The notes under the pieces: generated by a model
Told to the model about the DNA's origin: nothing
Databases searched by the model: none
Seen by the model: the letters and a program-made list of their open reading frames with translations, nothing else
Assembly: GCA_051362555.1 (NCBI GenBank)
Contig: CM120647.1
Location: 16,902,651 to 16,966,650 of the forward strand
Reading direction: 5' to 3'
Origin: Lingula anatina
Taxonomy: Eukaryota > Animalia > Brachiopoda
DNA: 64,000 nucleotides
In this document: positions 1 to 64,000 of the stretch, in pieces
Numbering within the stretch: position 1 is the stretch's first letter
How the letters are laid out: each line of letters starts with the position of its first letter
Position numbers and translations under genes: made by a program

Positions 1-1929
1 AAGTGATCCAAAAACTAGATAGTAATAAATTAACCTAGAAATAATTTAGAAACTGACAGTTTTGTTTAACATGCTTTTCGTAAGTTTTTGATCGTCTTTA
101 GACAATTTTGAACCAACAATTTACACCCTTTGTAGAGAGCACATGCACGTGTATCTATGACAGTACTGCAGAAAAAAGGTGGTTCACTTACTCGACCGGG
201 CAGCGAGCAGGCAGGGGACGAGGAAACAAATGTGCAAGTGAAAGATTTCAAAACGTTCATACTGTAACAGAGGACAGTGTAACGAGACTGATATAAATTC
301 ATCATAACTTCTAAGCGGAATTGTTAAAATCTGCTCACGATGTGAAGAAAAGATAATCATCCTTTTGCTGATATGTCATAAGTAAAATAACCATACTTTA
401 TTTGAAGAAAAGCAATGTCCATATGCTGTACACGATAAACCAGCATAAGGGCACTTTTAACAATTTTTAACCATAAATGATGCTGGGTCAATTTCCTCAA
501 TAGCTGTTTTTATGTTTATTATTATTCCAAAAACTAGATAGTAATAAATTAACCTAGAAATAATCAAGCCCTGGATTTACAAATTACATTAATTGGTTAA
601 TTACGCACAGTCGTCAGTGAAAGGGCGAAACATTCAAGGCCATCGAGTGCATTTGCTCTGATGGTTGGCTTACTGTTCGACAAGATGACCTGGTTTGATA
701 AAAGGTAGGTTTGCCTATTTCAACATCAGATTGCTACCCTTTAAACGCCGTAACTCCTAATTGTGGCCCTCTACCGGATAATTAATCGCGTTGAAGAAAA
801 ACCAGCTTGTAGATAAAATACTATTCAAATTGGATATGTTGTACTGTATAATATACCAAGCATGCATGTCTAGACGAGTGAACCATTTAATCGCACTTGA
901 GTGATGATAGTCTCCGGCTGGTGAGGAAAGGTGTAGAAACTATCTATGACACGGCCTGGTTCCTAATAGTTGTTTTACGACAATGTTTTTCATTGTAACG
1001 AATGCATCTACCTAGGAAGATGAAAATAATGCGATTATAAATGAATATGCTATACCTGTATAACCAATTATAATATAAACATATATGACGGCTCCTTACT
1101 GACTAAAGACGTGTTTAAGCCAAGTTACTGCTGCTAATCAATTACCAATAGTTGCAACATTGTCTTCTAAATCTCTCCTAGCAAGGCCGTATAGTGGGCA
1201 AGATACTGAGCTAATGCTTCCTCCTGGCGTAATTGAAAACAAAGATAATAATTCTTGGTGTGAGATTTGAATTCCACAATTAACGTAGAAATATCATATG
1301 TTCCATTTGACCAACTTGTTGATCTGATTGTATTCAGCAAGAGTCCCCGTAGTTTTAGGGCATAACAGCTACGTCGACAAAATTCACTGTAAACGGTCTC
1401 TAACATCAGCTGTGCTTTTCGCAATATATACCGGGTGCTTGCGCTAATTAACTAATTTACAGATAATAATTATCATCACTTAAATCTTTAATTTTAGCAA
1501 TTTCACCGTATGTACAAACGGGTGCTATAAATTTGCACAATTGTAAAATGAGAAAAAATACATGAAGTATCAGTGTTAAGGGCATTATTCAAGCATTATT
1601 TAATAAGCATTATTATATAAGCATTAACAAGGTTAGGATTTCAGATAATAACTGGTATGAGGTTGTTTTCGGTCGTTAATTGGAAAGACTATAATACGGA
1701 ATAAAAACCGCCTAGATAGATGAGTTTCCATAAGCCGACAGTATCTTCTCAACGAGTAAACCAGCGTTAGCCACATACAGTTAACTGTACAGTCTAACCC
1801 TGAGAAGATCCTAACACCAAATACACAGTACTAAGCCTACTTACTCTTTCCCGTTTTGCAAGTACAAATATAAACAAAAACATTTTTTTGAAACTGTGCT
1901 AATTCTTTTGCCTGTATGTATACTAAAGC

Positions 1930-2127
1930 CCCCCTTACACTGGTCGGTGTCTTTTCTGTGTCCCGTAATTCGGCCCCGTCTGAGATAAAAAATACTTTAT
2001 GTGCCGACAACTGGCCTTTCATTGAGCATTCATGTTGCAACCAAATCGATGCTTGTGCCTCCTCTCTACGAACACAGCAATACCAGATTCATGGTCGAAC
2101 AAATGACGCCGGCAAGTGCAAAGGGGG
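1930..2127. mobile_element. MITE-like element, same family as 56971-57187
   Basis: Ends CCCCTTACACTGG...GCAAGTGCAAAGGGG form imperfect inverted termini similar to the cleaner copy at 56971-57187. Confidence 0.5.
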
Positions 2128-3508
2128 CTTTTCGAAGCATAGCGAACATATCTTGAAAAGAAGAGCTCTTATTTAACGATGGACTGGATCATTCATTCAC
2201 TTACTGCGTACAATATTGAGACATTCATTCAAACCTGCAATGCAAATCTTGCTAAGATGCAACGACTCACCTTCGTCGGCACTGAGCTTCATCTGGCAAC
2301 CTAAGGGAACCTGAGGGAAAAGCTCAACGCTTGCTGTCTTGCCTCACACACTGACGGTATCAGTCCTTTTTATCTTTTTTGTGGAACTACCATCTACCAT
2401 GTCGCATGTACCTAAATTGTATTGATTAAGATATGGTTGTATCCTGTATTTAAGATAGGCTATCTATAATCAGTCGAAGACATGAAATTGGAAGTCCCCA
2501 ATCCCGGTAGAGAAAACAAATAATGATGCCGATTTTTCGAAGCCACATTTGGCTTGCATTTTTTGCAATTATCAAAAAGGGCTTATTTTTTACGAACACC
2601 CATTTACAATTTTCACAAAAACTTATCAGTATATAGCACTCATACTACAGCAAGATGTGTCGGGGATCGATATGCTATACAATTACGACTTCCGGACCTG
2701 CATCTGATTGGTCGGTTAGTGACCTACATGTAATTAAAATAACATGACTCCCTAGCACGAGCGTTAGATGGAACCTTAATCTAAAAATAATTATTAAAAG
2801 ATTTAGATAAGTGACGCTTAGTGAGGTGTACCCCGCGACCCCAATCCCCACTGGGAACCCACCATAAATAAATAAATGAATAAATAAATAGATAAATAAG
2901 AAACCTCGCCGGCTTTTATTCTTAACAACCTTTCATAGTATCAATCTTCAACTTTCGTGGAGCAGACACATGATATTATTGCAGTCTTCAAGACAGACTT
3001 TTGTAGACAACTTTACCGTCTGAATTTTCAGAGTGGTGCACTTAAACAAAAACATTGAACTTGTTTTACAGGCAATATAAGTGTCTTCTGTTTTAGACCG
3101 GTAGCTGATTCAACCTGGATTGACGAATTCTCCAGTGCGTCATCACGTTTCGTTTATTTTACCCGCTGTATAAATGTCTGTGATTGCAGACTTAAGAAAA
3201 TTTCGTACCAACTAGCACATTGTGTTTGTAAAATGGAGATAGATAAAGCATGCAAGGAACACAAAGACCAGTATTAACCATGCACAGTTACCTATATTTT
3301 CTAAATTCGCCATTTTGCAACAAATGACCATTTCGCCTCAACACTGAACCTCTATATGATTACCTTATAGAGCAAAATCAAAGTTTTAGAACATTTGTTT
3401 TTATTATTTAAAAAATAATAAAACTTTGGCATATCTGCATTGCTGTTCATTATTTAAAGCGTCTTTGATTTTTTGTAATGAAAAGCTCCAATCCGTAACA
3501 CAATAATT

Positions 3509-3924
3509 TTAAAAATCGGCTGGACGTATCTTCATCTCAGTGAAAGGAAGTGAGTAATGGTACCCTTTGAATGTACGATAATTAACACCATCAGCATAGG
3601 AGTCGTGCGGTCCGTTGTAGTAGTGCCCATTCAGGTTGGTAGAATGACAGTCGGTGTACCACCAGGCACCTTTGTAGGTGGACGCACAGTTAACGGGAGA
3701 ACCGTCGTTGTCCCGGTCCTTCGTACTGAAAGGGGTCCCGTTACCGGTCAAGGTGCCGCCGGCCGTTCCCGAGTAGTCCCCCAGGGTAAGCGTGTACTTC
3801 CCAGCCTCATCGCTGATTTTAAAGAGGGATGTTTTTGAGTAGGCTTCGGTGCCGTTACCGTCTCTCAAGTCTACTCTCAAAGCGTACACCATCTGTCCCG
3901 TCAAGCGATGGAGGAACTCGTTGC
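3509..3924 (-). CDS. Fibrinogen-related domain (FReD) protein A, terminal exon (ficolin/tachylectin/FREP-like)
   Basis: Translation GNEFLHRLT...LRVDL...FSTKDRDND...NCA...GAWWY..CH..NLNG.Y...EMKIRP is the fibrinogen C-terminal signature. Acceptor TTTACAG lies at 3925-3931 (minus strand). The exon is 416 nt, the same as in the paralog. Confidence 0.93.
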
Positions 3925-4149
3925 CTGTAAAAACAATAAATGGCAAATATATATATATTTTTTAATTAAAAGGCATGACAATGGTTACTCATAAAATAAA
4001 ACAAAACTATATGAATAACTCTTAAACTTTTACTTCATATTGTAGATTTATTATCAAGTCTGTGTCACACAAATACAATCATTGTCATTTGTGAGCGCAA
4101 AAGATCTTTATTTCTCAAAACCGTTTCCATTTTGATCACAAATTCTCAC

Positions 4150-4246
4150 CAAGCCAGTGTTCACCATTGGGGTATCCAAACCCTTCTTTGTATGCCTTCC
4201 AGCCACGGAAAAAGTCAACTGAACCATCTTTGCGTCTCTGGAAAAC
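4150..4246 (-). CDS. FReD protein A, internal exon
   Basis: 97 nt encoding [32 protein letters not shown](G), with an AG acceptor and a GTGAG donor. Phases 0/1 fit the neighbouring exons. Confidence 0.9.
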
Positions 4247-4450
4247 CTACGTTATAGTTAAAAAGAGAGCATTTCGATAACATCTTTACTATTTTTGTGG
4301 GATGATCTCAATTGCCACCCCGCAAAATAAAGACATATTAATGATGCTATAAGAAGTTCTATAAGGAAAAAGCAAATGAAAATTCAATATGTAATTTGTA
4401 AAACTACTGAACCACTGTAACCATTATCATTAACTGGTTTTATATTCAGA

Positions 4451-4487
4451 TGTGTGTGTGTGCGTGTGTGTAAGTGTGCGTGCGCGT

Positions 4488-4530
<43 letters not shown>
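4451..4530. repeat. (TG)n/(AG)n microsatellite in a FReD A intron
   Basis: Visible directly. A matching (CT)n(CA)n tract follows the equivalent donor in paralog B at about 56670-56705. Confidence 0.9.
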
Positions 4531-4532
<2 letters not shown>

Positions 4533-4536
4533 TTAC

Positions 4537-4679
4537 CGTCCATCCGCCCCCGTCAGTCAGCATGTCACAATACGCCCAGAACCCTCCTTTGTTATCATAC
4601 GGTCTGAGCCAGTAAACGCCGCTCTGATGTACGCCCGACCGATAGATGGAGGCACAGTCTGGATGTGGACAGCAGCAAT
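4537..4679 (-). CDS. FReD protein A, first fibrinogen-domain exon (upstream start/signal exon not identified)
   Basis: 143 nt encoding (D)CCCPHPDCASIYRSGVHQSGVYWLRPYDNKGGFWAYCDMLTDGGGWT, with a CAG acceptor and a GTAAGA donor. Confidence 0.9.
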
Positions 4680-4984
4680 CTGGGGGATATCAAGGAATTG
4701 CTATATTTATAATGCAGTGTATCTGCCGATACATATGTCGTTTATTGCAGCAATATATGACATGTGGATTTTCTCTCCTTCCTGTCAAAACGTCTTGTCA
4801 CGGCTTCATGCATACACTCTAGCGGTAACCCATATTGTATTTATGACATTCATGTAAGAACAGGCTATCTACAGTAACTGTTATAATTAAGTAGTAAATT
4901 TCGAGAGAAACAAAGCTCTTCCCTCCATACAGATCGATCCATCTCCAAGGGCTTAGATGTCTTAGATGTCTGTTTAGATGTCTG

Positions 4985-5087
4985 TTAAGCGGCTTAGATG
5001 TCTGTCACGCCTACTGAATCTGCTAGGGGGTAATTATACATCGTTTAGCAGCTTCAGTAGGCGTGCCAGACATCTAAGCTGCTTAAG
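4985..5087. repeat. Short inverted repeat (MITE-like hairpin)
   Basis: TTAAGCGGCTTAGATGTCTGTCACGCCTACTGAATCTGCTA ... TAGCAGCTTCAGTAGGCGTGCCAGACATCTAAGCTGCTTAA. Confidence 0.7.
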
Positions 5088-5880
5088 CTGATAACAATTT
5101 AGCGAGAAACCCCTTGTGTATCTAGGTATGGGAACCCAGTCTAAGAGGAATATCTTAAAGTAGTGATTTTTTAACCTACACACTTTGCGTGATAGGCATG
5201 GGGTGACTGCAATCTTACCTAAATCCGGGTTTGCAAATTAGATATCATGGCTATCTACATGTATATTGCTTTGCCCGTGCTCTCAGATTACTTTTGTTCT
5301 CTATCTTACCCGGTCTCTCAACTTTTTGACATGCAACTGCCTCTTTCGTCACCGCTATCCAGACCAGTATGGGCATCCAAATATACATGTATGTTCTCAT
5401 TTTACGCACACTTGGTGGTTGTTCCTCTCTAGTAAAAATAGAGTATGGCCGCCAGGTGAAGCAATGTGACTAGTTAACTCTTTCAAATCCTGTTTATGAG
5501 TGGATTGTAGGTCGAACATTGAAACATAACATCCTGTTACACATATAGGTTAATGACAAAATAATTGAATGCGTAGATGTCTGATTGGAAACACAGGAGG
5601 AAGAGCACGTAGCTGTAACCGTAGTGAGCCAAATATTAATGAGATTATAACCGCAGATATGCTGGGCAAATATCTTTAGATTCAAACACCTACTTTTCCC
5701 ACTCATTTCCCCTCCCAAACCAGTGTAACAAGCAAAACAAAGTAATTAAACCTACCGTCCACGTAACCTTCCCTTTTTGTTACAGTACAAACTTTCTTGT
5801 GTATCTTTATTTAATCAAATGTACATATGGTATTCATTTTATTGGATTGATTACTATGAAATTCTATGAAATTGAGTAAA

Positions 5881-6170
5881 CCCGCATGAAAATGCAGTAG
5901 TATCGAAGTAGTAAAGAAGCATTAACGCAGTAGTGGTGTGGAGCATATTTGCAGTAGAAATGCAGTAGAGCCTACTGCAATTCTACTTCAAAAATTACAT
6001 ACATGTAGGGTTATACAGAGGAGGAGCATTAATGCAGTAGATTAGCAGCATGATAGAAGCATGTTTCAAATATGCTTATTAGCTCCCCAATCGAAGCAGA
6101 TTTGAAGCATGTTTGCAGTATGATTGCAGTAGTCTACTGCGCTGGAGTATCTACTTCGTTTTCGTGCTGG
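5881..6170. mobile_element. ~290-bp MITE (second copy inverted at 63248-63530)
   Basis: Imperfect TIRs CCCGCATGAAAATGCAGTAG / CTACTTCGTTTTCGTGCTGG with internal GCAGTAG repeats. A near-identical reverse-complement copy lies at 63.3 kb. Confidence 0.75.
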
Positions 6171-6977
6171 AAACGAGTTGAACCAGTATACATCTCACCT
6201 ATCACAATCAACAGCATTGTAATTCAGTGGACGGCACAACTACCGCACTGACCCAGGGAGGTCAGGTTGAGAAAAAGCGTGCACATTGAACAAGGACAGG
6301 ACATCAACTGCTGTTTAGATTTGATATCATACTATTTGTTATTGCAGATCGAAATTTCAATCATGGCGTCGTGAACCGCGAGATAAGCCATCACACTGAT
6401 AAATATCTTTCCAATATTTCTTCAATTATATTTATGTACTTGTGTATTTTATTTTCTTATCTTACCGTTAGTACAATCTGCATTTAATTTTGCTAGGAGA
6501 CCAATTTAATTTCAAATATATAATTGTAAATATTTTTCTGGTCTTGAGTACAATCTGCATTTGCTTTTGTTCAATAGAAAAAAATCCCTCTAGTACTAAC
6601 AAGGGTCAAAATGCATCGTGACTTGAGCAATGAGTAATACGGTTTTGCGTCTTTGTGAATGACACTGAAATCAATATACATAATCATGACCTCATATTAA
6701 ATCAAATGTACTTATTACATTCAAATCTATAGAGTTATTAGCATGGGTAAAGTTGCTGGCGGTCGTTTTGGGATAGCCCAGCGAAACCGAATGTATCTAC
6801 CGTGTTTTCAGACTGTGAATGATTGATTGAAAAAAAAAAAGGTGCATGACAAGTCCCATTTCTACTTCACCATTATTGTTATAAGGTGGTTCAGGGCTAC
6901 CATTCTCAATTGTGTGATATATTTAGCGCGACAGCCGCTGCATGAAAAGAAACTACAGAGGGAGACTCTATAAATAC

Positions 6978-9962
6978 ACAAGGCAGCAAAGCTGTCAAAT
7001 GTACAGACAAAAAAAAAAAACAGAAAAAAAAGATGCAAAAGAGGTCATTTTGTCAATTTTGATTAATAATAAATAATGCTTATAATAGCACAGTCAGTCA
7101 ACACTGATTTTTCATCATGCACAACAGGTAACATGGTCAATAACAGGAGCAGATCCAGAAATATTTTCTGACAGTATTCTAAAGTATTTTTGTTGATCCA
7201 TCCTCCATTTTGATGGTCTTCCAACAGAAAAAAATAGATACCCATCAATATAAACTTTAAAATCTGACTGTCTTCCAGGAGACCCAGAAGATGGTCTCAA
7301 TCCACCCCTTCAATAAGATTACAGTTTCAGCACCATGAGAGTTAAAATTCACATGATGAAAGTCCCAATATATGAAAAATGATGACAGTGCATAAGATAA
7401 TATTAAATAGTGTTTAAAGACATGAATAGCAATACAACTGCTTATGTGGAAATACAGAAAATGTGCGGAGCCTCAGGTGGATGTGAGTTAAAAGTCACAT
7501 CTTATAAATGCCAGTGTTGGAGAAAAAATTAAAAAGAAAACAAAAATATTATCTAATGAAGCTGTTATTCACTGCTTCCTTATTATGGCCACTATGTTAT
7601 CTAGCAGAGAGCTTAACCTTTGGGAGTTTACAGGGAAATATCAACAAGTGTGCTTTATGTAATCTAATTTAATGGCCACTTAATTAGGCAAATAAGTTTA
7701 TAGCAGTAAACTTGGCCTAGTGAATACCCAAGGGGAATTTAAAGACTGACCACACAAATTTGTCTATCAAAGGTCTTCAGGCCCATAAGTCACACCTTAA
7801 GAAAAGCAGAAAACAATAATGCACAAAAACAGGAGACTGACAATTCTGATGCAATAATACATTATGTTTAACTGTTTATTAAATTTATGCATTTTTTTGT
7901 GAAATTTTCATTTTTCTCATTCTGGCACTTTCTAATTGTAAACTTGAACTTCGATGGGCCTGAAGCCTTATGCTTTTACTTTCATCAGTGTTACCTGTTA
8001 TGCATAATTAAAATTTGATGCACAGTCAACATCAAATTTTAATTATGCACAAAATTTTTTCACAAAAAACCTGTATGACTTCCAAACAATAAACTAATGA
8101 GACAATTTTGCAACTGAAGCTGTATTTCAATCGTATGTTTCTTTCCTGTAAGTGTGAGAAGAGCAAGTCACATGGTTTTCCTTTCACCGCCACTACGGAG
8201 GCAGTGCCCAGAATAGGGTTTTGTTCAATTTTGATGCAATATAACACAATGCTCAACAGCATAATAACCATAAATTTTTTAATAATAAAATAAAAGTATC
8301 ATGGATATTCAGAAAATGTGACTAGCCCATAGAGTTCAGAGTCATACTTTGAAAATCCCAAAATGTAAACAAGAGAAAACTGTATTGAAAGAGTTTATTT
8401 CCATTTTCAACACCTTTTTTACATAAAACAAAATAATCAATTTACTGTCACTTTTATATGATCAATCAAAAAAAAATATGTTGACAAAGCAAAAATATCA
8501 ATAGAACAATTATAAATGTCCAACTTGCTCCATTCTGAGATTCTGAACATAGTGAAAGGTTGAATGTGACAAACTGTAAAGATATGAGTTTTTTTTCATT
8601 TTTGACACTTATTACACAATACACAATATCAGGTTTGCCATCATTTTTATATAATTGACTAACAAGGTTGTTAAGATGCAGAAAATGTCAAAAGAACAAC
8701 TTAAAATATCTAATTAGTTAAAAAATGAGACTGTTAACATGCCTGACAATTAAATTTGAGGAAAAAACTCTTATATACAAAAAAAAAAAAAAGGTATAAC
8801 TTCACCAAACTTTAACTGATCAAGCTTATTTTGAAAACTTTATCTGTATTTCAGTAACACTGATCACTACTGTGACTTTCAAGACAATTGGCCAATCGAT
8901 TTTCCTTAAAATGTGTTATAGGTGTTGCATAAATGCTGAAAAAAGTGAAAAAACAGCATAACTTCCCTAAAAATGGCCCGATCATGCTGATTTTCGAACT
9001 TGACTTGCGTATTATGAATATTTATCAGTTTTGTAAGTTTCAAGCCAAAAGGTTAAACAGTTTTTCAAATATCGTGTTATCGGTGTTGCATAAATGCTGA
9101 AAAAAGTGATAAAACAGCATAAATTCCTTAAAAATGGCCCAATCATGCTGCTTTTCGAACTTGACCTGCGTATTATGAATTTTCATCAGTTCTGTAAGTT
9201 TCAAGCCAAAAGGTAAAATGGTTTTCCACTTATTGTGTTATCGGTGCTGCATAAATGCTGAAAAAAGTGAAAAAAAACAGCATAAATTCCCTAAAAGTGA
9301 CCCGATCATGCTGATTTTCGAACTTGACCTGCGTATTATAAATATTTATCAGTTCTGTAAGTTTCAAGCCAAAAGGTAAAATGGTTTTCCACTTATCATG
9401 TTATCGGTGCTGTATATATGCTGAAAAAAGTGAAAAAACAGCATAAATTCCCTATAAGTGACCCGATCATGCTGATTTTCGAACTTGACCTGCGTATTAT
9501 GAATATTCATCAGTTCTGTAAGTTTCAAGCCAAAAGGTAAAATGGTTTTCCACTTATCGTGTTATCGGTGCTGCATATGTGCTGAAAAAAGTGAAAAAAC
9601 AGCATAAATTCCCTATAAGTGACCCGATCATGCTGATTTTCGAACTTGACCTGCGTATTATGAATATTCATCAGTTCTGTAAGTTTCAAGCCAAAAGGTA
9701 AAATGGTTTTCCACTTATCGTGTTATCGGTGCTGCATATGTGCTGAAAAAAGTGAAAAAACAGCATAAATTCCCTATAAGTGACCCGATCATGCTGATTT
9801 TCGAACTTGACCTGCGTATTATGAATATTCATCAGTTCTGTAAGTTTCAAGCCAAAAGAAAAAACAGTTTTCCACTTATCGTGTTATCGGTAAAAGTGCA
9901 CGGCGACGACAGACGCAGATGATGGCTATATGTACAGACACATCTGTGTCTGTACATAAAAA
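6978..9962 (+). mobile_element. Non-autonomous Helentron/DINE-like element carrying an internal tandem array
   Basis: ATGTACAGACA near the 5' end (6999-7009) is complementary to an arm of the 3' hairpin TATGTACAGACACA-TC-TGTGTCTGTACATA (9929-9958). The hairpin is preceded by GACGACAGAC and followed by an A-run. The 5' boundary is inferred. Confidence 0.55.
8921..9890. repeat. Tandem minisatellite, ~161-bp unit, about 6 copies
   Basis: Unit GGTG(T/C)TGCATAAATGCTGAAAAAAGTG...GAACTTGACCTGCG...AAGTTTCAAGCC...GTGTTATC recurs at about 8921, 9082, 9243, 9406, 9567 and 9728. Confidence 0.95.
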
Positions 9963-10280
9963 GGTGTTTGCGTAAGCGCAAAACATGCTCGTTTCTATGT
10001 ATTCTGCAAAGGAAAAGTAAAACTGAGCTACAGGTAGGCCCTATTTACTCAACTGCTTTGTCGTGGGTCTGATGTGCCACAGGGTTTTTTTTAGCTGTTA
10101 TCGATCGCGAGATGACGGCTGTTTCTCCAGCGCGACGGTGAAAAATTGCGCAATAAGGTTGGCAACACACCTCCACTGGAAGAACACTAGGGGGAGAAGA
10201 AGCAAATTCTAAATGATCTGAGGCTTATGCAACAGGAAGATCTACTGGCAGAGCCTTCGGTAAGTCTTACATGAATTCTA

Positions 10281-11942
10281 CAGACTTGACATTTAATATG
10301 GAATATTTCAGTTTCGAAGGTATACCTAGGTAATAATGCGTTCTGTTTTCAAAAAACTCCGATCTCATATAAGATTTGTGAATGGAGAACTGTGTAGTCA
10401 GGTGTGTCGCTACCAATTAACTGACTTTCATGTCTGTTGCGCTGCTACATTATGTAATATGCAGTGATTTAATTGGGTAGTGTTCCTTTGGGCTGGTCAA
10501 AGCTTGGCTTAGGCAAAGCTTGGTTCTGTCAAAAAAGTATCCATATGTCGACAACTACTGCATAGAATAATTTGAAATTTTGCATGCAAGCGGTCAGTTT
10601 TGCAGTGCGGAAGATGAGTCAAGTAGTGCATTACACATTTTTAATCTATGGCAGAATGGCGCAAAAAAGACAGACATTACCAGACAGATCATAGCGCCAA
10701 ACAGAACGGTCCCCACAGTTTTATAGAGTAATGCCCAGACTGATGTACCTACACAGAGGTCACCCCCAGTGTATCAAAATCTTACCTACAGGGTACAGGA
10801 CCCACTGTCTTTCGGGATTCGCTGCTGCAACCAAACAAAAAACACTTAGTCCGTTCAGAACGAGGGTTGAATTGCCACCAAAATGCGTTTTTCAAAGCCC
10901 TTAGCGAACACCAAACTGGGTTAAGCAGGTAAAAACACCAAACGACCTCCTAGGCACCCACTGTAAACAGCAAAACATCGTCGTCTGTTTCTCTAATGAA
11001 TTGGGGGCCATGACCGTTTCTGGGTAGAACACTGAAACTGCATGGCTTTCTTTATTGAGGTCAGATTTCACCTGTACCGCCCAATTAGTCAAAACAGAGT
11101 TTACAGATATCCAGAAGAGGCCTACGACGAAGCATATGCCGGGTCTTAAGTGAAAAGGGTGATTGACAGCGTCAGTATTGGGAGTGGATACCACATTGGT
11201 GCCAAAACACCAATGGTAGTCATCGACGAAAACCTGAACCAGATCAAATTAAGGAATAATCTCGGAACCACTTGACTATCATTTGATAGGGGGCACCTTA
11301 GGAACAATTTTAGGTTGCACGGTGAGGTTGCAGGTTCACACAGAGCACTTTTAATAACAGATAACTTACAGAAACAAGGGAATGAGCAGCTACCCTGGTC
11401 ATCAAAATCGCCACATTTGAACCACATAGACAATATTTCGGTAGGCCATTACTCGACGAATCAACTGCCTACATGTCCTACAACAAAACTGGACCAGATT
11501 GGACACTTTTAGATCGATGCCTGGAATGTTATTCCAGATTGAACTCTAAAAACCTACCCCAAGCAATGCTTTGCCGCTTGAGAGCGCTGGCAACAGCCAG
11601 AAGAGGCCAGGCGTAACAGCGACCATTACTGTGACTATAGCAACTGACATGAGGGTCTTTTGTGGAGCGTTTAACTCTTTTACAGACGATAATTTGGAAA
11701 ATATGGAGATCCAAAATATCTCTTTTAATGGAAGTCGTATGGTATAGAATAGGCAATGTGTTTTTGTTTGCTTCTCTGGCAAATTCCATTAATGAATTGA
11801 TATCACAATGACATCAAAGAGATAATTTAAAGTTATTAAAACACGATTTTAATCCTTATTTTCATTTATCAGTCAGCAAAATAGGAAAAAACTGGTAAAA
11901 AATTACTTGGAAAAAAATATTCCATATTAAATGTCAAGTCTG
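10281..11942 (+). mobile_element. Degenerate Tc1/mariner DNA transposon, copy 1
   Basis: 28-bp TIR CAGACTTGACATTTAATATGGAATATTT flanked by TA. Transposase relics FSNE (FSDE-like) and PWSSKSPHLNHIDNI (WPxxSPDLNPIEN-like) carry stops and frameshifts. Confidence 0.88.
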
Positions 11943-14604
11943 TACAATCAAATGAACTAGACAGGGACCATGCGATGTCAAATTATATTTACTTTTGAAA
12001 AAATACAGCTACATATGTAGTAAATGTAAAGAGCGGTAGGTTTGATTATACTACTCTTCCAAGAACACTGATCAGGATAATATATTTTTGAAGGGGTACC
12101 AAATAAAGGCAATAAAAGGAAGAGGAAAATGTGGTATAGGGGTCTGTTGGAAATCGCTGTTTCTGTTAAGGTTGTTTTTTTTGTTAGAAAAAAGCTATAA
12201 TTATTTAAAAATGGTGATCAGAAATAAATATATTTGTGGTAAGGTTATCGACATCTTTCACGTTACAAGGATAGATAACTGTTAATTTTTGGAGGGAATG
12301 ACTTGAACTTGGAAATAAATCAATAATGAAATGTCAATAGGCCGACCACGGCTTTTCACGCATGCACAATCTTTTCTATCTTGTGCTTATAAACCCTTTT
12401 CAAAAGATGTCATGAGTGGAATTTTCAGGATAAATAGGAAAACGTCGTTGCACGCATTTTCATCTCTTGATCCTCTAAAGTCAGGCGCTCATTGTGCGTC
12501 TTAAAAATCATTCTTTGCATTTACAAAGTGCGCCAACTTCAATATTACAACACATTATAGAGGTGCTGTATTGATTCTATAATGCGTCCTGTGCACGGCA
12601 TTATTTGTGTGTGTGCTTTGAGGAGGAAAACTTCCAAGCACTATAGCTAAAATCAATACTACGTTTGTTTGTTATGGGGCTTTTATTGACTGAGACCGTT
12701 TTTTCCAATTCGGTGACATGGAATTGCGCAGTTAGATTTACAACTAATGAGTCACAGCGAGACGACATTAGGGAGTGAAGAAATAAGATTCTTTATTGTC
12801 TGAGGGATCGTCATAACCTATTTTAAATCAAGAAGTTGCTTCTTGTTTAAATAGAGTTGATCCCCCACAAGTTCGCAGGGGCAATTATAAGAGCGTTTGC
12901 TTGTGACACTATGCATATGAGTAGGAACTTGAGGGGAGAAAAGTCCGGCTGACGAGAAACACCGAGCACATCAAGGAGGAATGGTGAGTTGGAATTTTGC
13001 CAGTTTACATGGCGCAGCAAAATATAGATCCTTGAAATATCATACAAAGGCTATTTTGTCCATATACATGTACCCCAAACACAATTTATCTTATTACAAA
13101 TATGACACATACATTACAGTAGATTGGTGAAAATCCCCAGTTTATATAACTCGATTTATCCACTGACAAAACTAGGTGGTGTTGATGGATAGTCATCGCA
13201 TATCCCCGCACTTCTCAACCTTGTAAAAAGGAATCACCATTGGGGCCCCCATTCCCTTAAGATCTGTAGCAATACCTGTGTCTTTTACGTATGATTTTTG
13301 AAAATATTAATTATAATTACAACATTAAAAATATTGATGAAACAAAAAATGCTTAATGTAAGAAGGAAGAATCATCCACCCCCAAAGACAGCCCAATCCC
13401 CACGGGAACATAAATTTGAAGGGTCCATCTACAATCAATCAATCCCAAAAGTTTTAAGTTCCTCACTGTTATGGTTTAGGAGTAGAAAGCTAAAATTATG
13501 TTGTAGAAAACTAAACTCTGACCATAGGTCTGTACATAACAAAGGTTTCAACTTCCTCACTCAAATGGTCTGGGAGGAGTTAGCAGAAATTACAATGTGT
13601 AATAATAAATATTTACAATCATTCACGTCTGAAGGACAGTCTAACCCTCAGTCAAACTAAACTTCCAACGGGAACATCTGTATCTTTAATGGTTGGTCTA
13701 TCAATCCCAAAATTTCAACTTCTTTGTACCTATTATAAATATCTACATAGCAGAACACTGTTCAGGATATATATATATATATTTTTTTTTGTAAAAAGAG
13801 GTAAGCGGGGAAAGGGTATGCATTTCGTGACGTAACAGATATCAGAGATAACAGATATCAGAGGAGCCTTTAATATAACCGCTGCATGATGGCAGATTTA
13901 TTTTTCAAGGTTCATGAGACTTTGAAGTGTGGTGGATTCGATTCTAAATCCTTTGAAGGAACGCTGCTCACAATAAAAAATGATTACCGGTTTGAATAAA
14001 GGTATCTATTACGTGTCTAGGTATATATATCACGGGTAAATTCATGTCTATCAGTGACAAGTACACTCTCAATTAGCCTATCGATGCTCCGATATTGTCT
14101 ACCGGTATTGTACGGAATGTTTTTCTGATTGTTTGTTTGTGTGACTTGATTACAGTAAAAAAAGGCAAGGGGATATTTCGTGTTCACAGAAAGTGCACTT
14201 TTAACCTGATAAATGAGTCAGATTTGATGATATTTGGTAGCCATGCGTTAGTTTTTAAAACTAAATTCAGTTTCTGTTTTATCAGTTATGAGGTATTCAT
14301 GCTAAGGGCAAATCAATAAGCGTCGCAGTAGATAAGTCATGGGCAAAATTATGCCCAAGGCTTAGTGAATAGACTAGTCAATGCTGCGAACACCGTTTCG
14401 TCAGTATTCCGTATTGACGCATAAGTGGTATTCCGATCACGTTCTCGAAACGCAATGTTTACTAGTTTCTTTGTGTTTAACGAAGTGGAAATGACGCAAT
14501 TGATATTCAATCTAATGCTAGGCCCTTGCACTTTTTTTTGTCGCGGGACAATTTTTTTGCTGTCACTAGAAGGCGGATTTCAGCGTAGCAAGGTCTTAGA
14601 GAGA

Positions 14605-17600
14605 CAAACATACCGTACTCGGATTAAGAATGTGTACATTTACCCCGTGGACCATTTGAAGATTACACTGCGATTAATGCGGTGGAAAATACAATAGAGA
14701 GAGTGTATAATGATAGGGTCGCTAAACGATTGTTGACGGCATATAGTAACTAGCCTAAACCCCTGGTCGCCTGGGTAGCCACGCCCCCTTAGAGTACTTA
14801 TGTAAACAAACGGTCTCCCGTAGCGAACTATCCTTTTGTTCAACAGCTTCGCGCGTGCAGCTGATTATGTATGTAGTGACACTATAGCTAACTGCATATA
14901 AATTTGTGCTAGCTGTTATTTGATTCATTCTGCTGTGTCGGATGTTGTGGATCAGCCCACTGGTTCGTTGACTTATGTTTTTCTGAAGATTGGTGGTGCA
15001 GATTTTGAGTGCTTAATTATTTACCCCCCTTCTAACAAGAGAAAGGGGAAGGGAGATAAAAAGAGAGAGTGTCAAATGAAACGGGTAATGAGTAATACAT
15101 TACATTAAATAAAGGGACTCGCGGTGGAAGAAACGATAGACTGTTTTGCATCAAGGTATGCCATTATAATCCGACATGGCCCATAACATGATCCATAACA
15201 TGACTTATTGTTGTATGCCTTATATTTGTGCCGACTTATATTTTACTCTCGTTCATTTCGTGAAACTATTTCCTTGAATAAAGTTTTGCCTGTATAAATT
15301 AACTTTGTGACATTAAGTAATTAATAAAACGCGCCTGTTGAAAAAGGGGCTTTTCGTAACTAATAAAGGTTCACTATTCAGAAAAATATCGTCGCCGTTC
15401 GTCGCCGCTACCTTCAGGAAAGCGTACCCTCCGCGTGGATCACCGGCATTTTTGATTATCTGACAAATTAGGGCAATTTACGTTTTAGCTAATAATTCTG
15501 AATTTACTAATATTTTGGACTAAATTCGATGTCAGATTCATAGCAATGACGGAGAGCCGACAGAGTAACTGTTTAATTTTCTAAACTAATCAAGCTAGAA
15601 CGCGTGGCGATAAAATGTGTCGCTAGATCTTGTAAACACTTAGCGAAATGCACCTACAGGTAGTGACTATATTCAATGTGCCGTCACTAAATTGCTTTCT
15701 CGATTTCATTAATTGACGATAGTAATTGCAGATAACAAGGAAGAGGAAATGCTGAAGACAAAACAACGTCGGGTCTTTGTGTAACTTTCTCCCTAAACAC
15801 TTTTTATGTTGCTGTCAAAGAAAAAGGAGTCTAGATAGCGATTATTTAAACCACTGCTGCTGCTTTTGCAGGTAGACTTCCTCGTTTATCATTTAAATGC
15901 TCCCCTCCCCCAGCAGACCCAACTTGATGCATGCACGTCTTGGTAGCTATAGTACAGATCTTGGTTCAAGTAATGAAAGGTTTAAGCACAAAACGATAAT
16001 TTGAGGCTATTTTTTCATTCAAGACAAAATAAAGTATCTATGGTGTGTGACAATAGGGACTTTACAAAGCTTAATTTGTCCTTAAATATATATTCCAGTA
16101 GCATAGGCGAGCAACGTAATTGTAACCTCAACTTGAGATATCCTCGATGAAAGCGGAGTACAAAAATTAACTTTTTTAAATATCGATTACAACATGCTGT
16201 ACAATGATATTGAGACGAAAGGGTTTAATGGACTTCTTTGCCTTAAAAGCAATTCATTTCAAAATTAAAAGAAACAGTTTTTTCGGGGAGCGCGGGTAGA
16301 CAGTTTACGTCAGGTGATTCGTTAAAGTCGAGGAGTGTTTCACTATCAAATGTGTAAATCATATATGTCATAAAACACTATAAGAAAGTTTTTTGTTACG
16401 ATCTGCAACATTTGTTCATTTGTATAGCAGGGCGAAGTTAAAGCCAGAGGTAAATAGAACCTAATACCGTAATCCTCCTCGTCCATTTATTTAAATCGTA
16501 TCAAAACGTTTGATACACAATGTTCATTAAATTCATAATTTTGGCGATTTATTAAAACCATATTGGTACATAAAAGTTTAAGATTAGCATAAGTTAAGCA
16601 ACCACCAGTATGAAGAACAACACCCTTTTTAAATGAGGCAAGACACCCTCTTCACACTGATTATAACCTTGAGAAAGACATTATGCAACTTAAGGCAAAG
16701 GAGTTATGCAAAGTTCTTTCAACTCGTGTGTGAATACAACACATTCACTTTTACAAGACAATGGAGGCGAGCAAGTAGAGTAATTACAATATACAATAAA
16801 AAGGACATTAGTATAGAAAGCTTACTTCGGGTCAGCCCTTTGCTTGTTCGAATGAAAGAGATAGATATCGCGCCGCGACTCCCTTTATTAAACCTTGGGT
16901 GTTTGTGTAAAAGTGTGAAAGACAGGCAACGGTCTTTAGTCGCTGTTGATATTGTTCGCGATTAATATTGAAGCATAACTCCTTCGCCTGCATGTAAACG
17001 TGTTACTTTTCCTCATGTTCTCTATATTTCTTTTAGGTGGTTGAGACAATTGGATGAGATCGATAAAAGTAAAGGTTAATCTAAACAATTAGATGCGATT
17101 TTTGTGAAATGACTTATTAAGTGATGTGCATGTACCTAGCATGTTTAAATTCTTGAATTTCTAATTTGTTAAATCTTTCATACACGGCCTCATATATGTA
17201 TTACTCTCAGGCCTTCGATATTATTGTGTTACACGGGACACCTGGGAACCTGAAGCACAGGTCTACGGAGTCTTGTTAGCCTTCATGCAGTTTTATGGCT
17301 GGGATGAACACTGTGAAATAGAAACAGGCTTTACTTAGCTTTACTTGATGCACGACAGTTTAAACAAAACCAGTCTGCAAGGTTTGCTTTGATTTGGCGT
17401 TAACCTTACACTGGTTTTAAAAGAACAAATATAAATATGTTCGATGGATTAAATGCCGGCTTCGTTATATTTTAACTAAATGCGTTCATTTGCACAGTTA
17501 CACAGATAATATTTTTAAGTTGTCTGTCGTTCAGCACGCATTATAGGCGAGTAGCTAAATAGTGACGGTGATCAATCCAAGCTCAATCTTGGCAAGTATC

Positions 17601-19005
17601 GTTTACAAAATAGATCATGTTGAATAAACTTAATTACGCTTTAATAAATAATCAACACACGGTTCGGTTATTGTCACTTGAAAGCTTTCGATCAAAGACG
17701 TTCAATGAAATCACAAATCATTTGACGATTAAAAAATGGACATGTTCAAGGGGCAGTTTTTGTTTCAGCTAAAGGGACTTCAGGTTCAGGTAGAGGGTTC
17801 AGTTACGTGTTTCATCGGATGATAGCATCACGCCCTAGGTCTAAGCGAGTTGAATAGAAGCTTTTTATCCAAACATCCTATTCCTAACTACTGAGTTAGG
17901 ACAAAGGTCTAGTAACATGCACTGTGCAATTACTATTAATGGATCAGATGCATACTTGATTGTTTTTCCTCTGGTGTCGCACGTATGCATCCTTTCTTGA
18001 GTGATCTAAAACAAGTCGCTAGTGTACCATGTTTCTCACTGTAGCAAAATATGTTCGACATGGTGTTTCTGAACGGCAGCCGGAGACACAGTAATTGTAT
18101 AGGCATGCTTTAAGCTTGTTCGAGAGATAATAACAGTCGTTTAACAATAGATAGCGAGCTATAGTAAGACCCCCTCCTCTTTAACTGATGATTTACACTT
18201 TTAATTGACCGTACTTTCGTATATTGTATGATCATACAGCCAGACTTCCCCCTGTTGCAAGTTGTAGTTGGATTGTCATTGCGCCTATGTCAATGCACCT
18301 CATTTAATTTCAATATTATAATATAAGCATAATATAAGAAATATGTTATTTCCTTATTCCTCTTTCATTATCATTCATGTTTTTTAAATACTTGAACGCT
18401 TGAATGCAGATATTTCAAATTAAAACGTAAGTACATAAATAAATTATACATTTATAAATTAATGCAATAGGAATTTTTTCGAGACAGATTGATGCTGACG
18501 CTCATGCATTTCAACCAAACAAACAATAATTAGTTCAATTTTTGACTGCGGAAATTTCATATAGGATGAAATAACTGATAACAAATTTAACTAACAGTTT
18601 GTTAGCAACACTAAAAACCAGCTGCGTGTGCCAAACTAGTGAACAAAAGGACAATTCGCTTCGCGTGGCACGCCTTAGTATGGGTTTAGCCTCTTCAAGC
18701 TATAATCCTATCGCCGCAACAAACAATAGGGACCTTCTGGCTGATGTATCCTGCTGTTAATTACACCTAGTTACAGCGGATTGTCGCACTCGCACTGCAC
18801 CACAGAAACCGGCGTCATGGGGTTCACTCGTATTAAGTATTGTGTTATTCCACCTAAGCTATTGTGTTTGTGCGTTCGAATTTTGAAGGGATTTATACGG
18901 CCCTCCATTGTTTGTCCGCCCCCTTCTATTCAAAAGATAGGGATTAAAACATTTCCGACGTTGTTACACCGGTGTACAACGGAAACAAAATTATTCCGAC
19001 CACTG
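14605..19005 (+). repeat. Segmental duplication, copy 1 (paralog at ~30130-35690)
   Basis: Long collinear similarity. For example, spurious ORFs 14640-14843 and 30163-30366 are almost identical. The copies differ by copy-specific indels. Confidence 0.9.
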
Positions 19006-20591
19006 TAGAGGGAGGAAGGCATACATTGTAAATTATCTGAGTTTTCATCACAACAATGGGTGATGTCTGGTAAGTCCGTGCGGCCATTTGTAAATCAATT
19101 TTACCTTCAACTGAATAAGCAAGGACCCTTGCAGCATGGTGACAATGTTGCTGAGACTTTGAGATGTGATGGATTTGGAAATGATCAAGGAACACTGTTC
19201 ACAATGAAAGATGTATTACATGGATAAATGGGTAAAATTGGCATGAGGTGACTGACAAATAGTATTGTCTGTTTGAATATCGGCATTTATGTGTGCCTTC
19301 CGTATGCGGTATGACATTTTACATATACACTGTTGGTAAAAATGGCTGCCACACCCTTAAGAATTTTGGGATTTTATCATAATAATATTATCAAATAAGT
19401 CCTATAATAATATTTACTGTGGAAGGCCACGATATGACCTCAAGTTTTGAAAGCTATACATTCAATATTGTGTAGAAAGTGAAAGGTTTAAACATATTAT
19501 CATTTTCATTAGACTACATAGATGAATTTCAACTAGAAGGTTAAGTCCAATTTCTGTTAAGGAGTTGTAATGTTAAACTGGACTATCCTTGCTCTCTGAA
19601 TATGATTATATTAATTTGGGAAAATGCAGGCAACAAATACCAAATATGCCTTTCTTTAATCTAAAGAATGTACGCTTTTTTCTTGTATTTTGCGTCGTTT
19701 TTGCCTCTGCTGAGATTACATTATATTGTATTATAAAGCGGCGATTCGGGATAAACAGTATTGCATTACATGCTACAGCAGCTCAATGAATAACAGAAAA
19801 CATTGGAAGAAAGCCCTCTTCTAAAAAGACCTTTAAAAAGACAGAGGGCTCTCAAAAGTTAAGCATAAAGCATACTTATTTCTTAGTGCTTTACGAAGGG
19901 ATATGAAACTTTAGCTTATTTAATCAACTGTATGCCGTGGGAGGTTTGTGGGGTTTCGCTACACAATTTTTTCAAGTGTTGTGAAAAGAAATGTCGTAGC
20001 TAGGCTTACAATTGGCTTAAGTCCCACAAAAGCAAGAACGAAAACAGCTTAAATCCATGGTTTCGTTAGGCAAACTTTAGTTTTAAGGTGACTAATAGTA
20101 AAAGGACCAAAAGCATAGAAACAAAGCCATGGGCTTATAAGTTTTTATAAAAAATTTAAAAAAAACTTCCCAAAAGGCCAATTAAAGACGGAGATTAAGT
20201 ACAGTGTCCAACGGATGACGCTATAGCGCCAATTTTAGGGGAAAAATGCCGTTTTCGGAATTGGGATTTTCTCTATAACCAATACAGCTATTCAAGTGAT
20301 TCAAAAAGCCTCATAAAGCTGGGTGAAAACACTTCAGTGCGGTACCAGGGAATTGTCTTAAACTATTCACTTTTGATTTTATCATCTTTTACGTTAAATG
20401 AGCCCATATTTCGATGGGTTATTCACTTCAAAAGACGATAACTTTCAAATAAACAATTTCCTCTTAAACCCCTGACATCATGCTGTACATGTAGTCCACA
20501 TTCCCAACAACAATAGGTGCAACTTTTGTAACGATCGGTTGCTCAGATAGTGAGATATACTTGGCAGCGATTCACTTATCTCGTCAATATA

Positions 20592-22251
20592 CAGACTTGA
20601 CATTTAATATGGAATATTTCAGTTTCGAAGGTGTGCCTAGGTAGAAATGCGTTCTTTTTTCAAAATACTAATATCTCATATAAGATATGTGAATGGAGAA
20701 GTGTGTAGTCAGGTGTGTCGCTTCCAATTAACTGAATACCAGGTTTGTTACGTTGCTGCATTATGTAATATGAAGTAATTTAATTGGGTAGTGCTCCTTT
20801 GGGCAGGTCAAAGCTTGGCTTTGGCAAAGCACGGTTCTGTCAAAAAAGTATCCATACGTCGGCAACTACTGCATTGAAGAATTTGAAATTTTGCATGCAA
20901 GTGGTCGGTTTTGCAGTGTGTAAAATGAGCTATGCAGTGCTTTGCAAGTTTGTTAATCTGTGGCAAAATGGCGCGAAAAAGTCAGACATTGCCAGACAGT
21001 TAATTGCGCCAAACGAAACGGTCCGCACAGTTTTATAGAGTAATGCCCTGACTGATGTACCTACATAGAGGCCACACCCAATGTATTAAAATCTTACCAC
21101 CAGAGTACAGGACCCACTGTCTTTCAGGATATGCCGTTGCAACTAAACAAAAACCACCCAGTCCGTTCAGAATAAGGGTTAAATTGCCACCAAAACGCAT
21201 TTTTCAAAGCCCTTAGCGAACACCAAACTGGTTTTTGCAGGTTAGAATACCAGACGACCTCCGACGAACCCACTGTAAACAGCAAAACATCGTTGTATGT
21301 TTCTCTAATGAATTAGGGACCATGACCGTTTCTGGGTTGAACACTGAAACCTCGTGGCTTTCTTTATTGAGGTCAGATTTCACCTGTACCGCTCAACTAG
21401 TCAAAACAGAGTTTACAGACATCCAGAAGAGGCCAACGACGAAGTGTGTGCAGCCTCTAAAGTGACTTAGGTCATTAACAGCGTCAGTATTTGAAGTGGA
21501 TACCACATTGGTGCCAAAACACCAATGGCAGTCATCGACGAAAACCTGAACCAGATTAAATAAAGGAATAATCTGGGAACCACTTGACTATCATTTGATA
21601 GGGGGCACCTTAAGAACAATTTTAGGTTGTAGGATGGGATTGTAGGTTCACACAGAGCACTTTTAATAACAGATAACTTAGAGAACCAAGGGAATGAACA
21701 GCTACCTTGGTCATCAAAACCGCCATATTTGAACCACGTAGACAATAATTGGGTAGGCCATTACTCGCCAAATGAATGGCCTACATGTCCTACAACAAAA
21801 CTGGGCCAAATTGGACAGATTTCGACCGATGCCTGGAATGTTATTCCAGATTGAACTCTAAAAACATATCCCAAGGAATGCCTTGCCGCTTGAGAGCGCT
21901 GGTAGCAGCCAGAAGAGGTCAGGCGTAACAGCGACTGTTACTGTGACTAGACACTGACATGAGGGTCCTTTGTGGAGCGTGTAACTCTTTTACAGACAAT
22001 AATTTGGAAAATATGGAGATCTAAAATATCTCATTTAATGGTTGCCGTATGAAGTAGAAAAGGCAATGTGTTTTTGTTTGCTTCTCTGGCGAATTCCATT
22101 AATGAACTGATGTCACAATGACATCAAAGAGATAATTAAAAGTTATTAGAACACGATTTTAATCCTTATTTTCATTTATCAGTCAGTAAAATAGGAAAAA
22201 ACTGATGAAAAATGATTTGGAAAAAATATTCCATATTAAATGTCAAGTCTG
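20592..22251 (+). mobile_element. Degenerate Tc1/mariner DNA transposon, copy 2
   Basis: Same TIRs and TA flanks, and collinear with 10281-11942 over its whole length. Confidence 0.88.
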
Positions 22252-23259
22252 TAGAAAGCTGTAAAAACAGCCAAAAACGTTCACAGGTTGGTTAACAGAG
22301 CTTATTAGTCAAATGCTTATCTGGGAAATTTACCTGTTATCGGTCATACGATCAGATGGAACCATTGCTCATTGTCATCTAAAAATATTTTGTTTGGGTG
22401 CTTTGAAAGGGCAGAACATCGTGCTTTTGTTACATTTTCTGACCATTCGTTAGGCTTGTAAGCGTGCCGCCATTTTGATTGACAGCTCTGGAGAGGGCCC
22501 TAGCCTAGTGATGCCCAGTAGGGTGTCAAGGATATGTAGAAGGAAGCGCTAACAAAGGCGATTACGTTTAGCCGCAATTAAGAGATGTGAAGTTGCATTT
22601 GAACGTTTCAATGGGTATCCCTCGGCAGTCGATTAATTTTACCTGAGAGATTCCTTTTCTGTTATCGGCAAAGTGATCAGATAAAACTGGGTGACAGTAG
22701 TAGTTCTTAACTGATTATCCTGGTAACTGTGAACTCGGGGGTGGGGGGGTATTATTTTTTTCAAGAAGTCTTTTTGTGATTTTTATTTTGGGTAAATTTT
22801 GAACTCTTTCTTCCCGCTTTATCTGTGATTTTGAGTTTTTCTCCAAACATCGCAAAATGCAAGTTAACATGCGTTTTTATTTTCATTGTTATTTTTTTTA
22901 ATCATGCTGTCAACCCTTTCTTGGATTTCTCTCGTTTGGCCATTCACATCATTTTTTTGCGTGTCTCTAAAGCTCCTTGATTTAATTTATTGGAGAATAA
23001 ATATTTTGTCAACATTAGTTTTTACCTTCTACAAACGGCGTCCAACAATCATTTCCAGTTTCGTAACGTGTCGCAGATACGCTCGCCGATATATATCGCC
23101 AAAATTAAGAGCTAGGCTAAAAGAATCGTTTCTAGCTTTTTTTTTAGTAATAAACATTTCGTACAAATACCTTTCTCAATTGATTAAGACGATTCGAATT
23201 ACTCTTTCACCCATTTATTAGGTATACATAAAGAAAAAAGAAAGACAAATAATATTAAA

Positions 23260-23920
23260 CATTTCATGATGCTTTTATTTGAGCTGTACATGCGCCAATG
23301 GCTGTAACTGTCTTTCGACCAACACAACGTCGCTGCCACACACACGACAAACACACGACTTGTGTTTCTAACAACTGTCCACTGTGCCAAAGCCTGTACC
23401 CAGTAACTACTGTTTCTTCCTCACGATCACTGTCAGAAGACTTCGAGGGCTGTTCAAAGTCCTTCAAAATCTTACTAGCGCTAATTCCAGGTAGATTCTC
23501 TCTCTCGTCATCCGACTGAACAAATACCGGTTTTCCTCCAACGGCCCACATACTCTCAAAATTTTCTTTCTTTCCTTTGGAAATGGACTTTTAACACGAA
23601 CTTTTCTCTTCCCCATAGCGTACTCGACTTCTTCACTGCTTAGCTGATGTAAGACTTATGACCTACATGTATCACCGCACACGTAATCGGCTTATAACTC
23701 ATTAACTATGCTCCGCCCCCCTCATGGCAACGGCCCTTAGCAACAGAGTTGTCAGCCTGACTGGGCGCGTGCCGGTTGAAAAACTCATCAAAAAACACAT
23801 TTTGCTGTGCAAATTCAAAAAAAAAATATTACATCCTCCGTTAGATACTTTTTTGATTAATAGAAACACACAAAAAACTCAAAAACATGATTTTAATAGT
23901 TAACCCTATTACCCACCTTA
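23260..23920 (-). mobile_element. DNA-transposon relic, possibly Kolobok-like
   Basis: Minus-strand terminus TTAAGGTGGG at ~23920, a basic N-terminus (MGKRKVRVK) and a degenerate GYRL...VCLSC segment. No clear second terminus was found. Confidence 0.35.
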
Positions 23921-24191
23921 AAGTTAAAGAAAATCGAATGCACCTTGATCACGTGATGTAAACTGATTTTGTACCCTTTCTAATCTCTACAAGTGTTGAA
24001 ATTGCACTGTATTGTATTCTGAAGACCTGTGATCCAAACATTATCCATGAACAATAAATTATTGGGATAAATTATAATATTTTTTCAAAAGGTACAACTC
24101 TAAGAATGCATGATACTCCTTCCTTTCTGTTTGAGGTTGAGTGGGGGGGGGGAGGTAAGACACCAACTTATTCATTCAACTGCTTTGTTAT

Positions 24192-24356
24192 GGGACTTTC
24201 GGATCACGTGACTATTTTTCGCTTTCCCTTATTTCAGTGCCGCGAAGTCGAATTGCGCAGTAGGGTCGACAACTTCCTCGGGTCCCAGAGAGTCAAGTAT
24301 GAAAAAATCGTAGATTCCAAGCCATCAAAGATTTCATGATAAAGGGTGAATAACTG
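24192..24356 (+). promoter_or_regulatory. Candidate promoter and non-coding first exon of the CARD-NB-ARC gene
   Basis: GGGACTTTCG (kappaB-like) at 24192, CACGTG at 24205, ATTGCGCAG (C/EBP-like) at ~24252 and a consensus donor CTG|GTAAGT at 24357. The CARD exon has an acceptor TTGCAG just before its ATG. Confidence 0.35.
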
Positions 24357-25398
24357 GTAAGTACATCGAGGACAATTATACATTTATATTATAATCGATA
24401 GAATTGGACACGATGTTTTTGACATAGTGGGGTGGCGAGTTTCGAGTTTGTTTGTAAGATTTGTCCGATAAAAAAACATAAACTTGACAGTGTTCTTTCG
24501 TTAGAAAGTCGAAAAAAAATGGCGTTTTGCATGCATAATATTGGTGTAATTGCCTTCTTGATATATGTTTTCACGTATTTGATTAATATCCGTATATTTA
24601 GGCAAACATAACAAATGACATTATTAAGTTAGAGTGTTACTTTAGAAGAATTCAGTAATCAGTGGTCAAAAAGGATAGAAATCTATTTTCGAGCTGTGGC
24701 CACTCCAGTTTGATTCTTTCAGAAATTTACTATATGGAGTTGTTTCACAAAGTTGTGGGGAAACAGAATGGAGTTGATTTTATTATTGATGATTGCGTCT
24801 TTTCGAAGGGGGGAGGGTACATCAAAAGTCCAGGGGGTTGCTAAATCCCGGCTGTGTGTTATGGTTTACAGGTGGGAATGTATCACAATAGTACAAGAAC
24901 AGCACGCTATTATTTGTGGTGCCGAAACCCTACAAAAATGGATTTTTTTCTTTTTCCTATGACAAAAAGTATTATTATAAAATAAAAAAATATGTTAACG
25001 ATCGGGCCATAAAATCGTGGAATAAGTCATTAAACCAGCGATAGCAATCACAAATCCGCGGCCCCAAATGACAAAGGCCAAATATTGTTTTACGAAGACC
25101 GATTTTGTGTCACCCTCCGCCTGATGAGGGATATTGCACACATAAGCTTTTTTACTTTCCCCTTCTTCATCCTCTTTTTCCTCTCAAAGTCTCCATTAAT
25201 GATACATATAGTAGTATTTCCTCCGTCTTTCTTCTTGGTATGATATCTTTATGGATTGATGTCGAGAAGGAAAGGGTGGGGGAAGCATGATGCATATATG
25301 TGTAGTGCCTTTAAAAATTAAGGGGAGGATTGGGAGAATAACCCTCAGCCAAAATTCGGGAAACATGCTTTTTTATTTTATTGCAGTAAACCGGAGTC

Positions 25399-25711
25399 AT
25401 GGACGGTCCTATAACCATAGAGAACCAAATAAAGCTCAACAAAAACTGGGAAGCCATTTGCGATGACCTTAAAGTAACTTACATTATTCCTGCACTCATC
25501 ACAAGTGGTGTCATCACCCCTGATGAACGCGACGACCTGCTAAAGGAGAAAACGTGCTTGAAACAATCTAGAAAGCTGCTGTCACTTTTGTTAGCCAAAG
25601 ACAACAAACATTTTGAAAGGTTCAGAGAATGTTTGCTTGAAGACTACAACTGGCTGGCAAAGGGCCTGGAAGATTATAAGGTCACAGTGGAAGACCAAGA
25701 GGCTTACATAG
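25399..25711 (+). CDS. CARD (death-fold) exon, APAF-1-like; coding exon 1 of the CARD-NB-ARC-TPR-protease gene
   Basis: The helical pattern LNKNWEAICDDLKVTYIIPALITSGVITPDERDDLLKEKT..QSRKLLSLLLAKDNKHFERFRECLLEDYNWLAKGL resembles the APAF-1 CARD. Acceptor at 25386, phase-1 donor G|GTAATA at 25712. Confidence 0.85.
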
Positions 25712-27074
25712 GTAATATTAAAATCTTGGCGAAAATAATTATTAGCATACGTGTATTACACGGAGAAAAGTACTAAATGTATCAAAGTACCGGAGTCATA
25801 ATAAGAAATTTAAGGAAAGTAACCCTGGCGAAAAAGCCAAATATGTCTGAGACCAGTTTTAAACGGGCGCCCAATAATATTAGCTCTTCGTTTAGTAGAC
25901 AGCTCAGATGGTTATTGATCACTTACATTGCCTTAATTATCTTAATTGACATTTACTTTTTGTATGTACTTTCCTTCGACAGTTCAAACTATTTTCTAGT
26001 AAAACCTCATAAAGTAAAATATAGTTGATGTCATTTGATCTAATTTCCTAACAAATTCCATAACCTGCGCCAAGTAGGTTAATTATTTGGTTCCGTTACT
26101 GTTGTAGTTTGCCCGTCTGTAAGCAAAACCATGCGAAAAGTTATGAGCAGAATTTGATGAAATTATGGACATATGTCAGAGGATTAACTTAAGGTGATAA
26201 GATTTCGGTGTTGATCCATTAATTGATTAGTGATAAAAATGAAAAAGTTAGTGAAATCGTCCATGTCGTTATTTGAGACATAAACAAGAAACAAAAAACA
26301 AAAACAAAAACAAAAAATATACAAATCAATCAACACTCCATTTATATAACTACTGGTATATCGATCTTTTATTCCATAGATGACCATACGGGGACGACAT
26401 CACATATTGCAAGTACATATTAGTCCAAAATGTGATCTCGCTCATACATGATCATAACATTTGCAAAAACATATTAGTCCAAAATGTGATCTCGCTCATA
26501 CATGATCATAAAATTTGTCAGCTTAAATGCACATGTCTCACCACTGATATTATCTTTTTCGAGAAAAATAGCAAGCAGCAGTGTTTTTAAGAGCTATATG
26601 AAAAGAAAGAAGGTTATTTTCAACCAAATCAAAATGTCTTTTCTCGTTTGCAAAGAACCACATGCAGATAACATGCGTTTAAATGTTAGTTTGGCAGTCA
26701 ACGAGGCGTTTTCTATCCATGTTTAACTATGACGTGAAAGCGCGAGTGAGATTGCTCGAAATTAGAGTATATAAATTAGAGTGCTTCCACTCCATCTAGC
26801 GGTAGGCCTTGTAGCTGGTTTACCCCGTTGTTATACATGTACTTATTTAAGGAGGCCCTCTCATATTTCAGAAACCTCATTTCTGCCTTAACATCTTTTT
26901 ATAAAAAATGTAAGACAAAATCTACTCACCGTATGAGTAAAAGATGGGGGTAATCCAGCTTGTTTTCGAGAGGTAACGTCCCGACAACGTCATGTTCATA
27001 ACATTGCGTTATAAGGGGATTTTTGCATATATATATACTTTGTTTTTTGAGACAGGGCTGCTTGAACACGAAAC

Positions 27075-29655
27075 TATTTATTATTATTATTATTACCAAA
27101 CTTGCAACCCGAGGGTTGGATAATTACAATCATTGCATCACAGTTGGATAAAACCATTAGTCAGTAAGAATAAAGGAATATTAAAAGAAATATGTAAGCA
27201 AGTTTAAAACAAAATATCTAAAATGCAAGGTTAAAAAAATAAAAGTCTATCAGTTAATTCTGAAACTTGTATATGGCACTAGTTAAAAACTCACTCATTG
27301 ATCGTTTGTTTTAATTTTAGGTCTTTTGAAAGTTTCCTGTTCTCTTAATGAATATTTGACATTTTGTTTTGGTTGTAAAAGGTAATGCAGTCTATGATCC
27401 GGTTCATTTGATATACTAATAAACATTTTTTACATGCATTGAGCCGTATTTCACTCAGTAGTTCAAGTTTACTATGTTCACAAGCAGCGTCATATTCAAG
27501 AATAGGATAAATTATCTTAAGAGCTCTTTCTTGAGACTTTTCTACTAGGGCAGTCAATTCATTCGTTAACCCAAAGTGCCAGACAGGGGCAGCATATTCC
27601 AAAACTGGCCTTATGACAGTCTGGTAATAAGTTACAAGGTCATCAGTTGTAAGGCCTGCACGCTTAAGATGCTGTGGGAAATAAACCTTTTGCTTGCTTT
27701 TTTAGTGATTTTGTCTACATGTACCTTCCATGTGAGGTCATTAGAGATATACACTCCAAGTAATTTAAATGATTCTACAAATTCAATCTATGTTTTGTCA
27801 ATAACGAGCTTAGGGATATCTGCATTCTTGCGTTTAAATGATATGGCCATTTGTTTGTTTTTTTTTTCTGTTTAATCGCATGTTGTTTGTCCTAGACCAG
27901 TCCAATGTTGAGTCAGCGATTACATGTAATTTGCTTTCATCGAATTGTCTAAGGATCTCAGAAACTGTTGTGCCATCCATATAATTATGGCATAATAAAT
28001 CACCAGGAGGTAGATGTAAATCGTTTATCATCAGGACAAAGGGCAACGGGCCCAGCCATGATCCTTGAGGCACCGAGCCATTTATGCACTGCCACTCCGA
28101 TCTGACTTGACCAAGCTTGACTCGCTGTTGTCTTTTAGTGAGGAAAGCAGCAATCCAGCGAACAATCACATTATGTAAGCCCATGGCTTTAAGTTTATTG
28201 ATGAGCAGGGAATGATCAACGTGATCGAAAGCCTTGGAATAATTAATCAACAGAACTCTAACGACGTTGCCAGCTTCAGTTGCCATAAACCAGAGGTGCA
28301 TAATATCTATCAAAGCATGAGCAGATCTTTTGATCCCACCAAACTGGAACTTGTCCAATAATGGTTCCACAGTTTCAAGTGTCCATTCACCTACAATGGA
28401 CTCCATATGCTTGGCTAGCACTGGTGTCAAGGAGATGGGCCTGAGATCATCCTCAACTGATTTGGGGGGGGGGGGTGGACTTTTGGTATGGGGACAACAT
28501 CAGCTGATCGCCACACTTCTGGGACATGCCCTTCTCTCAGTGAACTGTTATAAATGGCACATACTGGTTTTGGTAAAAAAAGGTGCGAAATCGCGTACAA
28601 GCCAGCTAAGTATTTCATCCGGGCCACTGGCCTTATGAACCATTGTGCTCTTATGTTTTTTCTCCACTTGAGCTACTGAGATGATGTATTTGTCAGGGAT
28701 ATGTTCAGGAGGAGGAGGTATGATAGTACTATCCAACGGGTTTAAGTCAGCAGACACAGACTGAAAGAAACCATTGATGAGTTCAGCTAAAGCATGGAGA
28801 CTGCCATTAAATTTGTCATTGGCTAATCCCTGAAGATTATTTGAGTTTGCGTTCAGACCAATCATCTGCTTTGTAGCTTGTCACCATTTTCTTGAATCAC
28901 CAGATTTAACCTGTTCCTCTTTGCTTTTGTAGTGCTTTCTATTTAGGTTTCTTGACATTCTGTTTACTTTCTTTTGGTATATTTTGTGTCGTTCATGGTC
29001 ACCGGATTGCCAAGCTTTGGACTTCATTCTGATGGTATTTCGGAAGTCATCATTAACCCATGGTTTATCATTGGAGTGTCTAGTGACTTTGCAGAGAGGG
29101 AGATGAGTGTCAATGAGTGTTGCGACCTGTCTGGTGAAAAACTCAAACTGCTCTTGACATGTCTTCATTTGATAGAGCTCTCTCCATAAGGTATTCTCAA
29201 TGTCACGCGCCAAAAAGGCCAATGCGTTTTGGCTCTTTTTCCTTATGAAGATTGTAACTTTGTGCCCTGTGGAGAAGGAGCTACCTGGCCCAGGAGAGCA
29301 TATGAATGTGTTGTGATCTGACCTGCCAATAGACCCAAGATAGTGGGGTTCTTTATACAGCTCTTACATATTGGTGAAAACTTTGTCTAGAATCCGTTTG
29401 CCTCTAGTTGGGCATTTAACAATCCGCCTCAATGGGAAGTTTCCGATCCTATTGTCTTTCAAGGAGTTGAAATCACCAAGGACAAAAATCACACAGTACG
29501 GATGCTTTTGTTTGATAGAGTCTAAAGTCGATATTATGTGATTATTCATATCATGGTGTGATACGGTATTTTTAGATGATGTAGTAGGGTAATATATTGT
29601 TCCTATTAAAATGTGCGAGAACTGTCTTGGTAATTTGTTTGGTCGTAGAATTATG
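27075..29655 (-). mobile_element. Degenerate LINE (CR1/L2 group), endonuclease + reverse transcriptase fragments
   Basis: Frameshifted motifs LGDFN, PTRGKRILD, KASGPD, SKAFDHVDH, VPQGSWLGP, YMDGTT and EYAAPVW, plus a (TAA)n tail at ~27077-27095. Confidence 0.92.
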
Positions 29656-29689
29656 TTTTTTTATTTTACCTACAAATATAAATATTTTC

Positions 29690-30125
29690 TACAAATCATT
29701 TTATCATTTTTCTGACTGATAAATGAAAATAAGGATTAAAATCTTGTTGTAATAACTTTTAAAAATCCCCTTGATGTCATTGTGACATCAGTTCTCTAAT
29801 TGATTTTGCAATAGAACCAAACAGAAATACATTGCTGATTCTCAGACATTAGACAGCTATTAAATGCGATATTCTGGACCTTCCTTTTTTTGGCAAATTA
29901 GCATCTCTAAAAATGTACATGCCTCACACAAGTATCTCATGTCAGGCTCTAGGCACATCAATGGTCGATGGTGCGTCTGACCTCATTTGACTGCTGTCAG
30001 GGCTCTTTAGCAGCAATGCATTCCTCGGGATAGGTTATTAAAGTTTACTTTAGAATAACATTCCAGGCATATGTCAAAACATGTCCAGTTTGGTTCAGTT
30101 TTGTTGTAGGACAAGTAGGTCGTTG
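29690..30125 (-). mobile_element. Diverged 3' fragment of the same Tc1-like family
   Basis: Reverse complement resembles 11470-11910 (CTGACTGATAAATGAAAATAAGGATTAAAATC, GATGTCATTGTGA, TAACATTCCAGGCAT). Confidence 0.75.
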
Positions 30126-30129
30126 ATAT

Positions 30130-33100
30130 GACATACCGTCCTAGTATTAAGAATGTGTATATTTACCCCGTGGACCATTTGAAGATTACACTGCGATTAA
30201 TGCGGTGGAAAATACAATAGAGGGAGTGTATAATGATAGGGTCGCTAAACGATTGTTGACGGCATATAGTAACTAGCCTAATCCCCTGGTCGCCTGGGTA
30301 ACCACGCCCCTTTAGAGTACTTATGTAAACAAACGGCCTCCCGTAGCGAACTATCCTTTTGTTCAACAGCTTCGCGCGAGCAGCTGATTATGTATGTAGT
30401 GACACTATAGCTATCTGCATATAAATTTGTGCTAGCTGTTATTTGATTCATTCTGCTGGGTCGGATGTTGTGGATCAGCCCACTGGTTCGTTGACTTATT
30501 TTTTTCTGAAGATTGGTGATGAAGATTTTGAGTGCTTAATTATTTACACTCCTTTTAACAAGAGAAAGGGGAAGGGAGAGAAAGAGAGAGAGTGTCAAAT
30601 GAAATGGGTAATGAGTAATACAATACATAGGGACTCGCGGTGGAAGAAACGATAGACTGTTTTGCATCAAGGTATGCCATTATAATCCGACATGCCCCAT
30701 AACAGGAGGGATTATACTTTAAATACAGACTCATTGTTGTATGACTTATATTTGTGCCGACTTATATTTTACTCTCGCTCATGTCGTGAAACTATTTCCT
30801 TGAATAAAGTTTTTCCTGTATAAATTTACTTTGTGACATGAAGTACGCCTGTTGAAAAGGGGGCTTTTCGTAACTAATACAGGTTCACTGTTCAGAAAAA
30901 TATCGTCGCCGTTCGTCGCCGTTACCTTCAGGAAAGCGTACCCTACGCTTGGATCACTGGCATTTTTGGTTATCTGACAAATTAGGGCAATTTACATTTT
31001 AGCTAATAATTTTGAATTTACTAATATTTTGGCCTAAATTCGATGTCAGATTCATAGCCATGACGCAAAGCCGCCAGAGTAACTGTTTAAATTTCCAAAT
31101 TTCGTTTTTTCCTAATGTTTTTTTATTATCAGTCGAAAACATTTTCATGTTTAACTTCTCAAACCTGTACGTACACCATTCTGGACTATTTTATTTTATC
31201 CAACTACACATGCAAATACCACTAACTGCCCCCCTCCTAAACAATCAGACTATCTAGAACGCGTGGCGATAAAAATGTATTGCTAGATCTTGTAAACACT
31301 CAGCGAAATGCACCTAGTGACTATATTCAATGTGCCGTCACTTTTTTGCTTTCTCGATTTCATTAATTGACGATAGTAATTACAGTAAACAAGGAAGAGG
31401 AAATGCTGAAGACAAAACAACGTCGGGTCTTTGTGTGACTTTCTCCCTTGCTGTTGCTGTCAAAGAAAAAGGAGCCGAGATAGCGATAATTTAACGTTTG
31501 ATACACAATGTTCATTAATGTCATAATTTTGGCGATTTATTGAAACCATATTTGTACAGAGTAGGTTAGCATAAGTTAAGCAACAACCAGTATGAAGAAC
31601 AACTCCCTTTTTAAATGAGGCAAGACACCCTCTTCACACTGATTATAACCTTGAGAAAGACATTATGCAACAAGGCAAAGGAGTTATGCAAAGTTCTTTC
31701 AACTTGTGTGTGAATACAACACATTCTTTGTCGCTTTTACAAGACAATGGAGGCGAGCAAGCGGAATAATTACAATATACAATAAAAAGGAAATTAGTTT
31801 AGAAAGCTTACTTTGGGTCACCCCTTTGCTTGTTCGAAGGAAAGAGATAGATATCGCGCCGCGACTCCCTTTAATAAACCTTCGTGTGTTTGTGTAAAAG
31901 TGTGAAAGACAGGCAACGGTCTTGAGCCGCTGTTGATATTGTTCGCGATTAATATTGAAGTATACCTCCTTCGCCTGCATGTAAACGTGTAACTTTTTCT
32001 CATGTGCACTATATTTCTTTTAGGTGGTTGAGACAAGGCGATGAAATCGATAAAAGTAGAGGTTAATCTAAACAATTAGATGCGATTTTTGTGAAATGTT
32101 TAAATTCTTGAATTTCTAATTTTTAAAATCTTTCATACACGGCCTCATATTTGTATTACTCTCAGGCCATACTCTTCGATATTATTGTGTTACACGGGAC
32201 TCCTGGAAACCTGAAGCACAGGGCATTGTGGAAGTTAATTCGTTACGGAGTCTTGTTATCCTTCATGGAGTTTTATAGCTGGGATGAACACTGCGAAGTA
32301 GAAACAGGCTTTACTTAGCTTTACTTAATATACGACAGTTTAAACAAAACCAGTCTGCAAGGCTTGCTTTGATTTGGCGTTAACCTGACACTGGTTTTGA
32401 AAGAACAAATATAAATATGTTGGATGGATTAAATCACCGACTTCGTTATAATTTAGCTAAATGTTCATTTACACAGTAACACAGATAATATTTATAAGTT
32501 GTCTGTCGTTCAGCACGCATTATAGGCGAGTAGCTAAACAGTGACGATGATCACAGTAATTGTATAGGCATGGTTTAAGCTTGTTCGAGAGATAATAACA
32601 GTCGCGTTTAACAATAGATACAGGTAGCGAGCTATTAACCTTTTTCATCTTTTCCGGAAATGGATATTGCATTGTGGGTAGGGGAGCCCTGCTATGTCGA
32701 AACACTTACAGCGGTGTTAAAACCATGGCTGGGTTTACGTGCTTTTTGTCCCGCTGCTACAATAACAGTAAGCGAGATCGACACATGAGGTTTAATAAGT
32801 TCCCAACAAACCCGTTAAAATAAAAAATATGGTAGAAAGAAAGGAAAGTATGGCAGTTTGGATCAAAAGCAGGGCACCGCGTTTGCGCTGAACATTTCGA
32901 AGGCGGGAAGAAAAACTATAAATTAGGAGATCAACGGTGTTTTAATAAAAAACAGAAATGTTTAGTTAATCAACGGATATAACGAACTATCGGCAAATAA
33001 AACTCGGGAGTAAACAATGCGAGAAAAAACATTATAAAGATCTGAAGAAAAAATGAAGAATAGGGGGCCTAAAAAGAAAGAAAAGACTTTAAGCATGAGA

Positions 33101-35690
33101 TTAGTTAAAAAGGAAAGTAAAAGCTGTAAAGTTGTAAACGGGGATTCTACTTACAAAAAATTCAAGAACTTTCACGAATTTTTGTGTAACAACAAAGAGA
33201 AGGTTTGAAAAGTTTTGTATGTAATATCCTGTGTTTAATTGATAAGTGATCATTTTTAATGTAGTACTGTAAGCCTATCACAGCTAGGTTTTAGTCTCTC
33301 ATAACCCTTAGTAGGGTAGGTTCTATTTTTTTAACGTGAGACGTTAATAAAATTTTTATTATTATGTATCCAGTCCCGTATACGTATTACTGATTTATAC
33401 AAACGGGGCTCATATTATCAAGATCAACATCTAGAGACATACGAAGAAGAAAGTACATCGGCTCTTGTTGAACGCGTTATCGGCAAAATAAAAGGTTATT
33501 TATTTCTGAACTCAATGACAAGAGAATTGGAATATTCAATGGGCATATATTGTTATTTACAAAAAATGCAGAAAAGCCTTTCTGTAAGCTACACGTGCAT
33601 AATACATGTATGGTAAAGACAAAATGGATAATAAAAATAATCTAACAACGTATTTGTAAAGTAATAGGCCTACAAATATGCTTAGTATTAGATAGTTGAA
33701 AAGTATGAATTGTGTGGAAAACACTTTATTTGAATGATTTTATTGTCTTTGATTGAAAACGATGAAAATACGCATGAAAAAGTTTAAAAATCAAATAATT
33801 TGGCCCCTTGCTATAATTTTGTTTTTGCATGACGGTTTTGTTTCAGTTTGACAAAATTTTCATACTTGTCAGACCGAAAGTCTGACATTTTTTACCTGTC
33901 GTAAATTTTGTACATATACTAGAGTAAGACACGGTAAACTTTAATTATCGTCTGGGAAAGAGTCGAGAATTCCTGTCTCACCTATTTAACACTTAAAATT
34001 AGAAGGTTTTAATTACAGAGGAAAGGTCGTAGTTGTGGCCGCCACCCTTACCGAACAATTGAACAAGTAACACCTGATGCCTTATCAGGTACAAAACGAT
34101 TTAATCAGTTCACCGACGAAGGATCTGCGTGTCAGTTTTACCTGTATACACAGTAGGTACGAGTCAAACAATGCAGGGAATCTTTTCATTTTATCATTTC
34201 AAAAATCATAAGACATCCTTCAAACAAGACAAAAAATCGTAATGAATTGATACTGCGGTAAATGAGGTGATATCGCCACAGCTTGCATATATATATACAT
34301 GTAATATTGAAAAGTCGTAGGCCTACGCACCTGTCCACACTCTTGAAAGCTGTGTACGAGTCTACTGGCTATTTTGATTTTATATATATATATATAAAAA
34401 TAACGAGTCTCTTTCGCATATCTTTATTATCGGAAGCATTTAAAAGAACTCTGAAGCTTTAGTTCATCACTATTGAAAGTGCAGCCAAGCTCGGACGCTT
34501 AGGGTAAACTGAAGAAGAAAACATTAAATTGCCTGATTATCTGTCCAAATAGCGGTTTGCTTGCCTACAGTTTACGCATTTCTGTGCTTCAGCCACCTTT
34601 TTAGTTTGACAGAAAGCAGTGCACGCTTCAAAACGACCTTTTTATATGCGCACCTTGTACATCATCTACACCTAGCATTGTCATGCTGGAAACAGCAGAG
34701 GACTACCATGACCCCTGTGGCGCGTGGTTCCTCTCATGCGCACTTCGTATTTCCGCAAAAGATGAAAAAGGTTAATAGTAAGACCCCCTCCTCTTTAACT
34801 GATGATTTACACTGTTAATTGACCGTACTTTCATATATTGTATGATCACACAGTCAGACTTTCCCCGGTTGCACGTTGGAGTTAGATTGTCCTTGCGCCT
34901 CTGTCAATGCACCTCATTTAATTTTAATATTATAATATAAGTGCAGTATAAGTCATATATTCTTTCCTTATTCCTCATTCATTAACATTCATGTTTTATA
35001 AATACTTGAATGCAGTACGTTTATAAATAAATTATACATTTATAAATTAATGCAATAAGAATTTTTTGAGACAGATTGATGCTGACGCTCATGCATGTCA
35101 ATCAAATAAACAATACTTAGTTCAATTTTTGACTGCGGAAATTTCATATTGGATGAAATAACTGATAACAAATTTAACTAGCAGTTTGTAAGCAACACTA
35201 AAAACATATTCAGCTGCGCGTGCCAAACTAGTGAGCAAAAGGACAGTTCGCTACGCGTGGCACGCGTTAGCATGGGTTCTAGCCTCTTAAAGCTATAATC
35301 CTATCGCCGCAACAAACAATGGGGACCTTCTGGCTGATGTATCCTGCTGTTAATTACACCTAGTTACAGCAGAAATCGGCGTCATGGGGTTTTGCACCTA
35401 ATTTTAGATTCACGTTGAAAAATCCCCTTTCTACACAGGACATTGTTAACATACACAACCAAGGGAATGAGCAGCTACCTAGGCCGCCAGATTTGAACCA
35501 CATACACAATCTTCATGTACAGTGGTAGTAATAATTTTGTTTCTGTTGTACACCGGTTTAACAACGTTCGAAATGTTTTAATCCCTATCTTGTGAATAGA
35601 AGGGGGCGGACAAACAATGGAGGGCCGTATAAATCCCTTCAAAATTCGAACGCACAAACACAATAGCTTAGGTGGAATAACACAATGATT
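30130..35690 (+). repeat. Segmental duplication, copy 2, inside the CARD/NB-ARC intron
   Basis: Collinear with 14605-18830. It carries an extra 2.1-kb insertion, and the terminal ~170 bp (35520-35690) is inverted relative to 18835-19005. Confidence 0.9.
32635..34775 (+). mobile_element. Non-autonomous TIR DNA transposon with a degenerate THAP zinc finger
   Basis: 27-bp TIR TTAACCTTTTTCATCTTTT(C/G)CGGAAAT. The element is absent from the paralogous site at ~18160. The relic ORF from 32725 reads MAGFTCFLSRCYNNSKRD..FNKFP...W...GHRVCAEHFEGG. Confidence 0.8.
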
Positions 35691-37462
35691 TGAATGACTT
35701 AATTGAGTACAAGATTATATACAAGAACTTTAAAAGAGCATAATAAAACAACTAACAACTAATAGTACGACATCACTTTAAAATAATGCAAAAATAAGAT
35801 TGTACTCAAAAGGGTTTGCCTAAAGGGTCATTGACCCATGAATGGACCCCCCAAAAATATACAAATAATAAAAACTCTACTTTAGTACTAAAAACGACAA
35901 TGAGTACATCTAAAAACGACAATGTGTACATCTGCAACGAGCCACCCAAGTGCAAACGATCTCGGGGTCAAAGCGCTCCACCAGAAGAGTACCATAGTGC
36001 GCTCTAACGGATAGTCTAAACATTGATCTGCCAGCGCCTGAACGTGTTCAAATTGGAAGGGCGTTCCAGATGGGAACAACACAATTGAAAAAAGACCGGC
36101 AAAGCGTTTCGGTTCTACAGAAGTTGGCACTGTGGATGATAAAATGATCTCCCCTTCTTTCTCTAAAATACGAATACGTCGTATGGTCAAGGTCAGCCCT
36201 GCCAATAAAACAACTATGTAGGAAGGTAACGTCTAAAATTTCTCTTCTATAAGCTAAAGGCAGCAAGTTTAAAGCAATCAGTCTGTCTTTATAATTCATT
36301 TGGTTACCCAGAATATGTCTTGTGGCAGATTGCTACACCCTTCCTAGTTTTATTAAATTTTCTTTTGTAATGTAATCCCAAGATATAGAATTAAACTCAA
36401 GCTTTGAACGTACTCACGAATAAAAAAAATGCTGCATTAACCTTGGGTTCCTCTTTCTGTCAAACACTCGCCTAATAGTTGTCCATGTCTGATTTGCACT
36501 CTTAACAATGCTATTTATATGTGAATTAAAAGTCAGCTCGCTGCTAACGGTAACTCCTAAATCCCTTGCTTCATGTACCTTTGTCAACACATGTCCAAAG
36601 ATGTTATAATAAAATACAGTTGGATTGACCTTCCGTGTGACATTTAACAGCATACATTTTTTTAAGCATTCAATTTCATTCCCCACCTTTTACACCACTC
36701 TACTACCTTCTCAATATCCTCCTGGAGGGCCAAACAATCAGCCAAAGAACTAATTAATCTATGCATTTTTGAGTCATCAGCAAAAAGAGACATAGTTGTG
36801 AACCGGTCAACAACCTCAGGTATGTCATTGACATAGAGTAAAAACATCAGTGGCGCCAAGATTGATCCTTGTGGAACTCCAGAAGTTACATCACTAGTAT
36901 ATGAGTTTTCACCATTTAAGCATACTCTTTGCTGTCTTCCGGTTAGATATCCGCTAAACCAGTTTAATAATCTACCATTTATCCCAAAACTACGCAATTT
37001 ATGAACCAAAAGTTGATGAGGCACGACGTCGAACGCCTTACTAAAATCTAGATAAATGACATCAATCTGCTCACCTCTATCCAAATTCTCCCCTATTGAA
37101 TGTAATGCTTGTACTAATTGGGTGCTAGTTGAACGCTGTGCACGAAAACCACGATGAGCATCATTAAGGGTAGGTAGGATTAGTTCGGTCAGTTTAGTGT
37201 GGATCAGTCTCTCCATAACCTTGGAAATAGTAACAGAGATACTGACCTGTAGGTTTTAACCTTATACCCTTGTTACCCTTTTTGATCACAGGCGTGACAT
37301 TTGCCAACTTCCAAATATTAGGCAGCTCACCAGTCAACATACTACAATTAAATAAGAACGCACAAGAGTCACTTAATGATGCGGCACATTCCTTCAATAG
37401 TTTTGGCGGAATTCCATCAGGACCGTTAGCTTTGTTTACATCAAGACCTGAAAAACAATTTA

Positions 37463-37620
37463 CAGGGGCGGATTTTGGCCGTCTTCTGGGTCTTCCAGAA
37501 GACGGTCAGATTTTCAAGTTTACATTGACGGGTATCGATTTTTTCTGTCGGAAGACGGTCAAAAATGGAGGACGGGTCAACAAAGTTGACCGTCAGAAAA
37601 TATCTCTGAATCCGCCCCTG
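37463..37620. mobile_element. MITE inserted in CR1 ORF2
   Basis: TIR CAGGGGCGGATT/AATCCGCCCCTG with 5-bp TSD ATTTA. Removing it restores the frame VLNCFSGLDVNKANGPDG. Confidence 0.85.
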
Positions 37621-38680
37621 ATTTAACACCTCTTCGGTCGTAAAATCAAAACATTCTAACGAAGGTGCGACCACCATGTCAATATCTGGCAAAACTATAT
37701 TGTCATTAGAAAAAACGGCAGTAAAGTAAGCATTAAACAATTTGGCTTTATCACCGCAATCAACCCCCTTCACACCATTGTAACTGATAGATTTCGGTAT
37801 CCTATTAGCATTTACTTTATTGTGGTAAAACGACCAAAAGCGCTTCGGATTGGACCTTGACTCCCTACCTAGTGCTTCGATATATGTTTTGTAACTAGCA
37901 CAGGCTTATCCCTTAACCTGTTTCTCAAAAATCTATACTTATTCCAAGATGTTACCATCAAGGCCTACTTGAGACCTTTAACATGCGCTTAGGTACAAAG
38001 CAATCTATTCCCTCATTTACCACATACAGCCAATCATTCCACACATGTTCAACATCATTGTTGGCATTACGTGCCCTAAATTCAGAACCATGACCAAGCC
38101 TCTCACAAAGGAAATTCCTCAACCCTTGTACATCTGCATGCTTCCAATCTAAAATTGACCTCGACTTCTGATTCACCCTACTCATATTCATTTCAAACAT
38201 AAACACTACTGGATAATGATCCGAGCAAAAACCGTCAGGCCAGACATCTAAATCACAGATTTGTTCAGGTCTAATTGACAAAACTAGATCAAGGATATTC
38301 CCTGACCTATGCGTAGGCTCATGTACCATCTGCGTCAGTGTAAAATCAAACAATAGTGTAGTGTCCAATATCTTGACAAACACCTTAATCTTTTCTTGAG
38401 ACTTTTATTGAATCACCACAATGAATACGTTCTGAAATAATAACAATGAAAACAATGTTAACTATAACTACACAGATAAAGTTTAAAATAGACATGTTCT
38501 TATCTTGTAACTTATGAGATACTTAAACATCTATGCTTTACTTTCTTTACATGACCTACGGGCATGCATACTTAGCCTAGGTCCCAACTACGTTTTGCAC
38601 GCACGGTTTTTAGGTCCCTTGCGTCCGGCTAGGACGTAGTTAGATCGCACGTAGCGGCTGTTGATCATGTCGAAAAGTTA

Positions 38681-38952
38681 AGCCTAGGTCCCAACTACGT
38701 TTTGGACGCACGTTTTTTTTTTTTTTTTTTTGTTCCTTGCGTCCGGCTAGGACGTAGTTAGATCGCACGTAGCGGCTGTTGATCATGTCGAAAAGTCTCT
38801 ACGTGCTGTTTGCGTCCTCCAAAAGTCGCACGATAGACGTGCTCCTCACGCACGGACTCCTTCCCGATTCCTTCCCTGCGATCTAGCTACGTCCTAGAGG
38901 GACGCAAGGAACCTAAAAACCGTGCGCCCAAAACGTAGTTGGGACCTAGGCT
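38681..38952. mobile_element. PIF/Harbinger-like MITE, with a partial copy at 38574-38677
   Basis: TIR AGCCTAGGTCCCAACTACGTTTTG with TTA on both sides. Confidence 0.75.
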
Positions 38953-39109
38953 TTACAGGGGTATATGATTGAATATCACTCTTATAAATTTAATTTTCAT
39001 ACATGCATTACAAAGCTTAAAAGAACAAAATTTAACTTAAGAAATAAGCTATAATATACATAAGCTAGCATCTTACTAGACTTGTATAACCTCTTGAACT
39101 TGTAACAGC

Positions 39110-40270
39110 TTAATAATAATAATAATAATAATAATATTTATTTATAGTCTAAAATCCAACATGTGTTCAGTAGACTTTACAAAAATTATAAAATTCAAAT
39201 TAAAAGAAAAATATTGCTAATGGTTATAAGATGAAAGGATATATAAAATGGATAAAAAGGGGGAAATTTAAAACTATGACTAAGAACAGTTTTTATTAAG
39301 AAGTGTTTTTTCAAGAATTTAAAGATAATATTGTTTAAAAAGGTGGGTTTTTAGTTCCTTTTTAAAATGTCCAGGGTCCACAATTTGTCTAAGGCTGATG
39401 GGTAAAATAATCCATTCTTTTGGTGCTCCAAATTTAAATCTTTATCACCGTATGATACTAATCTTGTCTTATAAGCATTAAGAAGAAGGTGATCACCTGA
39501 TCTGAGATTTCTTGATGGCACGTAGTGTAAAACAAACTCATTTAAATAAGAAGGTGCAAGTTTATAAAATGCTGCATGTGCAAATGTTAAAAGTTTGAAT
39601 AAAATGCGTGCTCGGACAGGGAGCCAGTGCAACATCTTTAAAACAGGAGTAATGTGGTTGTCTTTTGGAGTGCGGGTCAGTAGGCGAGCAGATATATTCT
39701 GTACACGCTGTAGCCGTTTGATTTGTTCCTCTGAAGATCCATAAAGAAGGGAATTGCAGAAATCAAGTCTCGATGTAACCAGGGCATGTATAACTGTTGC
39801 TGTAACAGAGTCGGTTAAATGTTTTCGTAAGGAACCAATGTTTCTAATATTGGACATACATGTTTTAGATACGTTAGAAATTTGCCTGTTCATGGACAAT
39901 GTACTGTCAAAATAAACTCCCAGATTTTTGGCGTGAGATGAGACTTGTACCACGCTGGCACCTATTGACATGCTAAGACTGCGGGCAATGTTCTTATTGT
40001 GTGGTTGTGATATTACTAGGAATTCAGTTTTCTCGTCGTTGATCTTGAGTTTGTTTCTGATCATCCACCCCCTTATATCAGAAATAGAGTTGCCTATTTT
40101 AGTAATTGATGATTCAGGGTTTCTAATATTGCAGGATGTGAAAAGCTGAGTGTCATCAGCATAAATGTGATAACCCGTCTCATGAAAACGTTTAAGGTTT
40201 GCACCAAGCGGTAAAGTATAAATGTTTAACGAAAATGTTTAAGGTTTGCACCAAGCGGTAAAGTATAAAT
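39110..40270 (-). mobile_element. 5'-truncated L2-like LINE
   Basis: YADDTQL, NKLKINDEKTEFL, ALVTSRLDFCNSLL and HITPVLKMLHWLPV, plus a simple-repeat tail at 39110-39135. Confidence 0.9.
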
Positions 40271-41688
40271 ACAAAATATGAACTTGCAGTCTCATACAGC
40301 ACACTTGTAAAACATGACATAAATAACTTTGACTGCTGACGTGGACTTTTGTCTTTTTTCTACTTTTTTTTATACATGTACATATGAGGTGTCGCGTGTC
40401 CACCGTGATTCTGTACGTGTCGCTTCGTTAGTTCTCTTTGAAAACCTTAAACTTGTTCCTTGTCGTGAAAAACACATTCAACGTTGCATCGTAAGTCAGC
40501 CATATTTTCCTTGCGACCTTGACCTTGACCCTGTTTCGTCAGCAAGATTGTTTCTGCAGGGCGCAACTAATGCAATCTACATTTAAACTTAACAAATAGA
40601 TCACAGAACTCTTGTGCTACATCGTATACTGATTGACATGAAATGATTGACCAGTCAATACTTGATTGACATGAAATGATTGACCAGTCAATACTTGGAA
40701 AGTTAAAATCACCCATAACGCATAAATCATTGAAGGTTCTCTCACAGTTTTTCAAAATAGTTCTGAATTGACTAATAAATCCACGAGTTGATACAGCGTC
40801 ATAAGCAGGAGGACGGTAACACACTACTATGCCATGTTTTGGTTACCGTGTCCCATTACCTCGACAACAACACATTCGAGACTGTCGAGTTCTAATGAAT
40901 GTCATTTTTCAAAGCCAATAAAACACCCCCTCCCCTATCGTCGTTTGGCCTGTCCCTACGAAACAAAACGTACCCATCAGGTAAGATTTCACCGTCAGTA
41001 ATTTGCAAAGTTAACCACGTTTCAGTCACCGCTACACAGTCAATATCATTACATATAACTATGCTTTGGAGATCAACCAACTTATTTTTAGAATTGTCAA
41101 CAGTTTTTACGCTACGTGCATTCAGCTGTAACATAGAGAGTTTGGAGAAAGATTTGCCGGTCACTTTATCTCATGCATGCCTGTGAGATTCAGCATGAGT
41201 AGTTGCGCCCATCTATTGCTTGTTTCCATGAAAGTTTTCGAGTGCGACATGATGATTTCTCCCCGCAGAGCAATTTCCTGCGTCAACTGACCCTTCCCTG
41301 TGAATACCTCCACGCCGTCCTGAATGAACAGAAGTCCAGCCAGCGTTGTGGTAACAATCATTAGCGTCTGATCTGAGGTTACTGGACCTATCATAATGGC
41401 GGGCATTCACAATGCGGTTACCAGCAAATATTACGTGATCCCGCGCACCAGGAATGCTATTAACAAGGGTCCGCATACTTGTTTCCATATCACGTACATG
41501 CTTAGGCTTGTCGTGATTTATTGAGATATTTGAATATACACGAGAATCCTTCAAACGGCTTTTTACTTGCATAACACATTTTTTGTCTTCGTTTGTGTGA
41601 AAACTGGCGATGACAACACCAGGTCTATCGTTGTACGTTGGTTTTCTTTCAGCTTTTGCTACCTGAACTTTGATCCAGAGTAAAGCAG

Positions 41689-42210
41689 TATATCAGACCA
41701 CACTACCCGTTTTCAAGGTGTGTGTCAGATCGCATTACAGAGTATCAGCCACCACACCGATTTTGCCTGGTGCGCTATGTGATAGCCATGATCCTAAGCG
41801 GGGTTGGAAAGTAGTGCATCTCATCTAGATTCATGCGCTGCTGCAATTTTCCCTGTTTATGCTAAAAATCTGACAATACCGCAATTTATAAACATAAAAT
41901 TTAGGTTCAAACATAGCCAATGATGTTTTGTAAATAAGAACTTGCAAACTTATATATTAATTTAGAAAAGTATACCTAATTTTGATAGCGGAAGCATATT
42001 CTGTCGGGGGTTAAATAAAATTATGCGATTTTTTCACCGACTACCGTCTGTCGCCATGTTGTTGTATTCATACGACTCCTACTTGACGAAAACGAGGCGT
42101 GATACCCGGATGACAGGTAGGCCTACAAAATTTGTGATGGGGTATGATACACAATGTACTCTGTAATGCGATCTGACACACCTTGAAAACGGGTATTGTG
42201 GTCTGATATA
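41689..42210. mobile_element. MITE with ~55-bp TIRs inserted in CR1 ORF1
   Basis: TATATCAGACCACACTACCCGTTTTCAAGGTGTG..TCAGATCGCATTACAGAGTA and its reverse complement at 42158-42210. Confidence 0.8.
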
Positions 42211-42800
42211 CCGGTTTATTCTGGATCCGTAGGTGCCGAGTCTGGTAGTTGGGTAGGCCTGTTATTGTATTTTTCATTATTTCCATAGTCTAAGCAAGGC
42301 GAGATGTTTTCAACCGGATCGGCTACAAAGTCTGTCAGCTTACGCCATTTCGTTATGGTAGTGTCCAGGGACACGGTTCTGACCCGCTACCATTTTTACT
42401 AGCATGGACCGCCTTATCCACCATATTGGATAATACATAACAGAGTCACAGTCACCTCAACCTGTTTATCTATAACAGGGTACCGAGAACTGTCAACTTT
42501 ATTAACTTCACTCCATCACATTTACAGCAACTTATTCATCCTAGTGTTAGCTGACCTTGCAAGGAATTCAGTTTATTGGAATATATTTATGAATAACAAG
42601 ACAATTCACTAGTTCACTAAATACACAATACAACTGTCACTTTTACTTTAAAACACTTTTTTTTTATTATTTTGATAAAGTTAGTTACAATATTGATAAA
42701 CAAAGTATCACGTTTTCAATAATTAATATTTTAAATTACAATCCATGTCTGCAAGTTTGTGTCAATGACCAAATACAACATTCAGTCAACGTCACATTAT

Positions 42801-43534
42801 GATCGCATTCACAACGAGTTGAGCCAGGCTTTACAAATCCTGGAACTAAATATGGCGGACGTACATGAAAGAAAAACCGCCTAATCTGTTAATAGTCTCT
42901 CCGTCTCTCACACGCCTCCCCACGCGTCGTCCCTGCGGGGGTACAGTCATTAAATCTCGGCTCCATTCGCCATGCGGAAGCTACCTGAGAAATATTAGGT
43001 GCGCACGCTCATCAATTAAACTCGAGGTGAAGAAAGCATGGCGGCTGGAGGCGATCGAAGGAAAAAAGCCATTATATTACAAAACAGAGACGAAAAAGGA
43101 ATGAATTGGCCCGTAGACCTGGCAGCTATCTACGGAGATAATGTCACCAGAGATAAGCACGGAGATACACTATTCAATTACTGTACGTGAAATTTTACTA
43201 TGGAGTAGGGCCTACCAACGCAAATGAATGGCTTTTCACATCCATCTTATGCTGTTGTGAAAACTTATCGTCGGTTAATTTATTTATCGGAAGGGGGGGG
43301 GGGTTTCACGATTTAGATCCCTATGAATTTGCGCACTTAGTATTTCTCAGGTAGCTTCCGCATGGCGAATGGAGCCGAGATTTAATGACTGTACCCCCGC
43401 AGGGACGACGCGTGGGGAGGCGTGTGAGAGGCTGAGAGACTACTACAAGATTAGGCGGTTTTTCTTTCATGTATGTCCGCCATATTTAGTTCCAGGATTT
43501 GTAAAGCCTGGCTCAACTCGTTGTGAATGCGATC
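42801..43534. mobile_element. Foldback-type element with ~200-bp inverted arms
   Basis: 42801-43005 is the near-exact reverse complement of 43330-43534, and TAT flanks both ends. Confidence 0.85.
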
Positions 43535-44771
43535 TATGACGGTGTTTTGACGTGGCTGGATCAACGGTAATTTTACGTTGAATTTAGGTAGATCATCGGC
43601 AATTCAACATATCAACCTGTTTTCAACGTTAATCTAACGCGACTATGCATGCTGGGTAGTCAGTTTATTAGTAGCGACACATCTGGCGACATATTCCTCC
43701 TTTCACAAATCTTATATGAAATCTTAGTTTTTCTTAAAGATCGCATTTTTACATACGCATACCCTTGAACGTAAACTATTTGATATAAGATATAAAGTCT
43801 GTAGGAATCGATGGGGATTGCTAGGAAAATTTATATTGAAATGTGATCATTAAGGATTTAACAGCTTCAGCAACAACAATTATCCTTCTGTGAAATTCAT
43901 ATTTATACTTTTTTTGAATCAGCTAATCATATAGTTTGCACATACCATTAATAAGAAATTGGTGTTCAAAATTTGAAACTATTGTTTTGAGTTCAATTAA
44001 TGCCTCATGGAAAGCCACCATCTTGGTTTTTCAAAGGCTGAATAGAAGTTCTTTTCAGAATTAGGTCAGCAGTTGTACACTGAATATTACATTTAGATAA
44101 TCAAGAAGTTACACAGGTTTACGAGAATAGAATAAGAATCCATAATACTTCCATTTAACTATCGTTACAACAATTGTAAAGCTGCTGTATTCTGTACTAG
44201 CATACGTTGCAGTTACATTCAAATTGAACATTCAACAAAAGAGCTCGAAGGAAATGGTACTTTGTGGTTCCTTATCAAATTTTGAAAAATCAAGACCATA
44301 GAAATATCCTAAATTTCTCAAATACTCCAATGCATTGTGATAAATGTAGGTAGCTCAGTTCCCTTTGGTAAAATAAAACAAAGGGATAGGAGAGTTATAG
44401 GAACCAAGAGCTTAGAGATCTTTACAGGTAAATGCCATGCAAAACATTTTGTCAAGTGTCAGCTATTAATTGAAATCTCCCGCAACAGGTGTATACATCT
44501 CAACAACGCAGTGCCTACCTAGGGTGATTTTGTATGCTTAATATTGATTATGAAAAAAAAAAAAAAAAAAAACAGCAGAAGGAGAGACACATTGCATAAT
44601 AGCTAACGGAATGATTACTTTAGTGTTAAGTCAACATAATGAACCCTTGCAGTAGAACCCTTGAACAATGTATTTAAGTCTAATTAGCTGCACAATTTTT
44701 GCAAACCAAATATCACTCTATGAGTACTTTGCATTGCCACATTTCATTAGCTGGTTGATTTATATTTTCAG

Positions 44772-47700
44772 GTTCCATTCTGGAAAACTGTTCTTTACCA
44801 CAGCTACCAAAGTGTTTTGTTGGGCGTAAAAATGATGTCCAAAAGATAATCAACACATTATTCACTGAAGGACGTCGTCTCGCAGTAATAAAAGCCTTTG
44901 GCGGGCAAGGTAAGACCACTTTGGCAACCGCAATAGGCCACACCTGTGTGTCAAAATGGGGAATACGTTCGGTCATGGCTGACATGAAGGGGGTGTCACT
45001 CGACGACGACATTCCTTTGTCCCTTCTTTTTGCTATGAAATGTTCACCAGGATTAAACAGTGGACAAACCAACGCTGCTCGTCTCATAAGAAAGGCTTGC
45101 CAAGAAGTATCTTCATATGGCAAAAAGCAGCTCATTGTTCTAGACAATTGTGAGAGTGCTCTGAAGGAAAGTACACACAACCACTTCTATTCCTTACTAA
45201 AACAATTGCTTTCCAGTAACAATGTCTATATTTTATGTACAACTCGGCAAACTATACAGATTCCAAACGAGGAGGTGCTTAATCACGAACTTGGGGCTCT
45301 GACAGAGGATAGCTCTTTTGTTGTGTTGCAGTCCTACTCACAAAGAGTGAGCCGTGAAAACAGCAATCACTTGGCTGAAAAATGTGGCTTCGTTGCTCTG
45401 CTGCTTCATATCCTTGGCAAGTTACTGCAGCAAGGTCACAGAGCAATAGACATAATAACCGAACTAACTTCAAAAACAGTATTTGGATTGAATCTTTCAC
45501 CATCAATGCCCAAAGGTCTCAATGCCACAGCTTGCATTAACCTATCTTATGAACGGTTGGGCCAGGAAATGCAAGATGCAGTCCAAATGCTTTCTCTTTT
45601 TCCAACAAGTTTTAATGCAGAGGATGCATTTTATCTCTTAAGTAAGCACCAAAGCAGTCTGAGTATGTTTGATTGCAGCACTTGTCTACAAACACTTTGT
45701 GAAGCTTCGTTTGTGCAGTATGATGCAGCAAGTGAGTCGTATTCCATGCATGGTGTTATACAGGCATTTGCACATAATCAGACTTCATACAAAAATGAGA
45801 ATCGTTTCAAAGAGATGTTCATGACATTAATGGAGGATAAGATTGATCACATATACACTCTGGCTTCAGCAGAAAAAGTTTGCGAGGCATCCACGCTCTT
45901 TGAAAAAGACAAAAATAGTCTTTTGGCGTCTATCTGTATTTTTGAGTCAATGCAACCAGGCTCAAAGAAAACGACCTACAGCATAGCGCAAAAATTGGCT
46001 TTTAGTCTTAGACAAATAGGCAGGTTCTCCGATTCTCTCAGATGCTTCAGGCTAGCATTAGAAACCGTAAAAGAACAACAAAATGAATATCCCGATCTAG
46101 CCACTTTCTATTATAACATAGGTTATCTACAAGGTGAACTTGGTGATACAGATGCTGCTGTTGAAAATTTGTCCTATGCAATATTGGAGTATGAGAAACA
46201 AGAGAATAACTGTAATTACAAGGATTATTGTAAATGCTGTTATTACCTAACATTGAGGCTAAATGAAACAAAAGAAAACCATGCTCGCTGTCTCCAAATA
46301 CTGAAAAAATGTTTTGATAAAGCCGTTGCTCATCACGATTTAACTATGCAATATCTTGCAATGGCCGGAATAGCAGAAATCAAAGCCAGACAAGGAGACG
46401 ATGAGAAGGCCGTTATGGCCGATTTGCATGATATACTGAAGGCAGATCCAGACATGGATGGTAAGAAAAACGGAGTGGGTATGGATGCTTTGAATGATGC
46501 GGCCATTGCTTTGAATCATATTGGCCAAAAGGTGGAAGCTTTGTCATTATATAGACGGGCAGTTTTTGTAGCAGAAAACTTCTACGGAAAACACCCTACA
46601 ACTGCTATTGTCCTCGATAAGATAGGTTCTTTCATGGTGGAGACCGGTGATGTAGATGGTGCCATAAAATATCTCAGGAAAGCGGTGGCAATGAGAGAAA
46701 ATACACTGGGATTTTACCATGAACATACAGCAGCCTCAATGCATCGATTAGCTGATGCCATATCTGCACAGGGAAACCACTCTGAGGCCCTTAGTATATT
46801 CCAGAGAGCTTTAAGTATAAAGGAGCAAGTGCTGGGTGAGTCCCGAAGTACAGCCAAAACACTAATACGCACAGGTAATGAGATGATCGAGCTTGGCAAC
46901 GCAGAGAATGCTGTGAATGCCTTAAAGAAAGCTGTAGTTATGATAAAAAATACACCGGGAGAATACTGCAAAGAGACACCTGCCCTGCTGTATGATCTAG
47001 CACAACAGACAGCAGCAGAGGGACACCACGCAGAGGCCTTCAGTGCATACCAACTAGCTCTACATATACTGGAGAAAGATGCAGGTGAAACTCTAGTCAA
47101 AGCTGCTGCACTAAACCGCATAGGTCAAGAAATTATGTTGCTGGGTAAAGCAGACAATGCGGAGAATGTTTTCAGAAGAGCTCTAGTCATAGAAGAGAAA
47201 ACATTGGGAGAATCCCACACAAAGACAGCAAAAACCATATATGAGCTAGCCAATGCCCTTTTTGAACAGGGAAAGTTCACCGACGCCCTCATTACATTCC
47301 AAAGAGCTCTAAGTGTATTTAACAACCATTCATTCAACGCAGTAACATTAGGCAAAATAGGTGGCATAATGTTAAAGCTGGGAAAAGTAAACGCTGCTGT
47401 GGATACCTTCAACAGAGCCCTTACTTTACGGAAGAATATGCACGCAGAAAATGACGAACAAACAGCAGCCACGTTACATGAGCTGGCATGTGCTTTATCT
47501 GCAAAGGGACACCACACAGAGGCCCTCAATACATTCCAAAGGGCTCTACAGATAAGAAAAGAACTGCTGGGTGAAAGTCGTGATACAGCGTCTACACTAC
47601 ACTGCATAGGCAAAGAATTGATGGCGCTGAGAGATGTCAACGGTGCTGAAGCTGTGTTTAGAAGAGCCCTGCCTATGAGAGAGAAGATACTTGGGGAATA

Positions 47701-50700
47701 TCATGAACAGACGGCAGCCACATTACATCAACTTGCATTGTGCATTTCTGCACAGGGAAACCATACCGAGGCCCTGAGTACATACCGAAGGGCTCTCCGT
47801 GTATTTGAGCAAAAGTTAGGTGAAAGTAAAAATACAGCATGTGCGCTTCATGGCATCGGGCATGAAATGATAGAGTTGGGTGATGCAGCTGGTGCTGTGG
47901 ATGTCCTCATTAGGGCTTTGGCTATGGAAAGCAAGATATTGGGAGAAGATCACGAACAGACAGTTACCACAATACGTGAACTGGTTCGTGCTATTTCTAC
48001 ACTGGGAAACCAAGGAGATACCCACAGCCCAGCCCAAAGGATAAAGGAGAATGAACTAGGTAACAGCGAAAAAACGGCAACGAGACTTCACAACATAGGT
48101 TATGGATTGAAACAGATGGGCAATTTAGACGGTGCCGTGGGTGTCCTTAGGGCAGCTCTTACTATGAAGGAGAAGATATTTGGAGAGTATCACGAAAACA
48201 CAGCAGTCACAGTACATATGCTCGCTACTGCTCTATCTGCGCAGGGAAACCATGAACAAGCCCTCAGTACATACCAAAGAGCTCTACGTATAAGGGAGAT
48301 AGAGCTGGGAGAAAGTCAAAAAACAGCATGCACAATGCACGGTATAGGCCAAGAAGAGATGTATCTGGGTAATTTAGAAGAAGCACTAGCTAAACTCAGG
48401 ACAGCCCTCTCCATGAAGGAAAAGGTGCAGGGAGAATTCCATGAAGATACAGCAACAACAATGCATGAGCTGGCACGTGCCATGTCAGCACAGGGAAACC
48501 ATGCAGAGGCCCTCGGCACATTTCAAAGGGCTCTGGGAATACGGGAACTTTTACTTGGCGCGAGTCAAAGCACGGCGGATACATTGTACTGCATAGGCTG
48601 TGAAATTATAGCGCTAAGAGATGTAGGCGGTGCTGAAGATATCCTCAGAAGGGCCCTGGATATGAAGGAGAAGATACTTGGGGAATATCATGAACAGACG
48701 GCAGCCACATTACATCAACTTGCATTGTGCATATCTGCACAGGGAAACCATACCGAGGCCCTGAGTACATACCGAAGGGCTCACCGTGTATTTGAGCAAA
48801 AGTTAGGTGAAAGTCAAAATACAGCATGTGCGCTTCACGGCATCGGGTATGAAATGATAGAGTTGGGTGATGCAGCTGGTGCTGTGGATGTCCTTATTAG
48901 GGCTTTGGCTATGGAAAACAAGATATTGGGAGAAGATCACGAACAGACAGTTACCACAATACGTGAACTGGTTCGTGCTATTTCTACACTGGGAAACCAA
49001 GGAGATACCCACAGCCCAGCCCAAAGGATAAAGGAGAATGAACTAGGTAACAGCGAAAAAACGGCAACGATACTTCACAACATAGGTTATGGATTGAAAC
49101 AGATGGGCAATTTAGATGGTGCCGTGGGTGTCCTTAGGGCAGCTCTTACTATGAAGGAGAAGATATTTGGAGAGTATCACGAAAATACAGCGGTCACAGT
49201 ACATATGCTCGCTACTGCTCTATCTGCGCAGGGAAACCACCCAGAGGCCCTCAGTACATACCAAAGAGCTCTACGTATAAGGGAGATAGAGCTGGGAGAA
49301 AGTCAAAGAACAGCATCTACACTACACGGTATAGGGCAGGAAAAAATGTATCTTGGTAACTTAGACGTTGCAGTAGCTGAACTCAAGAGAGCTTTATCAA
49401 TGAAGGAAAGGGTACAGGGAGAATGTCATGAAGATACAGCAACAACAATACATGAGTTGGCACGTGCCATGTCAGCACAGGGACACCACAAAGAGGCCCT
49501 TAGAACATATCAAAGGGCTCTAGAAATAAGGAAGCATGTGCTTGGTGAGAGTGAAAGCACGGCGTGTACCCTACACTGCATAGGCCAGGAATTGATAGCA
49601 ATGATAGATGTAGACGGTGCTAAAGGCATGTTTAGAAGAGCACTGCTTATGAGAGAGAGGATGCTTGGGGAATATCATGAACAGACGGCAGCCACATTAC
49701 ATCAACTTGCATTGTGCATATCTGCACAGGGAAACCATACCGAGGCCCTGAGTACATACCGAAGGGCTCACCGTGTATTTGAGCAAAAGTTAGGTGAAAG
49801 TCAAAATACAGCATGTGCGCTTCATGGCATCGGGCATGAAATGATAGAGTTGGGTGATGCAGCTGGTGCTGTGGATGCCCTCATTAGGGCTTTGGCTATG
49901 GAAAACAAGATATTGGGAGAAGATCACGAACAGACAGTTACCACAATACGTGAACTGGTTCGTGCTATTTCTACACTGGGAAACCAAGGAGATACCCACA
50001 GCCCAGCCCAAAGGATAAAGGAGAATGAACTAGGTAACAGCGAAAAAACGGCAACGAGACTACACAACATAGGTTATGGATTGAAACAGATGGGCAATTT
50101 AGACGGTGCCGTGGGTGTCCTTAGGGCAGCTCTTACTATGAAGGAGAAGATATTTGGAGAGTATCACGGAAATACAGCAGTCACAGTACATATGCTCGCT
50201 ACTGCTCTATCTGCGCAGGGAAATCACCCAGAGGCCCTCAGTACATACCAAAGAGCTCTACGTATAAGGGAAAAAGAGCTGGGAAAAAGTCAAAAAACCG
50301 CATCCACACTACACGGTATAGGTCAGGAAAAGATGTATCTTGGTGATTTAGACGGCGCAGTGGCAGACCTCAAGAGAGCTCTGGCTATGAAAGAAAGGGT
50401 ACAGGGAGAATGTCATGAAGATACAGCAACAACGATACATGAGTTGGCACGTGCCATGTCAGCACAGGGACACAACAAAGAGGCCCTTAGAACATTCCAA
50501 AGGGCTCTAGAAATAAGGGAACGAGTGCTTGGCGAAAGTCAACTTACAGCGTCTACTCTTTACTCCATAGGTCACGAATTGGTGGTGCTAAGCAATGTAA
50601 ACAGTGCTGAAGGTGCTCTCAGAAGAGCCCTGGCTATGCAGGAGAAAATACTCGGAGAACATCATAAAGACACAGCAGAAACGTTACATGAACTGGCATT

Positions 50701-51144
50701 TTGCAAGTCTGCACAGGGGAACCATAGGGAGGCCCTCAGCAAATACCAGAGAGCTTTTCGTATAATGGAACAAGTGCTGGGGGAAAGCCAAAGTACCGCA
50801 TCTGCACTTCACGGCATAGGCCATGAAAAGATAGAGATAGGCGAAGCAACCGATGCTGTGAATGTACTCGAGAAAGCTCTGGCTATGAGGGAAAAGATAC
50901 TGGGAAAATCCAATTATCAAACAGTTGCCACAAAATTTGAGTTGCTACGTGCTTCATTTATACAGGGAAGCCACGCACATTTACCACGTAAACCCCAAAG
51001 TGCTCGACGGATAAAGGAACACTACCTGGGTCGTGGCACAACTACGACATATGAACTTCCCAATGAACATTCAATGGAAGAAGATGGCACTGTAGACGAT
51101 GCAGTGGATGGCCTGAAAACAGCTTTGAATGAGAAATTATATTA
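44772..51144 (+). CDS. NB-ARC-like STAND NTPase + long TPR array; coding exon 2
   Basis: Acceptor TTTTCAG at 44771 (phase 1). Motifs LPQLPKCFVGR, Walker A AFGGQGKTT, Walker B LIVLDNCE, sensor-1 ILCTTR, CINLSY and YSMHGVIQ, followed by roughly 35 TPRs of 41-42 aa. Donor TA|GTAAGT at 51145. Confidence 0.93.
47690..50650 (+). repeat. Coding higher-order tandem repeat, 3 x 987 nt (329 aa, about 8 TPRs each)
   Basis: CTTGGGGAATATCATGAACAGACGGCAGCC at 47690, 48677 and 49664, and a diverged equivalent at 50651. Confidence 0.95.
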
Positions 51145-51352
51145 GTAAGTATGCAATTCAGAAAAGGTTATTAAAAATATTTTCCAACTTTGATGTAAGT
51201 TCCAAAGTTATGATAAAAGTAAGACATTAAAGTGTATCTTAAGTTTCACAGTCCCAATGTCTGATTTGCATGTTAATTGTATAGATGAAAATTAATATGA
51301 GGTGCATAACATAATTAAATACACATTATCATACATATCTACTCTGTTTCAG

Positions 51353-51418
51353 TACACGAGAGACGCAAGACGAATCTAAAATCCATGTAACCAAAGAACT
51401 TGTAAACGAAATGAAGAG
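51353..51418 (+). CDS. 66-nt linker exon; coding exon 3
   Basis: Acceptor CTCTGTTTCAG, open frame (Y)TRETQDESKIHVTKELVNEMK(S) and donor AG|GTACTT. Phases 2/2 match both neighbours. Confidence 0.72.
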
Positions 51419-51789
51419 GTACTTAAATTTTTACTCAGTTTGTTTAAATGGTTAGAATCAAAGATGTTTACATTATCAATAATAAAATATTCGCAAACAT
51501 TGCCACAGAAAATGAACAATAATTTATCTTGTTTTTCATTAAATAAGGTACAAATGGCGCAATTTGGGCCAGTAATTATTTGTTTTTATGACGGGTGCAC
51601 TTTAGAGCTCCCGTCGTTAATCAACGTAAATACTGACCTAAAAAATCAGATAATCATAGAAGGTGACAATATTTACTTAACGTTATTTCTTTAGACGTTC
51701 TTTGTGATTTTTTCAACCATTTTGAACTTAATAGCATTTATTTCTAAATGAAAAATTAACGAACTTAAAGTCAAAATTGTCAATTTTAG

Positions 51790-52771
51790 TACAAAAGGCG
51801 TAGTAGCAGTGGGTAGATGGGGTGACTATTTGCAGATTCATGTGCATGATGACGGTGCACCAAAGAATACTATTTCTGATGACGATTTAGTAAAGATATT
51901 AAAGAAACACAGGATTCGTGAAGACAAAATTCTAATCGTCCGCCAATCCCAACGACCACAACATGTTTTGTTCAGCGCTGCCCCTGCCCCTGGATCTAAA
52001 ATTCACAGGAACAGCATGGATCACCCAAAATATGGTACTCTTGGAGCTTATGCCAGTCCCTCGGATGATTTGAAAAGTGGCTATGTTTTGACATGCTGGC
52101 ACGTTACACAAAATTGCAAAGAATTTTACTTGGCAACTAATGGGCCAGAGGACACTGGAACAGCTGCAGCACCTGCAAATTGCATCAAAGGAAAGTGCGT
52201 TTTGCCTATCGAGCCTGGAGATCCTATAGGAAGCAAAATCGATCTGTCGATTATAAAGTTTAATGACATCAAAAAGAAACAGCAGGATGCGACTGCCTTG
52301 CAAACAATTCATGACGTTAATTCGCTCATTGGTAAAGAAGTGTTTAAAGTGGGTGCTACGACGAAGAAAACAACCGGCACAATCATTGGTACCGATTACT
52401 TTTTATTGGACGAACAAGAAGCAAGCGAAAAACTTATTTTAATCCTTCCAGATCCAGCGTGCACATCTACGAGATTTTCAAGAGGAGGTGACAGTGGATC
52501 TGTTGTACATTTGAAAGACAATGAAAACTTGGCTTCTATGGTTACTGGTGAACTTCAAAATTTTGATTATTATGATAATCGCTGTGAACCCCCCAAACTA
52601 ATAAAGGGTGGCCCAAGTTTGACAACCTCGTTTTCGATTTACGAGGGGTTAATGGCAGCTTCGAAAAGAGAAAATAGACAGTGGTCAATTTTCAGCCCCA
52701 CGGCATTCGAATGTGGCATGAATAGAGAATGCCCAGCATCGGGATCGCTTTTTGAAGCAGCAAATTCGTAA
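51790..52771 (+). CDS. Trypsin-fold serine protease, Nal1-like/peptidase S64-like; terminal coding exon 4
   Basis: Acceptor ATTTTAG at 51789. Motifs GVVAVG..LQIHV, YGTLGA, LTCWHV (His 52100), IDLSII (Asp 52241), VFKVGATTKKTTGTI and FSRGGDSGSVV (Ser 52493). There is no signal peptide and no ATG at the ORF start. Confidence 0.85.
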
Positions 52772-52997
52772 TGGAGTAATGGAAATGATGAAGTCCCGGC
52801 ACAGATGAAACCACCAATCCAAGAGTCAGAGGACATGTGCACAAAAAGGATTAATTAACTCAGAAATAGGTGTACTGATATAGCTGAAAATCGGCATGCA
52901 TAGAGTATCATGCTGAATGGGTACTTACCGTTTCACAAATGTTTCCTTCCATTAAAATTTATTTTTATATAAATTTGAAAAGTTGACTGGAAAAATG

Positions 52998-52998
<1 letters not shown>

Positions 52999-53062
<64 letters not shown>
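52999..53062. repeat. (TA)n microsatellite
   Basis: Visible directly. Confidence 0.95.
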
Positions 53063-53065
<3 letters not shown>

Positions 53066-56000
53066 CTATGCCTAAGAAGCCCTGACCCCATCTTAATTAG
53101 GTCCTGGCTGGGCCAAGTTTTAATGGTGTCTTTGCATTGTTAACGGTATAATGGGCAAGTTAATTGATCAAATTAATTGGTCAAGCTGCCAGTTTGTATG
53201 GATTGTGTAGGGGATTTCTTAGATCAAAGCACATACCTGTATTATGAGACTTTTCCACGTAAACCTTGTGATCTTCATTAATCAAGCAAATTTTAATCAA
53301 TCAGCTGTGAAAAACTCAGGTAGACAACAAGTTGCATTGACTGTGATCAGGCTGATCAAAACCATCTTTAAAAGAGATGAAATCTAGATAATTAAAATAA
53401 CACACTAACAAATGGCAGTCCACCTTTAATTTAACATTTCTTTGGTTAATGTTACTAAACCAGTATACACGCCTTTTTCTTTAAACATTAAACATCTTTA
53501 AAAGTATCATCCTAAGATGTATTTTACAAATCACGGGTGATGACATATTTTACAAATCACAAGTGTTAATTTGTAAAGTGGGGGTGTGGGTGCCAGTGAA
53601 TGGATTATGTGACGTGTATTTAAACGTGATCACTTTGTTAACAGTATAGCACTAGAAGACGTCTATGTTATACGTTGTATGAGCTATCAGACGTGTATTA
53701 ACGTGATAATTTCTTTGAAGTTATTGCTGTTTTTAGTATTATTTTCATAAGTAAATACATTTTGTGTGTCCACGAAATGCGCCTGATGAAATCACACTGT
53801 ACTTCAATAAATTTTGGAACAGATACATGAATAGCTATTATGCTGCGGGCACTTAGATTGGATTGAGATTGCAACTTTGGAAAAATATCCACAAATAATA
53901 TTATGGTGACATGACAGGATTTTGGAGACCTAAAATGGGCGGTCTGGAAATATAATAAAAACTGACGTAAAACCTGGTTTTATGATAATTGACATGCGTA
54001 TTTAATTTGTAGGCCAATACCAGTAAATATGAGGATAAATATCTATCAAAAATCAATCTGGATATAGAATGCGTCGAAGTTTTAGTAGTTGTCTTAAATG
54101 GAACGATATTTGATTGCCAATCAAGATGTAAGATGTGTTGTCGCTTTAAATCAGTGCTCATTTGGGTAATAAATGCTTATTAGCTAAAAGATTAATGTCT
54201 CTCAGATTTGAGGAATCAAACATGTACATGTGTACTTTGCCTACAAAATTAAAACATTACATAAAGTTTTTTCTGTCTCTATTTCCTTCTTTCTTTTCCC
54301 TTTTTTGAACTGTTAAATTACTATTGTAATAAAGATTTAAACATTTTTCTCCATTCCCTCTCAATAAGACATTCATATTTTGGCGATGTGAGTCGCAGAG
54401 CATTTGGACTTATGAAGTTGGTGGATCGTTATGTCATAACTGTAGGGATTACTTGATAAATGGGCTAATATCTTGTTAAAGAGAAAATGTTTCGGACTTA
54501 CACAGACCGAACCACGTTTGTATGATCGACAAAGGTGAAATTACAAAATTTTACTACCATTCTGTGAGTCACGACAGATAGGCACCTATCATAATTCAGA
54601 CCCAGAATAATTTAGCTAATAAAAATTCGGGGATATTCTCTTGACTTCCAGACTACCCGTATGTTCTAAAAGACCGAAGAATTTTGGACACCTTTAGATT
54701 TTTTTCTTATCTTCACAAAAACGTTGTTTGTGGCATTTTTAAGCTGGCTGTGCTCATATGGATTATTTTTCTCATCAGTCATATTTAACCACGCTATGTC
54801 CTTGTGCCGCTTCGTTTCGTACATTTGCACTCTGTGGGTCATCTTTAATTTTTTTTCTTTTTTATTAAAAATGACAGCCTTGTTAAGGGTGTTTCTTATC
54901 TGTCTTTATTCAGATGGTTTATTTTTTTACGACAGATAAGCACACTGTAGATGGTTAACCACCTCTTCTTCTGTTTCCCACCAGATATAAGCACATTGAA
55001 TGACTTAAACATCAACTTTCCAGGATCTGAGGCTTTTTAGTTCTACTATTTGTCATTTCAATCCATTCAAAAACAGGACTTGAAAGAGTCAACAAGACTA
55101 GGCGCTTCCTTCGACGGCCATATTCTACTTCTACCAGAGGGGAATAACCATCAAGTCTGCGTAAAATGAGAACGTATATTTGGATACCAATTCTGGTTTG
55201 GTTAGCGGTGACAAAAGAGGCAGTTACATGTACATGTCAAAAAGTTGAAAGAGCAGGTAAGATGAAATAACTAGAAAACAATCCAAGACCGCAGATCATC
55301 GTCAGGGGCCCCTTTTTCACAAATAATCTTGGGAGAAGTGACCCAGCTGGGTCGACTACCCTGTAGCCAACTCGAAGTGTTTCTGTTCTAAAGAATCTTG
55401 TCTTAGCTCATAGTCAACGGTCGAGAAACTATTCACAATAGGAGGTGGAAAATCCAAAAGTTTTTTTTTACAAGACATGACGTTTCATGGCACCACGACC
55501 GAATGAGTTGATGAACAACAAAATCGGACGAAATATAGCAATGTTTTTTTTTTCAAACTTTTTGATTAGTTTAACTTAAATACATGATTAAAAAAACGTG
55601 AAACGTCAGTTCGTCTTAGAATGCTGCCAATCGGACATCTAGCGGTGAACAGTATAAACAAACTGCGGTCAGCTGGGTGATGTTGCATTTTGTTTTTTAT
55701 TTAAAAGTCAATAAATTTCAGTAAAATTCAAAGATATTATAGCACAATATCTTAAAGAAGGAATGTACTTTCGAAAATTCCACATTTCAAAAGAGATGCC
55801 GTCGCTGCAGGGGCCTAGCAATAAATCTCGGAACCGAGATTTAATCCATTTAATGGCGCGTGTGGAGGCGGGGAAGCCATCAGGAGTCAGGAACATCTCT
55901 TTGAAGTGTGGTCGGCCATATTTAGTCGGGCGGATCAGTTAGTACTTGGATCATCTATTCTGAATGGGGCCTAACTTGGACTTAAGGCACCTCCCATAGA

Positions 56001-56510
56001 GGCTAAGCTTTGTAGACCAGTAGTTAAGAAAACCAAAAGCGAGCGATCTTTTATATTTTTCGTGAAACGCGACTTAGTGACTCACGGACTTACGTTGTTA
56101 ACCAAGCTCTAAGTCAGGGAACCCTATTTGATATTGTTGTGAAAGGGGGGGGGGGGGGGGGTAGTGGGCGGATAATCGCCAAGGTAAAATAGAGTTTAAC
56201 CTGTAATATTATATTAGCAGACCCAGATTGAGATGAAATTGCAATCACCTCCTGAATACCGAATCTATCATGACAGATGTGCAGGTCACAACTCACAACC
56301 TATCAATTCGGGTTTCATACACTGTAGTTCCATTACATATTTATACACGTGAGATTAATGGGTTATTTATAAATGGGATAGTGTTCAGTCTTTTTAAGAA
56401 AATCCAAGGCTGTAAGATAGTGTAATCCTAATATTATACATGCATATTGTAGACAAAAAAGTGCATGGCGACAAACGCTCTGCACTATACATGTACTTGA
56501 TATTCCACAG

Positions 56511-56653
56511 ATTGCTGTTGTCCACATCCAGACTGTGGCTCCATCTATCGGTCGGGCGTACATCAGAGCGGTGTTTACTGGCTCAGACCGTATGATAACA
56601 AAGGAGGGTTCTGGGCGTATTCTGACATGTTGACTGACGGGGGCGGATGGACG
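56511..56653 (+). CDS. FReD protein B, first fibrinogen-domain exon
   Basis: 143 nt, nearly identical to 4537-4679, encoding (D)CCCPHPDCGSIYRSG...WAYSDMLTDGGGWT with CAG/GTAAGA boundaries. Confidence 0.88.
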
Positions 56654-56668
56654 GTAAGAATCTCCCCC

Positions 56669-56705
<37 letters not shown>

Positions 56706-56812
56706 GCATGCTGGCACAATAAATTATATATTTCACTTTTCTTATGATATTTGCTACAGTTTGTATTCATCTTAAATTGTCTTCTCCTTTAACACATGTA
56801 ACTTTTATAGTA

Positions 56813-59531
56813 CACTGTAAAAACAGTGTTTAGCACGTAAACACATTTCTAAGCGCCTGTTTTGTCTCATTTTTTCGACGCGTTTAGCTCCTTTGCACGT
56901 TAAGATCCTTTACATGTTACACGCTTTGACGTGTTTGACGCCTTTTAAATGTAGGGTGTATTTGCTTATACCCCCTTTACACTGGACGGCGTTCTTTCTG
57001 CGTCCTTTCTGCGACCATGAAATTTGGCATCGTTGTGGTGTTAATAAGGAGGCACGAGCATTGATTTTGTATCAGAATGAATGCTTAATGATCGGCCAGT
57101 TGTCGGCACGTAAAGTATCATAATTTTTAACTCTCAAATGGGGCCGTACTGCTGGACGCAGAAAGGACGCCGTCCAGTGTAAAGGGGCCCTTAACTTTTA
57201 GGTGGTAAGGGCTTCAACTGTTTTAGTCACACGCGCGCGCGCACACACACACACTCGAATTTACGGTCACCTGTAACTGCTATAGTTATCTCTGTCTATA
57301 AAAGGGTACGGTGAACTATCAGCATAGTTCACTCACTTAACACATTTGCACATTTGCAGCGGAACTTATTCATCCTTGTGTTAGCTGATCTTGCGAGGAA
57401 GTTTATTGGAATAGATTTCTGAAAATCAAGTTAGGAAAATTCACTAGTGTGGAATCCTGCATAAATTCCACATTGTGTAGTCATAGTTAATCAACATGTT
57501 ATTATCTAATTTGCGTCTGTCCTGTATACATTTAAATATTATTTTCTGTAAAGGCCCATAGGTAGGCCTATGCTTGAGACAGATGCATATCACCTGTTAA
57601 TATTGCACAACAATTAGTATGTAAATAAGTAGCAGCCACATGTACACGTATGTAAATAAGAAGCAGCCACATGTACGCATAGATTCCCTGTAGATGATAT
57701 GTATATAACTTGAAACTTGTCCATAATAAAGACTTTTGATCTGAGACTGAAGATGTGAGGTTGTTCTGTTATGCTTCTCTGTGCACGTAAAGTGAAAGAC
57801 TGAGTCGAATCTGGAGTCATGTCGGAGCCCATAGATTAGTTAATTCGTTAATGGAAATTGATACACTGGAATTCAGTACAGTTATAAATTAAAGTTAAAG
57901 TCATTTTAGACGGTTCACAACACTAGTTTACTAAAAAACACAAAAAAGCTAACACTTTTACTTTAAAACATTTTTTTCATATTTTGATAAAATGCGTTAC
58001 AGTATTGATGTCTATTTATTTTTTCCGGACAATAGAACAATAGAACACCTGGATGATGATGGGGTATTCATAATAATGGTTTATTAAAGCATTTATCGCA
58101 TGCTGGTTATTTTGGTAACGATAGTCCGAATATTTAACAAATCGCACCGCTATAGTCGCCTACTAACCCCAAGCCCAATTTAGAATAAACCGCTAACTAG
58201 TTCATCCAGCACCAAGATGTAATAAACGGATAAATACGATCTTAGTACAGCATAAGACGTGTTTTGGTTATCTATAAAAAAGGTTTTCAAAACATTAAAT
58301 ATTGTTTTTCCAGAATGTTATAAAACGCTTATAAAACCGCAGGGGCATCATTTTGCATGGAGTTAAAAACACCCATAACGTAACCATAACGTTATTCTAT
58401 ACCATCACCGTCATGTAATCAGCTGATAACGTCGTGGATTTCTTAATTGGATTATTACTTAATATGCCTATTTTAAATAATCACACATTACTGCAAGGAA
58501 GGACACAACGCGTTCGAGCAAGCTGCTCCACGCCTCCTACAGCTCCATACGTCTACAAGGGGAAGTGTTAAGCCAAATTGTTGAGTCTTGTAATAATCTT
58601 GTTATGGGATCGTATACATGGGATTGTGAAGAATTTTTTTCTGTGACAAGCTTGAAAAGCTAAAAACGTGTTGTTCAGCAGCTCCACGCGTTTAGGAGTT
58701 CCACACCTATAGCAGCTCCATATGTTTAGCAGCCTCACGCGCCTAGCAGGGAAAGTACTTAGCCAATGTGCTTAGCTTGTGATAGACTTGTTATAGAATG
58801 CCGGTGTGGCGTGTACCGCCGGGAGCGTGAACCATCCGTTCTGCACATGCGCACTAAGCGCAGGCAAATCTGAGGGAGTTCCGGCGTGTACAGACCGTCT
58901 CTATAGAGTCGTCAATACATTCTTAGCCTTTAATAAACACGCGCTGTTGAGAACATACTGCAAATTCAAACATAATCTTCAGAAGTATTCATATCTTATA
59001 GACGTTCACCTCTACTGCTATTTCTCTCAGGTGGCAATATCAACACACTAGCCTAGTAAAATCAATACTAAAATAGTAGCGAGCAGCTGAATAACGACGG
59101 CCCGTCCACGGTAGTTTCATCTATGCGTCGAAATGTAATTTGATGCTGATTCTCTATCAAAATTATCAATTAAAACATGAATTTTTTCCCCATCATAGTT
59201 AATGTATAATGAGGTAGGAAATGAACTAGCCGAATATACCTGTAACAGTACAGGTGAATAACAACGGATCATTCACGGAACGGCTCATACACGCTGCTGT
59301 TGCGTGTACAATCGGTCAGGACGGATGGTTCACGCAGAACGGACCGTACACGTGACACCTGTGAAGTTAAACACATAGCTTAACGTGTAACACTGCCAAC
59401 GTGTCTAGTTTTTTCTTCTGTGAAACGCTTGAAAAACTTTACGTGCTTAGCTTTTACACATATTTCTAAATGCGTATAGGTGCCGAACGTGTGTTGTATG
59501 TATTTAAATGCTAAACACTGTTTTTACAGTG
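56813..59531. mobile_element. Non-autonomous DNA transposon with CACTG termini (CACTA/EnSpm-like ends) in a FReD B intron
   Basis: 23-bp TIR CACTGTAAAAACAGTGTTTAGCA with TA on both sides. It is absent from the equivalent short intron of paralog A. It contains a nested MITE and pieces similar to 42530-42700. Confidence 0.8.
56971..57187. mobile_element. MITE nested in the CACTG element
   Basis: TIR CCCCTTTACACTGGACGGCGT(T/C)CTTTCTGCGTCC at both ends. Confidence 0.8.
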
Positions 59532-59631
59532 TACAATGTATCATTAACTCATCATTTTTGGATATTGTCGATCTGAAAGCATAAACCTAAAAAGAGATTG
59601 GGTTTATGCAAGAGAGTTTACTTATCAACAG

Positions 59632-59728
59632 GTGTTCCAGAGACGCAAAGATGGTTCCGTTGATTTTTACCGTGGCTGGGAGGAATACAAAGAAGGGTTT
59701 GGATATCCCAATAGTGAACACTGGCTTG
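59632..59728 (+). CDS. FReD protein B, internal exon
   Basis: 97 nt encoding [32 protein letters not shown](G), with CAG/GTAAGG boundaries. Confidence 0.9.
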
Positions 59729-59877
59729 GTAAGGCTTTGTGATCAAAATAGAATCGGCTTTGAGAACTCTTGGTTACTTTATTATGGCACTAGGGAGTGC
59801 AAGGCAAAATTTAAAGCTTGATAAATTTTTTATTAACACAGGCACATTTTGGTCATGTCACCCATGGTTATTTCCAG

Positions 59878-60293
59878 GGAACGAGTTCCTCCACCGCTTG
59901 ACGGGACAGAGGCTGTACGCTTTGAGAGTAGACTTGAGAGACGGTAACGGCACCGAAGCCTACTCCAAGTCCTCCCTCTTTAAAATCAGCGATGAGGCTG
60001 AGAAGTACAAGCTTACTTTGGGGGACTACTCGGGAACGGCCGGCGGTCCCATGACTGGTAACGGAAAACCTTTCACTACGAAGGACCGGGACAACGACGA
60101 TCACGCTGGGAACTGTGCTACGATGTACAAAGGAGCGTGGTGGTACACAAAATGCCATGCTACTAACCTGAATGGGCGCTACTACAACGGACCGCACGAC
60201 TCCTATGCTGATGGTGTGAATTATCAGCAGTTTAGAGGATACCATTACTCGCTTCCATTCACTGAGATGAAGATACGCCCAGTTGATTTTTAA
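59878..60293 (+). CDS. FReD protein B, terminal exon
   Basis: Acceptor TTTCCAG, 416 nt encoding GNEFLHRLT...GAWWYTKCHATNLNG...EMKIRPVDF, and AATAAA at ~60343 and ~60358. Confidence 0.93.
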
Positions 60294-63074
60294 AAAGATT
60301 ATGTTACATGTTTGTACTGGTGACTTTTAATACGAGAAGTTAAATAAACGTTTTAGCAATAAACAGAAACATGATCACACTGTCCCGTACTGGAAAATGA
60401 CCTAAGGCCTATAGTTTATCATAAATATCCAGTTGTGTTGTTTTCAAACCTGATATTGTTTTATATTAAATTCTGCTAAAAACCATCCCCAGCCTGTCAG
60501 CTGAATGTCAACACCATGTGGCGCTTAAGAATCACTGCGACCAGAGGAGAAGATATATCTTGAAAGCTCCTATGTAAGCCACAGTACTTGTACCAGTACA
60601 CCGGTACCGTATGCGTCCAGTCTCTTCACTTCTGCAGAATCCCTAACGATAAAATTACAAAAATGATTTGGTATTTGGTCAGATACTAGCAAGATACTGG
60701 TACGATTTTGTGGCCTTTTTTGGAGTTCAAATTTGTTTTAACCCAGACAAATATTATTATTTTATTCTTGAAATAAAGTTGTGTAAAGAATTGCACATGA
60801 TTTACACCGGTCTTCGTGTTCCTTTCATGCTTAATCCATCTCCATCTTGCAAACACTCTGCACTAGTTGCTGCTGCACATTTTCTGCAATTACAGAAACT
60901 CATTGATAGGGTTACAAAAAGAGAAAAGAGATAGTAGGCCCCCCTATCTTATGTCAACTTCAGATTGAATCTATCTCTGATTTGAAAAATAAGGCACTTT
61001 TGTGTCTTTAAATGTTTTCTAAATAAGGTGAACTACCCTGCAGACGACAAAGTGGTCTAGAAAAGTAAATAAGGTCTTAAAAACTTCGACTTCATGTGTC
61101 TACGACACAGATATTAAACAAAGGGCCTAGCGAAGAATGTTGGAATTGTAGCCGACAAGTTTTCTTTATTTATTTATTTATTGAGAGGGGTGGAGCGGCG
61201 GATCTTAATCTATTCTGTTACTTCCTTAAAACATTTAAATTGTGTGGATAAAATGAATCAGCAGCCAGTGTTAGATTGGAGAGGGAATGCAAAAATGTTG
61301 ATGGGTTGCTTAATGTTGAACGTGCTCACACTTCCATACTACTCGCACACTGCTCACACTAGATACATTATATATTAGATACATTTTCCTGGTCGTTCAC
61401 ACTTGAAACTAACAATCAAATTTGAATGAATTTACTACACATAAACTGCATTCCGCATAAAAAGCCATCTGCAGAATAAATAAATAAATAAATAATGAAA
61501 ATTCTCAACAGTCACGTCAACGCTGTTACTTTTCTAGACGGAAAGCACCCCCGTTTTCATTCATCTTGTTGCGTTTTAACGGTATCCTCCTCTTGGGATC
61601 CTGCTTATGAAGACTTCATATACTCATTTGGTGCCCATAGCTCGTGGTAGCAAAGGCTACTCAAAATTAAAACCACCCAGGTGTAAACTGCAATGAATCT
61701 CACCATTTGCTCTTCTAAACTTAATCTCGGTGTAATGATAATAAAAACATCCGTCGTCAGATCTGTAACCAACAATTTCAAAAGGGGGGGTATTTTATTT
61801 GAAAAAGTGTGCCTTTTTCCATGAAACCTTTGTGTACCTAGATATAATTTTACGTAGAGGGGACCTTTCCCAGCGAAAAGGGGAGTTTTTTTGCGAACCC
61901 CCCTCCCCATTCCCCCTCCCCCCGGCTACAGGCCTGCATGCTGGAAGTAGTGCCTTTCTTAATACTTAATGTGTAGGCTTATATAAAACAAAGCCTCGTA
62001 TACAATGTACGTCTTGAACTTCATCGTTAATTGATAGATCACATTTGGAGACTGGCGTTGCATCGTTTTGAAAATAACGCATTGCTGATCATTATAGGAA
62101 ATCCTGATATATGAAAATTCTCATACATTAATCAAGAAACTTAACATAAAATAGATATTAAAAAGTAAATAAACCCTTTTAATTTCGACAATACAACCTA
62201 TCCATCACGCTTGAATTAAATTATGTTAGTACATGTAGCTGACCCGGTACGTCATCACGTACATGTACACCCGTAAACCGTGCTCGCTGAATTAAAAAAA
62301 AATTAAAATTGTCCATGTCTGCGGTATCAAATTCTTATCATCCTTTTGACAACCTCTTTTTACCACTCTCCCCTCCACAGCAAAATAAAGACCTCAATCC
62401 CAGCAGTGGTTTTAAACACAACACTACAGTGACATTTGGTGCAGGTGAAGATGGACACTGTGTCACTGTGCGTAGTCCATCTCGTCATACCGTTCAGTAG
62501 CATTCCATTGTTAAACATACCTGTAATACCACAACGTCATTCAGTAATAATGTAGTCGGCCATGTATGCAGTGCGCCTACTAACTACCTACTAAACATGC
62601 AGCTTTTCACACCACCCTCAATCTAGCGCCACAGGGGGGCGGCCGGGGAGATCTTGATGATTTTGGTGATAGATACAATTACTGCCCCATACCGCACTTA
62701 CATATAAAGTGTATATGTGCAAGTACTGGTATGTACAGGTGCATAGCACACTACAGCGCGAGTGTAATATGAGTAAAGGTGCACCCCATGCATTTGAAAA
62801 TTCCCCCAAATGCTAATTTTTTTGCCATCCACAGCTTATAATAAAACCTTGCATACATCTTGAAAGCGATTTAACACATGGAATATATTTTGAAGCGTAC
62901 CTGATGTTAATATTTCAGTAGGAGTTTAAGATGGTTGATGGTTATAATGACTGGCCAGTAATTTTAAATTAAATCAGCCTTTATAAATTAAATTTAAGGT
63001 CGCACAATGAAACAATATCCTGTTACAAATGTTGGTAAATGACAAAATAATTCAATGCGTTGATGACTGATTGA

Positions 63075-64000
63075 AAACGGAGGGGCGAGTAGCTATAATC
63101 ATGTACACAAGCCAATAGATAATCCAAATATTAGTGAGATTATAACCTCATATATGATTGGTAAATATCAATGTATTCAAACACCCACTTTTCCTACTCA
63201 TTTTCCCTCCCAATTAAACCAGTGTAACAAGCAAAACAAAGTTATCCCCCGCACGAAAACGAAGTAGATACTCCAGCGCAGTAGACTACTGCAATCATAC
63301 TGCAAACATGCTTCAAATCTGCTTCGATGTGGGAGCTAATTAGCATATTTGAAACATGCTTCTATCATGCTGCTAATCTACTGCATTAATGCTCCTCCTC
63401 TGTACAACCCTATGTAATTTTTGAAGTAGAATTGCAGTAGGCTATACTGCATTTCTACTGCAAATATGCTCCACACCACTACTGCGTTAATGCTTCTTTG
63501 CTACTTCGATACTACTGCATTTTTGTGCGGGCCCCCTCCGTCCCCATGGTCATCGTTTCTATTACAGTACAATCTTTCTTGTGCACTTTAAATTTAACCA
63601 ATGTACACATGTATTCATTTTATTGGATTGATTGCTATGAAGTTCTACGAAATTGATTACAAGGTGAATCAGTATGCATCTCACCTATCACAATCGGCAG
63701 CATTGTAAATCAGTGGACGGCACAACTACCGCACTGACCCATGGAGGTCAGGTTGAGAAAAAAGAGTGCACATTGAACAAGGATATGACATCAACTGCAG
63801 TTTAGATTTGATATCATACTATTTGTTATTGCATATCGAGATTTCAGTCATGGCGTTGTGAACCGCGAGATAAGCCATTACATTGATAAATATCTTGCCA
63901 GAATTTCTTTAATTACATTTATGTGCTTGTACATGTATATTTTATTTTCTTATTTTTCTTTAAGTACGATCTGCATTTAATTTTGCTAGGAGACCAATTT
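63075..64000 (+). repeat. Direct paralog of ~5590-6510, with an inverted MITE at 63248-63530
   Basis: Shared blocks such as CCAAATATTA(A/G)TGAGATTATAACC, CAGTGGACGGCACAACTACCGCACTGACCC and TTTTGCTAGGAGACCAATTT. Confidence 0.88.

What the first reader, a model, noticed from the sequence alone, without database searches (positions are those of the whole stretch)
51353..52771. Cytosolic Nal1/Ssy5-type protease with an intact triad in an animal genome
Seen: His (TCWHV), Asp (IDLSII) and Ser (GDSGS) occur in trypsin-fold order, with GTLGA and VFKVGATT.TTG motifs. The IVGG activation site, TAAHC and the CxGDSGGP of animal S1A proteases are absent. Established: these motifs match plant NAL1, fungal Ssy5 (S64) and bacterial relatives. 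Inference: the GVVAVG..LQIHV segment completed by the linker exon resembles the Nal1 N-terminal region and may be an autoinhibitory prodomain. The domain may be ancient and patchily retained or horizontally acquired, and its substrate (for example a gasdermin-like effector) is unknown.
Basis: partly seen in the sequence, partly recalled or inferred. Interest (0 to 1): 0.75.

Follow-up and report, generated by a model that had tools for sequence, protein, structure and literature searches.

The report
Immune-type sensor with NAL1-like protease tail
This is a real rice-NAL1-like serine protease domain from a marine invertebrate, predicted to be the tail of one 2,577-residue protein (CARD, NLR-type ATPase, long TPR repeats, protease) that likely acts as an intracellular immune sensor and would switch on its own protease by clustering, as some bacterial anti-phage proteins do.

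Summary
51790-52771 encodes a trypsin-fold domain whose His, Asp and Ser align on the triad of rice NAL1, the best sequence and fold match. S1A and HtrA hallmarks are absent.

The finding misses the context. The protease is the last exon of a four-exon model: CARD (25399-25711), STAND ATPase plus TPR (44772-51144), linker, protease; 2,577 aa, no internal stop. Reads from a diverged copy show two of the three splices; TPR-to-linker is only inferred. A Lingula anatina RefSeq model has the same architecture, 57% identical over the protease.

The domain is not an animal oddity: brachiopod and bivalve relatives exist, and a shared intron position argues against recent transfer. The small domain before the protease is predicted to bridge copies into a NAL1-like trimer; autoinhibition is untested.

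Best reading (about 0.5): an NLR-like sensor whose oligomerisation activates a built-in serine protease, like bacterial Avs2-trypsin. Activity, ligand and substrate are not shown; nothing points to a gasdermin. Ten literature searches found no description. New variant of a known kind; interest 0.62.

The parts
25399..25711 (+). Coding exon 1: start codon and CARD domain; acceptor ends at 25386, in-frame stop at 25387-25389 before the ATG
   Evidence: Pfam CARD 53.6 bits; best PDB hits APAF-1 CARD 6.7e-7; 4 reads in run X7 run from exon 2 into a sequence matching 25680-25709 at 27 of 30 letters, next best places 20 and 18 of 30; 55% identical to the CARD of P0001
44772..51144 (+). Coding exon 2 (6,373 nt): STAND ATPase followed by a long TPR array
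   Evidence: ORF of 2,128 aa; Pfam TPR_12 647 bits, 21 stretches; phase-1 acceptor, phase-2 GTAAGT donor; RNA depth in X7, X8, X9
44828..45760 (+). STAND (NB-ARC-like) ATPase: Walker A, Walker B, sensor-1 Arg, MHD-like motif (motif names recalled)
   Evidence: NB-ARC 23.3 bits against cut-off 23.5, E 4.3e-5; nSTAND1 E 0.001; motifs at model residues 148, 225, 259, 430; 46% identical to P0001
47456..50973 (+). 987-nt unit of TPR repeats, duplicated about 3.5 times in frame
   Evidence: Self-BLAST; the three full units are 89-92% identical, dN/dS 0.33-0.39
51353..51418 (+). Coding exon 3 (66 nt linker); supplies the first helix of the small domain before the protease
   Evidence: Joint to exon 4 in 5 reads, 3 starts, run X8; spliced helix scores -3.5 against 8 full-length relatives, read-through -16.0, background -11.7 +/- 4.3, top 3%. 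Its join to exon 2 is inferred, not seen
51790..52771 (+). Coding exon 4: small alpha/beta domain (about 51791-51946) and NAL1/S64-type trypsin-fold protease (about 51974-52705), stop codon
   Evidence: 57% identical to P0001
52100..52102 (+). Catalytic His (aligns with NAL1 H234)
52241..52243 (+). Catalytic Asp (aligns with NAL1 D291)
52493..52495 (+). Catalytic Ser (aligns with NAL1 S385)

Best explanation
The NAL1-type protease is predicted to be the C-terminal module of a 2,577-residue CARD-STAND-TPR protein that likely works as an intracellular immune sensor: ligand binding to the TPR array would oligomerise the ATPase, cluster the CARDs and let the protease modules assemble into an active oligomer that cuts a specific cytosolic target. 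Shown by sequence or reads: the four domains, the triad residues, the CARD-to-STAND and linker-to-protease splices (in a diverged copy). Predicted: the TPR-to-linker splice, the trypsin fold, a trimer in which the small domain of one copy grips the protease of the next. Inferred by analogy: ligand sensing, activation by clustering, CARD recruitment of a CARD-caspase, an immune or cell-death output.
For: Exon model in frame without stops, all three introns GT-AG. Two of three joints in reads; in X8 the depth next to the unseen joint is even if all letters lie on exons (6.9 at the end of exon 2, 5.4 on the linker, 6.2 at the start of exon 4). The linker is an internal exon and needs an upstream donor; a GTAAGT donor of matching phase sits at the end of exon 2 (the hexamer occurs 16 times on the + strand of 64 kb). 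RefSeq model P0001 (Lingula anatina XP_013402192) carries CARD, weak NACHT, TPR and Nal1_C in one chain. Another Lingula protein, P0002, fuses LRRs to the same protease, so it pairs with two kinds of sensor repeat. Against P0001 the protease (57%), CARD (55%) and STAND (46%) are better kept than the TPR-dominated segments (33-36% in most), as expected of a variable sensor. Trimer model: score 0.39, best of 3 controls 0.00, runs agree in at least 54% of contacts, pLDDT 76; the mark was reached by 21 of 30 microbial homo-pairs and 0 of 23 single chains, in eukaryotes by 17 of 29 (animals 7 of 16) and 0 of 30. Its interface (residues 4-17 and 48-59 on 199-215 and 252-270 of the neighbour) is of the kind described for the NAL1 trimer, whose triad is properly set only in the higher oligomer (PMC12012508). 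Oligomerisation of a STAND-TPR sensor activates a fused trypsin-like protease in bacterial Avs2 (10.64898/2026.08.25.746987).
Against: The TPR-to-linker joint was not listed in either read lay. Exon 2 ends in a stop if unspliced, with ATTAAA at 51170, 51226 and 51314, so a protease-less form is possible. In one search no read is 99% or more alike and most are under 95%, so the splices are those of another allele, population or paralog. Expression is low, and absent in 3 of 6 runs laid (X1, X4; X3). P0001 is an automatic model and its linker differs from the window's. The protease lies behind about 1,650 residues of TPR, far from the ATPase, whereas in Avs2 it is N-terminal and next to it, so mechanical coupling is less obvious. 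NB-ARC falls just under its cut-off and no PDB sequence matches the STAND region. The trimer pass may come from memory of NAL1 structures: only 1 of 7 eukaryotic pairs without an older solved relative passed, and three copies lie outside the calibration. The TPR duplicates show purifying, not positive, selection. No activity, ligand, substrate or immune induction was tested.
Confidence: 0.5

Rival explanations
1. Ssy5/SltB-like signalling zymogen: the protein cuts itself between the small domain and the protease, the N-terminal part stays bound as an inhibitory prodomain, and its removal frees a protease that processes a latent regulator. The trigger is release of inhibition, not clustering.
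For: Ssy5 and SltB, the characterised fungal relatives, work so (PMC6761765, PMC4985261; passages). Pfam S64 passes its cut-off. Alpha-lytic-type proteases tie with NAL1 in the fold search (5mrt Z 17.6, rmsd 2.5, 171 aligned; NAL1 Z 17.9, rmsd 3.7, 217 aligned), and an alpha-lytic prodomain-like protein appears weakly for the small domain (4hlb, Z 2.9). A low-confidence loop (residues 55-60) separates the two domains. In the trimer model the small domain touches residues 252-261, which by recalled chymotrypsin anatomy border the substrate cleft.
Against: The S64 match covers 76 of 692 profile positions and none of the Ssy5 prodomain. In NAL1 the domain at this place builds the trimer and is present in the solved constructs. 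Z 2.9 is within noise.
Confidence: 0.22
2. Two transcription units or a minor isoform: the CARD-STAND-TPR protein normally ends at the stop at 51143-51145, and linker plus protease belong to another or rare transcript.
For: The stop coincides with the donor; poly(A)-type hexamers follow; the joint was not listed; X7 covers exon 2 but not the protease.
Against: Consensus donor in the right phase; even depth across the gap in X8; fused RefSeq model P0001; only 208 nt lie between the exons.
Confidence: 0.13
3. Scaffold first: the module serves mainly as a trimerising tail that pre-clusters the CARD-STAND-TPR chains, or the gene has a developmental, non-immune role as NAL1 has in rice; proteolysis is minor.
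For: Predicted self-association; NAL1 acts in plant development (PMC12012508); no immune induction data.
Against: Triad and oxyanion-hole residues are invariant or nearly so in 28 rows; CARD plus STAND plus repeats is an immune or cell-death architecture (established knowledge; PMC10312443 passages).
Confidence: 0.12
4. Recent horizontal transfer from bacteria, or a bacterial contaminant.
For: The top Atlas clusters are mostly bacterial (0.98 and 0.97). The AU test does not reject grouping the window and P0001 with all 11 bacterial rows (p 0.117).
Against: Spliceosomal introns confirmed by reads; same intron phase and column in L001, a relative of bivalve proteins; five Lingula and four bivalve relatives by name; trees split animal from bacterial rows (91/93 with 37 rows; 100/100 with three long rows left out); grouping with the 9 core bacterial rows rejected at p 0.032.
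Confidence: 0.03

Closest known systems
Rice NARROW LEAF 1 (NAL1; Pfam NAL1_N PF25608 + Nal1_C PF25819; PDB 7Y77, 8PM*, 8HA*)
   Same: Best sequence-profile (1e-16) and fold match (Foldseek ranks 1-32; VIA Z 17.9); triad in register; small alpha/beta domain before the protease; predicted trimer by small-domain-to-protease contacts.
   Different: About 20% identity; window scores under the Nal1_C cut-off; homology of the small domain is weak, and where bacterial NAL1_N domains have a basic stretch the window has acidic residues (alignments), so ATP binding is doubtful; NAL1 stands alone, this one is fused behind CARD-STAND-TPR.
Yeast Ssy5 / Aspergillus SltB (MEROPS S64)
   Same: Intracellular chymotrypsin-fold signalling proteases behind a large N-terminal region; Pfam S64 passes cut-off.
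   Different: Match limited to the region round the catalytic Ser; no Ssy5 prodomain, no pseudokinase; autolysis untested.
Bacterial Avs2-trypsin-MBL and Avs1 (AVAST); Lysobacter CARD/NLR/trypsin/gasdermin system
   Same: Works-like analogy: STAND ATPase, TPR sensor and trypsin-like protease activated by oligomerisation; CARD, STAND and trypsin-like protease in one pathway.
   Different: There the protease is N-terminal or a separate protein, and the substrate gene is adjacent. PADLOC gives no match for this protease and no Avs model for the STAND. Analogy, not membership.
APAF-1 / CED-4 apoptosome proteins and animal NLRs
   Same: N-terminal CARD closest to APAF-1 CARD in PDB, followed by an NB-ARC-like ATPase and C-terminal repeats.
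   Different: TPR instead of WD40 or LRR; extra C-terminal serine protease. PMC11463336 reports no APAF-1 in Lingula anatina, and six CARD caspase-Y paralogs.
Lingula anatina XP_013402192 (LOC106167851, 'uncharacterized')
   Same: Same architecture; protease 57%, CARD 55%, STAND 46%; sister in both trees.
   Different: 1,786 aa, shorter TPR array, different linker; a paralog or an ortholog from a related species; no function assigned.
Human FAM111A and HtrA2 (intracellular trypsin-fold proteases of animals; location recalled)
   Same: Show that intracellular trypsin-fold proteases without the S1A activation switch are known in animals; fold matches Z 13.2 and 14.7.
   Different: Lower fold scores, 11-13% identity, lack the NAL1-type motifs, other architectures.

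Membership tests
NAL1/S64-like branch of trypsin-fold (clan PA) serine proteases | His-Asp-Ser triad in register with NAL1 H234/D291/S385 | tested here: met
NAL1/S64-like branch of trypsin-fold (clan PA) serine proteases | Two-barrel fold closest to NAL1 among solved structures | tested here: met
   Foldseek top ranks all NAL1; VIA Z 17.9, tied within 1 with L5 alpha-lytic-type protease Z 17.6
NAL1/S64-like branch of trypsin-fold (clan PA) serine proteases | Pfam Nal1_C gathering score | tested here: not met
   24.2 against 26.1; sister protein P0001 passes with 29.9
NAL1/S64-like branch of trypsin-fold (clan PA) serine proteases | Triad geometry and proteolytic activity | not testable with these tools
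Plant NAL1 proper | NAL1_N / ATP-binding domain before the protease | tested here: inconclusive
   No Pfam NAL1_N hit at E 1; profile score 16.6 against shuffles 7.3 +/- 1.3, probability 3.6%; folded alone, Z at most 3.6
Plant NAL1 proper | Trimer through small-domain/protease contacts | tested here: inconclusive
   Model passes the mark (0.39 against control 0.00; 21 of 30 pairs, 0 of 23 single chains) but may reflect memory of NAL1
Plant NAL1 proper | Hexameric cage through an N-terminal strand swap | not tested
Fungal Ssy5 (MEROPS S64) | Pfam Peptidase_S64 gathering score | tested here: met
   28.1 against 23.6
Fungal Ssy5 (MEROPS S64) | Homology along the Ssy5 prodomain and whole catalytic domain | tested here: not met
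   Only profile positions 588-663 of 692 match; the upstream ORF has no S64 hit among the 25 of 37 families shown
Fungal Ssy5 (MEROPS S64) | Autolysis with a retained inhibitory prodomain | not testable with these tools
   Needs protein work
Animal S1A (chymotrypsin/trypsin) | Signal peptide, IVGG-type activation site, AAHC and CxGDSGGP motifs, conserved disulfides | tested here: not met
   Motifs absent; only Cys102 recurs (19 of 27 rows), the other seven Cys in at most 2 of 27; model starts with a CARD
HtrA (S1C) | TNxHV and GNSGG motifs, PDZ domain | tested here: not met
   Motifs absent; no PDZ hit; profile E at best 0.006 for HtrA chains against 1e-16 for NAL1
NLR-like tripartite STAND proteins | N-terminal death-fold domain | tested here: met
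   CARD 53.6 bits, splice to STAND exon in 4 reads
NLR-like tripartite STAND proteins | STAND ATPase with Walker A/B, sensor-1 and MHD-like motifs | tested here: inconclusive
   Motifs present (names recalled); NB-ARC 23.3 against 23.5, nSTAND1 19.1 against 27.1; subfamily not fixed
NLR-like tripartite STAND proteins | C-terminal superstructure-forming repeats | tested here: met
   TPR_12 647 bits
NLR-like tripartite STAND proteins | Ligand-induced oligomerisation | not testable with these tools
   Needs protein work
APAF-1 | WD40 repeats after CARD and NB-ARC | tested here: not met
   TPR occupies the whole region
Avs1/Avs2-trypsin-MBL systems | N-terminal trypsin-like domain on an Avs ATPase, with an adjacent MBL nuclease gene | tested here: not met
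   Protease is C-terminal; no PADLOC match for the protease, no Avs model for the STAND

The most novel reading that the evidence does not exclude
Brachiopods have a one-protein inflammasome-like device in which a NAL1-type serine protease, not a caspase, is wired to an NLR-type sensor, and lophotrochozoans keep a whole unrecognised family of such intracellular proteases as exchangeable immune effectors (on TPR-STAND, LRR and other N-terminal parts), converging on bacterial Avs-trypsin defence.
Probability: 0.35. Interest if true: 0.85.

Novelty: new variant of a known kind. Interest (0 to 1): 0.62.

Why it matters
In animals the known proteases downstream of NLR/APAF-1-type sensors are caspases (established knowledge). 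A serine protease fused to such a sensor would be a second, bacterial-style route in an animal, testable with one construct. Lingula is reported to lack APAF-1 while having six CARD caspases (PMC11463336), so a CARD-STAND-TPR protein is also a candidate for the missing activator. S64 has been called a fungal innovation, and a weak oyster match was doubted (PMC5567314); the relatives, conserved triad and shared intron found here show a real animal family. Against high novelty: every domain and the sensor-protease logic are known, and the architecture already sits unnamed in RefSeq.

Tried and rejected
No whole genome is held, so paralogs and gasdermins could not be searched. The search for homologous proteins: 'near' lengths found nothing; the alignment query searched only proteins of 3,127-5,000 residues and found nothing, so neither is evidence. 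No indexed RNA holder was listed; same-species raw runs were laid instead. The first lay was swamped by a repeat at 41.4-43.9 kb and listed no joint for the gene. Alignment A1 was too diverse for locus searches. The window protease finds no plasmid match. The small domain folded alone gave no significant match: Foldseek best E 0.07, VIA best Z 3.6, ribosomal S3 KH-like; NAL1 not listed; this is not evidence against kinship. Viral fold search not run, machine busy. The STAND region has no PDB sequence match. Positive selection among TPR duplicates not found. P0006 and P0022 were dropped as unrelated repeat proteins. The trees hold no plant or fungal rows; the animal rows were found by searching with the window, and the bacterial rows come from one phylum sample (5 of 401 genomes matched), four of 14 plasmid hits and two unnamed hits classed as bacterial by their place beside L002. 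Earlier findings of the scan: none by sequence or words. Literature: ten searches (and 47 for NAL1 structure) listed no paper describing this architecture or an animal NAL1-type family. PMC8195603 and PMC7159879 have no 'NAL1' in their main text; their supplements were not read. PMC5986222 and PMC7685563 are not held. A 2018 survey of Lingula immune genes that I recall was not looked up and might mention the gene. PMC13475620 (abstract only) did not bear on the question.

Full report
1. Observation. Counting from 51791, His104, Asp151 and Ser235 lie at 52100, 52241 and 52493. Pfam gives Peptidase_S64 above its cut-off (28.1 against 23.6, on profile positions 588-663 of 692) and Nal1_C and Trypsin_2 below theirs. 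The nine best PDB sequence matches are all rice NAL1, at weak E-values of 0.008-0.047. S1A and HtrA motifs are absent.

2. Family. A full phmmer scan of 1.84 billion representatives gave 30 hits at E 0.001 or better. Two are unrelated repeat proteins. In the alignment of the window with 27 hits, His and Ser are invariant and Asp is in 27 of 28 rows. Its profile matches NAL1 at 1e-16 and the next family at 1.5e-5, and the three residues fall on NAL1 H234, D291 and S385 (PMC12012508 passages and section 5). The AlphaFold model (pLDDT 82.7) finds NAL1 first by Foldseek and by VIA-align (Z 17.9, rmsd 3.7, 217 aligned), tied with an alpha-lytic-type protease (Z 17.6). The Atlas gives bacterial Nal1_C clusters and eight hits in a set led by a eukaryote cluster, commonest Mollusca, at 0.97-0.98. 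So this is a NAL1/S64-like protease, but neither plant NAL1 nor Ssy5 proper.

3. The gene. Upstream lies a 2,128-codon frame with a STAND-type ATPase and a long TPR array, and 19 kb further up an exon encoding a CARD whose closest PDB relatives are APAF-1 CARDs. Four exons (25399-25711, 44772-51144, 51353-51418, 51790-52771) join through GT-AG introns of phases 1, 2 and 2 into 2,577 codons without an internal stop. An in-frame stop precedes the start codon and no hydrophobic segment stands out, so the protein is likely cytosolic. The Lingula anatina RefSeq protein P0001 has the same domain order, with 55%, 46% and 57% identity over CARD, STAND and protease.

4. Reads. Six same-species RNA runs were laid, at most 6-30% of each. 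At 85% likeness X7, X8 and X9 cover exon 2 thinly, X8 and X9 also the protease; X3 has nothing, and X1 and X4 had nothing on the exons at 90%. Five reads from three starts in X8 join the linker to the protease exon at the predicted intron. Four reads in X7 leave exon 2 at its 5' edge into a sequence that matches the end of the CARD exon at 27 of 30 letters. The joint from exon 2 to the linker was not listed (three reads are needed; 36 loose-end rows were not shown). It is inferred from a consensus donor of matching phase, from even depth on both sides in X8 (6.9, 5.4, 6.2) and from P0001. In one search no read is 99% alike, so the evidence concerns a diverged copy. Unspliced, exon 2 ends in a stop with poly(A)-type hexamers behind it, so a form without the protease may also exist.

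5. Origin. L001, a gene on a marine metagenome contig that groups with bivalve proteins, has a phase-2 intron at the same alignment column as the window's linker/protease intron, checked on DNA. Seven of eight other short database proteins that start just upstream of that column have Arg or Ser there, as read-through of an AG acceptor would give (inference). Trees put the window with P0001 among animal rows, apart from bacterial rows: 91/93 with 37 rows, 100/100 with three long rows left out. The AU test rejects grouping with the nine core bacterial rows (p 0.032) but not with all eleven (p 0.117). No plant or fungal rows were available and sampling is biased. Recent transfer is unlikely; the family probably predates the brachiopod-mollusc split; its deeper source is open.

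6. The small domain. The linker exon supplies a helix that full-length relatives also have, followed by two strands, a helix and a strand. Its likeness to bacterial NAL1_N domains (Pfam E 1e-6 to 0.09 in five of nine bacterial proteins, one above the cut-off) is weak: score 16.6 against 7.3 +/- 1.3 in 40 shuffles, 17 columns. Folded alone it gives no significant match. A three-copy model scores 0.39 against a best control of 0.00, runs agree in at least 54% of contacts, pLDDT 76; the mark was reached by 21 of 30 microbial homo-pairs and 0 of 23 single chains, by 17 of 29 eukaryotic pairs (1 of 7 without an older solved relative) and 0 of 30 single chains. The small domain of each copy grips the protease of the next, the contact type described for the NAL1 trimer. 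The pass may come from memory of NAL1; it shows likeness, not binding. It favours an assembly role and neither shows nor excludes inhibition.

7. How it most likely works. The architecture is that of an NLR-like sensor with two outputs. I infer that a ligand bound by the TPR array releases the ATPase, which oligomerises; the CARDs would then recruit a CARD partner such as caspase-Y, and the protease tails would assemble and become active. The precedents are NAL1, whose triad is set properly only in the hexamer, and Avs2-trypsin, where STAND tetramerisation activates a fused trypsin-like domain (abstract and sections 8, 9). The LRR-protease fusion P0002 suggests the module is reused behind different sensors. 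The weak point is distance: the protease sits beyond the TPR array, not beside the ATPase. The main rival is an Ssy5/SltB-type self-cleaving zymogen (passages). The substrate is unknown. The Phe or Tyr six residues before the catalytic Ser in all 28 rows and Ssy5's preference for short P1 side chains hint at a shallow S1 pocket (weak inference).

8. Novelty. Ten searches of open full text found no description of this architecture or of an animal NAL1-type family; subscription papers and supplements were not seen. PMC5567314 calls S64 a fungal innovation and doubts a weak Crassostrea match (passages). PMC11463336 finds no APAF-1 in Lingula (passages). Intracellular trypsin-fold proteases as such are known in animals (FAM111A and HtrA2 appear; their location is recalled). 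The parts and the logic are known and the architecture sits unnamed in RefSeq; the combination in an animal appears undescribed. Verdict: new variant of a known kind, interest 0.62.

Noticed in passing
window 47456-50973 (+): 987-nt in-frame unit of TPR repeats duplicated about 3.5 times; the middle of each unit is 97-100% identical between copies while the first 200 nt are 66-88%, suggesting uneven homogenisation.
   Followed up: partly
window 3509-3961 (-) and 59733-60293 (+): Two fibrinogen C-terminal (FReD) exons in opposite orientation flank the gene, 83% identical in protein; FReDs are often immune lectins in invertebrates (recalled).
   Followed up: partly
window 25712-44771: The 19-kb first intron holds several decayed reverse-transcriptase fragments and a repeat at 41.4-43.9 kb with inverted arms (42801-43005 / 43330-43534, 96%) that draws many RNA reads.
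   Followed up: no
P0002 (Lingula XP_013421530): Leucine-rich repeats fused to the same NAL1-type protease.
   Followed up: partly
P0004, P0013, L001:2377-3318: Bivalve-type relatives share an unnamed N-terminal region before the protease (E down to 2e-13); the Atlas gives only sub-0.9 leads to GTPase-like families.
   Followed up: partly
L002:5944-11484: A Bacteroidia relative of the protease lies near HipA-like and antitoxin-like genes (recalled from sequence), an MBL-fold hydrolase and an E1-E2-JAB gene that match PADLOC defence models: a defence-island-like setting.
   Followed up: partly
L009:132-3681 and L010:1-2160: In two Rhizobium plasmids the NAL1-like protease follows HEXXH peptide-modification genes (with a radical SAM gene in L009), hinting at a role as a peptide-maturation protease.
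   Followed up: no
window 8780-9891, and 10279-11947 / 20590-22256: A tandem repeat of about 160-nt period and a 1.7-kb dispersed duplicate (89%).
   Followed up: no
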